A stretch of 64,000 bases of DNA from Escherichia phage UE-S1, in sequence record ON568341.1; one strand, 5' to 3'. The notes under the pieces were generated by a model. The model was not told the DNA's origin. It searched no databases and worked only from the letters and a program-made list of their open reading frames with translations. Within the stretch, counting starts at the first letter, position 1, and every line of letters starts with the position of its first letter. The position numbers were made by a program, and so were the translations under genes. Below, one piece after another: positions 1 through 64,000 of the stretch.

Positions 1-258
1 AATTACGGTTTCAATTCAGGCGGTTGTGAAAAATATCAGTACTTTATAACTGCTGATGGCGGTGTCCTGGGTATTAATACAGTTATTGTAAACATTCAGA
101 AAATTAATTTCAATGATCCAGACGATAGCCAGTTTTACATTATAGGCGTAGACGTGAACTATGAGGATGACTCACTAACTGATGATTACACTGGCGAGAA
201 GTTAGAAAGTGCATACGGTGAAGATGATTATCAGTCAGTACCAGAAGATTTCGAATAA
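1..258 (+). CDS. hypothetical protein, 5-prime truncated at window edge
   Basis: frame 1 open from base 1 to TAA 256-258; promoter follows immediately. Confidence 0.45.
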   Translation, partial: NYGFNSGGCEKYQYFITADGGVLGINTVIVNIQKINFNDPDDSQFYIIGVDVNYEDDSLTDDYTGEKLESAYGEDDYQSVPEDFE

Positions 259-272
259 TATTAAAAAATAGT

Positions 273-300
273 TTGACAATAGATTATAGTACTGTATAAT
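273..300 (+). promoter_or_regulatory. sigma70-type promoter (TTGACA-16-TATAAT)
   Basis: TTGACA 273-278, TATAAT 295-300. Confidence 0.6.
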
Positions 301-317
301 AGTTTACATCAAGAAAC

Positions 318-337
318 GGGAAGTAACAGTACTTCCC
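318..337 (+). promoter_or_regulatory. 5-prime UTR stem-loop (GGGAAGTA / TACTTCCC)
   Basis: perfect 8-bp stem, 4-nt loop, between promoter and RBS; same architecture recurs upstream of many early genes. Confidence 0.5.
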
Positions 338-358
338 TACTAACAGAGAGAAAACAAA

Positions 359-571
359 ATGGCTGATATCCGCACTTTACTGAAAAATGCAAAACGAGTT
401 TTATTTTCTGATCACGAACATTTAAACAAGGATATTACTGGCGTTCGGAATATCAAAGATGTAAAACGTGTTATGGGTATCTATTGCAATATGAAACGTG
501 TTGGCACGTTCGGTAATAAATTTCTATACCAGGCGGGGGATTACAATTTTACACTGACTATCATTAACTAA
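359..571 (+). CDS. hypothetical small early protein (70 aa)
   Basis: ORF track; promoter + hairpin + A/G-rich RBS upstream. Confidence 0.6.
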   Translation: MADIRTLLKNAKRVLFSDHEHLNKDITGVRNIKDVKRVMGIYCNMKRVGTFGNKFLYQAGDYNFTLTIIN

Positions 572-590
572 AAATATTATCACAGTACTA

Positions 591-619
591 TTGACATAGT
601 TTGATAGTACTGGCATAAT
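591..619 (+). promoter_or_regulatory. sigma70-type promoter (TTGACA-17-CATAAT)
   Basis: TTGACA 591-596, CATAAT 614-619. Confidence 0.55.
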
Positions 620-653
620 AGATTTTATCAACTACACTACTAAGGAATTAAAA

Positions 654-833
654 ATGGCTATCATCGCAAAAACTGAAATCATCGGCCTGGATTCTATCAT
701 CATGACGTTTGAAGATCAAAAAGGTATGTATGTAGTTTCCTATGGTGATTATGTTCGGGAGTATGAAACAGTAGACGAAGCCTTTGAAAGTTACATTCGC
801 CAGGTGAATAAAGCATACGACGATTACCGCTAA
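654..833 (+). CDS. hypothetical small protein (59 aa)
   Basis: ATG 654 after RBS AAGGAA; not in ORF track (below 60 aa); stop TAA 831-833. Confidence 0.5.
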   Translation: MAIIAKTEIIGLDSIIMTFEDQKGMYVVSYGDYVREYETVDEAFESYIRQVNKAYDDYR

Positions 834-860
834 AATATATTACCAGTACTATTAAAGATA

Positions 861-889
861 TTGACAACGTTTGATAGTACTGGCATAAT
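861..889 (+). promoter_or_regulatory. sigma70-type promoter (TTGACA-17-CATAAT)
   Basis: near-identical copy of promoter at 591-619. Confidence 0.55.
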
Positions 890-946
890 AAGTTTTATAA
901 ACAGTAGTCAAATAGTAGTTAACTTAACAAAAGAGAGAGAAACAAA

Positions 947-1090
947 ATGATCGCACTGGATTCATTCATCGATGCAGTTCTGGCAAAAACTGGCGAGGAT
1001 CTGACCGCAGAACAATACGCAATGATCGAGCAATGCCAGCAAGACGGTAAATCGGTGAAAGATACTGTTAAGATTATCCGCAAGATGTAA
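947..1090 (+). CDS. hypothetical small protein (47 aa)
   Basis: ATG 947 after AGAGAGAGAAACAAA RBS; terminator-like hairpin follows. Confidence 0.45.
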   Translation: MIALDSFIDAVLAKTGEDLTAEQYAMIEQCQQDGKSVKDTVKIIRKM

Positions 1091-1096
1091 GATTAT

Positions 1097-1124
1097 AAGC
1101 CCATTAGTTAACGCTGGTGGGCTT
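1097..1124 (+). terminator. terminator-like hairpin (AAGCCCA / TGGGCTT)
   Basis: 7-bp stem, weak T-run. Confidence 0.3.
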
Positions 1125-1196
1125 TAATCATTTACCCTATACAATGCCAGTACTAAACCGTTTATCTCATTAGAATGCATTACAGGACGTTTAACA

Positions 1197-1394
1197 ATGA
1201 TTAGCATGAAATCAGTACAAAAACAAATAGAAACATTATCAAAAATTAAACGTAAACAGTACTCATTAGAATATAATATCAATGGTAACTATCATCTAAT
1301 GAAAGAGAATAATTTTATCGTCATTGATGAATCATTGCAAATTATTAGTATAGTACTGAAAGCATTAATTAATGATAGAAAAAGGTTAAAATAA
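1197..1394 (+). CDS. hypothetical protein (65 aa)
   Basis: ORF track; weak RBS; 1-nt overlap with next gene. Confidence 0.4.
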   Translation: MISMKSVQKQIETLSKIKRKQYSLEYNINGNYHLMKENNFIVIDESLQIISIVLKALINDRKRLK

Positions 1395-1651
1395 TGGCAG
1401 TAGGATTCGCGAAAGATGGAGCCGAGCAAGATGAGATTAACGCAGTTATTCAAGCCGCCGTTAACCACGCTAGAAAGCAAATTAACGCACAAATAGAATC
1501 ACTGATACATTGCCTCGACTGCGGCGATAAAATCCCTGAGAATCGCCGACAGGCTGTTAAGGGATGTAAGTACTGCATTAATTGCCAAGTGGATCATGAT
1601 AGTACTTTTAAAAGAGATCCGCGTAATTGTTGGCATAGATCTATGAGATAA
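1394..1651 (+). CDS. putative TraR/DksA-like C4 zinc-finger protein
   Basis: CLDCGDKIPENRRQAVKGCKYCINCQ matches the Cx2C-x17-Cx2C pattern of TraR/DksA zinc fingers. Confidence 0.5.
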   Translation: MAVGFAKDGAEQDEINAVIQAAVNHARKQINAQIESLIHCLDCGDKIPENRRQAVKGCKYCINCQVDHDSTFKRDPRNCWHRSMR

Positions 1652-1658
1652 AAAGTAA

Positions 1659-1686
1659 TTGACAGTACTGAAAGATAGTGTATAAT
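1659..1686 (+). promoter_or_regulatory. sigma70-type promoter (TTGACA-16-TATAAT)
   Basis: TTGACA 1659-1664, TATAAT 1681-1686. Confidence 0.6.
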
Positions 1687-1715
1687 GTTTTATATCTTAA
1701 CTGAGGATAGAAATC

Positions 1716-2072
1716 ATGGGAATACAACATATCACGCGGACCACTGACAATGGCGAGATCACTGGTTATCAAGTACAGGGCAAAGTAGCACAATTGCAGT
1801 ACTGGTTTGTTAAACGTGGAATCATTGCACCGGATCTTGATTATGACCGTGTAGCGTTTATTGATTCTCTTTATGTTGATCCTGATAGTCGGGGCAATGG
1901 TGAAGGTAACGAATTAATGAATGCCTTTATCGATGCCGCCGATGATTCAGATTGTATCATCTTAGAATGCGATACGGGAGAAGATAACGCCTTTAATCTT
2001 AAAGAATGGTACGAAGGATTCGGATTCGAGGTACTGATCGATAGTGAATATCCTATCATGATTTTATCATAG
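1716..2072 (+). CDS. hypothetical protein, possible GNAT-like acetyltransferase
   Basis: VDPDSRGNGEGNELMNAF resembles GNAT motif A (R-x-x-G-x-G); 118 aa. Confidence 0.45.
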   Translation: MGIQHITRTTDNGEITGYQVQGKVAQLQYWFVKRGIIAPDLDYDRVAFIDSLYVDPDSRGNGEGNELMNAFIDAADDSDCIILECDTGEDNAFNLKEWYEGFGFEVLIDSEYPIMILS

Positions 2073-2150
2073 TACTTGCATTTAGTTTTCAGTACTGTTA
2101 TAGTACTTGCATCAAGGGGAAACATCTTCCCCTACTAAGAGGAAATAAAA

Positions 2151-2339
2151 ATGGAAAACTTATCAAGTATTTTAGTACAAGATGATTTCGGTAATCCTGG
2201 AAGTGCTATCATTGTTCGGGGCAATAAAGCAACGTTTGTTATTGCTGGTGGACCCGTACAGCGTAGCATTAAAAATAATGCTGTTACCATTAATAATGTA
2301 CGCTATCGCTTAGATAAAGAATTAATTCATAAACTGTAA
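2151..2339 (+). CDS. hypothetical small early protein (62 aa)
   Basis: promoter, GGGGAA..TTCCCC hairpin and RBS upstream. Confidence 0.55.
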   Translation: MENLSSILVQDDFGNPGSAIIVRGNKATFVIAGGPVQRSIKNNAVTINNVRYRLDKELIHKL

Positions 2340-2347
2340 AAAAGTAC

Positions 2348-2375
2348 TGGACAATAGATTATAGTACTGTATAAT
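2348..2375 (+). promoter_or_regulatory. sigma70-type promoter (TGGACA-16-TATAAT)
   Basis: near-copy of promoter at 273-300. Confidence 0.55.
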
Positions 2376-2424
2376 AGTTTACATGAAGGGGAGAAATGAT
2401 TCTCCCCACTAAGAGGAAAGAAAA

Positions 2425-2637
2425 ATGCAAGGTCAACTAATCGTTCGTAAATGGTCTGATACTAACGAAAAACCGTGGGATGTACAATACATCGCCCCAA
2501 ATGGTGAATCCAGATATCAACCAGGTGTAACGCATAGTACTGAGCAATTCGCCGCCGCTCATCGCGAACGTCTGTTACAATCAATGCAGCACGGTTCCGG
2601 TGAAAAATTCATTCAGGATCATTGGCTGAAAGATTAA
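2425..2637 (+). CDS. hypothetical small early protein (70 aa)
   Basis: promoter, hairpin and RBS AAGAGGAAAG upstream. Confidence 0.6.
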   Translation: MQGQLIVRKWSDTNEKPWDVQYIAPNGESRYQPGVTHSTEQFAAAHRERLLQSMQHGSGEKFIQDHWLKD

Positions 2638-2644
2638 AAAGTAC

Positions 2645-2672
2645 TTGCACAGTACTGAATAAAGTGTATAAT
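2645..2672 (+). promoter_or_regulatory. sigma70-type promoter (TTGCAC-16-TATAAT)
   Basis: TTGCAC 2645-2650, TATAAT 2667-2672. Confidence 0.55.
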
Positions 2673-2723
2673 GTTTTATATCGGAAGGGGAATAGTTCCC
2701 CTCCTAACAAAGAGGAAAGTATA

Positions 2724-2897
2724 ATGGTCCAGGTAGAATTAACAGTACTGAAAGATCTGTTTTATCGGATTGGTACTACTGGCGAATATCCGAAGGGTGA
2801 TAATGCAAAACTTTACGTATCACTCGACTTATGGCAACGCGAACAATTAGCAACGGCCTGGCGTAAAGGCAAAGCAGATAGCGAGGTGAAAGCATGA
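2724..2897 (+). CDS. hypothetical small protein (57 aa)
   Basis: ATG 2724 after RBS; track ORF 2622-2897 would run through the promoter, so the internal start is preferred. Confidence 0.5.
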   Translation: MVQVELTVLKDLFYRIGTTGEYPKGDNAKLYVSLDLWQREQLATAWRKGKADSEVKA

Positions 2898-3043
2898 AAG
2901 AATTCTTATTTGAAGTAGTGTTTCAAGGTGTCGGTAATAACCAACTGATTCGAACAAGTGGTTATAATGTTAACCAGGCATGGAATAACATTAAACAAAT
3001 GTACCCGAACGCTATCACATATCGCAACCCGAAAGAAGTTTAA
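2894..3043 (+). CDS. hypothetical small protein (49 aa)
   Basis: ATGA overlap with upstream stop; not in track (below 60 aa). Confidence 0.4.
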   Translation: MKEFLFEVVFQGVGNNQLIRTSGYNVNQAWNNIKQMYPNAITYRNPKEV

Positions 3044-3052
3044 AAATAATTG

Positions 3053-3093
3053 AAAAAGGGATTGACTCCGGTCAGTCCCTTTGCTATTATATA
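3053..3093 (+). promoter_or_regulatory. repeated promoter-like dyad element, copy 1 (TTGACT-17-TATTAT)
   Basis: AAAAAGGGATTGACTCCGGTCAGTCCCTTTGCTATTATATA; exact copies at 6060 and 8319. Confidence 0.55.
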
Positions 3094-3191
3094 CGCATAG
3101 AAACAAATTAGCCCACCGGGTGCATAAATGTATCTATTGTTTGCTGGTGGCTAGTACTATCAAGTACTGAAAACTATTTTTAAAAAAGTAC

Positions 3192-3219
3192 TTGCAAAGT
3201 ATCACGATAAGCGTATAAT
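3192..3219 (+). promoter_or_regulatory. sigma70-type promoter (TTGCAA-16-TATAAT)
   Basis: TTGCAA 3192-3197, TATAAT 3214-3219; structured ORF-less segment downstream. Confidence 0.5.
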
Positions 3220-3307
3220 GTTTTACATCAGGACGGGGAACGAAATAAGTAACCCCGTTAAGTAGTCCAGGAGTAAGACATACGAAAAACTCCCCTGATA
3301 AAATAGT

Positions 3308-3335
3308 TTGACAATAGAAAGTAAACGAGTATAAT
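3308..3335 (+). promoter_or_regulatory. sigma70-type promoter (TTGACA-16-TATAAT)
   Basis: TTGACA 3308-3313, TATAAT 3330-3335. Confidence 0.55.
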
Positions 3336-3368
3336 ACTTACATCAACCACTGATAAGGAAACATTAAA

Positions 3369-3644
3369 ATGCGGACTTTACTTACAGCTAACGAAATCGA
3401 GCAAGTACTGACTACTAATCTGGAACAATGGAAACGTGAAGCAGATATCCAGGCGGTTCAATGCCTTAACGATAAGTTAACGCCAGATGACTTAAGCACG
3501 ATTGTTGATCCACAATTTTATGAAGATATTCACGACACGTCTTTAAGCGTCGAGGATGTACTTGATAAGCACTACATTGATACTGATTTACATGTTTACG
3601 GTCGTAAAAACTTTATCACTATTCACGACATTTACAATACTTAA
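3369..3644 (+). CDS. hypothetical early protein (91 aa)
   Basis: promoter and RBS upstream. Confidence 0.6.
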   Translation: MRTLLTANEIEQVLTTNLEQWKREADIQAVQCLNDKLTPDDLSTIVDPQFYEDIHDTSLSVEDVLDKHYIDTDLHVYGRKNFITIHDIYNT

Positions 3645-3647
3645 GTA

Positions 3648-3675
3648 TTGACAAAGTATCTTAGTACTGTATAAT
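3648..3675 (+). promoter_or_regulatory. sigma70-type promoter (TTGACA-16-TATAAT)
   Basis: TTGACA 3648-3653, TATAAT 3670-3675. Confidence 0.55.
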
Positions 3676-3731
3676 AGTTTACATCAAGCGAGGGGAATGG
3701 TTCCCCTCCTAACAAAGAGAGAGAAATAAAA

Positions 3732-4055
3732 ATGGCTATGATCCTTACCCAGAAAGTAGAACTGAAAATTGTAACCTCCTTTGACATTAAAGTTAATCGG
3801 TGGACTGATAGCCACGGCAATACTTACCACTCCTGCTACGTGTCCGCATTGATTGGTGATCGCTGGGAAGACCTGGGACACGAAACCTTTACATACGGTT
3901 ACGGCACACAAGGCGAGTACACGGGTTTAGAAATCATTAAGGAAACTGTAATAGGTTTCAACCCGAAAGAGAAAGTACTACACAGAATTGAGAAAGAGAT
4001 CAACAAAGAAATTACAGTTCGCTACTACGATGTAAAACGTAAGAAAGACATGTAA
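3732..4055 (+). CDS. hypothetical early protein (107 aa)
   Basis: promoter, GGGGAATGGTTCCCC hairpin, RBS. Confidence 0.6.
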   Translation: MAMILTQKVELKIVTSFDIKVNRWTDSHGNTYHSCYVSALIGDRWEDLGHETFTYGYGTQGEYTGLEIIKETVIGFNPKEKVLHRIEKEINKEITVRYYDVKRKKDM

Positions 4056-4077
4056 TAGAATCCATTTAAAGTACTAT

Positions 4078-4106
4078 TTGACATTGCCCAGATAGTACTT
4101 TATAAT
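4078..4106 (+). promoter_or_regulatory. sigma70-type promoter (TTGACA-17-TATAAT)
   Basis: TTGACA 4078-4083, TATAAT 4101-4106. Confidence 0.55.
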
Positions 4107-4150
4107 AGACTCTAACTTGTAGTACTAACTCAACTAATAGGATGTATACC

Positions 4151-4546
4151 ATGATTACTAAATTCTACGCTACCCGTGAAGCTGCCCGTATTGTTGCACG
4201 CGAGGAAGGAGCAGCATTTAAAGACATGGGCAAAGATGCAACGAAAGGTCAACGCTGGGCCGTACAGTTCAAAGAAATCTCTGATATTGTGAATTCACCT
4301 GAGCCAGTACTGACAGCAGCAGAACTAAAACGAGCGGATATGCTGGCGGCAATACTTGACGCACAAGATGAGTTTATCGCTGACTCTGATATCAAAGTAC
4401 AGGTAAACCACACCGCATGGACTCACGCGGATCACCTGGCAAACCTTAAGCGTCCAAGTGAACTGATTCGCAACCAGAAAGAGATCCGACATGATCGTAA
4501 GGGTAATCGTGTAACAGTATACAGTAAACGCCGCCAGGTTATCTAA
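4151..4546 (+). CDS. hypothetical protein (131 aa; alternative start 4142)
   Basis: AGGA RBS 9 nt upstream of ATG 4151; intrinsic terminator follows. Confidence 0.6.
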   Translation: MITKFYATREAARIVAREEGAAFKDMGKDATKGQRWAVQFKEISDIVNSPEPVLTAAELKRADMLAAILDAQDEFIADSDIKVQVNHTAWTHADHLANLKRPSELIRNQKEIRHDRKGNRVTVYSKRRQVI

Positions 4547-4568
4547 TAACTTGCAGTACTAACAACAC

Positions 4569-4593
4569 GGCGGGATCAGTTCCCGCCTTTTTT
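4569..4593 (+). terminator. rho-independent terminator
   Basis: GGCGGGA / TCCCGCC stem followed by TTTTTT. Confidence 0.7.
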
Positions 4594-4607
4594 ATAGGAC
4601 AAACAAA

Positions 4608-4862
4608 ATGATTAAGGTTCAACTATATAAAGATAACATCTTACGGGTACACTATAAAGCACCTCAGAGAATCATCACAAAGGCCGTACAGCTTGCTAAT
4701 GAGTTTATTAATGGTAACCTATTACCTAGGAAGTTAAGCAACGGAAAACTGCGTGTAATCGACGTGGACACTAACAACAGGATAGTAATCGAGAACACAG
4801 GAAAAATAAACCTATATGAACACCAACAATACAATAAGAAAATAAAACTAATATCACGTTGA
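4608..4862 (+). CDS. hypothetical protein (84 aa)
   Basis: RBS GGACAAACAAA upstream. Confidence 0.5.
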   Translation: MIKVQLYKDNILRVHYKAPQRIITKAVQLANEFINGNLLPRKLSNGKLRVIDVDTNNRIVIENTGKINLYEHQQYNKKIKLISR

Positions 4863-4887
4863 CAGTACTCAAATGTTTTAGTATTAT
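4859..4887 (+). promoter_or_regulatory. sigma70-type promoter (TTGACA-17-TATTAT), duplicated unit A
   Basis: 60-bp promoter/5-prime UTR block nearly identical to 5135-5191. Confidence 0.5.
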
Positions 4888-4915
4888 GTACACATACCAA
4901 CACGGGAGAAACAAA

Positions 4916-5134
4916 ATGAAATTATCTAAAATCGAAAAGAAAACTATTGATGAAGCAGTTAAGCACGGTTATACCTTTCGTAATGATTCACATTTTACCA
5001 ATTTTCAACAGGGGTATCGTACTATTAAAAAACTAATTGACAAAGGTTTATTAGTTGAAGTCAATAATGGGAACGGTATCGAGTATCAGCCAACCCAAGA
5101 CGCATTATCTTTAAAGAAATATAATATTATCTAA
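4916..5134 (+). CDS. hypothetical protein (72 aa)
   Basis: ATG 4916 after GGGAGAAACAAA RBS; track ORF from 4859 includes the promoter. Confidence 0.55.
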   Translation: MKLSKIEKKTIDEAVKHGYTFRNDSHFTNFQQGYRTIKKLIDKGLLVEVNNGNGIEYQPTQDALSLKKYNII

Positions 5135-5163
5135 TTGACAGTACTCAAATGTTTTAGTACTAT
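5135..5163 (+). promoter_or_regulatory. sigma70-type promoter (TTGACA-17-TACTAT), duplicated unit B
   Basis: copy of 4859-4887 block. Confidence 0.5.
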
Positions 5164-5191
5164 ATGTACATACCAACACGGGGGAAACAAA

Positions 5192-5434
5192 ATGATTACT
5201 TTAGAAAAACGTATCAAAGAAACTACATCGCTGGTGGAACTGTTAACAGTACTCAAATGTAAAACAACACCATTTAGCACGCCGGACTTTATTAATATGG
5301 TTGATGTTAATGGTCGCTATCGTATCACGGTCGAACAAGGAGCGGCGAAAGTATTCAGTACTAAAAACACGAAGGAAGTGATCCACGCCGTTAATGTTAA
5401 AAAAGTAGTTGCCATTGATAGTAAAGTACTGTAA
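5192..5434 (+). CDS. hypothetical protein (80 aa)
   Basis: ATG 5192 after GGGGGAAACAAA RBS. Confidence 0.55.
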   Translation: MITLEKRIKETTSLVELLTVLKCKTTPFSTPDFINMVDVNGRYRITVEQGAAKVFSTKNTKEVIHAVNVKKVVAIDSKVL

Positions 5435-5465
5435 TATAGTTTCATTAACTCAAGGAGAACATGCA

Positions 5466-6050
5466 ATGCGTAATTATACTAAATTCATCCGTACACTGTC
5501 AGAAATGGAAACCAACAAAGAGATCCTTTCAGCTTGTCGGTTAGCTGGCCTGGAGATCATCGGTGCTGGTTCTTCCCGTATAGTTTTCGCTTTAAATGAT
5601 CGGTTAGTGATTAAGGTCGCGAATTGTGATGCGGGTGTAGAACAAAATGAAACTGAATGTAAGGTATGGAATTTTTTAGACTATGACCGCCCTCAGTTGA
5701 AACAGTACTTTGCAAAGGTGCATATGCATTTATGCGATCCTGATAATATGTTTATCGTTATGGATCGGTTGAGTACTGCAAGCAAAGGTAGTGTGAAGCA
5801 CGTAAACGCGTGCAATGAATTAAAGTACAATATTAAACGTAATGCAATCGAACGCCATCACCGCTTTGCTGATGCACTACAACACGTCGATGATACATTA
5901 TCAACACTAACGATAAGAGATATCAGAAAACAGAATATCGGCCAGGATCGTAATGGCCTTATTAAAGTACTTGATTACGGTTTAACCTGCAATATCTGGA
6001 ATCAGTACTATAAAAAGCGTGATGTGGCAGCAAGTAAGGTAACACGATAA
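5466..6050 (+). CDS. putative minimal Hanks-type protein kinase-like protein
   Basis: GAGSSRIV (Gly loop), VIK (lysine), IRDIRKQNIG (catalytic loop), LDYG (DFG-like) in canonical order; RBS AAGGAGAA. Confidence 0.45.
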   Translation: MRNYTKFIRTLSEMETNKEILSACRLAGLEIIGAGSSRIVFALNDRLVIKVANCDAGVEQNETECKVWNFLDYDRPQLKQYFAKVHMHLCDPDNMFIVMDRLSTASKGSVKHVNACNELKYNIKRNAIERHHRFADALQHVDDTLSTLTIRDIRKQNIGQDRNGLIKVLDYGLTCNIWNQYYKKRDVAASKVTR

Positions 6051-6059
6051 AAAAGATTA

Positions 6060-6100
6060 AAAAAGGGATTGACTCCGGTCAGTCCCTTTGCTATTATATA
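6060..6100 (+). promoter_or_regulatory. repeated promoter-like dyad element, copy 2
   Basis: TTGACT 6069-6074, TATTAT 6092-6097. Confidence 0.55.
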
Positions 6101-6191
6101 TCCATTGAGAGATAACTCACTGACCCATAGGGTGCGGAAGTGTATCTATTATATAAGTATTCAGTACTGAAAACTATTTTTAAAAAAGTAC

Positions 6192-6219
6192 TTGCAAACT
6201 ATCTCAATGAGCGTATAAT
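6192..6219 (+). promoter_or_regulatory. sigma70-type promoter (TTGCAA-16-TATAAT)
   Basis: copy of promoter at 3192-3219. Confidence 0.55.
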
Positions 6220-6274
6220 GTTTTATATCGAGAGGGGGAAATGGTTCTCCCTAGTACTAAAAGGAATCAAGACG

Positions 6275-6496
6275 ATGACTACTATGACCTGCGTTCACGC
6301 TTCAAATCTTCTGAATGATGCAGCATTTAAAGCAGGTGAAGAATATCAATGCTATCGGGATGAAAATAAAAAAGTTTTTGTAGTTGATAATAATGGTTTC
6401 CATATTGAATTACAATCCGGCTTCACTGGTTTAAATGGTAAATCAGTATGGGGCGTACAGGATGATAAAGGTACATATCATTTTAAACGTAATTAA
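6275..6496 (+). CDS. hypothetical protein (73 aa)
   Basis: ATG 6275 after hairpin and AAAAGGAA RBS; track start 6140 lies upstream of the promoter. Confidence 0.5.
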   Translation: MTTMTCVHASNLLNDAAFKAGEEYQCYRDENKKVFVVDNNGFHIELQSGFTGLNGKSVWGVQDDKGTYHFKRN

Positions 6497-6499
6497 GTA

Positions 6500-6527
6500 T
6501 TGACAAAGTATATCAGTACTGTATAAT
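6500..6527 (+). promoter_or_regulatory. sigma70-type promoter (TTGACA-16-TATAAT)
   Basis: TTGACA 6500-6505, TATAAT 6522-6527. Confidence 0.55.
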
Positions 6528-6577
6528 AGTTTACATCAAGGGGAGAATGGTTCTCCCCACTAAAAGGAAACAAAATT

Positions 6578-6850
6578 ATGTCCAGCTACTCCGCTACTAT
6601 GATCATTAAAGATATGAACGGTAATCCTACTTCTGCTGGTGGATCATTTGGAAACATTAATTTAGATGGTCGGTTATCCATGCAATCAGCCATCGATGCA
6701 GCGAAAGAAGTTTTTAAGAATGAATGTACTGTTAGTAAGCTGGATTATATGGGTTTCGCTATCGAGAAAACTACTCGTTTTGTGAACTACAAAAATCCAC
6801 TGATGATTGATACTAACCTGAAAGCTAACGAAGTGGGGTACTTATTATGA
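6578..6850 (+). CDS. hypothetical protein (90 aa)
   Basis: promoter, hairpin, RBS. Confidence 0.6.
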   Translation: MSSYSATMIIKDMNGNPTSAGGSFGNINLDGRLSMQSAIDAAKEVFKNECTVSKLDYMGFAIEKTTRFVNYKNPLMIDTNLKANEVGYLL

Positions 6851-7038
6851 CAGTAGAAGAAGTAAAAAAAGTACTGGCAGTACTACGATATCATAATCAT
6901 TGCAAGGTGAAGAATGATCCTGATTATCTTGATTCATCCCTGGAGGAAGACACCTTGAACGCTATAAGCCATATGCAGACATTAGCAAAGCGTATGACTG
7001 AAAAGAACATGCCGGACTATATCGGAAATAAAATTTAA
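6847..7038 (+). CDS. hypothetical protein (63 aa)
   Basis: ATGA overlap with upstream gene. Confidence 0.5.
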   Translation: MTVEEVKKVLAVLRYHNHCKVKNDPDYLDSSLEEDTLNAISHMQTLAKRMTEKNMPDYIGNKI

Positions 7039-7045
7039 AAAGTAC

Positions 7046-7073
7046 TTGCATTGTAGTTAGATTAACGTATAAT
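7046..7073 (+). promoter_or_regulatory. sigma70-type promoter (TTGCAT-16-TATAAT)
   Basis: TTGCAT 7046-7051, TATAAT 7068-7073. Confidence 0.5.
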
Positions 7074-7124
7074 GTTTTATATCGAGAGGGGAAATGGTTT
7101 CCCCTCAAGTCCAGGAGATACACC

Positions 7125-7388
7125 ATGAACACTATCGAAATCACTATCAATGCACACGTATACGACAACGTAGTACTGCAAACTACTATGACCGCCAATG
7201 ATACCAGTACTTTGCGGAATACTGTTATTAGTGCTGTATGTGCCGCTATCGGTGATGTATCCCTGGAAAATTCAGAACACATCAACAACGGTTTCACTAT
7301 GTGCAAACGTGATAACGCAAAACATATCATCGTGGAAGGTTACGGCGGTGTAGAATTTAATGTTTATATGAAAAAAGTACTTGCATAA
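7125..7388 (+). CDS. hypothetical protein (87 aa)
   Basis: promoter, hairpin, RBS CAGGAGA. Confidence 0.6.
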   Translation: MNTIEITINAHVYDNVVLQTTMTANDTSTLRNTVISAVCAAIGDVSLENSEHINNGFTMCKRDNAKHIIVEGYGGVEFNVYMKKVLA

Positions 7389-7408
7389 TAACTAAAACAA
7401 AGTATAAT
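7381..7408 (+). promoter_or_regulatory. sigma70-type promoter (TTGCAT-16-TATAAT)
   Basis: overlaps 3-prime end of preceding gene. Confidence 0.5.
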
Positions 7409-7455
7409 GTTTTGCATAGGGGGAGATATCCTCCCCCACTAAAAGGAGTAATAAA

Positions 7456-7680
7456 ATGGCTAACTTTGATGAACTGATGCGGGAAGTAGCTTACCTGGCA
7501 GAAGAGAAGAAATCATTCGATTCTATCTATAACACCGCTCACCGTGATTCAGTACTGGCATGTAACCAGGATCAAAAAGATGAACTAATCGCCACCTATC
7601 ATGAAGCATGGAAGTACTACCGACAATGGGAGAAAGAAGAAAGTGAGTCTACCATTGACGGCCTCAATAATCTAATCTAA
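7456..7680 (+). CDS. hypothetical protein (74 aa)
   Basis: promoter, GGGGGAGATATCCTCCCCC hairpin, RBS. Confidence 0.6.
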   Translation: MANFDELMREVAYLAEEKKSFDSIYNTAHRDSVLACNQDQKDELIATYHEAWKYYRQWEKEESESTIDGLNNLI

Positions 7681-7699
7681 AAGTTTTATTTCAGTACTA

Positions 7700-7728
7700 T
7701 TGACATAGCTTGATAGTACTGATGTAAT
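7700..7728 (+). promoter_or_regulatory. sigma70-type promoter (TTGACA-17-TGTAAT)
   Basis: TTGACA 7700-7705. Confidence 0.5.
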
Positions 7729-7756
7729 AACTTTACTAACTACAAGGGGAAACATA

Positions 7757-8014
7757 ATGGATCAATTCACACAATATCGGGTAAATCCTCAAGCTATGGC
7801 CTACGTAGAAGACCATAAAACGTTACCAGTACTGCAACCAGTTAAAGGCCGTATCTATCGTGGCCTTGCCTGGGATACGGCCCAGGATGGATATAAAACC
7901 GTCGCCGTGGGTATGTATTGCGGTGATGGTGAATGGTTTGATCCAAATAATCCGGTATCCATTGACAGTACTGAAAAAATGAAATGGGCCGACTACATCG
8001 AAGATATTTCATAA
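7757..8014 (+). CDS. hypothetical protein (85 aa)
   Basis: promoter and RBS upstream. Confidence 0.6.
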   Translation: MDQFTQYRVNPQAMAYVEDHKTLPVLQPVKGRIYRGLAWDTAQDGYKTVAVGMYCGDGEWFDPNNPVSIDSTEKMKWADYIEDIS

Positions 8015-8021
8015 AAACTAT

Positions 8022-8049
8022 TTGACAGTACTAACCAGTAATGTATAAT
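8022..8049 (+). promoter_or_regulatory. sigma70-type promoter (TTGACA-16-TATAAT)
   Basis: TTGACA 8022-8027, TATAAT 8044-8049. Confidence 0.55.
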
Positions 8050-8104
8050 GTTTTACATAGAGCGGGGGAATAGTTCTCCCGCCAATAGTTTGGAGTAAAA
8101 CATT

Positions 8105-8305
8105 ATGTCTATCGCTATCGCCCTGGTTGAAGTACTGAAAGAAGCTAAAGCCAACCTTATCGACGTAAAGATCCAGGAACTACAAAACGGCTTAATCGGC
8201 TGTACTTGTACCGCTGGTGGAGCGGCAGACTATCGAGAACACGAATCACTCGAATCACTGGTTCGGTATCTTACCATGATCGTTGATGATTGGAGAATCA
8301 TCTAA
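8105..8305 (+). CDS. hypothetical protein (66 aa)
   Basis: promoter, hairpin, RBS. Confidence 0.55.
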   Translation: MSIAIALVEVLKEAKANLIDVKIQELQNGLIGCTCTAGGAADYREHESLESLVRYLTMIVDDWRII

Positions 8306-8318
8306 CAAAAAAGAATAA

Positions 8319-8359
8319 AAAAAGGGATTGACTCCGGTCAGTCCCTTTGCTATTATATA
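8319..8359 (+). promoter_or_regulatory. repeated promoter-like dyad element, copy 3
   Basis: TTGACT 8328-8333, TATTAT 8351-8356. Confidence 0.55.
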
Positions 8360-8468
8360 CGCATAGACAAAAACTAGCCCACAGGGTGCATAGGTGTATC
8401 CAAAATATATAGTTAATAACGGTGAGTAACTATCTGCTGGTGGAACTAAAACTATTAATAAAAAAGTA

Positions 8469-8497
8469 TTGACAAAGTATATCAGTACTGCAATAAT
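8469..8497 (+). promoter_or_regulatory. sigma70-type promoter (TTGACA-17-AATAAT)
   Basis: TTGACA 8469-8474; weaker -10. Confidence 0.45.
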
Positions 8498-8550
8498 GTA
8501 TCTCGTAGGGCGGCAATGGTGCGACGGCCCACAAAGTTAGGAGATTCACC

Positions 8551-8883
8551 ATGAGTACTTCAATCGCTATCGTTAAAGCTTTCATCCGTACTAATGTTTC
8601 CTCTGTATTCATCGACGGCCTCGACCGTAACGTAGAATACTCAATCATTATCGCACAAACGGCAAACGGTTCTCGGTACATCCTGAATGATAGTGAAGCA
8701 AATCACTACTACTTCACTAAAGCCACTGGCTTTAAACGCATCGATGCTGATGTAGTATACGCTAAGATGAATAAGCTGGTAGACAAGATTAACGCGAAAG
8801 GTACTATCGATTTACAGTACTGGACCGAAACCGATCCAGAATATGGATCTCACCGCTACCTGAATCCAGGTATCAAAATGTAA
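8551..8883 (+). CDS. hypothetical protein (110 aa)
   Basis: RBS AGGAGA upstream. Confidence 0.6.
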   Translation: MSTSIAIVKAFIRTNVSSVFIDGLDRNVEYSIIIAQTANGSRYILNDSEANHYYFTKATGFKRIDADVVYAKMNKLVDKINAKGTIDLQYWTETDPEYGSHRYLNPGIKM

Positions 8884-8890
8884 AAAGTAC

Positions 8891-8918
8891 TTGCATAGTA
8901 CTTAGATTCATGTATAAT
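8891..8918 (+). promoter_or_regulatory. sigma70-type promoter (TTGCAT-16-TATAAT)
   Basis: TTGCAT 8891-8896, TATAAT 8913-8918. Confidence 0.5.
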
Positions 8919-8972
8919 GTTTTACATAGAGAGGGGGAAATGGTTCTCCCTCCTAAATTAAGGAGTTTTATC

Positions 8973-9374
8973 ATGACCTTCTCAATCACTTCCTTCGCTG
9001 ACGTTTTAGTACTGGCCCGGACTTTTGGTAAAGCTGGCCTTGAGCACGCTGTAAGTAATGGTCATATGCACCCTGAATATTGCCGCATCATCGGTAGCTG
9101 CAAACGTTGGGCCGTGTCCCGTAACATTGAGATTGAAAACTTCAATGACGGCAACAACGAATATACAGTTGATGCAGTATTCGAAGCCGTTGATCTCGGC
9201 GGTATCTATAACACTAACCTGAATGATGTGCGTATCGTTCGCACGGGGTTCGGTGCTTATGATGTATCTATCCGTGAAGCTATGGACAAGGGATACATTA
9301 GCAAGGACCAGTTAGCTTACATCATGCAGCAAACTAAGGAACGTAACGAAGCACGTACTATCTTAGGGTTGTAA
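8973..9374 (+). CDS. hypothetical protein (133 aa)
   Basis: ATG 8973 after AAGGAG RBS; track start 8910 lies in the promoter. Confidence 0.6.
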   Translation: MTFSITSFADVLVLARTFGKAGLEHAVSNGHMHPEYCRIIGSCKRWAVSRNIEIENFNDGNNEYTVDAVFEAVDLGGIYNTNLNDVRIVRTGFGAYDVSIREAMDKGYISKDQLAYIMQQTKERNEARTILGL

Positions 9375-9442
9375 GCGTTACACATCACCAAACATCATAG
9401 GCCGCCTTGTAGCGGCCTTAACTATATCAGGAGTTCATACAC

Positions 9443-9652
9443 ATGAACTATACAGTATACAGCGTTCTAGGCACTATTGCAGGCGTACATGATAACGTCG
9501 ATGGTGCTATGCGTACAGTACTGCAACAGGTTCCACTAAAGCCTAAGACCATTAAGCAGATGACAGCACGACTAACCAGGGCGACGGCTGGCGTGGAAGT
9601 ATGGCAGGACTATGGGGATACACAGATAATCGTAAGCGTAACGAAGGATTAA
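9443..9652 (+). CDS. hypothetical protein (69 aa)
   Basis: RBS CAGGAG upstream. Confidence 0.55.
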   Translation: MNYTVYSVLGTIAGVHDNVDGAMRTVLQQVPLKPKTIKQMTARLTRATAGVEVWQDYGDTQIIVSVTKD

Positions 9653-9680
9653 TGCGTAAAAGGATTTAGTACTGATTCAG

Positions 9681-9747
9681 AAAAAAGTCAAGGCGTTTTT
9701 TAAATTATGCGTTAAAAAAATGCATAGGTAATCCCTTGACTTTTTTG
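9681..9747. promoter_or_regulatory. long inverted repeat at module boundary (13-bp arms AAAAAAGTCAAGG / CCTTGACTTTTTT)
   Basis: perfect arms ~40 bp apart, T-run after right arm; possible terminator of early unit. Confidence 0.4.
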
Positions 9748-9843
9748 AAATAAAAGGGATTGGACTATGGCAAAATGCGTAGGGGGCTAAAGGGCGGGTA
9801 ACCTTAGCGACTTCGTTAAAGGGGTATTACGAATAAAATGTTA

Positions 9844-9871
9844 TTGACTTTTTATATAAATCGTATAAAAT
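9844..9871 (+). promoter_or_regulatory. sigma70-type promoter (TTGACT-16-TAAAAT) for FamA array
   Basis: TTGACT 9844-9849; only clear promoter before a 6-kb run of overlapping genes. Confidence 0.45.
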
Positions 9872-9901
9872 ATGATTGATAATAATTTTAAGGGAGTCCC
9901 T

Positions 9902-10099
9902 GTGCGTATTTTAACTCAAGCAGAACACCACGAAAGACTTATCAATAACATGGCTATGATAATGTATAAGTCCCATGACCGTGGTATTGCATATAAGCGT
10001 GAATTAGTACTGGAACTATTCATTGGGACTAACTATCAGGAAAGGTATGTCAACGATTGGATTTGGTATTTAATTGAAGATATAACGAGTAAACTATGA
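9902..10099 (+). CDS. FamA small paralog (LGTNYQE family)
   Basis: GTG 9902 after AAGGGAG RBS (track ATG 9872 sits inside promoter); motif FIGTNYQERYV. Confidence 0.6.
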   Translation: MRILTQAEHHERLINNMAMIMYKSHDRGIAYKRELVLELFIGTNYQERYVNDWIWYLIEDITSKL

Positions 10100-10290
10100 T
10101 AATTTTAACTAAAGAAGAATATCAATCACTGTTACGTAAAAACTACGTAAAGATTTACAATACAGCCACACACGTAGAACGAATGGAGTTATACCTTTTG
10201 ATTACATTGGGAACTAACTATCAGGAAAGATGGGTGATTCAATATATGGATACATTGAAAAATAAAATATTGTCCACGAGGAAACAATGA
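10096..10290 (+). CDS. FamA small paralog
   Basis: motif LGTNYQERWV; 4-nt overlaps. Confidence 0.65.
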   Translation: MIILTKEEYQSLLRKNYVKIYNTATHVERMELYLLITLGTNYQERWVIQYMDTLKNKILSTRKQ

Positions 10291-10496
10291 AAATCATAAC
10301 ACACAGACAAGCATTGAGTCGTATGGTGAAGTATCTTGAATTGATGGTGTCTATACCAAAGAGCTTACCAAAAACTGAAAGAGAGATACATTCAGCAGAG
10401 TATCGTCTATTAGCAGTACTGAATACTAACTACCAAGATGAATATGTTGACGATTGGATTCTATCATTAATAGAAGATATAAAGAGTAAACTATGA
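10287..10496 (+). CDS. FamA small paralog
   Basis: motif LNTNYQDEYV. Confidence 0.65.
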   Translation: MKIITHRQALSRMVKYLELMVSIPKSLPKTEREIHSAEYRLLAVLNTNYQDEYVDDWILSLIEDIKSKL

Positions 10497-10708
10497 ATAT
10501 CATTGCGAACTCACATCAATATACCGAACGCGTCGCTGCCAGACAACTTGAAATCCTCATAATATACGAAGAAACTTCTGATTTAAACTTAGCTGAGGTA
10601 TTGGAAAATGAAATACTTTTGGGTGCATTCTTGGGAACAGACTATCAGGAGTATTATGAGGAAAAGTATTTGTCATCTCTTGAGAAATACATCAGGAGTA
10701 AACAATGA
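10493..10708 (+). CDS. FamA small paralog
   Basis: motif LGTDYQEYYE. Confidence 0.65.
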   Translation: MNIIANSHQYTERVAARQLEILIIYEETSDLNLAEVLENEILLGAFLGTDYQEYYEEKYLSSLEKYIRSKQ

Positions 10709-10932
10709 AACATTTAAGTATAAGAGAGAAGAATAAAATTATCATCAATGTCATGAACCGATATAATCAACTATTGGATAGAGAATACTCAAGTTCATAT
10801 GTGCACAGGATAAACACTACGGATGTACGCATGATGGCTGTACTGGGGACAAACTATCAGGAAAGTTATGTTCATGAGCACATAGTTGCACTCACTAATT
10901 ACATAATGGACAAATGTAATGAACATCATTAA
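10705..10932 (+). CDS. FamA small paralog
   Basis: motif LGTNYQESYV. Confidence 0.65.
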   Translation: MKHLSIREKNKIIINVMNRYNQLLDREYSSSYVHRINTTDVRMMAVLGTNYQESYVHEHIVALTNYIMDKCNEHH

Positions 10933-11143
10933 TAACTTTGAATACGAGGCCCGTGTTAAGAGTGCCAGAGAAAAAGAGAACACCATTTACTTCACTATGA
11001 TGTACTTACAATGGACTGAAATTGAAGAAAAGGTTGCTGAAGTATGGATGTTGGAATTCATGGGGACGCAGTATCAGAATATGTTTGCGGGTGAGTATAT
11101 CAATGTTCTTATGAAACAAATAGAAAGGAAGGAAAAGAACTAA
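10919..11143 (+). CDS. FamA small paralog
   Basis: motif MGTQYQNMF. Confidence 0.6.
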   Translation: MNIINNFEYEARVKSAREKENTIYFTMMYLQWTEIEEKVAEVWMLEFMGTQYQNMFAGEYINVLMKQIERKEKN

Positions 11144-11232
11144 TGGAGGGATGCTGTACTTTATTTGAACTTTTATATATTCATGAACACATAGTTGCCC
11201 TCACAAATCTAATAAAGGATAAATGTAAATGA
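11143..11232 (+). pseudogene. truncated FamA paralog remnant (29 codons)
   Basis: encodes MEGCCTLFELLYIHEHIVALTNLIKDKCK; 3-prime part matches C-terminus of gene 10705-10932 (HEHIVALTNYIMDKC); central motif deleted; start/stop overlaps retained. Confidence 0.4.
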
Positions 11233-11486
11233 AACACTTGACTGATGATGAACATGAAACTATAATTCGTAAACTAACCCCCATCACAAGGATAGTATAC
11301 GGTGATCCCAGCCTTACATGGAACCAAATGCAAGCTAAAGTTAATGAGCTATGGTTGCTGTACTTTATGGGGACTCAATATCAAGATAAGTTTTGCACAG
11401 AATATATCGAACAATTAACGAATGTTATACAGGATAAACTAAATGAACGAATTGTGGAAAAATATGAAAACTTTATCAAGCATTGA
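11229..11486 (+). CDS. FamA small paralog
   Basis: motif MGTQYQDKF. Confidence 0.6.
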   Translation: MKHLTDDEHETIIRKLTPITRIVYGDPSLTWNQMQAKVNELWLLYFMGTQYQDKFCTEYIEQLTNVIQDKLNERIVEKYENFIKH

Positions 11487-11715
11487 GTATCAGACTGCCC
11501 TCTTCTCTCTTCTAAATACCCTCCGCACGAACAATAAACTTTATAATTCCCGTGAAGCTGATATTGTCAACGCTGATGTATATCTTAATAAATTCATTGG
11601 GACTAACTATCAAGAACTGTTTGTTTTACGATATATCTCTGCACTAAGAAACGAAATATCAGATAAAACCCGACAAGCCAGAAGAGAATGGAAGAAACAA
11701 TGCGACACAGACTAA
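11443..11715 (+). CDS. FamA small paralog
   Basis: motif IGTNYQELFV. Confidence 0.6.
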   Translation: MNELWKNMKTLSSIEYQTALFSLLNTLRTNNKLYNSREADIVNADVYLNKFIGTNYQELFVLRYISALRNEISDKTRQARREWKKQCDTD

Positions 11716-11951
11716 ATCACAAAATGTATTGTAAACTATTACAGGAACTGACACAGAAACACTATAATACAATATCTTCCATATTACCCTATGATATCAT
11801 GCGTTTAATTCATAGTGAGGCAGAGATGTTAGTACTGATGACCGGTACTGATAAAATAGCAATCACCAGATCGATAGAGCAATATATTGATGCACACTGT
11901 CAATGTATTAGAACTGAGATATGGAGGCGAGTAAATGAAAGTACTGAATGA
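11688..11951 (+). CDS. FamA-like divergent paralog
   Basis: motif degenerate (MTGTDKIAI); same size and packing. Confidence 0.5.
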   Translation: MEETMRHRLNHKMYCKLLQELTQKHYNTISSILPYDIMRLIHSEAEMLVLMTGTDKIAITRSIEQYIDAHCQCIRTEIWRRVNESTE

Positions 11952-12150
11952 GTATCAGTATCATTGGAGGTTACAAACTATAAGAGGGAAAGTTGTTAGT
12001 ATTTCTTTAGACAAGTCTATTGCACAAGAGGACAAATGTGTTATAATAGCTGAAATGAAGTTGGGTGTATTTGTAGGAACAAACTATCAAAACATCTACA
12101 CTGACGTATTATTAAGTGCCTTACGCAACAAGGTGTTATCCAGAGAATGA
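11935..12150 (+). CDS. FamA small paralog
   Basis: motif VGTNYQNIYT. Confidence 0.65.
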   Translation: MKVLNEYQYHWRLQTIRGKVVSISLDKSIAQEDKCVIIAEMKLGVFVGTNYQNIYTDVLLSALRNKVLSRE

Positions 12151-12365
12151 GAAAATTAATAGGTTACGAATATGTTAAGCTTCTGAAAACCTGTAGTATT
12201 AGCAGGGTAAAGATTCAATCTGATAAGAGTATTCCTGTTGAACTAAAGTACGCAATGATGGCTGAACTTTATGTAGGTGCACTATTGGGGACAAACTATC
12301 AACAAATGTATGTAGACCTATGGGTTGACGCTCTACAGAAAGAGGTCCAAAGTAAATGCAAATGA
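12147..12365 (+). CDS. FamA small paralog
   Basis: motif LGTNYQQMYV. Confidence 0.65.
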   Translation: MRKLIGYEYVKLLKTCSISRVKIQSDKSIPVELKYAMMAELYVGALLGTNYQQMYVDLWVDALQKEVQSKCK

Positions 12366-12577
12366 TTCATTTATCTTACTATGAATATCAAAAACGTTTA
12401 AATGCATCAAGAGGTATAAGGATTCAAATCTTCAATAACAAAAGATTGAAATCTGAAGCCAAAAAAATCAAAATCATAGAAGCAGAGTTGTGCAACTTTC
12501 TAGGGACGAACTATCAGGAAGGTAAGATAAAAAACTATCTTAGAGAACTAATGATTAGTATCAAGAGTAAATGTTAG
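12356..12577 (+). CDS. FamA small paralog
   Basis: motif LGTNYQEGKI. Confidence 0.65.
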   Translation: MQMIHLSYYEYQKRLNASRGIRIQIFNNKRLKSEAKKIKIIEAELCNFLGTNYQEGKIKNYLRELMISIKSKC

Positions 12578-12581
12578 GCAG

Positions 12582-12839
12582 ATGTACATGAAAATGATTA
12601 AATTATCTCAAGCAAAATATAAAGAACGCCTGGAAAAAATTACACCTAAACTTAATGAAATCCATCACGGAGAAGTCATTAAACACGGAAATAAGATGAT
12701 TATGAAACTTGAGTTAAAGGTGGGTGCATTCATAGGAACAAACTATCAGGAGTATTATGTAGATGAATACATAATCGCACTTAAGAGATACATTGGAAGA
12801 AAACTATATCTACAAACTAAAGAATTGTATTGCAAATAA
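12582..12839 (+). CDS. FamA small paralog
   Basis: motif IGTNYQEYYV. Confidence 0.65.
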   Translation: MYMKMIKLSQAKYKERLEKITPKLNEIHHGEVIKHGNKMIMKLELKVGAFIGTNYQEYYVDEYIIALKRYIGRKLYLQTKELYCK

Positions 12840-12850
12840 ATGTGAGGTTG

Positions 12851-13120
12851 ATGAACATGCAAATGATTAATTTAAGTAAAGATGAATATACCGAGCGTAT
12901 GACAAAAATTACGCACAAACGTAATACAATCTATCACAACCCAGAAATTCAACACAGTAAGAAAATGATTATGATGCGTGAGTTAAAGATGGGTGTATTC
13001 TTAGGAACAAACTATCAAGATACAGAAGTAAATCGCTTAATCGCGGAGTTACTACTGGAAATCAGAGGTAAGCTGTACTTTCATCAAATGACCCAACCAC
13101 TGAGGTGTACTAAGAAATGA
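12851..13120 (+). CDS. FamA small paralog
   Basis: motif LGTNYQDTEV; start chosen downstream of previous stop. Confidence 0.6.
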   Translation: MNMQMINLSKDEYTERMTKITHKRNTIYHNPEIQHSKKMIMMRELKMGVFLGTNYQDTEVNRLIAELLLEIRGKLYFHQMTQPLRCTKK

Positions 13121-13332
13121 TCAACATCACATTGCAAGAAAGATTCATCCGAATCAACTATGCAATTACCAAATTAGATGCTACTATAGGATTCCAAAGT
13201 CTACCGTTCCAAACAAGAATGATATTAGAGTGCGAAGCTAAATTGGGTGTACTGTTAGGAACGCAACACCAACAACGATATGTGGAAATCTGGATTGATC
13301 TTTTAACCCAAAATGTACATGAGAAAATGTAA
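13117..13332 (+). CDS. FamA small paralog
   Basis: motif LGTQHQQRYV. Confidence 0.65.
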   Translation: MINITLQERFIRINYAITKLDATIGFQSLPFQTRMILECEAKLGVLLGTQHQQRYVEIWIDLLTQNVHEKM

Positions 13333-13569
13333 ATGAAAAATGAAATGATATACTTAACGAATGAAGAGTTTCAAGAGAAGATGTTAAAAATCTATGATAA
13401 TACTCTTGAGTACGTTCCAAATCAATCAATATATGAAGTGTCTGCGAATGTATTATTTCAGAAGCTACCATACGTTCTTGGTACTGATAAACAAGAATTT
13501 ATGGTCAAAAATATGATTGAACATCTTATGATGAGTATTAAGGAAAAAGTAAATGCAAAAACAAAATAA
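13333..13569 (+). CDS. FamA small paralog
   Basis: motif LGTDKQEFMV. Confidence 0.6.
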   Translation: MKNEMIYLTNEEFQEKMLKIYDNTLEYVPNQSIYEVSANVLFQKLPYVLGTDKQEFMVKNMIEHLMMSIKEKVNAKTK

Positions 13570-13570
13570 A

Positions 13571-13816
13571 ATGATATACTTAACACCTGCTGAGTTAACA
13601 GAAAGACTAGTTAAATCCAGAAGATATACAAATCAACTTCCTCACAACCCAAATCAAAGCCCAGCGGAAAGGAGTGCAGAAGTTTTATTCCAATCACTAC
13701 CATACCTTCTTGGAACTAATAGACAAGAGTATCATATCGAACGTATAATTAAATATCTTAAAATTACTATTAAGGAAAAGATACATGCTCAAGAATTTAA
13801 AAATCCTAACAGCTAA
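13571..13816 (+). CDS. FamA small paralog
   Basis: motif LGTNRQEYHI. Confidence 0.6.
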   Translation: MIYLTPAELTERLVKSRRYTNQLPHNPNQSPAERSAEVLFQSLPYLLGTNRQEYHIERIIKYLKITIKEKIHAQEFKNPNS

Positions 13817-14027
13817 TGAATATCATAAGATTGTAATGACGACTAATAGTGCAATTTCTAAAAAATCAAATCCCAAATACATACTGGAACACACATTTGA
13901 AGAACGACAATTAACTTTAGTTGAAGCAAAACTTCTTGCACTCCTAGGAACAAACTATCAAGAAGAGTACGTTAGAAAACTAATATACCTTTTAACTAAA
14001 CATATTAGAAAAAAGAAAAACGCATGA
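13785..14027 (+). CDS. FamA small paralog
   Basis: motif LGTNYQEEYV. Confidence 0.6.
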   Translation: MLKNLKILTANEYHKIVMTTNSAISKKSNPKYILEHTFEERQLTLVEAKLLALLGTNYQEEYVRKLIYLLTKHIRKKKNA

Positions 14028-14254
14028 AACACTTGACAGATGATGAACATGGGCTTATAGTAATGGATGTAATCAACATCGAATACAAAAAGTTGATACG
14101 CTACCGTTGTTATGAAGATAAGCAACTCGTTCTAGAAGAACAGAAGTTGTTTCGACTCTTAAACACAAACTACCAAGCACAATACGAAGAATCGTATATG
14201 TACCTTTTGGCGAGGAAAGCAAAAAGAGATTATGAAAATTTTAAGCGAAGGTGA
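14024..14254 (+). CDS. FamA small paralog
   Basis: motif LNTNYQAQYE; N-terminus MKHLTDDEH shared with gene 11229. Confidence 0.65.
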   Translation: MKHLTDDEHGLIVMDVINIEYKKLIRYRCYEDKQLVLEEQKLFRLLNTNYQAQYEESYMYLLARKAKRDYENFKRR

Positions 14255-14447
14255 TGCAGTAATATTACTTATCGAGAATTCACGTAAATTCGTAAACATA
14301 ACACTGTCTGATATAGATGAAGATGACAAAGAAGTACTGAGAGCAGATTTAAGAGTACTGTTACATCTCGGAACAAACCTACAAGAAAGATATGTAGAGT
14401 TCTACATTGATGAACTTAAAGAATCAGTACTGAAAAGATGCAAATGA
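14232..14447 (+). CDS. FamA small paralog
   Basis: motif LGTNLQERYV. Confidence 0.6.
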   Translation: MKILSEGDAVILLIENSRKFVNITLSDIDEDDKEVLRADLRVLLHLGTNLQERYVEFYIDELKESVLKRCK

Positions 14448-14665
14448 AAATCATTACTGACGAAGAATACCTAACAATCATAAATGGACTGTTTTTGAAG
14501 CTATATGCTATTAACATATCAAACCTACCAGATATGGATAAAATTATTAAGAGAAATGAAATCTATGTTCTAGCTACCCTGGGAACTAACTATCAAGAAT
14601 ACGATATTAATGATTATATTAAGACACTTAAACGAGCGATTGAACTAAAATGCCAAAACCACTAG
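14438..14665 (+). CDS. FamA small paralog
   Basis: motif LGTNYQEYDI. Confidence 0.65.
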   Translation: MQMKIITDEEYLTIINGLFLKLYAINISNLPDMDKIIKRNEIYVLATLGTNYQEYDINDYIKTLKRAIELKCQNH

Positions 14666-14865
14666 GAACAGCAGAATACATTGAACTCATGGGATTACAC
14701 TTCTCATCCTTTCAGAAACTTATGCGAGAATCAAAGAATGATTTAGAATATACCATCAGAGGTTCAGATTTAAGAATGCTTCTCACCCTAGACACAGATT
14801 CCCAAGAGCGATTTGTCAATGAGCACATTAGAGCACTTTTAATGGAAATTCAAAGTAAACTATGA
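14650..14865 (+). CDS. FamA small paralog
   Basis: motif LDTDSQERFV. Confidence 0.6.
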   Translation: MPKPLGTAEYIELMGLHFSSFQKLMRESKNDLEYTIRGSDLRMLLTLDTDSQERFVNEHIRALLMEIQSKL

Positions 14866-15077
14866 AGGAAATATCAAACCAAGAGTACTTGGCACTATTC
14901 AGAAAGAATAATCATAAATTTATGGCACTTGATACAAGAACTGATATAGGGGAACTTGAAAAAAATCTTTTGCGTTCAGAGATGATAGTACTGACACTTT
15001 TAGGAACACAGCATCAAGAGAGAACTGTTAATTCATATATTGAGATTCTTACGAAGCTTATACAGGAAAAACTATGA
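14862..15077 (+). CDS. FamA small paralog
   Basis: motif LGTQHQERTV. Confidence 0.65.
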   Translation: MKEISNQEYLALFRKNNHKFMALDTRTDIGELEKNLLRSEMIVLTLLGTQHQERTVNSYIEILTKLIQEKL

Positions 15078-15295
15078 GAATCATAACACAAACAGACATA
15101 TTTAAGTTAGCAAGAGAACATACATCTGAAATTGATGCTATAGTATCAAAAAGTTACAATGACCCTTATACACAAGATGTACACTACAATGAATTATGGG
15201 TGTATATACTTTTAGGTACAAATTATCAAGAGCAAGCAGTACAGAAGTATTTGACAGCCTTAAGTACTGCTATTGCTAATGGAATAGGTGTTTAA
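15074..15295 (+). CDS. FamA small paralog
   Basis: motif LGTNYQEQAV. Confidence 0.65.
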   Translation: MRIITQTDIFKLAREHTSEIDAIVSKSYNDPYTQDVHYNELWVYILLGTNYQEQAVQKYLTALSTAIANGIGV

Positions 15296-15539
15296 AATGC
15301 TAGTACTGACAGAACTAGAAATGTATCATAGATTTAACAAGTACTATCATTTACTTAAGCCTATACAGAGGATTAAATGTCCATTTGAAGAGAAACAGGT
15401 ATTAATTTATGAGCATAAGTTATTTGTATCATTAGGTACGAATGAACAAGAGTATTATTTGAAGTTGTACTTAATTACTTTAATTGAATTGATTAATCAC
15501 AAAACTCAGAAAGCTAAGAAATCTAAAAATGAAAACTAA
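15288..15539 (+). CDS. FamA small paralog
   Basis: motif LGTNEQEYYL. Confidence 0.6.
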   Translation: MFKMLVLTELEMYHRFNKYYHLLKPIQRIKCPFEEKQVLIYEHKLFVSLGTNEQEYYLKLYLITLIELINHKTQKAKKSKNEN

Positions 15540-15867
15540 TATTCAACTCAAGGTATACATATCTTATGAATCTATATACATCAAATGCAGTCTATGTAAA
15601 GATGTAATGGATTATAAAGGTAAGCCATTCACAATTACTTACAGTCTAACAGGAGGTTTTTATATATCTTTTGTTGATTACGAAAATAAAATATACAAGC
15701 ACATTGATATTAAAGATTTAAGTACCTTGTCAGATGAGGAATACTTTCAAGAATCATTAGTATGGGATTTAGAGTTTCCTATGACATTAGTACACAAAAT
15801 GATAGTTCTAATGAAAGAAACTAAACCTGAGCCGAGTGGTTATGAAGAATTCATTATTGAGTATTAA
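15529..15867 (+). CDS. FamB paralog (FQ-S motif family)
   Basis: motif SDEEYFQESLVWD. Confidence 0.6.
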   Translation: MKTNIQLKVYISYESIYIKCSLCKDVMDYKGKPFTITYSLTGGFYISFVDYENKIYKHIDIKDLSTLSDEEYFQESLVWDLEFPMTLVHKMIVLMKETKPEPSGYEEFIIEY

Positions 15868-15879
15868 GAGTACTGATAT

Positions 15880-16095
15880 ATGAAAATATTATCATACAAA
15901 GATTATAGTAAGCTTATCAGTGCTTTGCAACCAGAAATTAGGAGAATTAATTCTCTTCCTGTATCTAATGCAGAATGTACAGTACTGAAAAAAGAGTTAA
16001 TATTAAAACGCACAGTAGGTACTAACTATCAGGATAATAGTGTTCGAGATTTAATTAGAGGGTTAATGAACACAATAAAGGCCAAGTGCCATTGA
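15880..16095 (+). CDS. FamA small paralog
   Basis: motif VGTNYQDNSV. Confidence 0.6.
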   Translation: MKILSYKDYSKLISALQPEIRRINSLPVSNAECTVLKKELILKRTVGTNYQDNSVRDLIRGLMNTIKAKCH

Positions 16096-16101
16096 CAGTA
16101 C

Positions 16102-16130
16102 TTGACGGAGCTTTTCATTACTGATATAGT
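16102..16130 (+). promoter_or_regulatory. sigma70-type promoter (TTGACG-17-TATAGT)
   Basis: TTGACG 16102-16107, TATAGT 16125-16130. Confidence 0.45.
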
Positions 16131-16159
16131 ACACAAACGTTAATCATAGGGTAGAAATT

Positions 16160-16405
16160 ATGTTAAAATTTTTAAATTTCCTTATCGTCTTGTGTATTGT
16201 TCTTGGGATTGCACCGTTTGTACTGGTGTATATGGATTCAGATGAAATGCAAAAGATGAATTGCACAAAGACGGGACAGAGTAGAGAAGAGACGATTCTT
16301 ATGCCTGTTACCGTTATTGTTAATAATATGCCCATTACAAACATGGTCCCTAACCTAACGACAACGTACCAGTACTCTTGTACAGACGGGGAGAGGTGGA
16401 GATGA
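16160..16405 (+). CDS. hypothetical small membrane protein
   Basis: N-terminal hydrophobic segment FLNFLIVLCIVLGIAPFVLVY. Confidence 0.5.
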   Translation: MLKFLNFLIVLCIVLGIAPFVLVYMDSDEMQKMNCTKTGQSREETILMPVTVIVNNMPITNMVPNLTTTYQYSCTDGERWR

Positions 16406-16722
16406 AATTTAATATAGCAAAAACATCGAATGTATGTATATTTGGTTATGCAGATGAGTTAGGTGATCTTGACATTCTTTTGTACAAAAAGGATGGTGTT
16501 ATGCATTTCAAGTACCAGGATGAAGAGGCAGACAATTATCCTTTACCTAATTTAGTACAAATGCAGGAAGAGGAATTATTCCAGTACAGCTTAGTATATG
16601 ACATTGATATTTGCACGATGCCAGTACTAATTAATATTCAAAAAGTGATGCTCGATGTGTTTGATAGGCTAATACAAGGCACACAAGGAAGAACCATATA
16701 TGTCAATGTACAAGACAATTAA
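16402..16722 (+). CDS. FamB paralog
   Basis: motif EEELFQYSLVYD; ATGA overlap. Confidence 0.6.
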   Translation: MKFNIAKTSNVCIFGYADELGDLDILLYKKDGVMHFKYQDEEADNYPLPNLVQMQEEELFQYSLVYDIDICTMPVLINIQKVMLDVFDRLIQGTQGRTIYVNVQDN

Positions 16723-16915
16723 TCAAGAATGGAAGACCCAAAAATACAGAGAATTCAATAGGAATTTTACAAAAGACGAATTGAATATAAAAACAACAGA
16801 ATTTGATATGTTTATTTTTCTCGGAACACGTTCACAGGAGCAATTTGTTCATTATTATATAAATTCGTTGCGAACGGAGATAGTATGCAAAACAAAGGGT
16901 ATTATAAAAAGGTAA
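16700..16915 (+). CDS. FamA-like paralog
   Basis: motif LGTRSQEQFV. Confidence 0.55.
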   Translation: MSMYKTINQEWKTQKYREFNRNFTKDELNIKTTEFDMFIFLGTRSQEQFVHYYINSLRTEIVCKTKGIIKR

Positions 16916-17151
16916 ACCAACATTTGTACGCTACAAAGTACAGGGATTTTTGTTTAAAGGGTGGTGATGAAGATTTTTCTTTGCGATTATCAGAATTTAA
17001 TCTGTTATTTTATCTTGGTACATCGGAACAAGAAGAAATGGCACAGAAATTTATCAAGCACCTTGTACAAAAAATTAATATGCAAATTTTGATGCTTAAG
17101 TTACAGAATGAGATAAATGAATATGAACCCAACAATAGTACTGGATCTTAA
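16885..17151 (+). CDS. FamA-like paralog
   Basis: motif LGTSEQEEMA. Confidence 0.55.
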   Translation: MQNKGYYKKVNQHLYATKYRDFCLKGGDEDFSLRLSEFNLLFYLGTSEQEEMAQKFIKHLVQKINMQILMLKLQNEINEYEPNNSTGS

Positions 17152-17506
17152 AAAAGTAATATTTCTATTGAATGCCAGAAGTGAATTGTATACAGAGTTA
17201 AAAGAGATTAATGCATTTTATCAGAATTTTGTAATCCAAGAGTTCAGTGATTTAATTACAGATGCATTATTTGAATTCTCGGAGAAATACAAAGGAGCCG
17301 AGTTCAGTGTTAAGAATGTATTACGTCCTTTATCTAAGCGTATAATAAAATTGGATCATTTTAAATTTGACAATAAAGATTTATTCAGCTATAATCCTAA
17401 TACAGCTTTATATTTTATTCCTGATTCAGACAAAGATCACCCAATTCATTACGGATGGATTCTGTCGTACATAGAACAAGGAAAGGAGTATCCTATTAAA
17501 TGGTAA
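17117..17506 (+). CDS. hypothetical protein (129 aa)
   Basis: ORF track. Confidence 0.5.
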   Translation: MNMNPTIVLDLKKVIFLLNARSELYTELKEINAFYQNFVIQEFSDLITDALFEFSEKYKGAEFSVKNVLRPLSKRIIKLDHFKFDNKDLFSYNPNTALYFIPDSDKDHPIHYGWILSYIEQGKEYPIKW

Positions 17507-17660
17507 GATTATGGCGTTTAGATTATTACACAATTAATGTAAATTATTTGCTGAGTAATATAAAATCCGATTACAAAATATGGATAAAGAACAGAGATAG
17601 TATGTGTTATGAATTTTATTTAGATTATGCTATCAAACGATTTTTAAGAGAAGAACATTA

Positions 17661-17864
17661 GTGCAAAATAGTAATACGATAACATTAAATGCATTACAGG
17701 ATTCATTATTAGATAGTATTAAGATGTATTACAATATACATTTGAGGGGTGGCATTGATGATTATAATTATTATTTGAGTTTAATTGTAATTGAGCACCT
17801 TTCAGTACAGGACAGGATTTTACATCCTACAAATCCTATGTATCCATCAATAGGTAAATTATGA
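17661..17864 (+). CDS. hypothetical protein (67 aa)
   Basis: ORF track; ATGA overlap with next gene. Confidence 0.4.
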   Translation: MQNSNTITLNALQDSLLDSIKMYYNIHLRGGIDDYNYYLSLIVIEHLSVQDRILHPTNPMYPSIGKL

Positions 17865-18418
17865 ATGAGATAGAGTTATTAGCACACAAGATAAGTACAA
17901 TAATGCTTATCCTCAATAACAACCATCCTATATCGCAGATAGATGGAATCCTGAGTCAGAGGACAGGTGGTAGTTTATATTTGTCCATAAACGCAAATAT
18001 CGCAAGGAAATACATTGACATTGGTGATGTTGATGCTGAAATCGAATGTGATACAACTGGAATTGTTGATGTAGGTGCATTAATCAGTTCAAATCCTGTA
18101 TCAGTATCCCCATTGACCAAAGGTGTTAGTACAGGATTCGAAGGATATTTGTGGTATAATGCTAATGATAATTATTTTATATATCAGCATTCCAATACAA
18201 ATTATGATGAAGATAAATTTGAGTTCATTGACCCTTATGATGAAGCTGGAGTATTTCAACAATCATTAATCACAAAACCACATCAAATGATGTATCTAAT
18301 GTTATTCAGTACAATGAATTTGAATCCATTAATTAATGGTTTAAAGTTTTATATTCAATTGAATCTGGTTCATATAGTTTATGATTTATTAATGCAAGGA
18401 TATAGTTATGAAGTATAA
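17861..18418 (+). CDS. FamB paralog
   Basis: motif EAGVFQQSLITK. Confidence 0.55.
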   Translation: MNEIELLAHKISTIMLILNNNHPISQIDGILSQRTGGSLYLSINANIARKYIDIGDVDAEIECDTTGIVDVGALISSNPVSVSPLTKGVSTGFEGYLWYNANDNYFIYQHSNTNYDEDKFEFIDPYDEAGVFQQSLITKPHQMMYLMLFSTMNLNPLINGLKFYIQLNLVHIVYDLLMQGYSYEV

Positions 18419-18710
18419 AATGATGTATACTCCAGATATGATTTATGTTGAATTAGAAGACGATGACGACGGGTGGAATTTGATTTATTCAATTAGTTCA
18501 GGTTGGTACATGGCACATTTAAATGATAACAAAGTTACAGATTATTTTGTAGATTTCAACACCTTATCCGATGAAGAATTGTTTCAACAACAATTAGTGA
18601 TTGATACAGGTGGTTATGATGTGTTATTATTAAAAAAGATACAGAAAGCTGTTATTGATTTTAAGCCCAATATGTTGCAAAGGAAATATTATGACATCGA
18701 AGTACAATAA
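18408..18710 (+). CDS. FamB paralog
   Basis: motif DEELFQQQLVID. Confidence 0.6.
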   Translation: MKYKMMYTPDMIYVELEDDDDGWNLIYSISSGWYMAHLNDNKVTDYFVDFNTLSDEELFQQQLVIDTGGYDVLLLKKIQKAVIDFKPNMLQRKYYDIEVQ

Positions 18711-19044
18711 TGTATTTGATATTAAGAAATTAAAAGAATGGGTTTATAGTATTGAAATTGAAGCAATTCCTTATCATAGATACAAACAATATGATTTATG
18801 TAATATAGATATTCGTGAGTTGTACGCATATTATCAGAGTGCATTAGAGATGCATAAGATATTTTTGAGTTCAAATTACATGACACGTTGTAATGATGCT
18901 TTTAAAGAATTTAATAATTATAATTTAGTACAAAAATATGTAGTATCAAAGTACATGTACAATCAAGGAATTAAAGGTTGTATTGAATTCAATTCGGTCT
19001 TTGCTTTAGTTGAGATAATTTTATGCAGTACATGTCTGATTTAG
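18691..19044 (+). CDS. hypothetical protein
   Basis: ATG 18691 after AAGGAAA RBS; no FamB motif. Confidence 0.45.
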   Translation: MTSKYNNVFDIKKLKEWVYSIEIEAIPYHRYKQYDLCNIDIRELYAYYQSALEMHKIFLSSNYMTRCNDAFKEFNNYNLVQKYVVSKYMYNQGIKGCIEFNSVFALVEIILCSTCLI

Positions 19045-19520
19045 AGTTTAGTTTAGATGCTGCTTTTAAATTTGTACACAAGATAGAAACAATATATCGT
19101 ACATTATGTGCAATACGATTAGTAACATCTGAACTTGATGTTGGTAAAAGGTATCAGGTATGGAATAACACATTTCTAGACAAAGAGCGTTGTTCAACTG
19201 GGTTTAATATTTTATCATTTAATCCAAGTAATTGTTACCCAGAGAAGCATGAGCGTTATCCGAATGATGACATGTGGTTTGAGTACAAAGAAGATGGTGA
19301 TATGTCGTTCATTGAAGTTCCTGATGATTTTAATGCACAAGATTTAACTGAAGAATGGTGGTTCCAGCAGAATTTAGTCCACGATGATATTGATTTATTT
19401 TTTTATGTAGTATTTAAAATGCTTTATCATAACAAGATAGTACAAGATAGTGTATTTTTTTCATGTCTATATATTGATGATTTGTACAATGAAATTCAAA
19501 TCAACATGCCTGTATCGTAA
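19023..19520 (+). CDS. FamB paralog
   Basis: motif EEWWFQQNLVHD. Confidence 0.6.
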   Translation: MQYMSDLEFSLDAAFKFVHKIETIYRTLCAIRLVTSELDVGKRYQVWNNTFLDKERCSTGFNILSFNPSNCYPEKHERYPNDDMWFEYKEDGDMSFIEVPDDFNAQDLTEEWWFQQNLVHDDIDLFFYVVFKMLYHNKIVQDSVFFSCLYIDDLYNEIQINMPVS

Positions 19521-19545
19521 GATATGGGCTTTTTTTGTTTTGGTA

Positions 19546-19574
19546 TTGACATAGAAGTACAAAACTGTTATCAT
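19546..19574 (+). promoter_or_regulatory. sigma70-type promoter, extended -10 (TTGACA-17-TGTTATCAT)
   Basis: TTGACA 19546-19551; followed by strong RBS AAAGGAGGAA. Confidence 0.5.
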
Positions 19575-19600
19575 GGGTAATCATTTTAAAGGAGGAATTT

Positions 19601-20134
19601 ATGGCGAGTTTTATGGTTCCAAGTACATACGAAGATGCATCAAGTGCAGTGCATAAGGTTCATCATATTTTTAATTTAATTATTAATGCATCAAAAAATA
19701 AAATGTATGCACCTCTAGTGAAATTTAATAAAAATGAGGAAATTTTTGTTAGTACAGAACAAACGATTTTTCCATATTTCAATAAAGATAGATTATGGTT
19801 CATGCATTCAGTCGCATTACAAAGATATAATATAACAAGATCCAACGAAAATCATAATCCAAGATATTTGCATATATCGTTATACCATCCCGATATTGGA
19901 GAGGATGAATATTTTCAGTACAGCACAGTACACCACCATGAAGATATCTTTGCTGCTATGCTTATTGCTAAATTGAACACCGTTGATTTGGAGAAGCACA
20001 AATACAATAATAAATCATGTAAGATCATAATCCCTGCATTCATAGCTCTTTATGATTATGTGGTGCATAACAAAAAAGATGATACATATGCTTTCAATGA
20101 AGAGTATTTGAATTTTTTTAAGGAGAACATATGA
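19601..20134 (+). CDS. FamB paralog
   Basis: motif EDEYFQYSTVHH; RBS AAAGGAGG. Confidence 0.65.
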   Translation: MASFMVPSTYEDASSAVHKVHHIFNLIINASKNKMYAPLVKFNKNEEIFVSTEQTIFPYFNKDRLWFMHSVALQRYNITRSNENHNPRYLHISLYHPDIGEDEYFQYSTVHHHEDIFAAMLIAKLNTVDLEKHKYNNKSCKIIIPAFIALYDYVVHNKKDDTYAFNEEYLNFFKENI

Positions 20135-20661
20135 GCAGTACAACAGTACAGAAAGCAATGACATTCAATGAAATTGGTACATTTAAAGATAAGATCATTG
20201 ATTGCCTTGAATACATGATTTGTAGTAATATTGAGAGTATCGAAATATTTAACAAGAGAAATCGCTCTTACCATATGATGTACACTGCAAAAAATACTGG
20301 TATCATTCCATTTATTTCGGATAGCACAATATGGTACGCATGTGATACGAAAAAATACACAGCAGGTTCGTATAGCGTAGGGTCACATACGGAATTGATT
20401 ATTCCTGAGCATTGTATACAAGAAGAAGAATATTTTCAAATGCAATGTGTACATTCACCATTAGAGTTGTTTAGTTTATATATGATACCGTATATTTCTA
20501 AATGTGTTCATGAGAATAAAGCTCCGTGGAATCATGAATTTGTATCGTTGAAGTTATTGTATAATGTATTAGTAGAATATTATGATTACAGGCACAATGG
20601 TACAATCAGTGATGTATGGGATTTTGAATCGCTAAGGGTGAAAACATACACAGGTGAATGA
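20131..20661 (+). CDS. FamB paralog
   Basis: motif EEEYFQMQCVHS. Confidence 0.6.
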   Translation: MSSTTVQKAMTFNEIGTFKDKIIDCLEYMICSNIESIEIFNKRNRSYHMMYTAKNTGIIPFISDSTIWYACDTKKYTAGSYSVGSHTELIIPEHCIQEEEYFQMQCVHSPLELFSLYMIPYISKCVHENKAPWNHEFVSLKLLYNVLVEYYDYRHNGTISDVWDFESLRVKTYTGE

Positions 20662-21277
20662 TATGACCAGAATTAAAATGTATGATTTGATGCAGTACAG
20701 TAAAATTGCAATTCCAGTACTTAATAAAGTGCTGGATGCATTCATTGCCAAATACCCTGAGAATTCAGAGTTACGCATTCCATTTCGTGTACCAGATAAA
20801 GATGATATATTCCAAGTGAATGTCAGTACACGTGGTATTACATTGCAGCAGAAATACATGGATACAGAATATTATGGAATAAAGTTGGATTCAGTTCAGG
20901 GTTCGAAATCAGCCTATGATTTTTTTGTTCCTAATAATATAGAGTCATGGGAAACAAACATTTCAAAGAAAGATGAAAATGATGTTCCTATTAGCGGTGA
21001 ATTAAACAATAAAGTTTTTTATTATTACGAAACTGATAAATTCCCTGAAGAGTTATATTACAATTCAGAAATGAGTGAAGATGTAGATGCATTTATGTTT
21101 CAATTATCTTTAGTACATGATATCATCGACGTTCAAGAGTTAAGAGCAGAAATCAATTTAGCTAAAGAGTTGTCGGACATGTTGCCACCGTTTAGTATGA
21201 TTTTTTGTGAAGGAGGTTATTTTACAAAAGAAGTGTTTGAACATTTCGTAGATGTTGTAAAAGGGTTGGATATATAG
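20654..21277 (+). CDS. FamB paralog
   Basis: motif DAFMFQLSLVHD. Confidence 0.6.
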   Translation: MNDMTRIKMYDLMQYSKIAIPVLNKVLDAFIAKYPENSELRIPFRVPDKDDIFQVNVSTRGITLQQKYMDTEYYGIKLDSVQGSKSAYDFFVPNNIESWETNISKKDENDVPISGELNNKVFYYYETDKFPEELYYNSEMSEDVDAFMFQLSLVHDIIDVQELRAEINLAKELSDMLPPFSMIFCEGGYFTKEVFEHFVDVVKGLDI

Positions 21278-21278
21278 T

Positions 21279-21473
21279 ATGCTTACTGATGATATTAAAC
21301 AAAAATACCGTAAGTTTGATTGGTTCACCGACAGTTTCCAGCTTGAATTACTGCATTTGAATATAAGTGAGACATTATGTGCAGAAACACAAGATGAATT
21401 TGATGACAGAGTTCTTAACATAGTAATGCTTTCTTGCTTTAAACATTTTGGTTATTTTTTCGAACAGGATTAA
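21279..21473 (+). CDS. hypothetical protein (64 aa)
   Basis: ORF track. Confidence 0.4.
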   Translation: MLTDDIKQKYRKFDWFTDSFQLELLHLNISETLCAETQDEFDDRVLNIVMLSCFKHFGYFFEQD

Positions 21474-21481
21474 GGTACAAA

Positions 21482-21997
21482 ATGCATCAACACAAGCATC
21501 ATTCATATGATTTTGCAATTAACATTATGAAGTTCATTCGAGCGTTGGAGGATGGGAAGCTTAGTCATAAGTACAGGAAAGAGGGTAACAATTGGTTCAG
21601 AAATGATTCCGAGTTCAGGAGTCATAACATCGTGTATAGCAATCAGTACAGTGCCAATTACCTACAAGATGTAGTGATGTGTTTTGAATATGTATTGCAG
21701 TTCAGGGGTACAATCCAGAATGAATTAATGGATCACATGTACATCCGATACCTTCCAATGCATAAAGATGAAAATGCATTATTAGGTTCAATATACCAAC
21801 GAGTAAGGGAAATTGAGTGCAGGGATATATTAGATACAGAAGAATCGTATTTCCAGCAATCTCTTATTACTGCACCTGATTCATTACAGGCACATAATTT
21901 GTTTAATACATTACGTCAGAACATCAGTACAGACATATTTTTGTCATTATTGGATTATGATACATTTGTCAAAGATTTAGAGGAAATAGGTTTATGA
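21482..21997 (+). CDS. FamB paralog
   Basis: motif EESYFQQSLITA. Confidence 0.6.
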   Translation: MHQHKHHSYDFAINIMKFIRALEDGKLSHKYRKEGNNWFRNDSEFRSHNIVYSNQYSANYLQDVVMCFEYVLQFRGTIQNELMDHMYIRYLPMHKDENALLGSIYQRVREIECRDILDTEESYFQQSLITAPDSLQAHNLFNTLRQNISTDIFLSLLDYDTFVKDLEEIGL

Positions 21998-22350
21998 GTA
22001 TATTTTCGGTTTGTGTGGTAAACATAAAAAGTGATGGTAGTTTAATTGAATTTGAACTAGTTGATGACGATTATAATGCATATGGTATTAAAGTACAGGG
22101 CAATGATGTACAGTTCAGTGCAAGAACAGATTATGAAAATCCAGTCCATGTTCCTAATTTCATAGAAGATGAAGCAACCCGATTCCAATACGAAACGGTA
22201 TATGACAATGTACATATGCATATTGTTATGCAACAAAGTTTAGTTCAATTAGTTCCTTTGTTCAGACAAAATATATATGTACACGAGATAACGATTGGTG
22301 GCATAAGTAAATCCGTGTTATTCCGTACAATTGATTCCTATGATATGTAA
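21994..22350 (+). CDS. FamB paralog
   Basis: motif EATRFQYETVYD. Confidence 0.55.
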   Translation: MSIFSVCVVNIKSDGSLIEFELVDDDYNAYGIKVQGNDVQFSARTDYENPVHVPNFIEDEATRFQYETVYDNVHMHIVMQQSLVQLVPLFRQNIYVHEITIGGISKSVLFRTIDSYDM

Positions 22351-22359
22351 GGAAGTACA

Positions 22360-22908
22360 ATGAGTTTATTAGATACATTAGAAAAAGACAGAAGTGCAAT
22401 TAAGCGTTTAAAAGAGCAAGTACAAAAGATTGTATACAACGTTGATAAGTTTGAGGTTCCCGGAAGATTTGGTGATATTTCCCATACGGAGATCAAATCC
22501 CTGAAGTCAGATTTGTTGATTAAAAATAAAAATGAGTTGATTTTAGTTTTGAGTTCAGATATGATGGGGGCAAGATATGGTTTTAATTCAATATCAGTAC
22601 ATCCTAAGAGTGAAGGGTTATATCTATCACAGGGTTTCAATAGCAACGAGCAGAAGTGTTTTTGTGATGCCGTGCATGATCCTATGAAGTTCAGGAGAAG
22701 TGAAGCCCAAGCGTTATTAGAGCTATCAGACGAAAGTTTGTTTCAGTACAGTACAATATACGACAATGACAAGCTTCGTTGTATGTACGCAGTGAAGCAT
22801 TATGCACATGAGTTCTCTGGATTTGAATACCTTTTAGTCAGAACCAATACAATGTATCTTGATATGTTAGAAGAATACATCGATAAAGTTGTCAATGAGT
22901 ATTACTAA
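22360..22908 (+). CDS. FamB paralog
   Basis: motif DESLFQYSTIYD. Confidence 0.6.
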   Translation: MSLLDTLEKDRSAIKRLKEQVQKIVYNVDKFEVPGRFGDISHTEIKSLKSDLLIKNKNELILVLSSDMMGARYGFNSISVHPKSEGLYLSQGFNSNEQKCFCDAVHDPMKFRRSEAQALLELSDESLFQYSTIYDNDKLRCMYAVKHYAHEFSGFEYLLVRTNTMYLDMLEEYIDKVVNEYY

Positions 22909-23069
22909 TGAAAGAGTTATTTGAAGATCAGTTCAATACCTATGTGGATAATATTCTTTATTCCAGTCGTGACAGTCAACGAGGGAATCGTGCTTACAAT
23001 ATTGATTACCTATTAGTGGTACTGAGTTCACAGTACACACACGCTGTACAGAGGATGTATTATGAATAG
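22908..23069 (+). CDS. hypothetical small protein (53 aa)
   Basis: TAATG overlap with upstream gene; not in track. Confidence 0.3.
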   Translation: MKELFEDQFNTYVDNILYSSRDSQRGNRAYNIDYLLVVLSSQYTHAVQRMYYE

Positions 23070-23265
23070 TTATCACGATATTGCAAAGGAGAAGTTGGAG
23101 TGCAGTTTAGATTACGGTTTAAATGATTTTCTTACATGCACAATGTACAGGAATGATGATTATGAGCAATCCGTAATTTCGTTGCACAGATATTTCGAAA
23201 TAATTTACGCAAGATATCTTAGAAGGTTAGAGGGAATAGGGGATTGGAATTATGATTACGTTTGA
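23062..23265 (+). CDS. hypothetical protein (67 aa)
   Basis: ORF track. Confidence 0.4.
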   Translation: MNSYHDIAKEKLECSLDYGLNDFLTCTMYRNDDYEQSVISLHRYFEIIYARYLRRLEGIGDWNYDYV

Positions 23266-23497
23266 AGAGCCGGAAACAATGAGTCCATATACGATGAAAG
23301 GTTTTGAATTCATGATGGATTCGATTTTGAAGAGTTCGTGTTTAGTACACAATCCTGGATGTGCTACAGTGAGGGAATATCAGGACAATGCATTGCATCG
23401 TGTAATGAATATGTACAGGAATACGAGCCGTAAGCTTTGTGCGATTAAAAGGATTAAAGAAATCAAGGCTTCTAAGATGAATAAAATCAATCCGTGA
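23252..23497 (+). CDS. hypothetical protein (81 aa)
   Basis: ORF track. Confidence 0.4.
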   Translation: MITFEEPETMSPYTMKGFEFMMDSILKSSCLVHNPGCATVREYQDNALHRVMNMYRNTSRKLCAIKRIKEIKASKMNKINP

Positions 23498-23542
23498 GAT
23501 TTTTGAAATCTTCGTATTCATATATCATAAGGTTTAATAAAA

Positions 23543-24271
23543 ATGAAATATAAAGAATTTTGTATAAAAACATGGATGTACACTGGTGAATTGCTTACGT
23601 GTTGTAATTTGTACAAGCGTGATGTAAACTTCACAAAGGACAAAGTTATCAAGTATGAAAATTCTCAATTTTATTTGATGGATTTTAGTACTGGGTTTCA
23701 TGGTAAATCAACCGAGATGCTGGATTATACATTAATGGATGAGGCGGCACTATTTCAAGAATCATTAGTATTTGATAAGAAGTACATCTGTACATTAGAA
23801 GAGATGATTGAAATTCAGAATAAAATTAAATGTGTTCACAGGGAATGTATTGATAAATGGTGTAAAACTGGTGAAACTGATTTTAGTAATCATTTTAATC
23901 TAGGAGAAAGAGTGATGGAATTTGATTTTTTAATATCAGTGCATACATTCAAGAATACACATCAGTACTTTTGTAATTTAAACAAAGGTGATTTAATGCA
24001 CAGTGCGAATGAGTATATTCATTTTATGGATGGTAAATTCACATTCATTGATTACAGTTCATTACAATATCCACATCAAGATATGCCGGACTATACAATA
24101 ATGAATGAGGCTGAACTATTTCAAGCTTCATTAGTATTTGACAAGAAGTACATCTGTACATTTGAAGAAGTAATTACTATACAAAATGAAATGAAGGAGT
24201 ATGCATCTTTGAATAAACCCAATGAAGGTATTAATCAAGAATACAAATTCAATATAGAGATTCCAAAATGA
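23543..24271 (+). CDS. FamB paralog with two tandem copies of the conserved module
   Basis: DEAALFQESLVFDKKYICTLEEMIEIQNKIK and NEAELFQASLVFDKKYICTFEEVITIQNEMK in one 242-aa ORF. Confidence 0.6.
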   Translation: MKYKEFCIKTWMYTGELLTCCNLYKRDVNFTKDKVIKYENSQFYLMDFSTGFHGKSTEMLDYTLMDEAALFQESLVFDKKYICTLEEMIEIQNKIKCVHRECIDKWCKTGETDFSNHFNLGERVMEFDFLISVHTFKNTHQYFCNLNKGDLMHSANEYIHFMDGKFTFIDYSSLQYPHQDMPDYTIMNEAELFQASLVFDKKYICTFEEVITIQNEMKEYASLNKPNEGINQEYKFNIEIPK

Positions 24272-24627
24272 CATATGATTACTCTATGTACTATTATAAG
24301 TTACCTAAAGGATGGGACTTGTGCTGTAATCTTATTAAGGGAGACTCGGAACATGAGTTGAATTTATATATGCACTACAAAGATTCTTGTTTTAAATTTA
24401 TTCATGTATCACATGATGACTATGACTATGAATCTGAGAGTCTTATAGATTATACAGTACTGGACGATGGCGAACTATTTCAGGAAGCATTAGTGTTTGA
24501 TAAGAATAAGTACTCCTGTACATTTGAAGAAATGGTTTCTTTGCAAACTGAAATGAAGAGATTTGAAAAAGAAAACGTATTTAATCCATCCCCATCAAGA
24601 ACGAATAATTATTATTTCAATATATGA
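24268..24627 (+). CDS. FamB paralog
   Basis: motif DGELFQEALVFDKNKYSCTFEEMVSLQTEMK, near-identical to modules of upstream gene. Confidence 0.6.
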   Translation: MTYDYSMYYYKLPKGWDLCCNLIKGDSEHELNLYMHYKDSCFKFIHVSHDDYDYESESLIDYTVLDDGELFQEALVFDKNKYSCTFEEMVSLQTEMKRFEKENVFNPSPSRTNNYYFNI

Positions 24628-24636
24628 GATTATAAA

Positions 24637-25110
24637 ATGACATTACAGAGTTCATTGGAAAAAGCAAAGAAGATCCATGAGTACATGAATATGGCAAAAG
24701 AAGGTTCAGTTTACGGTGTTTTCAAAGACACAAGTACTCAATATTATGTGCCGGATAACCTCCTTTATAATGACTACTCAGATACAGAAACGTGCGTACT
24801 GGATACCGACCCTAAAGATTATGAATGTTTCATTGATATGCATTATGAGTACATGGTCTATATTAATGATGCAGATATTACCATCTACAGTACTGACAGC
24901 GATTCCGATGACATTATAATTCCGAGTGAAGTTCTGGAAGGTCCGTGGGATAGTGAAGAGTATTACTTCCAACAAAGTACTGTGTATGATGAAGAAGTTT
25001 TAGATGTTATTGTAATTATGTGGTATTTTAAAAGTATTGGTTCTGGGAACTTCTATTTCGATTACAAATACGTAAAGAAAACTGTAGATAACGGTATTAA
25101 CAGGGGTTGA
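24637..25110 (+). CDS. FamB paralog, subfamily B2
   Basis: N-terminus MTLQSSLEKAKKIHEY; motif EEYYFQQSTVYD..IVIMWYFKS. Confidence 0.65.
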   Translation: MTLQSSLEKAKKIHEYMNMAKEGSVYGVFKDTSTQYYVPDNLLYNDYSDTETCVLDTDPKDYECFIDMHYEYMVYINDADITIYSTDSDSDDIIIPSEVLEGPWDSEEYYFQQSTVYDEEVLDVIVIMWYFKSIGSGNFYFDYKYVKKTVDNGINRG

Positions 25111-25111
25111 A

Positions 25112-25582
25112 ATGAGTTTAGAAAGAGCATTAGAGATTGCGAAGTTAATTGATTTATGCAGCAAAGAAATTGTATCAAATTGTCTCAATGGATATCTATT
25201 CAAGGAAGGTAAATCATATTGTCGAATGAGATACGATGACAGTAGTGAGTATATTCACATGTATGAAGAAGACCTTGATGATTCCGAAATAACACTGAAT
25301 GGGTGTGATGTTAATCTGGAAGATAATTACATTTACTTCAGTCGTGGTGCTGATATTTTAATACAAGAAACATCAATTCAACATGTGAATCCAGATGTAT
25401 ATCTTCCATATTCAGTACTGGATAATGACTGGGGAAGTGAAGAGGTTTACTTTCAGCATAATACTATCTATGATGAAGATGTGCTTGACAAGCTTGTCAT
25501 TCTGTGGTACTTTAAGAACACTGATACTCCCAACTTCTATATGGATTTGGATCTACTACGAGTTATAAAAGAGGATATATGA
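25112..25582 (+). CDS. FamB paralog, subfamily B2
   Basis: motif EEVYFQHNTIYD..LVILWYFKN. Confidence 0.65.
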   Translation: MSLERALEIAKLIDLCSKEIVSNCLNGYLFKEGKSYCRMRYDDSSEYIHMYEEDLDDSEITLNGCDVNLEDNYIYFSRGADILIQETSIQHVNPDVYLPYSVLDNDWGSEEVYFQHNTIYDEDVLDKLVILWYFKNTDTPNFYMDLDLLRVIKEDI

Positions 25583-26022
25583 GTTTAGCAAGTGCACTTA
25601 AACTGGCACACAAAATACATCACTTCCACGATAACATAAAAAGTGGGTTTTATGGTGATAAAGTACATACATATGGAAATGAATATTATCTATCAGGTGT
25701 GACAAGATACTCTAATGATATTTTACTTATGGGATGTGATAAAGATAACTTCATGCAGTACACGTCATGTAGCTTATACACTAATTTTATTGTATATATG
25801 CCTGGTGCTAATATTACATTTGACACATCAAATACCTCGGTAGATTTTGGAATACTGGATGGGCCGTGGGGGACTGAAGAGTATTACTTCCAACAGAGTT
25901 TTATTTTCAGCCAAGAAATGCTTGATTCCTTGGTTGTTTTGTGGTACTTTAAGGAATTAGATATAGAACCCTTCTTTATGGACTGGGGGGCGTGTGAGTA
26001 TTTAGAGACAGAGGTATATTAA
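25579..26022 (+). CDS. FamB paralog, subfamily B2
   Basis: motif EEYYFQQSFIFS..LVVLWYFKE. Confidence 0.65.
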   Translation: MSLASALKLAHKIHHFHDNIKSGFYGDKVHTYGNEYYLSGVTRYSNDILLMGCDKDNFMQYTSCSLYTNFIVYMPGANITFDTSNTSVDFGILDGPWGTEEYYFQQSFIFSQEMLDSLVVLWYFKELDIEPFFMDWGACEYLETEVY

Positions 26023-26510
26023 TGTCATTGCAGAGTGCATTAAAAGAGGCAAAGAAGATTCATGAGTACATGATTATGGTACAGGAAGGTTTAGTGCCTG
26101 GTGTATACAAAACATCAGATACGGAATTCTTTGTTCTGGACAGGGATGATTATGATGAGTCCGAGGTACATGCTGAAACATTAGTTCTGCACACTGATAC
26201 TGGTGATAGTGACAACTGTGAATATCATATGTACAATCAATACATTAGTTATTGCCGTAATGAAGATATTACCATCTACAACACAGATATTGATGCTGAT
26301 GACACTATCATTCCATATTCAGTTCTGGAAGGTCCGTGGGATAGTGAAGAGTATTACTTTCAGAATAGTACTATCTACAGTGAAGAAGAACTGGATGTTA
26401 TTGTGATTATGTGGTACTTTAAAAGTATTGACTCCAGTAGTTTCTATTTTGATTATGAATATGTAGAGAATACAGTAGGAGAAGGTAATGTCATTACAAA
26501 GTGCTCTTGA
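26022..26510 (+). CDS. FamB paralog, subfamily B2
   Basis: motif EEYYFQNSTIYS; near-duplicate of 24637-25110. Confidence 0.65.
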   Translation: MSLQSALKEAKKIHEYMIMVQEGLVPGVYKTSDTEFFVLDRDDYDESEVHAETLVLHTDTGDSDNCEYHMYNQYISYCRNEDITIYNTDIDADDTIIPYSVLEGPWDSEEYYFQNSTIYSEEELDVIVIMWYFKSIDSSSFYFDYEYVENTVGEGNVITKCS

Positions 26511-26934
26511 AAAAGCAAAAGAACTACATGGATACTTTGAAGATATAAAGGCAGGAAAGTTCAAAGAAGTATACAAAACCGAGAACGGTAACTACTACAA
26601 AGATGAAATATATAATAATTCCGTTGGTGTAAGGGTTATTCTTGGGTTGAATTCCAATAGTCCTGTGTCGTTTTCTGAATACAATAGAGATGCAGAATTC
26701 ATTAGTTATGTTGAAAATGGTAGCATTCGTTTTATTAATAGACAAAAACCATTAATTTTGAATTATGAAGTTCTGGATGGTCAGTGGAATAATGAAGAGT
26801 ATTACTTCCAAAACAGTACTGTATACGACGATGAAGTACTTGAAGCATTAGTTATTATGTGGTACTTCAAGAGTATTAACTGTCCTCGATTTTATTTGGA
26901 TTTCGAAGAACTTGGTAAAGATCCAGAGGTATAG
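26488..26934 (+). CDS. FamB paralog, subfamily B2
   Basis: motif EEYYFQNSTVYD. Confidence 0.65.
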   Translation: MSLQSALEKAKELHGYFEDIKAGKFKEVYKTENGNYYKDEIYNNSVGVRVILGLNSNSPVSFSEYNRDAEFISYVENGSIRFINRQKPLILNYEVLDGQWNNEEYYFQNSTVYDDEVLEALVIMWYFKSINCPRFYLDFEELGKDPEV

Positions 26935-26935
26935 A

Positions 26936-27250
26936 ATGAAAAACTTATTCAGTGTTCAGTACGTTCCAGGTGAAATTAGTTTATTGTATCTCTTTGACCA
27001 TGATAATTCATTATTACTAGTAGTGAAGAAATGCCAAGCTAGTTCGTTTGTTGAATACATTCACGATAATGAATATATACCTGATTTTTTAGAGTGTGAT
27101 TATCACGATGAACATGAATCATTTATTTTCCAGGAATCGCTAGTATGGGATAAGTCGATTAACTTTTTTACGTTAATTGAATTACAAAAGCAGGTGAAAT
27201 ATCATTGGGATTACTTAATTACCCAAGACTACATAGAGATAGAAATATAA
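26936..27250 (+). CDS. FamB paralog
   Basis: motif ESFIFQESLVWD; ATG 26936 just after upstream stop. Confidence 0.55.
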   Translation: MKNLFSVQYVPGEISLLYLFDHDNSLLLVVKKCQASSFVEYIHDNEYIPDFLECDYHDEHESFIFQESLVWDKSINFFTLIELQKQVKYHWDYLITQDYIEIEI

Positions 27251-27558
27251 TGACTAAAAATGAATTTGATTCACTTTGTACGGTTTATAATTCATTGACA
27301 GCAATACCTGACTTTATTAATTATATTTCAGCTTTAAATCACATTATGCATAGTTTTGAACAATCATTTGAAGAGAAATATGCTGGAAGAAAAGTTCTAT
27401 GTCATATGACAATGTACTTAGGAGATGGTGAGCCTTACACTACAAGTACTACATGTGAAATAAAAAAATATAATATATTATTGGGAACTATAGAATTCAC
27501 AGTATCCAATGGCGGTAGTTATATGTACTTTAGAGATGGAGTGGTTGAATTATTATGA
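27250..27558 (+). CDS. hypothetical protein
   Basis: TAATG overlap; no FamB motif. Confidence 0.45.
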   Translation: MTKNEFDSLCTVYNSLTAIPDFINYISALNHIMHSFEQSFEEKYAGRKVLCHMTMYLGDGEPYTTSTTCEIKKYNILLGTIEFTVSNGGSYMYFRDGVVELL

Positions 27559-28004
27559 GTTACGAAAGTGCAATCAAGAAAGCAAATGATATTCTACGCG
27601 TCGTTCAATTCTTCAAAGAAAATCCTGAATACGTAGATGATAAAAACCAAGAGAACGATGAGAGATTGAGACGAAAAATTATCTCTTTATTTGACACTAA
27701 TAAAGATAATTGGAGTCTATGTGAGTTAGCATACGATTATATTTCATTGAACCGAAATGATGATGTAGTTAAGATAGAAAGGCATGAATCAGAAGAATCT
27801 TTTAAAATTTCAGATATTTTATCCCTGAGTACTGAAGAAGGGTACTTCCAGGGTAGCACTCTTTATAATGAAGAAACACTTGACAATCTATGCACATTCA
27901 GTGTAATATATCAGAAATCTGTACTAGATATATTTTATCTTGACACTGCTGAACTGCATACCCTAACCAATTTTGTTACTACCGAAGAGGCTACATTCGA
28001 GTGA
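27555..28004 (+). CDS. FamB paralog
   Basis: motif EEGYFQGSTLYN. Confidence 0.6.
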   Translation: MSYESAIKKANDILRVVQFFKENPEYVDDKNQENDERLRRKIISLFDTNKDNWSLCELAYDYISLNRNDDVVKIERHESEESFKISDILSLSTEEGYFQGSTLYNEETLDNLCTFSVIYQKSVLDIFYLDTAELHTLTNFVTTEEATFE

Positions 28005-28537
28005 TGAAAGTTAACATTAATGACTTTGATGCATTACAAGATTTATCAAAAAAGATTCGCACCATCGTACCAGTACTTAAAAAATGCAGTACTGGTTTAA
28101 TCGATCCTAGTACTGTTGTTAATGAGAAGTACAATTTTCATCGTGTATTACAGGGGACAGGTGCATTTCAGAAGTGTGAGGTACGTGAGAAACATGTAAT
28201 TGATACATCGTTGTTTTCTATTGGTGCACCTGTGTCAAACAATACTATTTTCCTGGATGCCTCTGGAAATATTCAACAATTAACATTTAAGAAAAGGAAA
28301 AAGAATAATAACATTGGTGTGTACGCGATGAAGTGGGGACAGCCAGCGTTGATGCGTGACATTCACATTCCTAAGTACAATTTCAATGCATTTGAAGAAC
28401 AGTGTTTTCAACTTTCTTGTACTGACCCTGACTATGCTATCATTCAATTCTATATGGAATTGCAGATTGCATTTAATAGTAATTTGTATATTAACTTATT
28501 GGCAATGAACATAGATGAAGTATTCAAAAACATTTAA
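28001..28537 (+). CDS. FamB-like paralog
   Basis: motif EEQCFQLSCTDP (divergent). Confidence 0.5.
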   Translation: MMKVNINDFDALQDLSKKIRTIVPVLKKCSTGLIDPSTVVNEKYNFHRVLQGTGAFQKCEVREKHVIDTSLFSIGAPVSNNTIFLDASGNIQQLTFKKRKKNNNIGVYAMKWGQPALMRDIHIPKYNFNAFEEQCFQLSCTDPDYAIIQFYMELQIAFNSNLYINLLAMNIDEVFKNI

Positions 28538-28733
28538 TCGAATTGAATACATGAGAACTGTGAGAGCGGTGTGGAATATATGGTACACTACTAAACCAAA
28601 AATGGATTACCATGATTTTAAGCTCTTGTTCTTTGTTGGCTCTAACAAACAGGATGTTGCAATGAAGGGTTATATTCAGCACTTACAGGAACTAATCCAG
28701 AAGAGAATATATGAAAATAATAGACCAAAATGA
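28515..28733 (+). CDS. FamA-like paralog inside FamB array
   Basis: motif VGSNKQDVAM; start uncertain. Confidence 0.5.
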   Translation: MKYSKTFNRIEYMRTVRAVWNIWYTTKPKMDYHDFKLLFFVGSNKQDVAMKGYIQHLQELIQKRIYENNRPK

Positions 28734-28902
28734 CATTGCTAAACTATTCAATATATATTCTACTAGAATGATGCAAACAGATTCATATAGTACTAAATTC
28801 AAAGAGTTGAAAGTACTGATGTACTTGGGAACACAATATCAGGAACAAGTTATTTTAGAATATATTAATTCATTAAAGAAGGATATCCGTGATGTACGAT
28901 GA
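28711..28902 (+). CDS. FamA paralog inside FamB array
   Basis: motif LGTQYQEQVI. Confidence 0.55.
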   Translation: MKIIDQNDIAKLFNIYSTRMMQTDSYSTKFKELKVLMYLGTQYQEQVILEYINSLKKDIRDVR

Positions 28903-29452
28903 TTTAGATCTTGCGTTTGAACGCATGAAAATTTTAATGCAATGCAATGAAATGCATGAGACAATCCGTCGCACCAAAGGGATTGAATATACAAGTAAAC
29001 TATTCTCATACGAAAGTCGTCGAGGGATGGATCATTTTTACTGCACTGATTGTTCAAAGTTTTCAGTACTGAAATATTATCATCCTACTGTTTCCAATAA
29101 TAGTTTAATATCCACATATGACGGTGATCTGTTTAGTGTAATGTATGACACATTACATCCATCAATTTCAATATATAAAGATTGCGATAGTAGTCTATCG
29201 TATATAATTGAAGATTACTTATCTCCTAATACTGAAGAGAATATATTTCAAAACAGTGTATTGCATGATGAATTAAGTATAAAATGCATCTATATGTTCA
29301 ATAAGTTAAAAGAATACGTTGATAATAATTACTTAATTGATGAGTTAGCTGTGTTTTCGGTTTCAGTTTTCAATACAAATGATGTTGATATGAAATACTA
29401 TAATGAAATTTGTAAAGTACATAACATGTATAAGGAACTCTTATGCTACTAA
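28889..29452 (+). CDS. FamB paralog
   Basis: motif EENIFQNSVLHD. Confidence 0.6.
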   Translation: MMYDDLDLAFERMKILMQCNEMHETIRRTKGIEYTSKLFSYESRRGMDHFYCTDCSKFSVLKYYHPTVSNNSLISTYDGDLFSVMYDTLHPSISIYKDCDSSLSYIIEDYLSPNTEENIFQNSVLHDELSIKCIYMFNKLKEYVDNNYLIDELAVFSVSVFNTNDVDMKYYNEICKVHNMYKELLCY

Positions 29453-30045
29453 ATGCCAATAAATGTTGTAGTGCAGATGTGCATTTGTTTTTTAAGAAAT
29501 TGGCAAATGATATTATATATATGCAGGAAATGATTTACCACAAACGAACAGATTTAGAAAAAGCATTAGTACAGTTCTCCTTTATGCTTGATGGTGATAT
29601 ATTTCTACATGGTGATACATTGCGAACAGTACTGGACGGAAATTCAAATAGAAGTTTCATTTGTACAAATAATAAATTTTCTTCCACGATGTGCCGTACT
29701 TTTTATAATCCTGATTCGGACTTATATCAAGTGTCGTATTCTAAAGGTGCAGTTGAATCATCATATTGTGATAGTTCAGCTTTAGGTAAAAGTCGTCCAT
29801 ATATGCAATCATTTGAAATTGAACTCATCAGTACTGATGAAGATGCAATGTTCACAAATGATATAACGATGGATCGTGAATCGGCAATGATATATATTAC
29901 AAATTCTATGCATACATTCTTTCAACGATTAGAATTTGATAATGTATATATATCAAATGTAAATATTTTCAATGATCTGTGTCAGTACTTGAAAAGTGTT
30001 TGTGATTTTGATGAAAGCTATTGTAAGCTTTATACTGAGGTATAA
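29443..30045 (+). CDS. FamB-like divergent paralog
   Basis: degenerate motif EDAMFTNDITMD. Confidence 0.5.
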   Translation: MLLNANKCCSADVHLFFKKLANDIIYMQEMIYHKRTDLEKALVQFSFMLDGDIFLHGDTLRTVLDGNSNRSFICTNNKFSSTMCRTFYNPDSDLYQVSYSKGAVESSYCDSSALGKSRPYMQSFEIELISTDEDAMFTNDITMDRESAMIYITNSMHTFFQRLEFDNVYISNVNIFNDLCQYLKSVCDFDESYCKLYTEV

Positions 30046-30050
30046 AACAA

Positions 30051-30413
30051 ATGAACACATTAAGTATTACATACTATACAACTAAAAAATTAATTACTTG
30101 TTTAATATCATTGAAGTCAAAAAATGATGATATGTTTGATATGGCTGCATATGAATTAGAATTATCAGAAGATGGTTTCAAGATCTATGAAGTATATAGC
30201 TATGTTCGTGAAGATGTAATTGACACTACACTAATGCAAGAGGATGAGTTATTCCAAGAAAGTTTAGTATGGGATAATAAGTACGATTGTAACTTTGATT
30301 TCTTATGTTTAATCCAAAAAGAAATGAAAAGAATCTTTGATAATTATCCAATCAAACGTTTCAGTACTGCACCTGAGCAATATAAAAGGATTATATTCAC
30401 CTATGAAGATTGA
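30051..30413 (+). CDS. FamB paralog
   Basis: motif EDELFQESLVWD. Confidence 0.6.
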   Translation: MNTLSITYYTTKKLITCLISLKSKNDDMFDMAAYELELSEDGFKIYEVYSYVREDVIDTTLMQEDELFQESLVWDNKYDCNFDFLCLIQKEMKRIFDNYPIKRFSTAPEQYKRIIFTYED

Positions 30414-30780
30414 ATTTGAAGTTATTACATATAGTATAGGTGATGGTATCCGTTGCTACGTACAAGCAAGGCATATTGTTCCTGATGATAAACTGTCACC
30501 CAAAAGTTTCCTTATTACACAAGAACTCTTAGATATTAACAGAGAGAACAAGTATACATATTATCTCACTAAGGGTTATTGTGGTTCGCGTGGATTTAAT
30601 ATTGTAGCTGTTTCTAGAGATGAAATTGATGATTTAACTGAGTACGGTGAAGAAGAGATGTTCCAGTACAGTACTGTTTTTAATGAACTGGATGTGTTTC
30701 TGTTACGAAAAATACAACACATTATGAAAGAATGTTTGCATCATAAGAGAGGTATTGTATGCGACGTGAATCTGAATTAG
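30403..30780 (+). CDS. FamB paralog
   Basis: motif EEEMFQYSTVFN; ATG 30403 overlapping upstream stop. Confidence 0.55.
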   Translation: MKIEFEVITYSIGDGIRCYVQARHIVPDDKLSPKSFLITQELLDINRENKYTYYLTKGYCGSRGFNIVAVSRDEIDDLTEYGEEEMFQYSTVFNELDVFLLRKIQHIMKECLHHKRGIVCDVNLN

Positions 30781-31100
30781 TTAAAGTAATGTACGCTACT
30801 CATATTAAACTACTACTTGTGAAATTTGATTATAATATAAAACATAATAATTTCTATACGTTGATTCGTGATGAAAATTCATTCTCATTGCGATGCAACA
30901 ATATACAGTGGACGATAAGTGATTTTACTTCACTTGACGAGGGTGAATTATTTCAAGAATCATTAGTTTTTAATAGTAATATAAAAGTTGATATAGAAGC
31001 AATTAAACAGTATCAAATATTATTAAACAAAATTATGGATTGTTATCCATGTGAAATAGGTGGTCATATGCAGTTCAAATCAAAAATGTACGAGTTATGA
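30759..31100 (+). CDS. FamB paralog
   Basis: motif EGELFQESLVFN. Confidence 0.55.
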   Translation: MRRESELVKVMYATHIKLLLVKFDYNIKHNNFYTLIRDENSFSLRCNNIQWTISDFTSLDEGELFQESLVFNSNIKVDIEAIKQYQILLNKIMDCYPCEIGGHMQFKSKMYEL

Positions 31101-31107
31101 GGTCTTT

Positions 31108-31644
31108 ATGTTAGATAAAAAAATGAACACTGGAACTCTATACAATCATCTTAAGTTGGATACTTTCGAATCAGCTATCAGTACTGCACAAGATATTATC
31201 GATATTATTAAGTACATTAAAGAAAATAAGTTAAAATGTGTGAAAACACCCGAACGTACAATGTATAAAGATGACTGTATTCACGTATCTGTTGTTAATC
31301 CAAAAGATAAGGATGGTAATAGAGATTTCTATAATAACAGTGAGCAGTTCGAATGTGAATATGATCCAGAATTCAGAGGTGGTTTCATGTGTTACAGTAT
31401 GAAGGATACCTCACACATTGAGATACGTTCATCTAAAGGTGGCATACGTACATTAGAGTTCATTGATATAGTTTTAAATCAGGAATACTACTTTCAACTA
31501 TCATTATTGTTTCCTGCATACGATTTAGGAGTTCTATTCATGTATAAGTACTTTCATGAGCACTGGAATGAAGACTTCTATCTGGACTTAGAAGATTACC
31601 AATTAGTTTGGGAAGAAATGGTAGAACTTCGCAACCACTCTTGA
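31108..31644 (+). CDS. FamB paralog
   Basis: motif QEYYFQLSLLFP; start after TGAGG RBS. Confidence 0.55.
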   Translation: MLDKKMNTGTLYNHLKLDTFESAISTAQDIIDIIKYIKENKLKCVKTPERTMYKDDCIHVSVVNPKDKDGNRDFYNNSEQFECEYDPEFRGGFMCYSMKDTSHIEIRSSKGGIRTLEFIDIVLNQEYYFQLSLLFPAYDLGVLFMYKYFHEHWNEDFYLDLEDYQLVWEEMVELRNHS

Positions 31645-31670
31645 CACCCACCGATTTTTTGTGATATAAT
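31641..31670 (+). promoter_or_regulatory. sigma70-type promoter, extended -10 (TTGACA-18-TGATATAAT)
   Basis: TTGACA 31641-31646, TATAAT 31665-31670; hairpin CCCTTTA..TAAAGGG follows. Confidence 0.5.
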
Positions 31671-31703
31671 CCCTTTATATTAATTTTAAAGGGTTATAAC
31701 ACA

Positions 31704-32180
31704 ATGTCCAACGAACTCACATTCACCAATGCACAAAAAATAGCAAAAGACATTATCAGGGTTTATAAATTCCTTGCGAATGTTACTGAAGATTTTTTAA
31801 TTGATAAAAATAAAGTTATTAAGCGAAATGGATACCTTTCCTTTATGGATGGGTTGCTCTATAGTTCAGATGAGTCAGCTTGTAGTATTAGAGTACTTGA
31901 TACTGTACCAAGTGGTGATTTTATTTCATACCATTTTCCAAGTTCAGATAAGTTCAAATACTACAATAGTATTCTCATAGCAGAAGACTTTGATACGATT
32001 GTAATTAACACTGAAGAAGAGTTCTTCCAGTACAGTACTGTGTACCCAGAGAGGATTGTTTTCAGTTCAGTGATTTACACTACCCTTAAAAATGAACTAA
32101 ATTCCGATAGTGATCATTTCTACTTGGACCTGAATAATATCGATTGTATTATTGAGTACATGGAGAAAAATGGTTTATGA
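31704..32180 (+). CDS. FamB paralog
   Basis: motif EEEFFQYSTVYP. Confidence 0.6.
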   Translation: MSNELTFTNAQKIAKDIIRVYKFLANVTEDFLIDKNKVIKRNGYLSFMDGLLYSSDESACSIRVLDTVPSGDFISYHFPSSDKFKYYNSILIAEDFDTIVINTEEEFFQYSTVYPERIVFSSVIYTTLKNELNSDSDHFYLDLNNIDCIIEYMEKNGL

Positions 32181-32680
32181 TTACTACAGAATATGATTAC
32201 AATAGTGTCCTTGAATTTGCAGAAAATATATATCGTATTGCAAAGGAGTTCAGAAGTCCTGAGCCGTTTGGTGGTATGTTCGAATACGATGAGTTTAGTT
32301 CATCAAAAGGAAGACTTGCATTTACTAATGGTAGAGGTAATCAAATCTACACAGAGTACTTTGATGACAATGACTTTCATCACAAAGCCGAATACATTTC
32401 ATATTGCCCTGGGTCTGATTTGAAGATTCATATTGAAAGAGATATAGAAAATGTATTTGTTCCATATACTGATTTAGTCTTCATGTCAGAGGAAATGTAC
32501 TTTCAGGAATCATTGATTCATGATACAAAAGTACTTAATACTATATTATTATATGGTACACTACTTAATCATTACAAATACAATCAAAGATTCTTTTTAG
32601 ATTTAGTAGTATACCATCAATGTGTGGATTATTTGAATGCAAAATCAGACAACAATTCAGTACATGACCGATGGTTCTGA
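32177..32680 (+). CDS. FamB paralog
   Basis: motif EEMYFQESLIHD. Confidence 0.6.
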   Translation: MITTEYDYNSVLEFAENIYRIAKEFRSPEPFGGMFEYDEFSSSKGRLAFTNGRGNQIYTEYFDDNDFHHKAEYISYCPGSDLKIHIERDIENVFVPYTDLVFMSEEMYFQESLIHDTKVLNTILLYGTLLNHYKYNQRFFLDLVVYHQCVDYLNAKSDNNSVHDRWF

Positions 32681-32999
32681 ATACTTTGTTTCAAGATATG
32701 TAATAAATCACAACCATTATGTAACCTATATTCCAGAGTACAATCAATTTTATATCCAGATTTATCAACATAATGGAAAGAGAAATGATATATATTCAGA
32801 AATAAAAATCCCTGATTATAGTTCTTTATCAGAAGAGGAATTGTTTCAGGAGAGCACTATCAGTACTGAAGATGTGTACGAAATAATGGAGTACCAGAAG
32901 GTACTTAAACATTTTCATGAAACAAATGATATACAAATAGATATTGTTAAACCGTGGTGTTACAATACATATGAGGTAAATTATGTTAGAAATGATTAA
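32664..32999 (+). CDS. FamB paralog
   Basis: motif EEELFQESTIST. Confidence 0.55.
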   Translation: MTDGSEYFVSRYVINHNHYVTYIPEYNQFYIQIYQHNGKRNDIYSEIKIPDYSSLSEEELFQESTISTEDVYEIMEYQKVLKHFHETNDIQIDIVKPWCYNTYEVNYVRND

Positions 33000-33396
33000 A
33001 ATTATGCAACGCTGTCTTATTGACAAATACGGGATATATGGATATCGTTTAAGTGCTCCTATTGACAAAAATAAAACAACCTATGTAAGCTATAATGCTG
33101 TACAAGGGTTTGATATATTCATTAGTACTAATTATCAAATCAAACAAGCTAAAGATGTGTCTATAATGACCCCTGATGAGTTATTTCAGTACAGCTTAGT
33201 TCTTCCTACATGTATCGATTTACAACGTCTAGGAGCGATACAGAAGGTTTTACGCGAACATAAAATACAACCCAATAAAGTTACACACATTCCAGAAACA
33301 ATCTTCAAAACAATAGAAGTAGAAACCCCTGATTATATGTTAAGTGATGATGAATTCTACGAGAAGCACTTCCCTGGTAAAGTTTGGAGAGACTAA
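32983..33396 (+). CDS. FamB paralog
   Basis: motif PDELFQYSLVLP. Confidence 0.6.
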   Translation: MLEMIKIMQRCLIDKYGIYGYRLSAPIDKNKTTYVSYNAVQGFDIFISTNYQIKQAKDVSIMTPDELFQYSLVLPTCIDLQRLGAIQKVLREHKIQPNKVTHIPETIFKTIEVETPDYMLSDDEFYEKHFPGKVWRD

Positions 33397-33878
33397 TGAA
33401 CCGAAAGTACAGAGAAACTATGAAGTTCGCTAAGGAGTGTTTAGAGACATTTGATTTCATTTTCGATAACAACGAATCACTAGGTCATTACTTCGTAATT
33501 ACAAAGGAAGAAGATAATAGATACAAGTGTCAAAGATTAGGATACAGTATTGAGTTATCCTTAATGAGTGATGGTTTGATAAACTCCGTCTATGAATCTG
33601 GTAAGACAGATTACATTTCATTTAGATCATGGAGTGATAATATAATGTTCTTGAGTCCTAATGGAAGTAAATATCCATTCATTAATGATTTATCAGAAGA
33701 AAGTTACTTTCAAAACAGTTTAATTTATACAGAAAAAGAACTCAAAATGTTATTCATAATGTCGTACTTTAAAAAGTACTGTAAATTTAAATCATTATCT
33801 TTTGAGATTTCTGCGATGAAAGTATTCATTAAAAATGTAAAAGAATTAAAGAGGGCTTTTAATGTACATAGAAAATGA
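33384..33878 (+). CDS. FamB paralog
   Basis: motif EESYFQNSLIYT. Confidence 0.6.
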   Translation: MERLMNRKYRETMKFAKECLETFDFIFDNNESLGHYFVITKEEDNRYKCQRLGYSIELSLMSDGLINSVYESGKTDYISFRSWSDNIMFLSPNGSKYPFINDLSEESYFQNSLIYTEKELKMLFIMSYFKKYCKFKSLSFEISAMKVFIKNVKELKRAFNVHRK

Positions 33879-34404
33879 GAATGTAAAATGCATCACTGAC
33901 ATTTGTATAAAATTAATGAAAATTTTCATTAACCCAAAATACAAGACTCGTTCTTTACGTCATAATATTGATGAGCATTGTACCATTAATATCCTAGGTA
34001 GTATTCTTGATGTAAAATATGATGGTAAACTGTTATTCGGTATAAGAGAAGAGAAAATGGATGATGCATTCTTTTCTTGTAAAGATAAATTTGAACCTTC
34101 TGATTATAAAGTAATTATTCGTGATGATAGCATCTATATTAGTAGTGATTATTCAAATTACTTCGATAAAATATACACTGAAAACGTTGATTACCATTAT
34201 GAAATGCTAGATTTACCAGTAACAGACATTGATATGGAGAGAATCAAATTTTCATTATCAGATAATGAGTACTTAGGTATACAAACATATTATTCACTAC
34301 AAGGAAAGATTCCACCTGCTATGTATATAAGGATTGAGATTGGTAATGTATTCAATGATAAGGTTATATCAATTGCTGATAAAATATTGAGGGTTGAATT
34401 ATGA
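33862..34404 (+). CDS. hypothetical protein, possible divergent FamB
   Basis: same size and packing; motif not clear. Confidence 0.45.
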   Translation: MYIENENVKCITDICIKLMKIFINPKYKTRSLRHNIDEHCTINILGSILDVKYDGKLLFGIREEKMDDAFFSCKDKFEPSDYKVIIRDDSIYISSDYSNYFDKIYTENVDYHYEMLDLPVTDIDMERIKFSLSDNEYLGIQTYYSLQGKIPPAMYIRIEIGNVFNDKVISIADKILRVEL

Positions 34405-34964
34405 ATGGCCATGATTACCAATTCCATAGACTAGAATTTAGACACTGTGTTGCATATGCAAAAACATTAATGTGCATCATTGACACTCTTTCATCCGAAC
34501 AATTTCGTAAGGATAATGATTTATTGCTGAAAAAAGGTCGTATAACATCATCCGATATCGGTATTGAACTATTTGTTGAAATCAGTGTTGATACCGGAGA
34601 CAGTACAAGGGCTGGTTGTATAGGTCATATTGGTACACATTGTTTCACATGGAATCCAAATACAAGTCAAGTTAGAATTGATTATAGAAATTCACGTTGG
34701 GTTGATCTTAGTACTGAATCAGATTTAGAATCAGTTATGTTCCAGCTAAGTTTAATTCACGATCCTAATGAACTTCTTTATATTATTACTTTCAGTTATC
34801 TGTTACAAAACTACGATAGTCCATCAGGGTTTTTCATAGAATCAGATATAGATGAAATTATGGAAGAGATTCCTAGTTTAAAGAATATTCTGGAAAAAAA
34901 AGATTTCTATAATGACTTCAGAGATTTATACGACATGCACTTGGAGTTATTTAAGAATGGATAA
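34401..34964 (+). CDS. FamB paralog
   Basis: motif ESVMFQLSLIHD. Confidence 0.6.
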   Translation: MNGHDYQFHRLEFRHCVAYAKTLMCIIDTLSSEQFRKDNDLLLKKGRITSSDIGIELFVEISVDTGDSTRAGCIGHIGTHCFTWNPNTSQVRIDYRNSRWVDLSTESDLESVMFQLSLIHDPNELLYIITFSYLLQNYDSPSGFFIESDIDEIMEEIPSLKNILEKKDFYNDFRDLYDMHLELFKNG

Positions 34965-35475
34965 AGATGATATTCTAATTAGACTAGTTCAAAGTTTGAT
35001 AAAGTTCGCAAATAATGATATCAATACATACAAAGTAGGTGATATTGAATTCAAATCATTTGGTATGTACGGTGATGACGAAACATATTATGCTTCAATG
35101 AAATTTCAAGAATTTCACGAGATGTTAATATCGTTATCATACGAAGATGTTGACCCAAGATGGAGTTCCAGTATTTCACTATCGAGAATGGTAATTCGTA
35201 GTAAGCATCGTTACATTTCGTCAAAGAATACTCCTAACTTGATTAATATTGTGTTGAATGAAAATACAAACCCCCTATCTAAATATGATATCGTACCTTT
35301 AACCGATGAAGCAATTTTTCAATTGAGTACCATTTGTGATGAAGATGTGATATCATGTATGAAAATTTATGAGAAAGTTGGGGGTGATATTCCCATGAAC
35401 TATTACCTAACTATAGATGAAACGTATCTCCAAGATGATGTTCTGGCGTACATTGACAGTGTTTTACCAAAATAA
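34957..35475 (+). CDS. FamB paralog
   Basis: motif DEAIFQLSTICD; ATGGATAA start/stop overlap. Confidence 0.55.
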   Translation: MDKDDILIRLVQSLIKFANNDINTYKVGDIEFKSFGMYGDDETYYASMKFQEFHEMLISLSYEDVDPRWSSSISLSRMVIRSKHRYISSKNTPNLINIVLNENTNPLSKYDIVPLTDEAIFQLSTICDEDVISCMKIYEKVGGDIPMNYYLTIDETYLQDDVLAYIDSVLPK

Positions 35476-35496
35476 AGACCCGTTATGGGTCTTTTT
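35475..35496 (+). terminator. rho-independent terminator
   Basis: AAGACCC / GGGTCTT stem plus T-run. Confidence 0.65.
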
Positions 35497-35551
35497 GTGT
35501 TTATGGCTTTACAAGAGCATTCAGGTGTGTTATACTTGATTTCAAATAGAG

Positions 35552-36130
35552 TTGGAGGAATCTATGAGTACTGAATTAATTAAAGAAGTTACCTTACTTC
35601 TGAAGCATTGTTTTAAGTTCATTCCTGATACTGGTTCACGCCAGTACATTAAAGTTAATGAGAAATATAACATCAATATCCTTGTATCTGAAACTGCGAG
35701 CAGCTATGCTAACATTGAGTTGGATTCTGAAGAAAAATATACAGTATTACAAATCATAGCAGATGTACAACGTAAACAAGATTATCGTTCTTCATTTGAC
35801 AACGATTATCTGTGTGTTTGCTCAAACTTCAGTGAGAATAAAATTGTGTATAAGAATTTATACACACATGAAGTGATTGATACATATAATTATAAAATTT
35901 CATCTGATGAATACAATGTGCTAATGTTCAACGCAAACCTTTTGTATGATGCCAGTACTGTACGCTGTTTAGAGTTAGCATATAAAATTCCAAAGATCAT
36001 GGAAAGAAAAGATTTGATTCACTTTAAAACTATTTTAAAATACAGTACAAAAGAATTAGAAGATTTAGTACAGGCTCTTAAGAATTTCATTAATGAACAT
36101 GTACCTGTTAAATTCGAGGATGCACAATGA
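35552..36130 (+). CDS. hypothetical protein, possible divergent FamB
   Basis: RBS GGAGGAA; degenerate motif. Confidence 0.5.
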   Translation: MEESMSTELIKEVTLLLKHCFKFIPDTGSRQYIKVNEKYNINILVSETASSYANIELDSEEKYTVLQIIADVQRKQDYRSSFDNDYLCVCSNFSENKIVYKNLYTHEVIDTYNYKISSDEYNVLMFNANLLYDASTVRCLELAYKIPKIMERKDLIHFKTILKYSTKELEDLVQALKNFINEHVPVKFEDAQ

Positions 36131-36711
36131 ACCATATCAGAACTAAAATTTTGAGACTCATGCATGACATTTCAGAACTTTCAGAGATTCATGACATTAC
36201 AGAAATTGTTGAATTTGATGATTATCGACTGAAAATTGAAAACAAATCCAAACATCGTTTTGGTTCAGTTCAGTTGGATGTATATAAAACTTATGAATTT
36301 TCTAAAAAAATTAAAAGTTCATGGGATACGATTACTATGTACATTCGCACATCCAGAAATCGTGAACGTATTGGTTCTATTTCTTCTAATATGATATTTG
36401 CGAATGCATTACATGAAAAAATGAATAAAATTGTAGAATCTGATTTCAGTAAAGATGATGGTTTTATTGGTTTGGATGTTCCACCAGAATTAGATCAAAG
36501 TGAAGATATTCGAGATGCATTCATTTTCCAGAAATCATTGTTGGACAATTACAAAGAATTCGAGTACTTAATGCTTTGTTACGATACTGCAAAAATTCTT
36601 GATTGTGGTGAACTAGTTATGTACAATGATTTTATCAATTGCAAGACTGATGTTCTGAATACACTACTTCAAAATATAGAATCTGTTAAGGAAAAATATG
36701 AACGCTTATAG
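36127..36711 (+). CDS. FamB paralog
   Basis: motif DAFIFQKSLLDN. Confidence 0.55.
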   Translation: MNHIRTKILRLMHDISELSEIHDITEIVEFDDYRLKIENKSKHRFGSVQLDVYKTYEFSKKIKSSWDTITMYIRTSRNRERIGSISSNMIFANALHEKMNKIVESDFSKDDGFIGLDVPPELDQSEDIRDAFIFQKSLLDNYKEFEYLMLCYDTAKILDCGELVMYNDFINCKTDVLNTLLQNIESVKEKYERL

Positions 36712-37276
36712 TTATATGACAGAACGTCATCAGATATTATATGATATCAGTGCTAAAATGTTATCAATTGTTAGTAGTACAAAAGAAATTGAAAAACAAT
36801 ACCTCATCCGTGATGTAGCAATTTCATCTAAATGTTGGTCCAATGAATATTACGATCACGGTATTCTTACTATTTCTGGGGCTAGAAATATTTGTATTGT
36901 AAAAAATAAGAAAAAATGCAATGAAGAGTGTGAAATTAGTTCTGATATCCAAATAAAGGATGATGGAAGCTTTTCTCATCATCCATTCCATATTAGTACT
37001 ATTGGTGTTTTATATAATATTAAAGTACTATTCGGTGATGAAGAGTATGTGTTAAAAGCTATCAATCCAGAATCAAGTACAGTTGAAGAAGAACTGTTCC
37101 AGATGAGCACGGTTATACCTGAAGAGGTTCTTAGTACTGTTATTTTTTGTAGTTTAATTTATCATGAATACAAAAAGAACCAGTTCGATTTCCACATGTT
37201 AGGAACGTACATCTTCAATAATTTGAGCGTAGATCGTTTAAAAGCATTAAATTCAGCGATGGATAAGGTTCTATAA
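36698..37276 (+). CDS. FamB paralog
   Basis: motif EEELFQMSTVIP. Confidence 0.6.
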   Translation: MNAYSYMTERHQILYDISAKMLSIVSSTKEIEKQYLIRDVAISSKCWSNEYYDHGILTISGARNICIVKNKKKCNEECEISSDIQIKDDGSFSHHPFHISTIGVLYNIKVLFGDEEYVLKAINPESSTVEEELFQMSTVIPEEVLSTVIFCSLIYHEYKKNQFDFHMLGTYIFNNLSVDRLKALNSAMDKVL

Positions 37277-37704
37277 TGACAAGAGATGATTGTTTGTACA
37301 TATGGGATGTAGTTGAAAATACACTTTCAAATCCAGAAAATTATAAAACACAAAAAAGACAGCGACACAAAACATGGATAGATTTGTTCGTTGAGGACAT
37401 ACATGCAGTGACTATTTGGGATTCACCGAGGGCATCAGCATCTACTCTATTGGACAATGAATGCATTGATTGCATTAATTCCACTTTTCATCTACACGGT
37501 TCTACAATTTTTGGTACATTTCTGGATATTGAAAATAAAGATGATATTGATTCACTTGCGTTACAATATCAAGTACTGTATAATACTAAATTAATTTACG
37601 ATTTAGTACTAGCTTCTTATGTGTATAAATTAATGATGAAATATAATCACATTTCTGTATCAGTTTATACCAAGGATATTCTTTCATTAAGAGACAAAAC
37701 ATGA
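37276..37704 (+). CDS. hypothetical protein, possible divergent FamB
   Basis: degenerate motif SLALQYQVLYN. Confidence 0.45.
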   Translation: MTRDDCLYIWDVVENTLSNPENYKTQKRQRHKTWIDLFVEDIHAVTIWDSPRASASTLLDNECIDCINSTFHLHGSTIFGTFLDIENKDDIDSLALQYQVLYNTKLIYDLVLASYVYKLMMKYNHISVSVYTKDILSLRDKT

Positions 37705-38210
37705 GTTTATTAAATGCACGAGAATTAGTTGAGATGTATGAGATCTTATCTTCATATAAAAATTCCCCAAAAGATGTAATTCTCAACAAAAAGTTCCATG
37801 TCAATGTTGATCATATGAAAAATATAGATATGATTTCTTTAGTGGAAAGTAGTAAATCGGGTCTTGAGCGTGATATCATGCGTTTGATTTATATTACCAA
37901 ACCATCATATACTAATGATAGTTCAATTAGTAATGAGACGTTTTTGTACACTCCTTATACTGATTGTACTTTAGTTTCAGTGTCTAATCAGAAACAAGAT
38001 ACTATCCAATTCATCAATACCAGTACTGATAACATTGAAGAAAATGAATTCCAAAACAATACATTAAGTTCATGTAGTAGTGTTATAACCTTTATGTCAT
38101 ATCTGTGGTCAATAAAATCAAATGCAATTGTATATAGTTCTAATTACACACAAGATAGTATTGTTGAATCATATAAAGCTCTGAAGGAATACTATGAAAA
38201 TAACAAATGA
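37701..38210 (+). CDS. FamB-like paralog
   Basis: motif EENEFQNNTLSS. Confidence 0.5.
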   Translation: MSLLNARELVEMYEILSSYKNSPKDVILNKKFHVNVDHMKNIDMISLVESSKSGLERDIMRLIYITKPSYTNDSSISNETFLYTPYTDCTLVSVSNQKQDTIQFINTSTDNIEENEFQNNTLSSCSSVITFMSYLWSIKSNAIVYSSNYTQDSIVESYKALKEYYENNK

Positions 38211-38775
38211 TTTTTTTAAATGTTTAGTACACCCTATGCTGAGTGTTATGAAAAAATTACAGAATCTACCGGAAGACAACGATTACAAGTTTAATCGTTT
38301 TGATTCAGATGTATTTTGTATTGAAATTGAAATGAATAATAATCGTAATTTGCATTTAAAATTCAAAGAATCGTCAAGTCCGTATTACAACTTTGATATG
38401 AATTTTAAAATAGATACTGACATTGAAGAAAACGTAATATCAAATCATACTAGCAAAAATGGTTTTAAGCATAGAACTACTATGTACAATAATAAAAATA
38501 GTATTATATCTAAATGGTTTCACCAATTCACAAAAATTGGTGAAATTGAATATAGTGATTTTGGTGAAGAGCAATACTTTCAGTTGAGTACAATTCATGA
38601 ACTTCCACCATATGATTATGTTAAAACATGGTTTGATATTCATAATATAATTGATGATGCAATCAAACTTCCATTTGGGGTATCAATATCATATACTGCT
38701 CCTAAAACATTTGTTTTTACTGAAGATATGATTATGAAAAAGATATGGGCAATTATCCCACTTATGATGGATTAA
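38194..38775 (+). CDS. FamB paralog
   Basis: motif EEQYFQLSTIHE. Confidence 0.6.
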   Translation: MKITNDFFKCLVHPMLSVMKKLQNLPEDNDYKFNRFDSDVFCIEIEMNNNRNLHLKFKESSSPYYNFDMNFKIDTDIEENVISNHTSKNGFKHRTTMYNNKNSIISKWFHQFTKIGEIEYSDFGEEQYFQLSTIHELPPYDYVKTWFDIHNIIDDAIKLPFGVSISYTAPKTFVFTEDMIMKKIWAIIPLMMD

Positions 38776-38836
38776 ATTTATACCAGGGGTTGACTCTGGT
38801 ATTTTTGTATGATACATTATCCTAAAGGAGAATTTT

Positions 38837-39388
38837 ATGAACTACAATCATGATCTTTTTACATTATGTGCATCAAAATGTGTTGATGGTTGGGCAGATA
38901 AAATCAATACCATAATTCATCGATATCTCGTCTTTAGTTCCCGTGCACGAAGTGAGGGGGCTATGGATTTCAAATATACACTATCTATTGATGGTGTAAC
39001 TATCCATGCAGACGAAGAACGTCTGAGCATTAATTTGTATGATTCCTGTGTATTTGCTATTCACCAAAAGATGGGGACAGGATGGGGTTGTAATAACATT
39101 AACTCCAAAGCTATCTTTTGGGTTGGTCACCATCAGACAGTACTTGATCCTTCAATTAAATCTAATCTTTTATCCGATAATATGGTTTATGATTTATTGT
39201 ACTCCGAAGAACAACATTTTCAATTAAGTACATTGCATGATCTGGCACAGTACGAGGATTGTTACAAAACATTAGAACTATGCCATTCCCTTGAACTCAA
39301 AGATAAATTGATACAAGTTTACCCTTCATTCTTTCATGAAGAAGTACAATGCACACTAGAACATATTTTATATGGGTACGACAAATGA
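38837..39388 (+). CDS. FamB paralog
   Basis: motif EEQHFQLSTLHD; RBS AAAGGAGAA. Confidence 0.6.
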   Translation: MNYNHDLFTLCASKCVDGWADKINTIIHRYLVFSSRARSEGAMDFKYTLSIDGVTIHADEERLSINLYDSCVFAIHQKMGTGWGCNNINSKAIFWVGHHQTVLDPSIKSNLLSDNMVYDLLYSEEQHFQLSTLHDLAQYEDCYKTLELCHSLELKDKLIQVYPSFFHEEVQCTLEHILYGYDK

Positions 39389-39987
39389 GAAAAAGTTATC
39401 AAGAAACTATTGACCTAATTAGAGAAGTTATTAAAGTGGCCCCTGGTGCGATAGCATTCAAGAAGTCCCTATATAAAAAGTATGGCTCCATGTCAAATAT
39501 GTGTTGTCAAAAGAAACGTAGTAAATTCACTACGCAGTACTGGCATGATTCTATTATCCTTAGTAATGAACATCAGCGTATTTTAACAATCGAATCAGTA
39601 GATAATCAATATGGTGAAGGAATGATTTGTGTACCTGATTATGATGAAATTAACTTCAACTGCGGTGATTTTGAAACAACATTATTACTTCACGAGGGTT
39701 ATCCAGAAGGTGATGTATTAGCTGAGTACAATCCAAAAACTAAAATTCTCAAAAGAGGAATCCAGTTCACTATTAATAACAAAGATGATGTTGAAGCAGC
39801 ACTAATGCAACTGAGTACAAGTGAACCTATTACTATTAGTGTAGAAGAGTTATGGGGAATTATTTCAGTCCTCAATGAATGCTACAAAGTAAAATCATTG
39901 CGTAATCACACCCTTATATTGCATACTAATATGGCAAATATAAAATGTAAGCACATTCAAGAAATGGCGGTTCCAGATGGACTTTAA
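39385..39987 (+). CDS. FamB-like divergent paralog
   Basis: motif EAALMQLSTSEP; ATGA overlap. Confidence 0.5.
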   Translation: MRKSYQETIDLIREVIKVAPGAIAFKKSLYKKYGSMSNMCCQKKRSKFTTQYWHDSIILSNEHQRILTIESVDNQYGEGMICVPDYDEINFNCGDFETTLLLHEGYPEGDVLAEYNPKTKILKRGIQFTINNKDDVEAALMQLSTSEPITISVEELWGIISVLNECYKVKSLRNHTLILHTNMANIKCKHIQEMAVPDGL

Positions 39988-40561
39988 AGAAATTGAAAGT
40001 AAATTAAAGTACTTCAAAGATATCAAACTTCTTTGGGAAAAGTATAAAATTGATTACAAATTCAGTGATGATGAGACAATAAAATCCATTGATATTAATA
40101 TCAAAATCAAGTTCAAGAATAATAATTATGGTGAAGTAAGCTTAAATCATACTGGTGTATCACTCAGGGACTATGATGGTTCAACACTCGCATATTTCGA
40201 CTTCATTCCAGAACCAGGTGAAACACTACTTAGTGAGATAAATTCCTATGATATGGAAATATTCGGCGGGAATCCGTTACTGTTCCGACTGTCTGAAGAG
40301 TGGAGTGAAGAATACTACACTTACAAAGATGGTGTAGTACTTGACATTAATGGAGAAGTTGTGAATGACTTGGAAGAACGTTTGTTCCAAGAATTGTGTG
40401 TTTCAAATACTTCATATGCATACAATCATATCCTTGACATGTTTGATTTATATAGTAAAATAGATGCTGAAATGAATGCACATGGTATTCATTACCTTAC
40501 AATTAACGACTATGCTCAACTCGAAACCGCTGTGAAAGCATTGACTAAAGTACTGAAATAG
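39977..40561 (+). CDS. FamB-like paralog
   Basis: motif EERLFQELCVSN. Confidence 0.5.
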   Translation: MDFKEIESKLKYFKDIKLLWEKYKIDYKFSDDETIKSIDINIKIKFKNNNYGEVSLNHTGVSLRDYDGSTLAYFDFIPEPGETLLSEINSYDMEIFGGNPLLFRLSEEWSEEYYTYKDGVVLDINGEVVNDLEERLFQELCVSNTSYAYNHILDMFDLYSKIDAEMNAHGIHYLTINDYAQLETAVKALTKVLK

Positions 40562-40570
40562 GAATGAAAT

Positions 40571-40984
40571 ATGAAACTGTATCATGCGAGTACTGTAAAA
40601 ATTGATAACTTTTATATCCCGTATGGTGGTCTTCATATGGGAGGTAAACACAGTGCTTTGGAAGCTGCATTACGCAAGCTGAGAAGCCCACTGAACGTAG
40701 TAGACGCATGTACAGTATACTTGCATACCTTAGAAGTTGATGTTGATAACGTGCTTCTGTGTGAAGATTTAGGCAGTGATGATGAGTGGCGTTCACTTAT
40801 TGAGAATTGCACTGCTCAAGGTTATGATGCTGTTCAGTACAAAAATGATTACGAGCCAGACAATGTTCCTAGCTTTATGATTTGGGATGCATCTAAAGTT
40901 CGCATCATTGAAGTTGATGCTATGCATATGGATGAAGCTGAAATGATTATCGAAGATTTTCTTGATGAATATGAAGGTGTATAA
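40571..40984 (+). CDS. hypothetical protein (137 aa)
   Basis: ORF track; no family motif. Confidence 0.5.
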   Translation: MKLYHASTVKIDNFYIPYGGLHMGGKHSALEAALRKLRSPLNVVDACTVYLHTLEVDVDNVLLCEDLGSDDEWRSLIENCTAQGYDAVQYKNDYEPDNVPSFMIWDASKVRIIEVDAMHMDEAEMIIEDFLDEYEGV

Positions 40985-41520
40985 TGACTGACCCGATGGT
41001 AGCACTGGCACGTACTAAGTTACTATTAAAGATTGGTGAGATTTTTACGGTTCTTCTGTCCAATAATATTGATATTACTGAGCTAGATATTAAGCAACCG
41101 TGGGAAGTGACTATGTTCTCGGCGTTCCACCGATTGTCATATAAAGGTGAAAGTGTTCTTGATTTTAACCCTAAAGCAAAATTCATAGATTATGCTGCGT
41201 TGTACAGAGAGTTGCACCGAAATATTTATTCCGGTTGTATAACCAATAACTTCAAAGAAATTAAAGTTCAAACTGCATCACATGAGTTCAATGATTTACT
41301 CTATCCAGAATTTAATCTAACTGAAGAATTACTTTTTCAGTACTCGTTAATTCTCACAAATCTAGAATCACTCGAGTACTACACAAAGTTAGTAGATATT
41401 TTTATGAATACACGACTTTCAAAAGATATTGTGATATTCTGGTATACAGAGCATGTTACGGAGGAATTGCTTACTGAATTTCTTCTAAATATGACAGCTA
41501 TAAAGGAGAAGTTATGTTAG
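40984..41520 (+). CDS. FamB paralog
   Basis: motif EELLFQYSLILT. Confidence 0.6.
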   Translation: MTDPMVALARTKLLLKIGEIFTVLLSNNIDITELDIKQPWEVTMFSAFHRLSYKGESVLDFNPKAKFIDYAALYRELHRNIYSGCITNNFKEIKVQTASHEFNDLLYPEFNLTEELLFQYSLILTNLESLEYYTKLVDIFMNTRLSKDIVIFWYTEHVTEELLTEFLLNMTAIKEKLC

Positions 41521-41987
41521 ATATTTTAGGAAACATCGATACTGCAAATTATTTTATCCAAGACGCACTGTTTAATACACTACAAAAAGGTTTAGAAGTT
41601 CGTTACAACGTATATCAAGGTGATGGATATTTTGTTGATATTCTAGAAACACGTAAAAATACATTTAATGTTAACATTACGACGTTTGGAAGACAGAACA
41701 TTGCACGAATTTTAGTAAGTAAAGATGAAATAGTACTGAGATACAGTGCTAAGTTTATGTTGACGTACAAGAAAAAAACAGACATGTTCAGTACTAATTT
41801 ATTTGATGAACCATTTGACCTTGTAGATATTGAAGCTACTTTCTTTACTCAAAGTACTATGGTAAAATACACTGATGTTCAATTTTCATCAGACGTTATG
41901 TCTGAAACATTACAAATGATCAAGGTATTATTTTATGCATTTGAGCAATTCAGAGAAGAAAGAAACAAGGTTAACAACCACAGATGA
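41514..41987 (+). CDS. FamB-like divergent paralog
   Basis: motif EATFFTQSTMVK. Confidence 0.5.
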   Translation: MLDILGNIDTANYFIQDALFNTLQKGLEVRYNVYQGDGYFVDILETRKNTFNVNITTFGRQNIARILVSKDEIVLRYSAKFMLTYKKKTDMFSTNLFDEPFDLVDIEATFFTQSTMVKYTDVQFSSDVMSETLQMIKVLFYAFEQFREERNKVNNHR

Positions 41988-42348
41988 ACTAATAGAGGCG
42001 ATCACTAAGGAGTCAAAATACCACAAAGGGATTCGTCTATATTTTATAGATCTTGGTTCGATGGAAGGTACATACATTTATGGTTCACAATCATTGTCTT
42101 ATGATGCAATGCCAGATAAACATGTTAAAATCTTTCTAGGTTCAAGTAATAAAACTTTCTTGACAATTAATGATAACAGTGTTATTATGAATTCCCTGGG
42201 TCATGACAAAGTAGAAATTGACCTAAACACATTAGAAGAAATGGATTTTTTTCAATACGAGTGTTTAGGCGTTGACTTACATGGTATCAGTAGTGATATG
42301 ATAAAATCATTAATTAAATATTTCGAAGGTGTTTATAAATGTATCTAA
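41935..42348 (+). CDS. FamB-like paralog
   Basis: motif EEMDFFQYECLG; start uncertain (53-nt overlap). Confidence 0.45.
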   Translation: MHLSNSEKKETRLTTTDELIEAITKESKYHKGIRLYFIDLGSMEGTYIYGSQSLSYDAMPDKHVKIFLGSSNKTFLTINDNSVIMNSLGHDKVEIDLNTLEEMDFFQYECLGVDLHGISSDMIKSLIKYFEGVYKCI

Positions 42349-42845
42349 CTAAATCGATGAAAAATTCATTAGATAATATAAAGAGTGTAATTAGTGGTGA
42401 GTATATTGCTAGTGTAACACAAACTGCTGACCAGATACAAAGTAGTTCTAGTGATTGTACTGTGATTCTCGGTTTACACAGTCTACGTTTATCAATAGTA
42501 AATAATATTGACAACACTGCTATTGTAATCACACCATGTCATATTCAAAATGAGAATGGTGTATATCTTCATCACATGGGAACAGTATTTTACATTTTCA
42601 ATACAAACAATACACTCGAAACAATTGTCAAAGAATATAATACACTTAACATTGATCCGGGTGAATTATTTCAGATGAGTACGTTGTATTCATGTGATTT
42701 TACAGATACCTCACATATTTTACCATTTTTCTTGGAAATTCTAAAGAAAATGGAAAAATTAAATCGTGAATACAATAAAAAAATGGTTCCAGAAGCTATA
42801 TTAAATATTACTGATGCTATGAAAAAATATAAAGCAGTGCCTTAA
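42339..42845 (+). CDS. FamB paralog
   Basis: motif PGELFQMSTLYS. Confidence 0.6.
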   Translation: MYLTKSMKNSLDNIKSVISGEYIASVTQTADQIQSSSSDCTVILGLHSLRLSIVNNIDNTAIVITPCHIQNENGVYLHHMGTVFYIFNTNNTLETIVKEYNTLNIDPGELFQMSTLYSCDFTDTSHILPFFLEILKKMEKLNREYNKKMVPEAILNITDAMKKYKAVP

Positions 42846-42890
42846 TAAAAAAAACGCACATGGAGTGCATATGAAGATCAAGGATAGATC

Positions 42891-43364
42891 ATGGAGATTA
42901 AAACTGTTGAAAATGGGAAAATTGATGACATTTTAGACTTGGACGCATTCAAAGTTCATGATATAATGTTTAATGTGAAGGACATTATTCAATGTCTGTT
43001 TTTATGCAGCAAGACTATGCATGATTTTTTTCACAACCCGAATACTAATGTTTTTATACTTACAATCAGTACTGAAAACTCGTTTATCATGGGTATGCCC
43101 ATGAGTACAAATGAACAGTATATTGATTGTGTTATTCGCAATAATGATTGTATTACCCCACAATCTGAAGTTCGCAAAAAGAAAAACACTTACACAATCA
43201 AAGATGATAAAATCATGATGTGTTGCAGTAAAGGATTTATATTGGACAATTTCATCGTCAAAGATAGTTATCATGACTTTAAAATTTCCGAAAATCAATC
43301 CAATGTAGTTCTTTATGCTAGTGATATCGAAAGTTTAACAGTCAAAGATCCTAGTTTGGAGTAA
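42891..43364 (+). CDS. hypothetical protein (157 aa)
   Basis: ORF track. Confidence 0.5.
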   Translation: MEIKTVENGKIDDILDLDAFKVHDIMFNVKDIIQCLFLCSKTMHDFFHNPNTNVFILTISTENSFIMGMPMSTNEQYIDCVIRNNDCITPQSEVRKKKNTYTIKDDKIMMCCSKGFILDNFIVKDSYHDFKISENQSNVVLYASDIESLTVKDPSLE

Positions 43365-43366
43365 GT

Positions 43367-43498
43367 ATGGCTAAGAAAGTAAACAATTTCGTACAGAAAC
43401 ACATGAATGAGTTTAACAAGCCTCAGACACATGTGGATCGTAAAAAAGAAATGAAAAATGGTAAAGTAAAACACAAGTCGAGATTTATTCTCGACTAA
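43367..43498 (+). CDS. hypothetical small basic protein (43 aa)
   Basis: ATG after GGAGT RBS; lysine-rich; ends inside terminator hairpin; not in track. Confidence 0.3.
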   Translation: MAKKVNNFVQKHMNEFNKPQTHVDRKKEMKNGKVKHKSRFILD

Positions 43499-43505
43499 TT
43501 TTTTG
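43477..43505 (+). terminator. rho-independent terminator
   Basis: GTCGAG / CTCGAC stem followed by TTTTTT. Confidence 0.5.
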
Positions 43506-43527
43506 TCTAAATTTTTGAGGATTGTAT

Positions 43528-44376
43528 ATGTTGGACATTTCAGATTTTCTTAATTTTAAAAAGTATTCAGTACTTGAACATATCAACGAATTTCTGAATT
43601 CCCCAACACCATTTGGTATCAGTACATCAGATTCATACGATGGATATAGAATCTTCCCATGCAATGACTTTCAAATTTCTGTCAAAAAAGGTTTTACAAA
43701 AGAAGTTGCAATTCGTGATGTAGTAATGTATAGCGATTCTTCTATTTCTTACTGTCATGATGTGAACAATTTTGAATCTCTTTCAACACCTAATTGTTCA
43801 TACTACAAATCCCATGACACGATGATGTATAAAGAACAACATATCAATGGTGTTTCGTTCTACAAAACTAGCAGTGATAAATCATATACATCTAGAGATG
43901 ATTTTGGAAAATACACATGTACTATGCACACGGATAATGAAAAAACAAATTACACTCATTCATTCGAGTCCAAATTCCAAGAGAGTGAAGTTTCAAATAT
44001 CACTATACAAGAACAGGTTTCAGAAGGCATTGTATATCGTAGTACTGCATTCTTTCGCATGAAAGATGTTGCCACAGGCAGACCAATGATGTACAATATT
44101 GACATATACATGAAAGGTGATATATCAGAAGTAGTGATTAGTACTGGTTATCGTGAAAAATATACAGTTACAATGGAATCACCAGATGCATCGTTAGTTC
44201 ACCTCTTTAACAATTTATATACATTCCAATTCGAACTTAGTTTAGACTACAATGAATATCAAATATTCGATATATTAAAAAGTAATATTATTAATAAGTT
44301 AGAATATTACTACAAGTTAGGTGGTAAGATGTGCATAGTTAATACTATGTTACATAACATAAAAGAAACATTATAA
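43528..44376 (+). CDS. hypothetical protein, possible divergent FamB (283 aa)
   Basis: ATG 43528 after GAGG RBS; C-terminal YTFQFELSLDY. Confidence 0.5.
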   Translation: MLDISDFLNFKKYSVLEHINEFLNSPTPFGISTSDSYDGYRIFPCNDFQISVKKGFTKEVAIRDVVMYSDSSISYCHDVNNFESLSTPNCSYYKSHDTMMYKEQHINGVSFYKTSSDKSYTSRDDFGKYTCTMHTDNEKTNYTHSFESKFQESEVSNITIQEQVSEGIVYRSTAFFRMKDVATGRPMMYNIDIYMKGDISEVVISTGYREKYTVTMESPDASLVHLFNNLYTFQFELSLDYNEYQIFDILKSNIINKLEYYYKLGGKMCIVNTMLHNIKETL

Positions 44377-44392
44377 ATCTGGAGGATTTGGT

Positions 44393-44686
44393 ATGGATAC
44401 TAAATTCAAAATTATTTTTAAAACTAAGCCGTATATTCCACATACAGCAGAACGTTTTATACCACATGATGCAGAGGAAATTATTCATCAAGATGGTACA
44501 AAGTTATATCTAGTGCCATGTTCATATGAACGTGCAGTAGAAATGTTACTCATGAATTCTAAATTATGTACAAACAAGTACATTAGTTACTTATATAATG
44601 AACATATTTTAGATTTTAATGATGAAAATATGTTTATTCTGGCAATTGAAGATTTTAATAATTGGTACAACATTATTAAAATCTGA
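44393..44686 (+). CDS. hypothetical protein (97 aa)
   Basis: RBS GGAGGA upstream. Confidence 0.5.
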   Translation: MDTKFKIIFKTKPYIPHTAERFIPHDAEEIIHQDGTKLYLVPCSYERAVEMLLMNSKLCTNKYISYLYNEHILDFNDENMFILAIEDFNNWYNIIKI

Positions 44687-44693
44687 TAAAATA

Positions 44694-44731
44694 TTGTGAA
44701 CATATTAAATCTTTATGATATAATGTTCACA
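44694..44731 (+). promoter_or_regulatory. promoter flanked by 9-bp inverted repeat (TGTGAACAT / ATGTTCACA)
   Basis: TTGTGA -35 and TATAAT 44719-44724 lie inside a perfect palindrome; candidate operator. Confidence 0.45.
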
Positions 44732-44756
44732 TCTTTTTTTGATAATGGAGATATAG

Positions 44757-45143
44757 ATGAATACAAGTTCAATCCTAAAAGCAATTGGTGGTGTTTTACT
44801 TATTGAAGTGAAAGGTGAACCAAAACTGTGCTGTTTGGAAGATATGAAGAATACAAAACACTTCAGTACTGGTCAGATTTTTAATGCCATTCGTGTTCTA
44901 AATGATAAATCAATCGCTGATTATGGTAAAGTTTGGCCTGTATATCAAAACGCAGATGGTGATATCAGTTCTGACTGGAAAACCATTGAAGCAGTCCGAC
45001 AAAGTTGTGATAGCGACTGGGACTTCATTGTAGAAGTATGTGACCAACTTCAAGAAGATGTACCAGAAATTGTGGAACGAAAGGAAGTTCTGGCAAATCT
45101 AGAAAAGTTCCGTCATGGAACACTACCATATGATACAATCTAA
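44757..45143 (+). CDS. hypothetical protein (128 aa)
   Basis: RBS GGAGATA; downstream of palindromic promoter. Confidence 0.5.
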   Translation: MNTSSILKAIGGVLLIEVKGEPKLCCLEDMKNTKHFSTGQIFNAIRVLNDKSIADYGKVWPVYQNADGDISSDWKTIEAVRQSCDSDWDFIVEVCDQLQEDVPEIVERKEVLANLEKFRHGTLPYDTI

Positions 45144-45193
45144 TCTACTTATTAAAAAATAGCTAGTTAACATTATATAAAAAGGAATTTAAA

Positions 45194-45499
45194 ATGGAAG
45201 ATAATGGAATGAAATTTGATATGTTTGAGGGTGTACCTGAGTTTGATTTTAACAAACTAGAAAATGGTGAAGAGTCAGAACTCGTTAGTGTTACACTTAA
45301 AGCAGATTCTAAAAAGAAATATTCATCAACGGTACGTTCACGTTCACAAGAAGAATATGAATCTTTCATTGAGAGTATTCATTATGAAACATTATATCAT
45401 AAAGATGGAACTCCATATGAAGTACGTGTAACAGTACTGAAGCCTGAAGTGAATCCAATGGAAAATCTACGTCCTGTTTACTGCTGGGCAAGTCACTAA
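45194..45499 (+). CDS. hypothetical protein (101 aa)
   Basis: RBS AAGGAA; terminator follows. Confidence 0.5.
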   Translation: MEDNGMKFDMFEGVPEFDFNKLENGEESELVSVTLKADSKKKYSSTVRSRSQEEYESFIESIHYETLYHKDGTPYEVRVTVLKPEVNPMENLRPVYCWASH

Positions 45500-45508
45500 T
45501 AAACCAAT

Positions 45509-45537
45509 GGACGGGATTTCATATCTCGTCCTTTTTT
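45509..45537 (+). terminator. rho-independent terminator
   Basis: GGACGGGAT / ATCTCGTCC imperfect stem plus TTTTTT. Confidence 0.5.
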
Positions 45538-45550
45538 ATATGGAGATTTT

Positions 45551-46405
45551 ATGAAACTTTATCTAATAGTTGACTATAATAAGGATTATGCTGGTAACTT
45601 CACCGAAGATTCGGATGGATATTGCACATCGACTAATGTCAATGTACGTAGCAGTAGTGCTCATGAACATGAATCTTGTAAAAATCTAAAAGATTTTATC
45701 ACATACCGAGCATTTGAAAAGAACTTCTGCCGCAGTAGATATTCTAAGTTTGAGTACCCATTAATTGATGTTCCTGATGAATTGATGTTCCAGCTAATGT
45801 TAACTGGAGTTCAAGATTATGATTATATTGCTTATAATCACATAACAAAGAAGATTTACATTGGAACATCAGTACACGATACTTCCATGTATGCATCATG
45901 CCCAGATGATCGAATGAAGCATAGAAATTCATACTATAGTGGATCAGTTGGTTCAAATAATTCATCAAATAAAAATTCATTCTTTGAGTACGTGTATGAT
46001 TACCATCACGAGAAAAAAGAACGTGAAGATTACTGTATAGAGATTGATAGTACTAATGGATATGAAGACGTAAAAGAAGCTCTTATGCCATACATTATAG
46101 AAAAATACTACAAAGATTTTCAGTACTGTAGTAATTTTCTAATCAGAAATTCTATTCAAATCGGTCGTCAATCCACTGCATACGCTATGTACTACAGTGA
46201 TTCTCCAGTTGTAGCAGGAAATGAAAGGGGTGATATCCTACCAATTCCACGTGAAGATATGACATTCATTTTTACATCTTTTATTGAGGATGATGAATTG
46301 TACGTTAAAAATAAGCATCGTTTCATGCCAAGTAAAATTGAGATTATTAGAAGCATCAGTGTTGATATATTAACCAATTTTACTGAAAAAACTGAATATA
46401 ACTGA
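45551..46405 (+). CDS. hypothetical protein with FamB-like motif (284 aa)
   Basis: motif DELMFQLMLTGV at residues 67-78; RBS GGAGA. Confidence 0.55.
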   Translation: MKLYLIVDYNKDYAGNFTEDSDGYCTSTNVNVRSSSAHEHESCKNLKDFITYRAFEKNFCRSRYSKFEYPLIDVPDELMFQLMLTGVQDYDYIAYNHITKKIYIGTSVHDTSMYASCPDDRMKHRNSYYSGSVGSNNSSNKNSFFEYVYDYHHEKKEREDYCIEIDSTNGYEDVKEALMPYIIEKYYKDFQYCSNFLIRNSIQIGRQSTAYAMYYSDSPVVAGNERGDILPIPREDMTFIFTSFIEDDELYVKNKHRFMPSKIEIIRSISVDILTNFTEKTEYN

Positions 46406-46435
46406 GACAAAATAGAAGTTAATGATATAATGTGA

Positions 46436-46463
46436 GGTGACAGTATATACTGTCACCTTTTTT
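46436..46463 (+). terminator. rho-independent terminator
   Basis: GGTGACAGTAT / ATACTGTCACC stem followed by TTTTTT. Confidence 0.7.
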
Positions 46464-46554
46464 AATCCTGAAAGGTTCCTATAAGGAAATGATTAAAAGC
46501 CTAATCCACTCGAAAATGTAGAGGGTAGATGAGTAGTCCTTTCAGTACGAACAG

Positions 46555-46664
46555 CAGAAGAAACCCGTCAGATGTGGGCATAGTTTGAACCCCTCACGGC
46601 AATGCGGCTCAGAAGAAACCCGTCAGATGTGGGCATAGTTTGAACCCCTCACGGCAATGCGGCT
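46555..46664. repeat. perfect 55-bp direct tandem repeat (2 copies)
   Basis: CAGAAGAAACCCGTCAGATGTGGGCATAGTTTGAACCCCTCACGGCAATGCGGCT at 46555-46609 and 46610-46664. Confidence 0.9.
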
Positions 46665-47083
46665 GTATAAAGAACTCCAATAGGATAAAGAGAGTTCCTC
46701 GATAGACATATAAGGATCGCACCTTACCAATTATCTAAGGGAGATTTCATAAGAAATATGCGGTCGGAATTATACAATATAGTTGCGTCCAAATTTTGTG
46801 AAATCAAATACAAGTACTGGTCATATGGTATTTGTATTATGTGTCGGGATGTTTAAGACCGACGACCGTTGCTACAAGAACCGCGATAGAGAGAAACAGA
46901 GCAACCCGCTTTCGTCTCGTAAGAGAATTCGTGATATGAACTATGTGAAGGCCACCAGCGTCAAACTTTTTTGTTCTTTCCCCTGCGGGGGGATGAAATA
47001 TGCTCAAGCAAACCTCGTCAATATTAATTAAAAGACTTTATAATACTTGTAGAATTGTACATGCACCGCATGGAGAATTCTAC

Positions 47084-47106
47084 TGATGTTGATGTAATCA
47101 ACATCA
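47084..47106. promoter_or_regulatory. palindrome TGATGTTGAT-gta-ATCAACATCA upstream of gene 47137
   Basis: 10-bp perfect arms, 3-bp spacer, ~30 bp before ATG. Confidence 0.4.
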
Positions 47107-47136
47107 CGTATATTCATTGATGTTTCCATAGGAATA

Positions 47137-47682
47137 ATGATGGCATTTATTAAAAAAGAAAAAACTATTACTTATAAAACTTTGAATTTTGATGATTGTA
47201 TTAATCAATCACAGGACGAAAATATTTTTACTGGATATGTGGTTATTAAAGAAAAAGGATGCATTTCTTATATAAAGGAATTGCAAAATGGCATTGAAGT
47301 CACTTCAGTTAAATTACTTCCTACACAAAAACCAACAATATCAAAAGCCCAGTACGGTAATTATTTCGAGGAAAGATACAGTAATAATTTAATAAGTGTT
47401 AAAGCTCATATTGTAAAAGGAGAACTAGAAGGAGAATATAGAAAATTCAACCCACAAGGAAAATGTGTTTGGGTTAAATACTACAATTCAGGTGTTGACA
47501 TAACATCTGAAATTATTGAGTTTTTAGGATTGACATGTACACCTGAAACTCTTCATGACTACAAATTTAATACTGAAGAAGAGTTTAATCTGATGATGCG
47601 TTATGGATCACATTTTAAATTTTTATATGAATATAACGTTGACAGTAGTATTTTTGATAAAATAGTACATAATTGTCTATAA
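47137..47682 (+). CDS. hypothetical protein (181 aa)
   Basis: ORF track; first gene after noncoding island. Confidence 0.55.
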   Translation: MMAFIKKEKTITYKTLNFDDCINQSQDENIFTGYVVIKEKGCISYIKELQNGIEVTSVKLLPTQKPTISKAQYGNYFEERYSNNLISVKAHIVKGELEGEYRKFNPQGKCVWVKYYNSGVDITSEIIEFLGLTCTPETLHDYKFNTEEEFNLMMRYGSHFKFLYEYNVDSSIFDKIVHNCL

Positions 47683-47698
47683 CAAAAGGATTTATATA

Positions 47699-48220
47699 AT
47701 GTCGAAGAAGGATACTTCGAATAAACATTCAGTACATTTCAGTACTGGAAAAGATAACTGGACAACCCCAAAAGATTTTTTTGAAGATTTAGATGAGTTA
47801 TGGGGATTTACACTTGATGCTGCTTGTGTAGATGAGACTGCATTGTGTGATAATTTTTTCACTCCAGAAGATGATTCACTGTCACAGGATTGGGGAAATA
47901 ATATAGTTTGGTTGAATCCACCATATAGTGACTTAAAAACATGGTTATCTAAAGCTGTAGATGCATATAATAACGGAGCAACTGTAGTTATTCTTGTACC
48001 CTCAAGAACCGATACAATTGCTTTTCAGGATTATGCTGCTAAAATATGTGATTGTATTTGTTTTATTAAGGGAAGATTGCGATTTGGTATACCAGAAGAA
48101 CCCGATAAGAAAACTGATTCAGCACCATTTCCTTCGTGTCTGATAGTTCTGGATAAGTACTTAACCACTGCTAAAATCAATTGTCTTAAATCTCTCGGAT
48201 TGGTGATGAAGAATTTATGA
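47699..48220 (+). CDS. dam: DNA N6-adenine methyltransferase, phage Dam type
   Basis: catalytic NPPY motif (WLNPPYSD) and overall resemblance to small phage Dam methylases; 173 aa. Confidence 0.75.
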   Translation: MSKKDTSNKHSVHFSTGKDNWTTPKDFFEDLDELWGFTLDAACVDETALCDNFFTPEDDSLSQDWGNNIVWLNPPYSDLKTWLSKAVDAYNNGATVVILVPSRTDTIAFQDYAAKICDCICFIKGRLRFGIPEEPDKKTDSAPFPSCLIVLDKYLTTAKINCLKSLGLVMKNL

Positions 48221-48750
48221 AAGAAACATGTATATTATCATTTATGAGATGTAACCCAGTCCACAATGGACATGGTTTAGTTTTTGAAAAGGCCAAAACA
48301 TTACAAGAACAGTACAATGCTGATTTAAAAATTTATCTAAGCACTAGTACTGACAATATAAAAAACCCACTACCACCTGAACTAAAAATGTATTATACAG
48401 AGGGATTCTATCCTTCAGTGCAAGAGAACATCTACACAGAGGACAATCTATTTGATATAATGAGAGAACTGGATGGAAAGTACTTAGATGTTCTCTTCAT
48501 ATGTGGTTCTGACCGTATTGATTCTTTTCAGAAAACCCTTGACACTTACAATGGGAAGTTGTATAATTTTTGTAATATAAAAGTAATTCAAGCAGGTATT
48601 GACCGCCAATCAAGTCGATATAGCTCAACACAAATGCGTAAGTTTGCCAAAAATGAAGATTTTGATAGTTTTCGTGAGTTTTTGCCTGGAAATGACGAGA
48701 ACTTAAAAATTCAATTATTTGAAGATGTTATAAAATACATGAGGAAATAA
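48217..48750 (+). CDS. HxGH-motif nucleotidyltransferase (cytidylyltransferase superfamily, NMN adenylyltransferase-like)
   Basis: N-terminal FMRCNPVHNGH matches the (T/H)xGH nucleotidyltransferase signature; ATGA overlap with dam. Confidence 0.5.
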   Translation: MKETCILSFMRCNPVHNGHGLVFEKAKTLQEQYNADLKIYLSTSTDNIKNPLPPELKMYYTEGFYPSVQENIYTEDNLFDIMRELDGKYLDVLFICGSDRIDSFQKTLDTYNGKLYNFCNIKVIQAGIDRQSSRYSSTQMRKFAKNEDFDSFREFLPGNDENLKIQLFEDVIKYMRK

Positions 48751-48752
48751 TT

Positions 48753-49046
48753 ATGTCAGTACTGTTCAAAACTAATCCAGTACTTTGGGAACAAAATGAA
48801 CAATCAGGATTTCGTTCCATCCATGTTGAATACAAAGGTAATACAGTAGTTGCAATTATTGCTAACAAAACTCTAGGAAAATGGACCGCACAGGTTGTTC
48901 CTATGGGCTATTCTTATACATCTGATGAGGTTCAATTTTTAGCTGAACTTTATCGTCAAGTTCCTTTTATTATTAATGTGTTAGAAGGCAATGATACATT
49001 ATCACATGAAGATGTGATTGATTTTCTTGGAAACTTACATGTGTGA
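48753..49046 (+). CDS. hypothetical protein (97 aa)
   Basis: ORF track. Confidence 0.5.
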   Translation: MSVLFKTNPVLWEQNEQSGFRSIHVEYKGNTVVAIIANKTLGKWTAQVVPMGYSYTSDEVQFLAELYRQVPFIINVLEGNDTLSHEDVIDFLGNLHV

Positions 49047-49326
49047 TGAAATAAATCTTACAGGATATTTTTTACAAGAATCTATGATTAAATTTAGTGA
49101 ACATTTCCCAGTACTGGATGGTATCGAAATGTGGCATGTCAAACCACTGTTCCACACTTTCAGTAAAGAGCACAAAATGTTATTGACTGAGGCGAGTAAA
49201 TCAAATAACATATGTGAAATCAAAATTGGTGTAAATGTCTATAAAGGGATGGTTATCTTTTTTGACAATAACAGCAACTACTTTTATATTGTTAAGGAGC
49301 ATTACGTTGACAAATACAAATACTAA
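49039..49326 (+). CDS. hypothetical protein (95 aa)
   Basis: ATG 49039 overlapping upstream stop. Confidence 0.45.
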   Translation: MCDEINLTGYFLQESMIKFSEHFPVLDGIEMWHVKPLFHTFSKEHKMLLTEASKSNNICEIKIGVNVYKGMVIFFDNNSNYFYIVKEHYVDKYKY

Positions 49327-49915
49327 TACATACTTCCGTTATCTTCGCTTAGGTCTTTCCCTGCGACCGATCCGTGGAAAGTGCGATTCACTCGCGGACC
49401 TTGACTATGCATATGCATTACATCATGAAGGTGTACAGTATGTATTGGGTGATTATGGTGAATTTGAAGAAACAAATGACAGTACTGGAATTAATGCTGG
49501 TGTAGATAATCTCAACAACATTGCAAACAGTTCTCGTCATGATATTGTATTACAAATCCAGAACTTTATTGAGCAACACACAGGAAAACGTGTTTGGTGC
49601 TATGTCGGAACTGATGCACAAATGTCTATTTCATTCGGTAATGATGATGGATATGTCGCACAGCTAATTATGGATTTTGAATCTGAAGAGAAGTTTTTAG
49701 AATTTAAAGAGAAAATCATCAAATCACTCGTTGATATGGGTGTCCCCGAAAATAAAATGCCAGAAGTTCAAAATATTGATGAATTTGTTTTGATTCCATC
49801 TGATGAGAAATATGATGCAATGTTTACTGCTCTTGATATTCCTGGAGTTATTGTGGAGTACTTTGATGATGGTGATGATAGTATCTATATAGATCTAGAT
49901 GACGACGATGAATAA
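49235..49915 (+). CDS. hypothetical acidic protein; start uncertain
   Basis: 226-aa ORF with DDGDDSIYIDLDDDDE tail; first 92 nt overlap previous gene; no in-frame ATG after 49326. Confidence 0.4.
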   Translation: MSIKGWLSFLTITATTFILLRSITLTNTNTNTYFRYLRLGLSLRPIRGKCDSLADLDYAYALHHEGVQYVLGDYGEFEETNDSTGINAGVDNLNNIANSSRHDIVLQIQNFIEQHTGKRVWCYVGTDAQMSISFGNDDGYVAQLIMDFESEEKFLEFKEKIIKSLVDMGVPENKMPEVQNIDEFVLIPSDEKYDAMFTALDIPGVIVEYFDDGDDSIYIDLDDDDE

Positions 49916-49920
49916 TATAT

Positions 49921-49947
49921 AGCCCGACATAAGTTCGGGCTATTTTT
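49921..49947 (+). terminator. rho-independent terminator
   Basis: AGCCCGA / TCGGGCT stem followed by ATTTTTG. Confidence 0.65.
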
Positions 49948-49959
49948 GTAAGGGGATAT

Positions 49960-50235
49960 ATGAATTATAAAGTTCTACAATATACATACAGTGTTTTGTT
50001 TGATTTACATCACAATGGAAGATATCTCAATACAATACGAGAAAACACATTTACTCATATGTTATGGATTGATTACTTAGAAACGATTCGTGCATATTTT
50101 GTTAATACTGAGATAATCATTCGTGGTAAAAAACAGAAGATTCAACATGTTAATAGTTATGGTGGTAAATTAACTCTAACATTTACCGATAATAATACTA
50201 ATGAAATGTGTTGTATCGAGTTGGTGAACATATGA
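49960..50235 (+). CDS. FamC small paralog
   Basis: N-terminus MNYKVLQYTYSVLFDL. Confidence 0.55.
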   Translation: MNYKVLQYTYSVLFDLHHNGRYLNTIRENTFTHMLWIDYLETIRAYFVNTEIIIRGKKQKIQHVNSYGGKLTLTFTDNNTNEMCCIELVNI

Positions 50236-50498
50236 ATTATAAAGATTTCCAATTAACATATAAGATTATTCGCAATCTAGCACACAACAATGATAGCCCT
50301 AGTCTAGAAGACACATGCACAGAAATGATCCATACGATTCGTGCAAAGATTGAAGAAAATTTCAGTACTGTTATTATTAATGATGACCATGCAGAATTTT
50401 CTGATATAATCATTAGACGTGATGGTAAAGTTGAGGTTCAGTACTACACTGATTTTGGATTTACAAGTGTACCGTTGGAGATATTCCCTTGGGATTAA
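50232..50498 (+). CDS. FamC small paralog
   Basis: N-terminus MNYKDFQLTYKII; ATGA overlap. Confidence 0.55.
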   Translation: MNYKDFQLTYKIIRNLAHNNDSPSLEDTCTEMIHTIRAKIEENFSTVIINDDHAEFSDIIIRRDGKVEVQYYTDFGFTSVPLEIFPWD

Positions 50499-50800
50499 AT
50501 TTAAATGATATACAATTCACTTATAAGGTACTATATGATTTGTATGATGCATACCTTGTTAGTAACAAAATAGGTTCACATAACCCAACCAAAGAACAAT
50601 CATTTATTGATTTATATATTGAGTACTTAGATTCTATTGAAAACTATCTCAAAAAGAATTACAGTACTTTTATCGATGGAAATGATACATTCGATTTCTA
50701 TGGTGTGCAATCATATGATGGTATAATCCATGTTCAATTTCAGGAAAGAACCGATAGGGAATTTATCGAAATTAAAGTTGTGAAGTTGGTGAATTTATAA
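50489..50800 (+). CDS. FamC small paralog
   Basis: N-terminus LNDIQFTYKVLYDL. Confidence 0.55.
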   Translation: MGLNLNDIQFTYKVLYDLYDAYLVSNKIGSHNPTKEQSFIDLYIEYLDSIENYLKKNYSTFIDGNDTFDFYGVQSYDGIIHVQFQERTDREFIEIKVVKLVNL

Positions 50801-50810
50801 GAGGTTACAT

Positions 50811-51122
50811 ATGTTATTAAATGATATACAATTTACATACAAATTTTTGTATATCCAATTCGCAACGGTTGATGCTGGTCAATATATCTACAGTGAAGTT
50901 TATCGTTCGATATGGATAAAGTTTTTGGATGAATTACATGATTATTACCATGATTTGTGTATAGTTCGTGATAATAAAATATACAAATTCCGCGATATTG
51001 TTAGCCATAGCGGTAAGCTAAGATTGGAATTAAGTACTGATAAGGATGTTGATTGGATTGGTGTAAATTTACTGGAGTTGGAGAATGAAAAACAACTTAA
51101 AGGAAATACAAGTATTTTATAA
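50811..51122 (+). CDS. FamC small paralog
   Basis: N-terminus MLLNDIQFTYKFLY. Confidence 0.55.
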   Translation: MLLNDIQFTYKFLYIQFATVDAGQYIYSEVYRSIWIKFLDELHDYYHDLCIVRDNKIYKFRDIVSHSGKLRLELSTDKDVDWIGVNLLELENEKQLKGNTSIL

Positions 51123-51369
51123 ATTCTTATACTTATCATATGTAAAAGATGAGTATTATGAAAGTGTGTATTATTTTTTATGGCAACATTACCGTACTAT
51201 AGTAAGAGATTTATATATAGGAAAATCTATCATATCCAATGGTGAAAAATGTACCTGTACGGATGTAGTTAGTTTTAATGGTTCTTTAACACTGTGTTTC
51301 AGATGCGATAATAATAGTGGGTCATTTTCATTAAACGTATATCAGTTAGAAGGAATAAATTTTGAATAA
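51085..51369 (+). CDS. FamC small paralog
   Basis: N-terminus LKEIQVFYKFLYL. Confidence 0.5.
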   Translation: MKNNLKEIQVFYKFLYLSYVKDEYYESVYYFLWQHYRTIVRDLYIGKSIISNGEKCTCTDVVSFNGSLTLCFRCDNNSGSFSLNVYQLEGINFE

Positions 51370-51562
51370 ATGTCCATACTGTAACAGTACTCAATTAGCT
51401 CGTTTCCGTTTAGATTCAGACTGGGCGACTGGTGCTGGTGATTTCTTTCCTATTAATGATGATGCGGAATACACCGAAGAACAACTCAAAGATTTTGATA
51501 AATCATGGCGACCTGACATTGAGTGTATTTATTGCCTTAATTGTGAGCGTGTCCATGACTAA
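51362..51562 (+). CDS. putative zinc-ribbon protein (66 aa)
   Basis: CPYCNS ... CIYCLNC (Cx2C-x40-Cx2C). Confidence 0.5.
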   Translation: MNKCPYCNSTQLARFRLDSDWATGAGDFFPINDDAEYTEEQLKDFDKSWRPDIECIYCLNCERVHD

Positions 51563-51818
51563 AGCTGAACTAATAGTTCATACATATAAAATGATATCAA
51601 GTACTGAGTCTTCGTATAGTGAAGATAATCCGGTACTGGATTATTTTGTTGAATTATTGAAAGAGCATTATATTGGTAAATCACTGATTCTCAATAATAT
51701 TAATTTCACGGTAAAGGATGTAGCACCTGGAAAAAACATACTAATAGTATGTGTTACTTCATCTGATAACCCAGTATACCCAATATCAATAATTTTTGAG
51801 ATATTAGGAGATTTATGA
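51555..51818 (+). CDS. hypothetical small protein, FamC-like
   Basis: ATG 51555 overlapping upstream stop; track start 51432 rejected. Confidence 0.45.
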   Translation: MTKAELIVHTYKMISSTESSYSEDNPVLDYFVELLKEHYIGKSLILNNINFTVKDVAPGKNILIVCVTSSDNPVYPISIIFEILGDL

Positions 51819-52105
51819 ATATCATTTTAATGCAGAAAACATATGCTATATTGGTGAAAGATTATTCCATTACTTTCGATTTACAAGAAAGTGCTCTGCA
51901 TAACCTATACAAAAACGTAACACAAGAATACAGAAATATGTTTTCTGACTTAGTAGTAGGAAGGTATTTCAGAACTAGAAAATACCCAAAACTTCAAATA
52001 GTTGATGTTTCTTTTTATTTCAATGGTCATATTACTATTCATAGTTTAGACCAAGATTCAACAACGTACTTAAACTTTTCATTTGATGAGGTAACATTTT
52101 TATGA
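51815..52105 (+). CDS. hypothetical small protein, FamC-like
   Basis: ATGA overlap. Confidence 0.45.
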   Translation: MNIILMQKTYAILVKDYSITFDLQESALHNLYKNVTQEYRNMFSDLVVGRYFRTRKYPKLQIVDVSFYFNGHITIHSLDQDSTTYLNFSFDEVTFL

Positions 52106-52278
52106 GAACAGTATTTTTTATCTGGAGTCTTTTTTCATTGGCAGTACTGACAGTATGTGGGATTTGTTTCCTTTCATCAATTAATACTTGGTATATCAAT
52201 TTACTATTTCCATTTGTCGGTGTTGGTTTAGGGTTTACTTTGCATAGTGTATGTAAGGATTACAATGAGAACAAATGA
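52102..52278 (+). CDS. hypothetical small membrane protein (58 aa)
   Basis: two hydrophobic segments; fills a 160-bp gap; not in track. Confidence 0.3.
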   Translation: MRTVFFIWSLFSLAVLTVCGICFLSSINTWYINLLFPFVGVGLGFTLHSVCKDYNENK

Positions 52279-52543
52279 AGTACTTATTGCTGAAACAATG
52301 AAGATGATTTACAATATCACGTCAGCACAGAATATGCCCTATCCAACTAAGTCTTTATTGAGGACTGTGTATCTGGGGATAGTACAGGAGTACTACAAAT
52401 CCAAGCACCTAAGCATTATTAGTGTTTATCGTGATTATGAAAGGATTCGTATTTTATTCTGGAACAAGAATCGAGTACGTTCTGAATGTGACCTAGTGGA
52501 CTTTAAATTAGAGAATCTTTATTGCTATAAACAGGGACAATAG
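52265..52543 (+). CDS. hypothetical small protein (92 aa)
   Basis: ATG 52265 after AAGGA RBS (track start 52247 is GTG). Confidence 0.45.
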   Translation: MRTNEVLIAETMKMIYNITSAQNMPYPTKSLLRTVYLGIVQEYYKSKHLSIISVYRDYERIRILFWNKNRVRSECDLVDFKLENLYCYKQGQ

Positions 52544-52601
52544 TTTAATTCATGATATAATAATGGGTAAGGAACAATAATTAACACAAGGAGTGTGTGA
52601 A

Positions 52602-53330
52602 ATGCTTGACCGTATCCGTTTCGCTACAGAGATGGCGAATGAATTAAACATGGCAAATTTCCAAATGTTAACATCAGTAATGGCTGAACATGCATGTGCT
52701 TATTCTGTAAGTGGTGTGCAGTGTGGTCAGGAGAATATGTTAGCAGATGTTTATAGTGAAGTGCAAAGTAAGCAATATAGTGTAAAGACATATAAGGATA
52801 AGTTTGTTAGTCTTTATATGAACGAAGATATTGCCGAAGACCGTAAATTCACTGATTTTATTATTGAACGCCGAGTATCAGGTGTATCTAATCCTAATGC
52901 ATCAAGCGAGGAAGTTTTTGCAGAAGTACTGAAAGATATATACGAAAATGAATTAAAAAGTAAGAATCATTACAATGTACGTGAAACTAACACAGTGCTC
53001 TTGGGATATGATGAAGACGAAGAATACTATTATTTTCGTATGACTGAAGTTCCTTTTGAATACAAATCTCCATATACAACTACAGTGAAAGAATTTACTG
53101 AAAAAAGTAAAAACTTCATGAAGCATGAAGGAAATCGTTGTAGTATAAATGGTTATGACGAAAATGGCATTCACATTTATGAATGGGTTCACCCAAATTG
53201 TCAGACATACACTCGTTGCTTGAAAAAACGTTATAATTTAGAAGAGCATGAATCATTCTATTTTAAAGTTAAGAAGCAAGGTTATACTCGCCCCGCCGAT
53301 TCTGAATTGATGGGTATGATATATTTCTAA
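52602..53330 (+). CDS. hypothetical protein (242 aa)
   Basis: ATG 52602 after AAGGAG RBS. Confidence 0.55.
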   Translation: MLDRIRFATEMANELNMANFQMLTSVMAEHACAYSVSGVQCGQENMLADVYSEVQSKQYSVKTYKDKFVSLYMNEDIAEDRKFTDFIIERRVSGVSNPNASSEEVFAEVLKDIYENELKSKNHYNVRETNTVLLGYDEDEEYYYFRMTEVPFEYKSPYTTTVKEFTEKSKNFMKHEGNRCSINGYDENGIHIYEWVHPNCQTYTRCLKKRYNLEEHESFYFKVKKQGYTRPADSELMGMIYF

Positions 53331-53340
53331 GGAAACTTCT

Positions 53341-53622
53341 ATGGATTTTTATCTACACACATGGACATACGAACAATATATTACATTATATCTTGAAATT
53401 ATTAACACAGAACCTAGGTGTGGTTGTTGGTTCGCAGATATCATAAAAGAGTATGCTGACGAGTTCGAGTTTGTGTATCTTGGGTCTGATATATTTGTAA
53501 AAAGTGTAGGTAAAACCGGACGAATCACTGATATAGATTACGACACTGTTAGTGTCAATTTCTATGTTGATTTTCCTGATGCTGGCGTTGATGGTGTATA
53601 TTGTCTTTATGAAATAATTTAA
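53341..53622 (+). CDS. hypothetical small protein
   Basis: ORF track; terminator follows. Confidence 0.5.
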   Translation: MDFYLHTWTYEQYITLYLEIINTEPRCGCWFADIIKEYADEFEFVYLGSDIFVKSVGKTGRITDIDYDTVSVNFYVDFPDAGVDGVYCLYEII

Positions 53623-53630
53623 ATTCTTAG

Positions 53631-53654
53631 GCCAGCGTTTGCTGGTCTTTTTTC
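53631..53654 (+). terminator. rho-independent terminator
   Basis: CCAGC / GCTGG stem followed by TCTTTTTTC. Confidence 0.55.
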
Positions 53655-53666
53655 GCAGGTACAAAG

Positions 53667-53969
53667 ATGTTCAGTATAGATTTAATTAACAGTACTATCA
53701 AAATGTTGGCTGATTTGGTGAGACAATCCAATGGAACTTTATATCCATCAATGTATAAAATGTTTGACCGATACATCAAGGATTGTAACATATCATTATA
53801 TGGACTTGCTGTTGATATAGACGATTACTATGGAATTAATACTTCATATGAAAGAGGAATTTTGATTGGTATTAATATAAAGATGGGATATTATCCTTAT
53901 TACTGTATAGGATTACCAGATAATACTTTTGTAGAATATCCAGCCAGTACTATTAAATTAAGAGGATAA
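53667..53969 (+). CDS. hypothetical protein (100 aa)
   Basis: ORF track. Confidence 0.5.
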   Translation: MFSIDLINSTIKMLADLVRQSNGTLYPSMYKMFDRYIKDCNISLYGLAVDIDDYYGINTSYERGILIGINIKMGYYPYYCIGLPDNTFVEYPASTIKLRG

Positions 53970-53976
53970 AACTAAA

Positions 53977-54555
53977 ATGAATGTATTAGAATTAAGTACT
54001 AAGCTGATTAGTATGCGTAATGAGTGGTACGATTGGTTTTATAATGGTACTGATATGGATTTTTCAAAATATCCATTTATGGAATCAGGATGTGATGCAA
54101 GATACCGCTGGTTGAGCAAAGATTGTTCTGGTTTACATATTCTAGTTGACGATAGTGGTCAGGGAATTATAAAAGATTTACTTCAAGTTGAACAACTCGT
54201 CCATGATAATTGGTGTGATAACGATCCATACCTTGGAAATATGATTTATGTAAGTGAAGATGATTGCATATTCGTTATCCAGCGTCATGGTAATTCTATG
54301 TTTTATGTAGCAGATAGCAGTACTCCAGAAGGTGCAGCAGCCGATGGACTTATGCCTAAGATTGATATATTGGAATTTGGATTACCTGAGCACTTCCAGA
54401 TTAGTACTTTATACGATATTCCACCACTTGAGTTCTTTGAAGAATTTAAATTGTACTACAATGATCTTCAAAAATTGAGTACTGATCGACGCATTGAAAT
54501 AACTGTTAAGTACATGGACGGAACGAAATTAACTGATACGGGGATAGAATTTTGA
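53977..54555 (+). CDS. FamB paralog outside main array
   Basis: motif PEHFQISTLYD; RBS AAGAGGA. Confidence 0.55.
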   Translation: MNVLELSTKLISMRNEWYDWFYNGTDMDFSKYPFMESGCDARYRWLSKDCSGLHILVDDSGQGIIKDLLQVEQLVHDNWCDNDPYLGNMIYVSEDDCIFVIQRHGNSMFYVADSSTPEGAAADGLMPKIDILEFGLPEHFQISTLYDIPPLEFFEEFKLYYNDLQKLSTDRRIEITVKYMDGTKLTDTGIEF

Positions 54556-55241
54556 TTAAAGATTTAGATAGAATTTTATATGTACTAAGGGGTGTAATTA
54601 CATTACATCCACAAATCAATCGAATTGAAAGTACATTTCAGTTGGAGTCAAGAGAAACTCCATATTCACATATATCAAATGTAGTTGGTTCACTCAGTAC
54701 TGAAGACTCGTCTTACGATATTTGTGTATGTGAAGTACAACCAAGTTCGGATCTTGGATTTGCTATTTTTGATAAAGATCAAAATCTCATTAGTATGTTT
54801 CAGTGCAATAATCCTTTTTGGAAAACATGCCTGTATCCAGAGTGGGCTATGCTTGATCCAACCAAGAGTACCATTAAAGTTTATGACTCTAAAAATGATG
54901 AAGTCGTTATTGATTTGGATGAGTCAATGTCAGAGGAAGAACACTTTCAGCTAATGATGATGCGTGCTATGCCGGAATACAATGCAATGATTAACACTGT
55001 GCAATACATTAAGGATACCATGCCAGCGTTGCGTACACATGAGTTTTGTCATCCGGTATTGTATGAACATCTAGATTTAGACTTCAGTACTATTAAATTT
55101 AAAGATAGTGTTAAAAAATATATTCAAGAGAATGTTAAATTTGATTTTATTAGTACTATGAACAATAATCCAAAAACTAATTTTAGGCATCAGTACAATG
55201 AATCTTTGTCTAATGGACGTGATACCAGTTGGTGGAAATAA
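54552..55241 (+). CDS. FamB paralog outside main array
   Basis: motif EEEHFQLMMMRA; probable TTG start overlapping upstream stop. Confidence 0.5.
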   Translation: MIKDLDRILYVLRGVITLHPQINRIESTFQLESRETPYSHISNVVGSLSTEDSSYDICVCEVQPSSDLGFAIFDKDQNLISMFQCNNPFWKTCLYPEWAMLDPTKSTIKVYDSKNDEVVIDLDESMSEEEHFQLMMMRAMPEYNAMINTVQYIKDTMPALRTHEFCHPVLYEHLDLDFSTIKFKDSVKKYIQENVKFDFISTMNNNPKTNFRHQYNESLSNGRDTSWWK

Positions 55242-55242
55242 T

Positions 55243-55506
55243 ATGAATATTCAAGATAGATTACAATTACTGTACACACTTGAACAGGCTGCTTATGATC
55301 TTGTTCGAAAAATCTCAGATGAACTACCTAAAGGAACTAAAGTTCGTGTACGTGAGATGAATTATTTTTCTGGAGTAATTGAAGAACAAGTACTAACAGT
55401 GAATAAAGTAACATACTATGAATCTGAGTTGTCTATTCAGTGTGAATCTGATGATGGATTAATATCATATTATGGAACTGATGTAGATATAGAGGTAATA
55501 AAATGA
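55243..55506 (+). CDS. hypothetical small protein
   Basis: ATG 55243 just after upstream stop. Confidence 0.45.
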   Translation: MNIQDRLQLLYTLEQAAYDLVRKISDELPKGTKVRVREMNYFSGVIEEQVLTVNKVTYYESELSIQCESDDGLISYYGTDVDIEVIK

Positions 55507-56645
55507 CCCTTTTGCAAATATATGAAGATTTAATGCACTTATGTAATACAAACGATGCATTCTTTTATGTGGATCATAAAAGTCCTGCTGGTGGCACGTA
55601 TCGTGTATTCAGTTATCGCCTAGCATCATACAATGATTTCATGCAACCAAATGCACTAGAAACCCGTGGCTCTATGTGGGAAATTGATGAAGAAGGTAAT
55701 ATGATTCGTTGTGCTGCTCGTACTATGAAAAAGTTCTTCAATGCTTACGAGAATCCTGCTACAATGTTCCCTGCTAACACCACATGCGATGACATTGCGG
55801 TAGTGATGCCTAAATTAGATGGTTCAGTGATCAGTACTTACCGTGATAATGATGGTGAGATTCGTTGTAAATCACATACTGCATTGTATTCTGACCATGC
55901 GATTAACAGTACTCGACTTATTAACGAAAACCAGAATTTGTATCAGTACATCGACGAAGCTGAACGTTTAGGTTACACAGTTAATATGGAGTATACAAGC
56001 CCAGAGTACCGAATTGTATTACCATATCAGGTAGAACAACTGTTTGTATTGAACGTTCGTCATCGTGTGAGTGGTGAGTTGCTATGTGGTAAAGCACTAC
56101 GTGATAAGTTTCCATGTCTTGCACAGTACAGCACTAACATGACAGGCCAAGATATTCATCACACTTTTCCTGTACGAAATACATTCCGTGAAAGTGTTGA
56201 TGAAGTTCATAAAATGCTTGATATTGAGGGGTTTGTGTGCATCTTAAATAATGGGACAATGTGTAAAATAAAGACTGACTGGTACAGTTCATTACATCTT
56301 ACAAAAGATAGTATTATTATTGATTCTCATTTATATGAAGCTGTATTAAATGGTTCAAGTGATGATTTAAAACAATTGTTCAGTACTGATGAATATGCTA
56401 TGCAAAAGATATTAAGAATGGAACAGTTGGTTTTTTCGTGCTATAATGCATTACAAGATGAAGTAGAAAGCTTCGTCAATGAACACAAGCACTTAGAGCG
56501 AAAGGAATTCGCATTGAAGGTTCAGTCGTGTTTATCTAGTGAACTGAATCGTCAGGGCTTGGCATTTGCAATGTATAATAATAAGAAAGTTGATTATAAA
56601 GATACTCTTATCAAATACATGAAAATTATACTAAAAGATTTTTAG
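55503..56645 (+). CDS. rnlA: RNA ligase 1 (T4 RnlA-like ATP-dependent RNA ligase)
   Basis: collinear with T4 Rnl1 as I recall it: FFYVDHKSPAGGTYRVFSY, active-site KLDGS (KxDG), KIKTDWYSSLHLTK, GSSDDLKQLFSTDEY; 380 aa. Confidence 0.9.
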   Translation: MTLLQIYEDLMHLCNTNDAFFYVDHKSPAGGTYRVFSYRLASYNDFMQPNALETRGSMWEIDEEGNMIRCAARTMKKFFNAYENPATMFPANTTCDDIAVVMPKLDGSVISTYRDNDGEIRCKSHTALYSDHAINSTRLINENQNLYQYIDEAERLGYTVNMEYTSPEYRIVLPYQVEQLFVLNVRHRVSGELLCGKALRDKFPCLAQYSTNMTGQDIHHTFPVRNTFRESVDEVHKMLDIEGFVCILNNGTMCKIKTDWYSSLHLTKDSIIIDSHLYEAVLNGSSDDLKQLFSTDEYAMQKILRMEQLVFSCYNALQDEVESFVNEHKHLERKEFALKVQSCLSSELNRQGLAFAMYNNKKVDYKDTLIKYMKIILKDF

Positions 56646-56675
56646 TACTAACTAGCCTAAGCACAAGGAGAAGTG

Positions 56676-56930
56676 ATGGCTAAACCTAAGTATAAAAATG
56701 ACGGTTCCCTTTCTCCAACTGAGTTCAGGAAAATACAACAAGAAATCGATGAATTACAGCACAAACGCTCAATGAAAGGTGTGAAGATAAGTAAGAAGAG
56801 AATCGAGAATACTTTCGGATGTAGTAGTACTGAATATAAGAAGAAAAGGAAACCGAAGGGTGTTAAGCCGAGAATACATGATGTAACTCGCTATACATCA
56901 AAACGTGAAAATAAATTTGATCCACTATAA
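56676..56930 (+). CDS. hypothetical highly basic protein
   Basis: ATG 56676 after AAGGAGAA RBS; Lys/Arg-rich. Confidence 0.5.
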   Translation: MAKPKYKNDGSLSPTEFRKIQQEIDELQHKRSMKGVKISKKRIENTFGCSSTEYKKKRKPKGVKPRIHDVTRYTSKRENKFDPL

Positions 56931-56939
56931 GGAGTTCAT

Positions 56940-57170
56940 ATGAAAGTTGAAGTTCAGCATAGTATTGTTCAAGATATGTCTGTAGTTAAATTTCTTTCAT
57001 TAAAAGATTACTTTAGATGTATCAAGTTCCTAGAAGAATCTCATTTAAAATGGACTCCATTAAAGTACAGTTCATCCAAAGACACTGCTAGTATTCGTTG
57101 TGATGAAGCTGTACTCGTAAAAATCTCTAAAAGATTTGGGATAGGTAAAGTGAATGAGCACAGTAAATGA
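56940..57170 (+). CDS. hypothetical protein (76 aa)
   Basis: RBS AAGGAG. Confidence 0.5.
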   Translation: MKVEVQHSIVQDMSVVKFLSLKDYFRCIKFLEESHLKWTPLKYSSSKDTASIRCDEAVLVKISKRFGIGKVNEHSK

Positions 57171-57408
57171 ACTAAAATACTACAACAAAATTGCGGATAC
57201 GTTTATTACTCATTTATATGAAGAATTCAGTAGTATCCGCAAGGAATATACAGGTAAATGTATTTTATATAGTTCTTATCTTAGTGGAAGAATTGAACGT
57301 GCTTACATTACTAAAGTGAAGTTTTCTGATGATTATCAATTACTATTTGAATTGGATGATTGTTTAGTCATTGAAGCTGATTTAATAGTAGATGTGCTGA
57401 ACAATTGA
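57154..57408 (+). CDS. hypothetical small protein
   Basis: ORF track. Confidence 0.45.
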   Translation: MSTVNELKYYNKIADTFITHLYEEFSSIRKEYTGKCILYSSYLSGRIERAYITKVKFSDDYQLLFELDDCLVIEADLIVDVLNN

Positions 57409-57414
57409 GGACAT

Positions 57415-57729
57415 ATGAATAAAGAACTTGCATATAAGGGTATCGAAAAGCTAAAGTTCGTTGAAAAGGAACTAATAGAATCAGTTGAAACAATGGTTGA
57501 AGATTACGTTTTTGATTTTAAGAAAACATTAATTGGATGTAAAGTCAAATGCTGGGATCATACCATTAGAGAATGGTTCAGTGCTATAATTCTTGATGTT
57601 AAAGTATCTCGAACTGGTATTGGTAACTTAGTAAATGGTGAATGCTTTGTATACACTGAATACAATAACGGTACAAGACACCTTTCAAAAGGATGGCACA
57701 ATCTCGAAGATGTAGAATTCATTGAGTAA
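57415..57729 (+). CDS. hypothetical small protein
   Basis: RBS GAGGA. Confidence 0.5.
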   Translation: MNKELAYKGIEKLKFVEKELIESVETMVEDYVFDFKKTLIGCKVKCWDHTIREWFSAIILDVKVSRTGIGNLVNGECFVYTEYNNGTRHLSKGWHNLEDVEFIE

Positions 57730-57741
57730 CAAGGAGTAATA

Positions 57742-58674
57742 ATGCCAACTATCACCTTAACAATTGGGTTGCCTGGGTGTGGTAAAACTACATGGGCAGT
57801 GCAAGAGATTAAAAACGCCAAATCTAAGACTATCAACATCAACCGTGATGATATTCGTGAATCTATGGCGGGGTCACATGATGCTTACAAATTCAACGAT
57901 GCTAATGAGCAGTACGTAACTACTTTACAGTTCAGTGCAGCAAATTTAGCAGCAGAGAATGGTTGGAACATCATCATATCCGATACGAACCTTAAACAAC
58001 ATTTCCGTGATCTCTGGAAAGTATGGGCTAAAGATAATGATTATGATTACAAAGAAAAGAACTTCTATGATGATTTTGTACCTAATGAAGACCGTGGTGC
58101 AGATGTTCATGAATTCTTTAAGATTAAAGAGTTCGTAAAACTTTGTAAGAAATATAACCGCCAGCGTGAGCGTTCAGTACAAGATAATATCATTGATACG
58201 ATGGCAGATACTTACTATTATAGTAAAGCAATGCACATTGGTTACTATGGTAATTCAAGAGAAGCCTCTGTTATCGTTGATATCGACGGAACTCTTGCTC
58301 ATAAATGGGGTCGTAATCCTTACGATGAAAGTACTGTACTACAAGATACACCAGATGAAGAAGTTATTTTGTCTATTATCGCTGAAGCAGTTTTCCATAA
58401 ACGTAAGATTATTGTAATGAGTGGGCGTACTGAAGGGTGTCGTGCAGACACAGAACAGTGGCTTAAGAATTGGGGTGTTCCTTACGATGCATTGTTTATG
58501 CGAGGCATCGATGATAAACGACCCGATGATGTGGTAAAATATGAGTTGTATATGAATAACGTCGTGCATCATTACGATGTTAAAAAAGTATACGATGACA
58601 GATCACAAGTCGTATTCATGTGGCGTAAACTACTTGGATTAAAAGTGATGCAAGTTGCAGAAGGAAATTTCTGA
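57742..58674 (+). CDS. pseT: polynucleotide 5-prime kinase / 3-prime phosphatase (T4 Pnk-like)
   Basis: N-terminal P-loop GLPGCGKTT, NINRDD, ISDTNL; C-terminal DxDGT phosphatase motif VIVDIDGTLA; collinear with T4 Pnk as I recall it; RBS AAGGAG. Confidence 0.85.
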   Translation: MPTITLTIGLPGCGKTTWAVQEIKNAKSKTININRDDIRESMAGSHDAYKFNDANEQYVTTLQFSAANLAAENGWNIIISDTNLKQHFRDLWKVWAKDNDYDYKEKNFYDDFVPNEDRGADVHEFFKIKEFVKLCKKYNRQRERSVQDNIIDTMADTYYYSKAMHIGYYGNSREASVIVDIDGTLAHKWGRNPYDESTVLQDTPDEEVILSIIAEAVFHKRKIIVMSGRTEGCRADTEQWLKNWGVPYDALFMRGIDDKRPDDVVKYELYMNNVVHHYDVKKVYDDRSQVVFMWRKLLGLKVMQVAEGNF

Positions 58675-58677
58675 CAC

Positions 58678-58706
58678 AAAAGGGATCAATGTATGATCCC
58701 TTTTTC
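58678..58706 (+). terminator. rho-independent terminator
   Basis: AAAGGGATCA / TGATCCCTTT stem plus T-run. Confidence 0.65.
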
Positions 58707-58723
58707 TTTTAAGGTATATTATA

Positions 58724-58900
58724 ATGAATGTAAAAACACAGATGTTATTACAAAAAGAATACTTAGAAAATATAGAAATGTTCTATAGATTGTCTTTATA
58801 CGAAAATAAACATAAAAAATATAACTTTTCTAAACAACTAACCACAAGTACTAATGATTATCTATTTTCATCAATGTTTTATGTGAGAGGTTTATTATAA
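58724..58900 (+). CDS. hypothetical small protein (58 aa)
   Basis: ATG after AAGG; TAATG overlap with next gene; not in track. Confidence 0.3.
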   Translation: MNVKTQMLLQKEYLENIEMFYRLSLYENKHKKYNFSKQLTTSTNDYLFSSMFYVRGLL

Positions 58901-59157
58901 TGGATAAATTTCACACAGATATAACACAGATAGGTAATCTTATCAATAGTCTAATTACTGATTTAGAAGAAAAGTACTTAGGTCGAAATGTATACGTTGA
59001 AATGTATGAAACATATGGTGTTATTGATATGATTTATTACAGTGCATTGAAGTGTGAAATACGTTTAACAGTATGTTTGTTTGAAAAAGATACATTCAAC
59101 AGAAGTACTGCAATTCGTCAGGTTGGTGTAGATGACATTGAATTATATGAGGAATAA
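58900..59157 (+). CDS. hypothetical small protein
   Basis: ORF track. Confidence 0.5.
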   Translation: MDKFHTDITQIGNLINSLITDLEEKYLGRNVYVEMYETYGVIDMIYYSALKCEIRLTVCLFEKDTFNRSTAIRQVGVDDIELYEE

Positions 59158-59411
59158 TGATGTTTGAACAGGACGTAGAGCTATTCAAAAGACATATTGA
59201 ATATTTGACTGTTTTAGAGAATGATTTAACCACAAAATACAAAGGAATTAGAGTCCAGTGTTGGTATGATGACTGGGATTATAAAAGGGAACTTACTATT
59301 GACCGAATTTATTTCAGTGATGGTGTACTGAATGTACATGGTGTAAATGATTTTGGTCATTCATATACATATTCTAATAATGCTAAATTTAAAAGGATCT
59401 GCAATGAATGA
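59157..59411 (+). CDS. hypothetical small protein
   Basis: TAATG overlap. Confidence 0.5.
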   Translation: MMFEQDVELFKRHIEYLTVLENDLTTKYKGIRVQCWYDDWDYKRELTIDRIYFSDGVLNVHGVNDFGHSYTYSNNAKFKRICNE

Positions 59412-59706
59412 ATATTATCATAATTTATTCGATTACATAAAACTAATAGATGATCTTTCTTTTGAATTTCTCAGTACTGAAAAAGTTGATGAACCTCTCT
59501 ATTATGATTGTATTAGTTCACTGTGTTTAGATGAAAAAGAGATATTAGCAAATAACTTACCATCCACGGTCTGTGTAATCAATGGTTCCAAGGCTGTGGT
59601 GTCTGAGGTTAATTTTCATAAATCACTTAATACAATTGTTTACAAGTTCGATAACACTTGGTTTAATCACGTAACTAGTAATATTAAATCTGTGAGATTT
59701 TTATGA
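59404..59706 (+). CDS. hypothetical protein
   Basis: ATG 59404 overlapping upstream stop. Confidence 0.45.
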   Translation: MNEYYHNLFDYIKLIDDLSFEFLSTEKVDEPLYYDCISSLCLDEKEILANNLPSTVCVINGSKAVVSEVNFHKSLNTIVYKFDNTWFNHVTSNIKSVRFL

Positions 59707-59999
59707 ATATAAAAAAATTATTTGAACAAGTAAATTTATTGTACTTGTGTTCAGACGGCTCAGATAAGGAATATAGTGAAGTTTATTTAGAACTATTTAG
59801 AACTGAAATACATCTAATTCGAAGATACCTAATTGATAACAAAACTGAAGTAAAAGTTAGATACCATAATGGTACTTTAAAGAATGGTATAATTATTGGA
59901 TTGATAGTTACAAGAATGTCCAGTAATATTAAAGTTGCAGTAAGATTAATGACTGATGATGGTGTCTACACAATAGAAGCTAATGAGATTATATATTAA
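59703..59999 (+). CDS. hypothetical small protein
   Basis: ATGA overlap. Confidence 0.5.
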   Translation: MNIKKLFEQVNLLYLCSDGSDKEYSEVYLELFRTEIHLIRRYLIDNKTEVKVRYHNGTLKNGIIIGLIVTRMSSNIKVAVRLMTDDGVYTIEANEIIY

Positions 60000-60305
60000 A
60001 TGGATATACAAACATTCAATAAACTAAAGTACTATGATAATGGTTTTGTATTAATAATTAACGAACTTGATAGTATACCATACGAATATCATAATCAAGT
60101 AATGAATATAGTAAAAAATATATGTGAAGAACTAAAAAGTATATTTAAAAATGAATATGTTTATGATTTAGGTAATAATAGAACAAAACTATACATAAAG
60201 AAATTCTGGGGAACACATTGTGGTTTGATGGTCGATTTGGGTTTAAGTTTAGACAATAATTTCGAATCATGTTCATTATATTTGGACGAAATGAGAATCT
60301 CATGA
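60000..60305 (+). CDS. hypothetical protein (101 aa)
   Basis: ORF track. Confidence 0.5.
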   Translation: MDIQTFNKLKYYDNGFVLIINELDSIPYEYHNQVMNIVKNICEELKSIFKNEYVYDLGNNRTKLYIKKFWGTHCGLMVDLGLSLDNNFESCSLYLDEMRIS

Positions 60306-60362
60306 GACATAAGGACATTCGGTGATATAATTTGATTATATCATTAATAAGGAGAGGTTGAA

Positions 60363-60689
60363 GTGAATGGGTCGTTTTTAGAAATACTAGAAAAGACAAC
60401 TGGGATGCTTTCAAGTTCACTAATGCACATTTTCAGTACTAGTAATTTTTACGATTCGCGTGTGTTAGATGTAATTTGTAATAGCTATGTTGAATGTGTG
60501 TCTAATACAATATGTCCATTTAACGCTTATTCAAATGATGGTGTTGAAAAGTTTATTATATCCAAGATTCAATGTGGTTTTGGTGATTGGATAGTTCTAT
60601 GTGAACGTAGTGGTGTGTCTTTATACATCGAAGAAATTGGAAAATTTATATACAAAGGAGTAGAATATGTTAGTCCCAATTATTATTAG
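60363..60689 (+). CDS. hypothetical protein (108 aa)
   Basis: GTG start after AGGAGAGG RBS. Confidence 0.45.
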   Translation: MNGSFLEILEKTTGMLSSSLMHIFSTSNFYDSRVLDVICNSYVECVSNTICPFNAYSNDGVEKFIISKIQCGFGDWIVLCERSGVSLYIEEIGKFIYKGVEYVSPNYY

Positions 60690-61314
60690 TAGTGCATATG
60701 TCATCGGTATTATTATTTCTGGTATGCTTGCATATAACTATAACAGAAGTATTCTAGGTTATGCAGTACTTGGTGCAGTTCTAAGCCCAGTAATTGCAAT
60801 TGGTGTTCTTATCATCTTAGGTGAGAAAAACACAAAATATTTTATTACTGAAGAACTTGATAAAATCACTCCAGCACCGGAGACGGTTATTCCAGAAGTT
60901 GAAGAAGAAGTAAAAGAAGTTGAAGTTCAAATGCAAGTTAAAGTACATAATACACTCGAAGAAACTGATCCTAAAGTTGTGGTGAATGTAGTTCCTGTCG
61001 TTGAAGATGTAAAACCAAAAGCCCAAAGATCCAAAAAAACCACTAAAACACAGAAAAATACTAAAACTGCAAAAAAATCACGTAACACTAAAGGTAAGAA
61101 TAAAGGGAAATCGACGGATGAACAACAACTAGGTGTTCATAACCATACTGCACAAATTACATCGGCAGCGGCAGCGGGGGCAATCGTAACATCACCAATC
61201 TACAACAATGATGATTACAGTGATTATAGTCGTCACAGTAGTTCCCCTTCTGATTCTTGTTCTTATGATAGTTCTAGCTCTGATTCAAGTTCATCTTCTG
61301 GAAGTTGTGATTAA
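60667..61314 (+). CDS. membrane protein with low-complexity charged and Ser-rich tail
   Basis: two hydrophobic helices, then EVEEEVKEVE / KKTTKTQKNTKTAKK / SSSSDSSSSSGSCD. Confidence 0.55.
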   Translation: MLVPIIISSAYVIGIIISGMLAYNYNRSILGYAVLGAVLSPVIAIGVLIILGEKNTKYFITEELDKITPAPETVIPEVEEEVKEVEVQMQVKVHNTLEETDPKVVVNVVPVVEDVKPKAQRSKKTTKTQKNTKTAKKSRNTKGKNKGKSTDEQQLGVHNHTAQITSAAAAGAIVTSPIYNNDDYSDYSRHSSSPSDSCSYDSSSSDSSSSSGSCD

Positions 61315-61643
61315 TGTCAATGAAACCACTAATTCAACATAATATTTTTTATAGTTCATTATTCAAAATACAAGATGATTTTTATCAGACGTTGAGTAAT
61401 GATCTTATAGGTAAAACTGTACGATATTCAGACCAATACATCAAACGTATGACAAGTCAGTATATTGACCCTGAATACGAATACGACATTGAACACATTA
61501 ATCCCAATACTAGAATGAAAATCATTGAGATATTTAAGAATGGGAGAACTATAGGTGCTGAAATTGAGTACTTGAATTGTGATTGTTACATAGATACTGA
61601 GTTGAGTTTAGATTATCTTGTTTTAGTGGATGATGAGGAATAA
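61314..61643 (+). CDS. hypothetical small protein
   Basis: ORF track. Confidence 0.5.
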   Translation: MSMKPLIQHNIFYSSLFKIQDDFYQTLSNDLIGKTVRYSDQYIKRMTSQYIDPEYEYDIEHINPNTRMKIIEIFKNGRTIGAEIEYLNCDCYIDTELSLDYLVLVDDEE

Positions 61644-61645
61644 TT

Positions 61646-61861
61646 ATGATAACATTTTTCGCAATATATGGATTTGTAACATTTGTTACATTTATAACCA
61701 ACTTTTTAGTACTTAATTGGGGTTGTTTTAAAGATGAAATCATGATTGCCATGAATCTCCAAACAGCAGCACTAATGGCTATTATTTGGCCTGTAACGTT
61801 AGTATACCTTTTTATTTCACTTACTCAAGATATTATTAACAAATATAAGAGAAAGAACTAA
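61646..61861 (+). CDS. small membrane protein (71 aa)
   Basis: two hydrophobic segments, basic C-terminus KYKRKN. Confidence 0.5.
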   Translation: MITFFAIYGFVTFVTFITNFLVLNWGCFKDEIMIAMNLQTAALMAIIWPVTLVYLFISLTQDIINKYKRKN

Positions 61862-62118
61862 TGTTCAAAACCGACTTATCACATTTTCGATATCTTAGGT
61901 CTTTGGCTGATGATTTTATAAATGATCTTAAGCCAAAATATATTGGTCAAGAAGTACGATTAATAAACTCCAGAGGGTATGGAAAGTATATTATAACGGA
62001 TATGTATATTAGTGCTGGTGAGTGGTGTTTTAAAATTAACACTTATCTTAAAGATGGTTCTTTTGCTGGAACACAAGTTACTAAACATACTAATATTATA
62101 TGGTTGGAGCAACAATGA
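61861..62118 (+). CDS. hypothetical small protein
   Basis: ORF track. Confidence 0.5.
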   Translation: MFKTDLSHFRYLRSLADDFINDLKPKYIGQEVRLINSRGYGKYIITDMYISAGEWCFKINTYLKDGSFAGTQVTKHTNIIWLEQQ

Positions 62119-62858
62119 AACACTTTTTAGAAGTAACCGTGCCTGATGATAAAGATTTATATATTGTAGGTGATTTGCATGGTAATGGTAAACTATGGGA
62201 TGCTACAGTAAAAGAATTTGGTATTACACACAATGATTATGTTTTCAGTGTAGGTGATGTTATCGACCGTGGAGAACAAAATTCAAAGCTCCTTTTTGAA
62301 TTTTTGTTCGGTGAAAATCGTTACATGATTGCTGGTAATCATGAGATGATGTGTGTTGATTCTGAAACACTTCGAGATTGGTATCATTGTTGGATAAGTA
62401 ATGGTGGTGATAAATTCCTTGATGAAGTTGGAGGGACAGGTATTCAATTCTTTCGTCAGTACTTGAAAGATTTACCTATGATTATCCAAATCAACCATAG
62501 AGGCTTGAAGATCGGGTTAGTTCATGCTGGAGTTCCTTTGGAATATACAACATGGGAACGATTTGTTAATGGGACAAAATCACTTAGTGCTGATATAGTT
62601 GATAAGTGCTTGTGGGATAGGAAAACATTCGATTATTGTAGGACAAATAATACTTATTATGCACCTAAGTTAGATGGAGTGCATTGTGTCTTTAGTGGAC
62701 ATACAGCAGTTACTGAACCACTCATTTATGGCAATCGCATTTGGATTGATAGTCAGTTCTTGACGGGTGACTTAACTCTCGCTACTCCACAAAGTGGTGG
62801 GATGAGATACTTACGTAAAGAAAAAGATGAGTACTCATTCAGTCGTTTCAAAAGGTAA
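62115..62858 (+). CDS. Ser/Thr protein phosphatase (lambda-PPase-like metallophosphoesterase)
   Basis: GDLHG, GDVIDRG, GNHE motifs in canonical order; ATGA overlap. Confidence 0.8.
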   Translation: MKHFLEVTVPDDKDLYIVGDLHGNGKLWDATVKEFGITHNDYVFSVGDVIDRGEQNSKLLFEFLFGENRYMIAGNHEMMCVDSETLRDWYHCWISNGGDKFLDEVGGTGIQFFRQYLKDLPMIIQINHRGLKIGLVHAGVPLEYTTWERFVNGTKSLSADIVDKCLWDRKTFDYCRTNNTYYAPKLDGVHCVFSGHTAVTEPLIYGNRIWIDSQFLTGDLTLATPQSGGMRYLRKEKDEYSFSRFKR

Positions 62859-62863
62859 TAATT

Positions 62864-63133
62864 ATGCATGATGTAGTTAAAAAATATTTGAATGATAGAT
62901 ATATCATGGAAAAATCTATTAATTCTATCCTAAAAGATCATGATAATCAAATACGTGAGATTCTATCAAATAAACTTATTGGTTGTTCAGTTGAGTTCAA
63001 CTACAAAAAGAATGTAGTGAAGATTGGAGTTATTAAACGTGTAGTTGCTGTTTATGACCAAAATGTATATGTTGAAATTGAATATGATGGTAAATTATCA
63101 CAATTAAGTACTGAAGATTTAACATTTTTATAA
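62864..63133 (+). CDS. hypothetical small protein
   Basis: ORF track. Confidence 0.5.
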   Translation: MHDVVKKYLNDRYIMEKSINSILKDHDNQIREILSNKLIGCSVEFNYKKNVVKIGVIKRVVAVYDQNVYVEIEYDGKLSQLSTEDLTFL

Positions 63134-63143
63134 GGAAATAGAA

Positions 63144-63371
63144 ATGAAAGTAATTCAAGTTATGGTAGAAAAATACCAAACTGAAGATGGTCGTATTTTT
63201 GATTCAGCTAAACAAGCTGAACATCATGAACGTATTATTTCGGGTACACGTAAAGTGTGTCCTACATGTAATGGAACACAACAAGTGCCGTCAGAAGATT
63301 ACCGCAGCTTTTATGCTTGTCCATACTGTGATGGGAAAGGCTATGTAGAAAAACAAGAGGTATGGAAATGA
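63144..63371 (+). CDS. putative zinc-ribbon protein (75 aa)
   Basis: CPTCNG ... CPYCDG; RBS AAGGAAA. Confidence 0.5.
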   Translation: MKVIQVMVEKYQTEDGRIFDSAKQAEHHERIISGTRKVCPTCNGTQQVPSEDYRSFYACPYCDGKGYVEKQEVWK

Positions 63372-63781
63372 AATTGTATTGCTTAACTAATATGTACTGT
63401 CAAGGTGTCCAAGCTGGTATTCAAGCATTTCATGCTGGTGTTAAACTAATCAAAGAATATGAAGGTACTGCTTTCAGTACTATGATTGATGAATGGTATA
63501 ATGAGCACGAAACTATTGTAGTACTAAATGCGGGTGGACATGATAAATTAAATTCTTATTATAAAGACCTTAACAAACAGGGAACAGTTCCGTTTGCCAA
63601 ATTCAATGAAGCTGGATTGAATGATGCTATTACATGTATCGCAGTACTGTGTACATCTGAAATGATTGAAGACATGGCTGTTATGCGTATGAATCTTCCT
63701 GCTGGTGATCAGCTAATGCAAGTGAAATATGGTGCATTGTTTGACACACTTAAAGCAATCAGTACGATGAGGACAATTTGA
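63362..63781 (+). CDS. hypothetical protein (139 aa)
   Basis: ORF track. Confidence 0.5.
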   Translation: MEMKLYCLTNMYCQGVQAGIQAFHAGVKLIKEYEGTAFSTMIDEWYNEHETIVVLNAGGHDKLNSYYKDLNKQGTVPFAKFNEAGLNDAITCIAVLCTSEMIEDMAVMRMNLPAGDQLMQVKYGALFDTLKAISTMRTI

Positions 63782-64000
63782 TGGATTTTCCAGAGAAGTT
63801 ATTTGTTGCACGTTCCTATGTAAACCACAACCAAGTTGATGGTTTTATCATTGATGCAACCAAATCACACACAAAAGCATTTGAAACAAAGAAAGAAAGA
63901 GCAGAGTATTGGGCAAAGAAGAACAATCTTCCATCGTTGTTTATTGACAACGTTCCAACCACTGGATTTTGTGTAGTTGATAAATTAACAATTCATGCAC
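63781..64000 (+). CDS. hypothetical protein, 3-prime truncated at window edge
   Basis: ATG 63781 overlapping upstream TGA; open to window end. Confidence 0.4.
   Translation, partial: MDFPEKLFVARSYVNHNQVDGFIIDATKSHTKAFETKKERAEYWAKKNNLPSLFIDNVPTTGFCVVDKLTIHA

Follow-up and report, generated by a model that had tools for sequence, protein, structure and literature searches.

What is a long run of small, mutually related genes doing beside the terminal repeat of a jumbo phage? We addressed this question in a 64,000-nucleotide stretch of Escherichia phage UE-S1 (ON568341.1; hereafter the window), an Asteriusvirus (121Q/PBECO4/G17-like) jumbo coliphage, in which an earlier note had described an array of about 30 mini-genes, here called FamA. 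Using an open reading frame (ORF) listing and profile hidden Markov models (HMM), we confirmed 30 members, all on the plus strand: 28 at 9902-17151 and, as the note had also claimed, two at 28515-28902 (Table 1). The first HMM scan covered 364 six-frame window ORFs (E ≤ 10) and overlooked gene 9, which was recovered by a deeper HMM run on plus-strand ORFs (E ≤ 1e-3); no further member reached the reporting threshold among window ORFs of at least 40 aa on either strand. The main array had been presented as about 28 consecutive ORFs, a description that held for the number of members but not for their arrangement: the strict run comprises only the first 25, after which an unrelated ORF and two genes of FamB, a separate seven-member family, intervene. 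Alignment of the proteins reproduced the M-K-x-L-T..EY N-terminus, the LGTNYQE..YV..YI..L...I..K C-terminus and the variable middle, with a mean column identity of 25%. An ATG at 9872 was rejected as the start of gene 1 because it directly adjoins the -10 hexamer, a position that would precede the transcription start; the GTG start that we adopted is an ATG in relatives.

Table 1 Features of the FamA array and its surroundings, in window positions (ORF, ORF listing; HMM, profile HMM).
Feature	Position	Strand	Basis and remarks
GC-rich non-coding element	9757..9825		near-invariant; holds right boundary of left direct terminal repeat, ~9803
Sigma-70-type promoter-like site TTGACT-16-TAAAAT	9844..9871	+	10/12 match; begins 41 nt past terminal repeat end
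FamA gene 1	9902..10099	+	HMM; 65 aa, GTG start, Shine-Dalgarno GGGAG; relatives annotate 198-nt CDS here
FamA gene 2	10096..10290	+	ORF, HMM
FamA gene 3	10287..10496	+	ORF, HMM
FamA gene 4	10493..10708	+	ORF, HMM
FamA gene 5	10705..10932	+	ORF, HMM
FamA gene 6	10919..11143	+	ORF, HMM
Decayed FamA remnant	11149..11213	+	DNA repeats D3 and D15; in sole sizeable gap separating adjacent members
FamA gene 7	11229..11486	+	ORF, HMM
FamA gene 8	11464..11715	+	ORF, HMM; ORF opens 11443
FamA gene 9	11700..11951	+	alignment, deeper HMM; ORF opens 11688; divergent, insertion in GT-motif
FamA gene 10	11935..12150	+	ORF, HMM
FamA gene 11	12147..12365	+	ORF, HMM; AlphaFold-modelled member
FamA gene 12	12362..12577	+	ORF, HMM
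FamA gene 13	12594..12839	+	ORF, HMM; ORF opens 12582
FamA gene 14	12863..13120	+	ORF, HMM; ORF opens 12830
FamA gene 15	13117..13332	+	ORF, HMM
FamA gene 16	13345..13569	+	ORF, HMM; ORF opens 13333
FamA gene 17	13571..13816	+	ORF, HMM; ORF opens 13553
FamA gene 18	13785..14027	+	ORF, HMM
FamA gene 19	14024..14254	+	ORF, HMM; unusually conserved across phages
FamA gene 20	14232..14447	+	ORF, HMM
FamA gene 21	14444..14665	+	ORF, HMM
FamA gene 22	14650..14865	+	ORF, HMM
FamA gene 23	14862..15077	+	ORF, HMM
FamA gene 24	15074..15295	+	ORF, HMM
FamA gene 25	15297..15539	+	ORF, HMM; ORF opens 15288
Interrupting FamB gene, first	15529..15867	+	EELFQESLV motif; second paralogue family, not FamA
FamA gene 26	15880..16095	+	HMM
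Interrupting 81-aa ORF	16160..16405	+	hydrophobic N-terminus (membrane-like), unrelated to FamA; promoter-like site 16102-16130 upstream
Interrupting FamB gene, second	16378..16722	+	FamB member, not FamA
FamA gene 27	16700..16915	+	ORF, HMM
FamA gene 28	16885..17151	+	ORF, HMM
FamA gene 29	28515..28733	+	HMM; outlier pair, 11 kb downstream of array
FamA gene 30	28711..28902	+	HMM; outlier pair

The FamA genes are real. Tandem Repeats Finder detected no ~215-nt period in the array, DNA repeats were confined to the motif codons (60-80% identity, with synonymous third-position variation), and orthologues, syntenic in seven relatives, gave a pooled dN/dS of 0.34-0.37, which together exclude that the motif is a translation artefact of a DNA-level repeat. 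Reading frames were intact across at least seven genomes and in uncultured relatives. By structured segment dN/dS was 0.18-0.40, every value below 0.5 and with no sign of positive selection, and the C-terminal tails evolve neutrally (1.26). The middle, previously called hypervariable, does differ among paralogues but is conserved among orthologues (dN/dS 0.40), and is therefore better described as diversified and then maintained than as hypermutating. Codon usage raised the possibility that selection acts on the nucleic acid instead, with GGR-ACN-AAC-TAT-CAR recurring every ~215 nt as a recombination, processing or protein-binding site and the ORFs being secondary: Asn49 is encoded by AAC in 16/19 cases, versus 27% in window genes (p ~1e-7), Gly47 favours GGA/GGG (p = 0.0015), and the Turkey5 set, which is independent, shows each of these biases again. 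We consider this highly improbable, given that the other conserved codons stand at background synonymous frequencies, with free third positions at Thr48, Gln51 and Glu52, that conservation tracks the predicted protein fold (pLDDT 96), and that an Rfam search was empty.

The array lies immediately past the left direct terminal repeat (DTR), whose end we placed by mapping: that of vB_Ec-M-J (record position 21525) falls at window 9803, and the restriction-verified DTR of fEgEco12 (20,993 bp) has the same end point. The GC-rich element that holds this boundary is kept in seven genomes, the divergent Turkey5 included, and the promoter-like site following it in 6/7 relatives; in Salmonella phage SD-15_S21 this promoter and the beginning of gene 1 are deleted. 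A single promoter had been proposed for the whole run; the leading site stands, but further promoter-like sites occur within the block at 11238 (not conserved), 14033 and 16102. No plus-strand terminator-like sites were found inside the array. Overlaps of 1-4 nt, said to join nearly all neighbours, proved less uniform: ATGA 4-nt overlaps are present at 11/27 main-array junctions, but other overlaps and gaps occur, and with family-consistent start codons the 24 FamA-to-FamA junctions resolve into 18 overlaps, five gaps of 1-23 nt and one 85-nt gap containing the decayed copy. Gene 1 has a strong Shine-Dalgarno sequence and most internal genes lack one. As read from the sequence, this layout of promoter, ATGA overlaps, few strong Shine-Dalgarno sequences and no terminator fits a translationally coupled polycistron. 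On the DTR side, the genes at 1-9.8 kb are monocistronic, each with a consensus promoter; seven perfect sigma-70 consensus promoters are found there, together with DksA/TraR, GNAT and ParE-like genes. Small-ORF regions beside the terminal repeat of the related phage CBB, which have RpoD-like promoters, have been read as early host-takeover genes (PMC5259590).

Sequence searches of Pfam, NCBIfam, PADLOC and the PDB gave no FamA match, no cellular homologue was found among 1.84 billion representative proteins, and 29/30 window members matched phrog_4148. AlphaFold predicted four helices with a bridge from the N-terminus to the turn for gene 11 (pLDDT 96.1, pTM 0.80), for which a fold search returned nothing beyond generic helical-bundle matches. 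Across paralogues, conservation falls on the hydrophobic core and on the capping residues of the helices (T5-x-x-E8, G47, T48-x-x-Q51): hydrophobic residues fill 12 of the 22 best-conserved columns, and T48, Q51, E8 and G47 are among the others. Helix 2, the loop after it, the N-terminal half of helix 3 and net charge vary (pI 4.5-9.9), and purifying selection preserves the version specific to each paralogue in its orthologues. Soluble, non-virion domains of ~70 aa are, tentatively, what these products are within our best explanation of the array.

These features could also be expected if the paralogues served the phage's own development, as subunits of a hetero-oligomeric assembly or as regulators of transcription, replication or DNA organisation, with coupling giving a fixed stoichiometry. 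The ATGA-coupled organisation, the presence of a large FamA set at the same locus in every Asteriusvirus genome examined and purifying selection on the structured segments are all consistent with such a role, and the conserved polar residues K2, E8, E39, T48, N49, Q51, E52 and K69 might together provide a shared docking pole. Against it, gp462c-gp489c of phAPEC6 contributed none of its 62 virion proteins identified by mass spectrometry, neither family nor fold searches matched a helix-turn-helix (HTH) or any other nucleic-acid-binding type, AlphaFold modelling of a linked tandem dimer, a crude test, gave no confident interface (pTM 0.43), and close relatives differ by gain, loss, fusion and decay of individual members, with nearly the whole set replaced in one lineage; this reading is thus rather unlikely. 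Arrays of orphan immunity genes occur beside polymorphic toxin loci, and FamA might accordingly be an immunity or exclusion repertoire in phage or mobile-element conflicts, neutralising toxins or nucleases, whether deployed by competitors or by the phage itself. Small helical domains (~70-90 aa) that are encoded in tandem and vary in surface on a common scaffold would suit this role, as would the ParE-like toxin-domain gene at 4608-4862 in the adjoining DTR. No cognate toxin family is interleaved with the array, however (the interleaved FamB has only 7 members, 2 of which lie there), the profile showed no similarity to the sequence used for the colicin immunity protein Im7, and no immunity-protein fold was among the top fold matches, so that we regard it as distinctly unlikely.

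Comparison with relatives revealed how the array has changed. Main-array copy number ranges from 20 to 31 (profile HMM), paralogues are 9-50% identical with no recent duplicate, and the nearest paralogue lies at most two positions away for 43% of genes versus 13% in shuffles, which indicates an origin by tandem duplication. The window phage is an isolate distinct from 121Q, with a best nucleotide identity of 89.5% over the array, and has gained and lost members independently. Turkey5 lacks an orthologue exceeding 50% identity for 93% of the window members, and identity in the neighbouring DTR genes is 97%. Divergence between phages is just as high further downstream, at 17-45 kb, which means that FamA is not alone in its high turnover. 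Besides the deletion in SD-15_S21, turnover has left the decayed remnant, which corresponds in position to an intact 52-aa member in G17 and SD-15_S21, and a fusion variant, a 269-aa protein with an N-terminal FamA domain that occupies the gene 26 position in some relatives. Gene 29 has an orthologue in vB_Ec-M-J at 94% identity. We tentatively view the array as an old multigene family with gene birth and death, confined to Asteriusvirus-type jumbo phages.

A dN/dS of ~0.35 is relaxed compared with values typical of essential genes. Together with the neutral tails and the capacity of copies to decay, this would be expected if the array were largely genome filler, that is, tandem duplications fixed after capsid enlargement (the Hendrix ratchet idea), most copies having little function, which is how Hua et al. 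2017 read the 121Q array (PMC5646251). Yet dN/dS is far below 1 in every structured segment, young duplicates are absent and frames have stayed intact, and the fixed ~21-kb terminal repeats, in place of headful-determined ends, weaken the filler logic; we judge this reading improbable.

The best explanation, to which we would give somewhat less than an even chance, is that the array is a repertoire of small early host-manipulating binding proteins built on one scaffold with varied surfaces. Going by sequence features alone, it would be expressed jointly as the first transcription unit past the left terminal repeat, with host sigma-70 RNA polymerase starting at 9844-9871, possible read-through from the strong promoters within the repeat, and ribosomes moving from gene to gene via overlapping stop and start codons. 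Promoter consensus and position suggest that the products are made early in infection, where each, presenting a distinct surface on the shared scaffold, might neutralise or redirect a host protein of its own, or one of several variants of a single host protein. In that case the array would be dispensable and turn over rapidly, serving host takeover, host range or anti-defence, and an effector or anti-defence repertoire is plausible, being compatible with its position and turnover and with the predicted fold. Several observations temper the preference for such a binder repertoire: the sequence and fold searches tied FamA to no target or defence system, the structured segments show no sign of positive selection, the absence of a recent duplicate among paralogues that are at most 50% identical runs counter to the "accordion" expected from a fast arms race, and a multi-subunit assembly would also be served by coupled expression of 28 proteins in equimolar amounts.

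Several known systems resemble the locus in part. T5, with its pre-early genes, and SPO1 carry host-takeover gene blocks in their terminal repeats. They share with the window phage many small genes clustered at the entering end, long direct terminal repeats and use of the host sigma-70 polymerase, but in the window these traits belong to the DTR genes (1-9.8 kb), whereas FamA lies just outside the repeat, is made of paralogues and is predicted to be polycistronic. The colicin DNase immunity proteins Im7 and Im9 are four-helix proteins with a variable specificity-determining helix, and immunity genes can form tandem arrays; like FamA, as its predicted fold suggests, they are ~70-90-aa four-helix proteins combining a conserved helix/turn region with a variable helix. 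ASFV, a large eukaryotic DNA virus, has terminal multigene families (MGF). Poxviruses have host-range families and "genomic accordions" (Elde et al. 2012, cited by PMC13359090). FamA resembles both in having paralogue families next to terminal repeats in a large genome of linear dsDNA, strain-variable copy number and repertoire, non-structural products and a region far more divergent than its surroundings, but differs in lacking homology and in that its duplications are old, without the near-identical copies that mark an active accordion. Bacillus phage G has a lineage-specific expansion of ~35 zinc-ribbon genes (Iyer et al. 2021, PMC7824862), likewise a large expansion of one small domain in a single jumbo phage lineage; FamA is all-helical, without zinc ligands and of unrelated fold, in another host and phage group, and the DNA binding or transcription factor role suggested for the zinc-ribbon proteins (PMC7824862) finds no support for DNA binding in FamA. 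The 121Q array had already been mentioned, in one sentence, by Hua et al. 2017 (mBio; PMC5646251), without family definition, structure, DTR position, selection analysis or function, and in the words "very similar", which are too strong for such divergent paralogues. It is the orthologous locus: PBI_121Q_319-346 match the FamA profile, with at least 25 members, and its genes are syntenic with those of the window at 60-100% amino-acid identity.

A megablast search of 9800-17200 against phage genomes matched 35 records, all of them jumbo phages of Escherichia or Salmonella in the genus Asteriusvirus (121Q, PBECO4, G17, Sharanji and phAPEC6 among them); the closest nucleotide match had 89.5% identity over 97% of the query, and every gene under a match was annotated "hypothetical protein". 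In the ORF table, + strand ORFs 64-96 aa long follow one another and bear the motifs of FamA, the array's family of small paralogous genes. A first FamA profile, built from 23 motif-bearing ORFs, recovered 29 of the 364 ORFs of the window (>= 40 aa, six frames), and a deeper profile gave 30 members, 28 of them within 9872-17151 plus an outlying pair (28515-28733 and 28711-28902). The tandem array of about 30 paralogues proposed in the earlier note is thus real, and multiple alignment and HMM reproduced its motifs as those of one family, with a mean column identity of 25% and only a T, a Q and one L near-invariant. About 28 ORFs had also been called consecutive, which is strictly so for genes 1-25, but the later run is broken by two genes of a second paralogue family (FamB) and, as a third interruption, by an ORF of 81 aa whose N-terminus is hydrophobic. 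That the motif might be a product of DNA-level repeats read in varying frames is excluded: Tandem Repeats Finder output contained no unit-length (long-period) tandem repeat, direct DNA repeats were confined to the motif codons (60-80% identity) and differed at third, synonymous positions, and the FamA orthologues, syntenic in seven other genomes, had a dN/dS of 0.35 (pooled values 0.34-0.37 in six comparisons; the value of 0.22 for the divergent relative Turkey5 comes from a single orthologue).

The locus and gene order of the array are the same in 121Q and other Asteriusvirus genomes, with syntenic best matches in 121Q, G17, vB_Ec-M-J, Turkey3, SD-15_S21 and a Logan contig. FamA paralogues share 9-50% identity (median 25%), and the closest paralogue lies no more than two positions away for 43% of the genes versus 13% in shuffles (p < 0.0005), a signature of old tandem duplications; near-identical copies, as left by recent amplification or an active accordion, were not found, the maximum paralogue identity being 50%. 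Across 458 reciprocal orthologue pairs, dN/dS was lowest in the motif (0.18), ranged over 0.24-0.40 in the helices, variable middle included, and reached 1.26 in the C-terminal tails, with no signal of pervasive positive selection. Given values of 0.18-0.40 in the structured segments, the surface that distinguishes each paralogue is maintained, and the middle that had been described as hypervariable does differ among paralogues but is conserved among orthologues. Main-array copy number ranges from 20 (Turkey5) to 31 between relatives. In the comparison with Turkey5, genes of the direct terminal repeat (DTR) are 97% identical, 93% of FamA genes lack an orthologue of more than 50% identity, and the 28 kb downstream are equally divergent (median 32%); the FamA locus is within a divergence hot zone. 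The view of the array as mostly neutral filler appears very doubtful.

One FamA gene, 14024-14254, is 95-97% identical in six relatives with a dS of ~0.02, its neighbours having a dS of 0.3-0.5. Its first 28 nt (ATGAAACACTTGACAGATGATGAACATG), which include a TTGACA-17-TATAGT promoter-like site, are 96% identical to the start (11229-11256) of the otherwise diverged 11229 gene.

Coordinates of features in and around the FamA array
Feature	Position	Strand	Remarks
DksA/TraR zinc finger	1394-1651		DTR side
GNAT acetyltransferase	1716-2072		DTR side
ParE-like toxin domain	4608-4862		DTR side
Weak kinase match	5409-6050		DTR side
38-nt element, three identical copies	3055-3092, 6062-6099, 8321-8358		AAAGGGATTGACTCCGGTCAGTCCCTTTGCTATTATAT
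Site of similar arrangement to the 38-nt element	9735-9762		CCCTTGACT...AAGGGA
GC-rich non-coding element, ~70 nt	9757-9825		GGGATTGGACTATGG...GGGCGGGTAACC / TTAGCGACTTCG; contains DTR end ~9803
Sigma-70 promoter-like site	9844-9871	+	TTGACT-16-TAAAAT; 10/12 match, 41 nt past DTR end
Other promoter-like sites in the array	11238, 14033, 16102		11238: 11/12 match
FamB genes interrupting the array	15529-15867, 16378-16722	+	EELFQESLV motif, 7-member family
FamB members	15529-15867, 16378-16722, 18408-18710, 23543-24271, 24268-24627, 30759-31100, 32637-32999
Perfect 12/12 sigma-70 consensus promoter	17367-17395		within ORF 17117-17506
7-member paralogue family, five in tandem	24637-26934, 32177-32680, 33384-33878		147-167 aa
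tRNA-Cys call (ARAGORN), anticodon ACA, 85 nt	26070-26154		inside ORF 26022-26510 of the 147-167 aa family
4-member paralogue family	49960-51369		91-103 aa
Two paralogue pairs, further coordinates	4859-5434; 22360-22908 and 34912-35475

DTRs of 20.7-21.5 kb have been defined by PhageTerm in Sharanji, fEgEco12 (restriction digests confirm) and vB_Ec-M-J, and in vB_Ec-M-J the annotated end of the repeat corresponds to window position 9803. The GC-rich element at this point is near-invariant in seven Asteriusvirus genomes including Turkey5, even where its flanks have diverged, and probably serves as a recognition or cut site for the terminase, setting the repeat boundary; in each genome with an upstream flank examined, the array starts directly after it. 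The promoter-like site that follows is kept in six of seven relatives. The earlier note had the array begin at 9872, which did not hold: this ATG abuts the -10 hexamer and is not conserved in relatives, and the real start of gene 1 is GTG 9902, which follows GGGAG and is an ATG in relatives, where a 65-aa product is annotated at this position. With family-consistent starts, ATGA overlaps occur at 11 of 27 array junctions, most internal genes have no clear Shine-Dalgarno, and a terminator scan found no + strand terminator-like site inside the array. The only sizeable gap between adjacent members (85 nt, 11144-11228) holds a decayed FamA copy, at whose position G17 and SD-15_S21 have an intact 52-aa member. 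Because of the overlaps, the gap-free run and the lack of terminator-like sites, transcription of the array as one unit is plausible, and the sequence features (same strand, overlapping stop and start codons, no terminator-like site found inside, a promoter upstream) are those expected of the suggested, still putative, translationally coupled operon. A single preceding promoter had been proposed as well; the conserved site upstream agrees with this, but further promoter-like sites lie within the array. Orthologues do not conserve the one at 11238 (11/12 match), which is probably a chance match.

In the Salmonella phage SD-15_S21, a deletion (L008 2500-2560, corresponding to window 9830-9960) takes the array promoter and the start of gene 1, and 27 downstream FamA members are retained despite it; either read-through from the DTR is sufficient for expression or the assembly is faulty. 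The perfect consensus promoter directly past the array may start the next transcription unit.

Upstream of the array, the DTR side (window 1-9.8 kb) carries small monocistronic genes separated by gaps of ~85 nt, with seven perfect 12/12 sigma-70 consensus promoters, each ahead of one such gene. This side (1-9800) looks like an immediate-early host-takeover module, and its layout resembles that of immediate-early host-takeover regions in other phages whose terminal repeats are long. In the related Rak2-like phage CBB, small-ORF regions close to the repeat hold clusters of RpoD-type promoters, and the authors read the genes there as early (PMC5259590). The 38-nt element repeated on the DTR side is a hairpin with a 12-bp stem, a TTGACT -35 hexamer in the stem and then a TATTAT -10. 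Over window 1-45000, divergence from both Turkey5 and vB_Ec-M-J jumps at the DTR boundary, DTR genes being 96-97% identical to both and the median identity beyond the boundary being 36%/32% (Turkey5) and 74%/70% (vB_Ec-M-J); this break suggests that the repeat was exchanged recently or that the two sides are under very different constraints.

FamA member 12147-12365 (72 aa) was modelled by AlphaFold2 with a 120-sequence family alignment (pLDDT 96.1, pTM 0.80), giving predicted helices at residues 6-14, 17-25, 31-45 and 52-71 and a small bridge from residue 2 to residue 49. Twelve of the 22 most conserved family columns are hydrophobic, and the polar conserved ones are K2, E8, E39, G47, T48, N49, Q51, E52 and K69. 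T5-x-x-E8 before helix 1 and T48-x-x-Q51 before helix 4 are read as N-capping boxes, and G47 ends helix 3 (Gly C-cap); since these elements frame the helices, the GTNYQE signature motif is probably structural. The sequence pattern and the DSSP bridge were the basis for inferring burial and three-dimensional clustering of the conserved residues, and FamA proteins may also have a conserved docking pole. Their pI ranges from 4.5 to 9.9. A Gly/Ser-linked tandem-dimer model, a crude test with a shallower alignment, gave no confident interface (pTM 0.43, pLDDT 69). An HTH reading of LGTNYQE was rejected, as no HTH family or fold matched and the motif is better explained by a Gly C-cap and, after it, a Thr-x-x-Gln/Glu N-capping box; the C-terminal Cys of several members was likewise set aside as a functional residue, being a by-product of the next gene's ATG in AAA-TGC. 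Some Asteriusvirus genomes have, where the window has 15880-16095, a 269-aa protein, P0086 (L002/L003/L004 8001-8810), in which the FamA member is fused to a C-terminal region of ~200 aa with no detectable family; as a route to function the fusion was set aside, since neither P0086 nor the neighbouring ORFs had a Pfam match.

All 30 members match the family profile built here and 29 of them match phrog_4148, of unknown function (best E = 2e-26). No Pfam family, no consistent NCBIfam entry and no PDB sequence was matched; PADLOC defence models gave only six single-member chance matches, none recurrent across FamA, and Foldseek against PDB returned nothing at E <= 0.001 for the model. Among BFVD viral structures, convincing matches were to Asteriusvirus paralogues only. 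An exhaustive profile search of 1.84 billion representative proteins gave 92 clusters (52-269 aa), and the clusters traced came from Asteriusvirus genomes or from uncultured contigs with the same array architecture and 12-17 members; by tblastn, FamA was found only in the 35 Asteriusvirus records. No homology was found to the colicin immunity protein Im7 (hhalign probability 0.3%), to the T4 anti-sigma factor AsiA (0.1%) or to the interleaved FamB, and no cognate toxin family is interleaved in the array. Against this background, that the array would be a repertoire for immunity between phages seems quite improbable.

At the nucleotide level, two motif residues show codon bias (example at window 12288-12296): the conserved Asn (column 49) is AAC in 16 of 19 cases versus a background of 27% (p ~1e-7), and the conserved Gly (column 47) is GGA or GGG in 20 of 26 versus 40%. 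Both biases are replicated in the independent Turkey5 paralogue set, and the remaining conserved codons follow background usage. A motif acting at the nucleotide level, the explanation to which these two codons are relevant, is extremely improbable.

Duplicated genes are abundant throughout the left arm. FamB proteins have 100-242 aa, with E..FQ invariant in the EELFQESLV motif, and the member 23543-24271 carries the domain twice. As a functional clue FamB was discarded: it matches only unknown-function PHROGs (13866, 15629), and a lone T4_MRH match is at chance level (E = 0.024). The ARAGORN tRNA-Cys call within another family may be a false positive, because Rfam at gathering threshold reports nothing there.

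Of the 62 proteins in the phAPEC6 virion proteome, none is an array product (gp462c-gp489c); this suggests a non-structural nature for these products, although small proteins readily escape detection. In light of this, and of the HTH result, a phage-internal assembly or set of regulators is unlikely. Ranked first, tentatively and somewhat short of probable, is a repertoire of small binders that would be expressed together early in infection and serve host takeover or anti-defence. It is placed first because of the repeat-adjacent position, the sigma-70 promoter and the non-virion status; because one scaffold presents many maintained surfaces and charges while members are dispensable and turning over; and because of the analogy with the terminal multigene families of large eukaryotic DNA viruses (PMC13359090). 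Its weaknesses are that there is no target link, no positive selection and no young duplicates, and that non-paralogous neighbours turn over equally. The effector or anti-defence repertoire guessed at from the sequence was, then, a reasonable suggestion.

A germline-encoded counter-defence library, with proteins docking on a common hub through a conserved pole and capturing host proteins through a variable one, is decidedly unlikely. The conserved pole would consist of the N-terminal strand, E8/Y9 and the GTNYQE turn; the hub would be a host machine (such as a protease or RNA polymerase) or a phage factor; each variable pole would catch its own host target, a defence or regulatory protein; and broad pre-emptive cover against strain-specific immunity would come from producing some 30 adaptors or decoys jointly as infection begins. 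If true, both the fold and the strategy would be new, and neither has a characterised member.

The 121Q array was mentioned by Hua et al. 2017, who noted at this scale only it and one in phage G, a mention echoed in a 2026 review (PMC13282480); Iyer et al. 2021 described the phage G zinc-ribbon expansion, not FamA, and none of the Asteriusvirus genome papers covered by our literature search discusses the array. Given the 2017 mention, the array is already known, on record without analysis. What is new here is the family definition with a confidently predicted four-helix model that has no detectable relative, its exact placement, as read from the sequence, as the putative first transcription unit past the 21-kb terminal repeat, and evidence that selection maintains each paralogue, with the repertoire being reshuffled from lineage to lineage. 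Jumbo phages carry hundreds of small early genes with unknown tasks, and FamA, among the largest phage paralogue blocks reported, makes the question of small-ORF function tractable, with 30 related scaffold variants in phages that grow on E. coli K-12; if its products are binders, they would be a natural small-protein scaffold with varied surfaces. Its interest is moderate, chiefly as an entry point to small early-gene function in jumbo phages.

Among known systems, the 121Q array shares the family profile, locus and gene order of FamA. HTH regulators (e.g. Aca/Cro-like) differ from FamA, which matches them neither in sequence nor in fold. Unlike an active accordion, the array has no near-identical copies, but like the terminal multigene families of large DNA viruses, offered as an analogy, it consists of repeat-adjacent paralogues whose copy number and repertoire vary between strains. 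The T5/SPO1 modules lie inside the terminal repeat with a strong early promoter for each gene, whereas the FamA array, located beyond the DTR, has one 10/12 promoter upstream and, across its first 25 genes, a single sizeable gap, the 85 nt that hold the decayed copy; the T5/SPO1-type description fits instead the DTR genes upstream of the array.

What the first reader, a model, noticed from the sequence alone, without database searches (positions are those of the whole stretch)
11143..11232. Truncated FamA paralog retaining start/stop coupling
Between two full-length FamA genes lies a 29-codon ORF whose 3-prime end encodes HEHIVALTNLIKDKCK, matching the C-terminus of gene 10705-10932, and whose 5-prime part resembles the LLYF region of gene 11229, but the central GTNYQE motif is missing. 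It still overlaps the upstream stop (TAATG) and downstream start (ATGA). This is a direct footprint of intra-array deletion or recombination.
Basis: seen in the sequence. Interest (0 to 1): 0.45.

Follow-up and report, generated by a model that had tools for sequence, protein, structure and literature searches.

The report
Decayed gene remnant in phage array
The 29-codon reading frame is the shrunken leftover of a 52-codon gene that related jumbo phages keep intact; this is ordinary gene decay in a fast-changing tandem array, notable only because the leftover still spans exactly from one neighbour's stop to the next neighbour's start.

Summary
Window 11143-11232 (+) is a 29-codon ORF. It overlaps the stop of gene 10919-11143 (TAATG) and the start of gene 11229-11486 (ATGA).

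The window comes from an Asteriusvirus-like jumbo coliphage. "FamA" is PHROG 4148, function unknown, with about 30 tandem copies.

In slurp01, G17, SD-1_S14 and many metagenome contigs, the same slot holds an intact 52-codon short FamA gene: MVFINISDQLDTKLEVEQSEGWMLYFLGTSHQNFYIHEHIVALTNLIRDKCK. It has the same start and stop overlaps and evolves under purifying selection (pN/pS 0.17-0.37).

The window allele equals that gene minus 69 nt, either as 54+4+11 or as 58+11. Helix 2 and the GT-x-x-Q turn are gone. Codons 4-10 are frame-shifted, so the "MLYF" remnant is out of frame. The last 19 codons are in the original frame.

The same allele occurs in 8 independent metagenome contigs, so it is not an artefact. 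The chimeric look (5' like gene 11229, 3' like gene 10705) was already present in the 52-codon progenitor.

I found no evidence that the open frame is kept by selection. Chance alone gives about 0.16-0.24. The most it plausibly does is pass ribosomes to the downstream gene. Ordinary finding, low interest.

The parts
9872..16095 (+). Core of the FamA (PHROG 4148) tandem array: about 26 genes of 64-96 codons, nearly all overlapping the previous gene. Further diverged members lie at 16700-17151 and 28515-28902.
   Evidence: Motif scan; family HMM; BLASTP cluster of 28 ORFs; PHROG 4148 hits at E 1e-16 to 1e-22. Junctions: 11 of 31 are ATGA overlaps and only 3 are gaps.
10705..10932 (+). Gene A, a full-length FamA member (75 aa). 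Its 3' end (10867-10923) is the in-window paralog of the remnant's 3' part.
   Evidence: 48/58 nt, E=2e-10.
10919..11143 (+). Gene B, a full-length FamA member (74 aa). Its TAA overlaps the remnant's ATG. It is 97.8% identical to slurp01 gene PSLUR01_00221. Its last codons carry the purine-rich AGGAAGGA (11126-11133), 9 nt before the remnant's ATG.
11143..11232 (+). The 29-codon ORF: a degraded allele of the 52-codon short FamA gene (slurp01 PSLUR01_00222 / G17_00606).
11152..11172 (+). Frame-shifted stretch, codons 4-10 (CCTLFEL). It holds the out-of-frame remnant of the helix-2 end (G-M-L-Y-F-I at 11148-11165, then TGA at 11166-11168 in that frame) and GAACT from the G-T codons of the motif. 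It is bounded by the 4-nt (or 58-nt) deletion near 11145-11153 and by the 11-nt deletion after 11171.
   Evidence: L009/L012 still carry the ancestral GGAACT here.
11173..11229 (+). 19 codons still in the progenitor's frame (LYIHEHIVALTNLIKDKCK), corresponding to most of helix 3. 92.9% identical to slurp01's 52-codon gene, against 77-80% to the 3' end of gene A in SHEFM2K/UB.
   Evidence: helix assignment from the AlphaFold model.
11215..11219 (+). AAGGA, a Shine-Dalgarno-like element 9 nt before the ATG of gene C, embedded in the remnant's last codons.
   Evidence: Read directly from the sequence. That it functions as a ribosome-binding site is inferred.
11229..11486 (+). Gene C, a FamA member (85 aa). 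Its ATG overlaps the remnant's TGA (ATGA). It is mosaic: 11229-11440 is 94.6-100% like SHEFM2K/UB/Turkey3, and 11441-11486 is 97.8% like slurp01.

Best explanation
The 29-codon ORF is a lineage-specific, decayed allele of a conserved 52-codon short member of the FamA / PHROG 4148 family. This family lies in a tandem, polycistronic array of an Asteriusvirus-like jumbo phage.

Small deletions removed 69 nt. Two readings fit equally well: an in-frame 54 nt, then 4 nt from a GGATGGATG repeat, then 11 nt; or 58 nt flanked by ATGG microhomology, then 11 nt. What was lost encoded helix 2 and the GT-S-H-Q turn.

The start codon (inside TAATG) and the stop codon (inside ATGA) are simply the progenitor's own. 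The two frame-shifting deletions happen to cancel, so an open frame still runs from one to the other. Its product is 3 original residues, then 7 frame-shifted residues, then 19 residues of helix 3. It cannot form the three-helix FamA fold and is most likely not a functional FamA protein.

The retained 3' end carries the Shine-Dalgarno-like AAGGA and the ATGA overlap of the downstream gene. If the ORF does anything, it most likely carries ribosomes from gene B's stop to gene C's start (termination-reinitiation coupling).

Shown: origin, direction of change, lesions, presence in several independent samples. Inferred: loss of protein function, any coupling role.
For: 1. Same slot, same flanks. 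slurp01, G17, SD-1_S14 and PBECO4 have a 159-nt CDS between the orthologs of B and C with identical TAATG/ATGA overlaps.
2. The extra 69 nt encode family-like residues. The 52-aa product hits PHROG 4148 positions 27-72 (E=1.9e-10), while the 29-aa product hits nothing.
3. Removing 54+4+11 nt from the slurp01 allele gives a 90-nt ORF, MEGCCTFLELFYIHEHIVALTNLIRDKCK, with 6 mismatches to the window. The 58+11 solution is.
4. The 52-codon gene is intact in 5 DNA alleles from at least 12 loci, with pN/pS 0.17-0.37 in the informative comparisons (0 in two close pairs with no nonsynonymous change) and one-sided Fisher p 0.002-0.04 in 9 of 10 pairs (0.07 in the other). The long form is therefore the functional state.
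5. The MLYF remnant is out of frame and hits a stop.
6. The 29-codon allele is present in 8 metagenome contigs from different runs that are only 96.2-98.6% identical to the window.
7. AlphaFold model of a full-length member: three helices (6-23, 31-45, 52-73), pLDDT 93, with the motif in the helix 2 to helix 3 turn. Only part of helix 3 survives in the remnant.
Against: - The frame is open in all 9 copies, and the deletions sum to a multiple of 3. A translated product therefore cannot be excluded.
- There are no expression data.
- The conservation test has no power: 0-2 mismatches in 85 nt, against a background median of 0-1.
- No intermediate allele (one deletion only) was found, so the order and number of events is unresolved.
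Confidence: 0.82

Rival explanations
1. The open frame is maintained by selection as a translational relay. After a first frame-shifting deletion uncoupled gene C, a second compensating deletion was favoured because it again brought terminating ribosomes to the ATGA overlap.
For: Either frame-shifting deletion alone gives a stop 34-42 nt upstream of gene C's ATG. Together they restore an exact stop/start overlap. The array is otherwise almost gap-free: only 3 gaps at 31 junctions, the largest within 9872-15867 being 4 nt. Without this ORF there would be an 85-nt untranslated gap. The ORF stays open in the L009/L012 variant despite 2 substitutions.
Against: The chance expectation is not small. 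It is 1/2 (or 1/3) for frame restoration, times 0.47 for no stop in 7 shifted codons, giving about 0.16-0.24. Gene C has its own AAGGA at a good spacing. No RNA structure sequesters it (fold z=0.04). Relatives tolerate untranslated gaps of about 44-70 nt before truncated members in 121Q, Turkey3 and SHEFM2K. Conservation is not above background.
Confidence: 0.22
2. The ORF encodes a functional 29-residue micro-protein. One possibility is a single amphipathic helix derived from FamA helix 3 that binds or antagonises full-length FamA proteins.
For: An intact ORF with a Shine-Dalgarno-like AGGAAGGA 9 nt upstream and overlap-coupled ends. Nineteen residues of helix 3 are kept in frame. It is present in several samples.
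Against: About a quarter of the peptide (7 of 29 residues) is frame-shifted sequence. Both substitutions seen among copies are non-synonymous and fall in or at the edge of the frame-shifted stretch (codons 8 and 11; F8L, L11I). There is no family match. All other lineages keep the 52-codon form under purifying selection, so this form looks like a loss, not an innovation.
Confidence: 0.06
3. The ORF was created in this genome by recombination between gene 11229 (donor of the 5' part) and gene 10705 (donor of the 3' part).
For: The 5' 16-mer is 15/16 identical to gene 11229. The 3' part is 83% identical to gene 10705.
Against: The 52-codon progenitor at the orthologous slot already shows the same split resemblance. 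Its pre-motif part is closest to the B/C subgroup and its C-terminal 17 residues are closest to A. The remnant's 3' part is 92.9% identical to that progenitor, against 83% to gene 10705.
Confidence: 0.04
4. Assembly or sequencing artefact: collapse of repeated paralogs.
For: Tandem paralog arrays are prone to mis-assembly (general knowledge).
Against: An identical 90-nt allele occurs in 6 independent contigs and a 2-substitution variant in 2 more. They come from different sequencing runs, with otherwise differing flanks.
Confidence: 0.01

Closest known systems
52-aa hypothetical protein of Asteriusvirus phages (slurp01 PSLUR01_00222 / SCA80199.1; G17_00606 / QBO62095.1; SD-1_S14 WPK19763.1)
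   Same: Same slot between the orthologs of genes B and C, and the same ATG-in-TAATG start and TGA-in-ATGA stop. After allowing for 69 deleted nt, 84 of the 90 remaining nt are identical.
   Different: The window allele lacks 23 codons, including helix 2 and the GTSHQ turn. Seven codons are frame-shifted. It no longer matches PHROG 4148.
PHROG 4148 ('FamA'): a family of about 70-aa proteins of unknown function in Asteriusvirus jumbo phages
   Same: Genomic position inside the array. The C-terminal 19 residues align with family HMM positions 55-72.
Gene remnants and pseudogenes left by unequal recombination or slippage in viral multigene arrays (general phenomenon; from my own knowledge, e.g. 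multigene families of large DNA viruses)
   Same: A tandem paralog array with copy-number and content differences between close relatives. There are five different arrangements at this one slot. A short remnant sits at the position of a gene that relatives keep.
   Different: Here the remnant remains an exact stop-to-start bridging ORF, because two frame-shifting deletions cancel.
Translational coupling through overlapping stop/start codons (ATGA, TAATG) in polycistronic bacterial and phage operons (textbook knowledge)
   Same: Both ends of the ORF have the canonical overlaps, and the array as a whole uses them.
   Different: No RBS-occluding structure is predicted, and gene C has its own Shine-Dalgarno-like element.

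Membership tests
PHROG 4148 (FamA) protein | Significant match to the family profile | tested here: not met
   hmmscan against PHROGs returns 0 families for the 29-aa product, while neighbours score E 1e-16 to 1e-22 and the 52-aa ortholog 1.9e-10. A custom HMM matches only positions 55-72, E about 1e-3.
PHROG 4148 (FamA) protein | Conserved turn motif G-T-[NQDS]-[YH]-Q (T invariant, Q at least 90% in the alignment) | tested here: not met
   Alignment A2 defines the motif. In the window only GAACT of the G-T codons remains, out of frame, and the S-H-Q codons are deleted.
PHROG 4148 (FamA) protein | Three-helix fold of about 70 residues | tested here: not met
   The model of gene 10705-10932 has helices 6-23, 31-45 and 52-73 at pLDDT 93. 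The remnant keeps 19 residues of the last helix only. This is inferred by alignment; the 29-mer itself was not modelled.
PHROG 4148 (FamA) protein | Location in the tandem array with overlap-coupled boundaries | tested here: met
Gene remnant / pseudogene | Orthologous position holds an intact, selected gene in relatives | tested here: met
   52-codon gene in 5 alleles, pN/pS 0.17-0.37 in the informative pairs.
Gene remnant / pseudogene | Disabling lesions relative to that gene | tested here: met
   69 nt deleted, an internal frame-shifted stretch, motif lost.
Gene remnant / pseudogene | Relaxed constraint on the remaining sequence | tested here: inconclusive
   0-2 mismatches in 85 nt among 8 contigs, indistinguishable from the background. 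Both substitutions are non-synonymous, but n=2.
Gene remnant / pseudogene | Not translated into a functional product | not testable with these tools
   Needs ribosome profiling, proteomics or genetics.
Translational-coupling bridge ORF | Stop overlaps the downstream start and start overlaps the upstream stop | tested here: met
   TAATG at 11141-11145 and ATGA at 11229-11232.
Translational-coupling bridge ORF | Downstream ribosome-binding site occluded by RNA structure unless the upstream ORF is translated | tested here: not met
   RNA fold of 11125-11250: -16.3 kcal/mol, z=0.04 against shuffles.
Translational-coupling bridge ORF | Downstream expression depends on translation of the ORF | not testable with these tools
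   Needs reporter fusions.

The most novel reading that the evidence does not exclude
The bridging frame is not an accident. In these gap-free phage arrays, loss of a gene would be tolerated only if ribosome hand-over to the next gene is preserved. A compensating second deletion would then have been selected, turning a dead gene into a pure 'relay ORF'. The second remnant in the array (12775-12870) and this one both keep only the 3' end next to the following start codon, which would fit such a rule.
Probability: 0.2. Interest if true: 0.45.

Novelty: new member of a known kind. Interest (0 to 1): 0.2.

Why it matters
It matters little on its own. It is a clean, datable example of how a tandem paralog array in a jumbo phage loses a member. 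Small microhomology or slippage deletions did it, not one large unequal crossover, and the translation signals of the next gene survived.

It shows that the 52-aa 'hypothetical protein' annotated in Asteriusvirus genomes is a real, selected short family member, and that one lineage has dispensed with it. It also flags the slot between genes A and C as a hot spot of cassette exchange. This is useful context for anyone trying to work out what PHROG 4148 proteins do.

For annotation, the 29-codon ORF should be labelled a remnant rather than a gene.

Tried and rejected
- IMG/VR exact-pattern scans for the deletion junction and for the conserved 3' segment found nothing, so that collection seems to lack these phages.
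- No public phage record in the INPHARED copy carries the 29-codon allele.
- I looked for intermediate alleles (one deletion only) and for a full-length ancestor through two protein searches and six further contig look-ups (one found nothing). Only 52-codon and 29-codon forms appeared, plus a 73-aa read-through on a 517-bp contig.
- Structured RNA or a known RNA family in the remnant: none.
- Promoter and terminator scans were at chance level (43 found against 42.6 expected).
- Literature: no description of this family or array in the papers searched.
- The idea that the genome's terminal-repeat boundary coincides with the remnant is rejected. In G17 the boundary lies about 100 nt upstream of the first array gene, roughly 1.3 kb upstream of the remnant's position in window coordinates.

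Full report
**What is there**

Window 11143-11232 (+) is an ATG-initiated ORF of 29 codons, MEGCCTLFELLYIHEHIVALTNLIKDKCK.
- Its ATG shares an A with the TAA of gene 10919-11143 (TAATG).
- Its TGA lies inside ATGA with the ATG of gene 11229-11486.
- Both neighbours are full-length members of a family of about 70-residue proteins with a conserved L-G-T-N-Y-Q-E turn.

The family has 28 members in the window by BLASTP clustering, about 30 with HMM-only hits. Of these, 26 lie head to tail between 9872 and 16095. Junctions in the array are almost all overlaps: 11 of 31 are ATGA and only 3 are gaps. No terminator-like site lies on the + strand, and a promoter-like site sits just before the first gene at 9844-9871. 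It therefore reads as one polycistronic block.

**Identity of the window and of the family**

The region is 83-93% identical to Asteriusvirus jumbo coliphages and Salmonella phages such as slurp01, PBECO4, G17, 121Q and SHEFM2K. No record matches closely throughout.

The family is PHROG 4148, 'unknown function'.
- No Pfam family reaches threshold.
- A profile search of 1.84 billion representative proteins finds only 84 clusters, nearly all 57-96 aa.
- An AlphaFold model of gene 10705-10932, built on the paralog alignment, is a confident three-helix bundle: pLDDT 93, helices 6-23, 31-45 and 52-73, with the motif in the turn between helices 2 and 3.

**Check of the observation**

The 3' similarity to gene 10705-10932 is significant at the DNA level: 48/58 nt, E=2e-10. 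A 27-mer with 3 or fewer mismatches is unique to that place, with 0 expected in shuffles.

The 5' similarity to the LLYF region of gene 11229 is also real: GGATGCTGTACTTTAT against GGTTGCTGTACTTTAT, with 0.07 matches expected by chance. It is read in a different frame, though. The family-like G-M-L-Y-F-I is in the frame that starts at 11142 and stops at TGA 11166-11168, whereas the ORF reads C-C-T-L-F there. The motif is gone, and the 29-aa product matches no PHROG.

**The decisive comparison**

In slurp01, G17 and SD-1_S14 the slot between the orthologs of B (10919-11143) and C (11229-11486) is a 159-nt annotated CDS. BLAST shows the same 69-nt-longer slot in PBECO4, JP4, CRJP21, Sharanji and three more SD phages. 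The CDS has the same TAATG start and ATGA stop, and it encodes MVFINISDQLDTKLEVEQSEGWMLYFLGTSHQNFYIHEHIVALTNLIRDKCK.

This product matches PHROG 4148 positions 27-72 (E=1.9e-10). It is a short member lacking helix 1 but keeping helix 2, the turn and helix 3.

Metagenome contigs add diverged alleles of the same length, such as MVFMKIFDQIDRELEVEQSDGWMLYFLGTSHQDYYIHHHIVTLKNLIRDKCK at 77% identity. In all there are 5 DNA alleles, every one open and every one with the same overlaps. Pairwise pN/pS is 0.17-0.37 in the informative comparisons, and one-sided Fisher p is 0.002-0.04 in nine of ten pairs. The 52-codon form is therefore a real, selected gene.

**How the window allele differs**

Alignment shows 69 nt missing.
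- One reading is a 58-nt deletion just after the ATG, flanked by ATGG microhomology when compared with the L013 allele, plus an 11-nt deletion (TCTCATCAAAA) inside the motif.
- The other, with no mismatch at the junction, is an in-frame 54-nt deletion (codons 2-19), loss of one GATG from GGATGGATG, and the same 11-nt deletion.

Applying the second recipe to the slurp01 allele gives a 90-nt ORF, MEGCCTFLELFYIHEHIVALTNLIRDKCK, with 6 mismatches to the window.

Codons 4-10 (11152-11172) are frame-shifted. The original frame resumes at 11173 for 19 codons. Either frame-shifting deletion alone would end the ORF 34-42 nt before gene C's ATG. The direction of change is not in doubt, because the extra 69 nt encode family-conserved residues and an out-of-frame piece of them survives in the window.

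**Not an artefact, and not unique to this sequence**

Eight metagenome contigs from different runs encode exactly the window's gene C, and all have the 85-nt interval. Six carry the identical 90-nt ORF. Two (L009, L012) carry TTT>TTG and TTA>ATA, still open and closer to the ancestral GGAACT.

These contigs are 96.2-98.6% identical to the window over 4-6 kb and differ in array content further downstream. The allele therefore marks a lineage. No isolate genome in the phage collection has it.

**Recombination context**

The slot is a hot spot. Five arrangements were seen:

| Genome(s) | Arrangement at the slot |
|---|---|
| 121Q | B then C |
| SHEFM2K, UB | A then C, with A ending ...HIVALTDLIRDKCK* |
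| Turkey3 | A, a different gene D, then C |
| slurp01 group | A, B, 52-codon gene, C |
| window lineage | A, B, remnant, C |

The 52-codon gene itself looks chimeric. Its pre-motif part is closest to the B/C subgroup and its last 17 residues are closest to gene A (13/17).

The window is also a mosaic around the remnant:
- B is 97.8% identical to slurp01.
- The remnant's 3' part is 92.9% identical to slurp01.
- Gene C positions 11229-11440 are 94.6-100% like SHEFM2K/UB/Turkey3 and only 74-81% like slurp01.
- The last 46 nt of gene C are again 97.8% like slurp01.

One exchange breakpoint therefore coincides with the remnant/C boundary.

**Does the open frame mean anything?**

The retained 3' end carries AAGGA (11215-11219) 9 nt before gene C's ATG, plus the ATGA overlap. 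Throughout the array, the last codons of each gene supply the purine-rich element of the next. That gives a simple reason why deletions that spare the 3' end are the ones that survive.

Whether the bridging ORF itself is selected cannot be shown:
- The chance that two frame-shifting deletions cancel is 1/2 (1/3 if unconditioned).
- The chance of no stop in 7 shifted codons is 0.47 empirically in this array, giving about 0.16-0.24 overall.
- Conservation among the 8 contigs equals background.
- No RNA structure occludes gene C's start (z=0.04), and no Rfam family matches.
- Relatives tolerate 44-70-nt gaps before other truncated members.

I therefore treat a relay function as possible (about 0.2) but unproven, and a functional micro-protein as unlikely.

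**Verdict**

The finding is correct and its interpretation essentially right. The feature is a lineage-specific remnant of a conserved short paralog in a rapidly reshuffled phage gene array. This is a known kind of event, well documented here, and of low general interest. The function of the family remains unknown.

Noticed in passing
window 12775-12870 (+): A second FamA 3'-end remnant in an alternative frame (…EENYIYKLKNCIANKCEVDEHAND; family HMM positions 55-71, E 0.02-0.04). It lies across the junction of genes 12582-12839 and 12830/12857-13120, both of which have unusual C-terminal extensions. The same remnant is conserved in slurp01, SD-1_S14, SHEFM2K, L010 and L015, so it is older than the one studied here.
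   Followed up: partly
window 11229-11486; L001, L004, L020, L021: Gene C is a patchwork. Positions 11229-11440 are 94.6-100% identical to SHEFM2K/UB/Turkey3 but only 74-81% to slurp01. Positions 11441-11486 are 97.8% identical to slurp01 and 69-73% to the others. One breakpoint sits exactly at the remnant/C boundary.
   Followed up: partly
L001, L013, L026-L031 (slot downstream of gene B): Gene B plus the 52-codon gene travel together as a cassette, while the gene that follows differs (MKHLTDDE…, MNHLTLDEF…, MKHVTDDEF…, MKRLSSREY…). B is 98.7% identical between slurp01 and L013, whereas A, the 52-codon gene and C are 85-88% identical.
   Followed up: partly
window about 9653-9871; L002, L032 (phage G17): In G17 the left genome end starts about 150 nt beyond the ortholog of window gene 9443-9652. 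The inner boundary of the long direct terminal repeat therefore falls in the intergenic region just upstream of the first FamA gene. A promoter-like TTGACT-16-TAAAAT lies at window 9844-9871. The array would then be the first operon outside the terminal repeat.
   Followed up: partly
L004:2030-2340 (SHEFM2K, PQ390715.1): The ortholog of gene C is an intact long ORF (MKHLTDDEFETII…) but is not annotated. Instead a 38-aa ORF in another frame (2103-2219) is called. Phage UB likewise lacks annotation for several array genes.
   Followed up: no
window 11688-11951 (+): A divergent array member in which the conserved turn is replaced by 'MTGTDKIAITRS' (a 7-residue insertion in the alignment, no Y-Q). 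It still scores E=9e-19 against the family HMM.
   Followed up: no
window 23543-33878 and 49960-51369 (+): Other paralog families in the window. One has 7 members of about 150-165 aa (24637-26934, 32177-32680, 33384-33878). One has 4 members (23543-24627, 30051-31100). One has 3 members (49960-51369).
   Followed up: no
protein P0008 (Escherichia phage UE-S1, UES1_281): A 48-aa annotated protein of phage UE-S1 (358,076 bp; PMC12805682) is identical to the last 48 residues of window gene B. UE-S1 may be the source of the window or a very close relative. Its genome was not in the searchable collections.
   Followed up: partly
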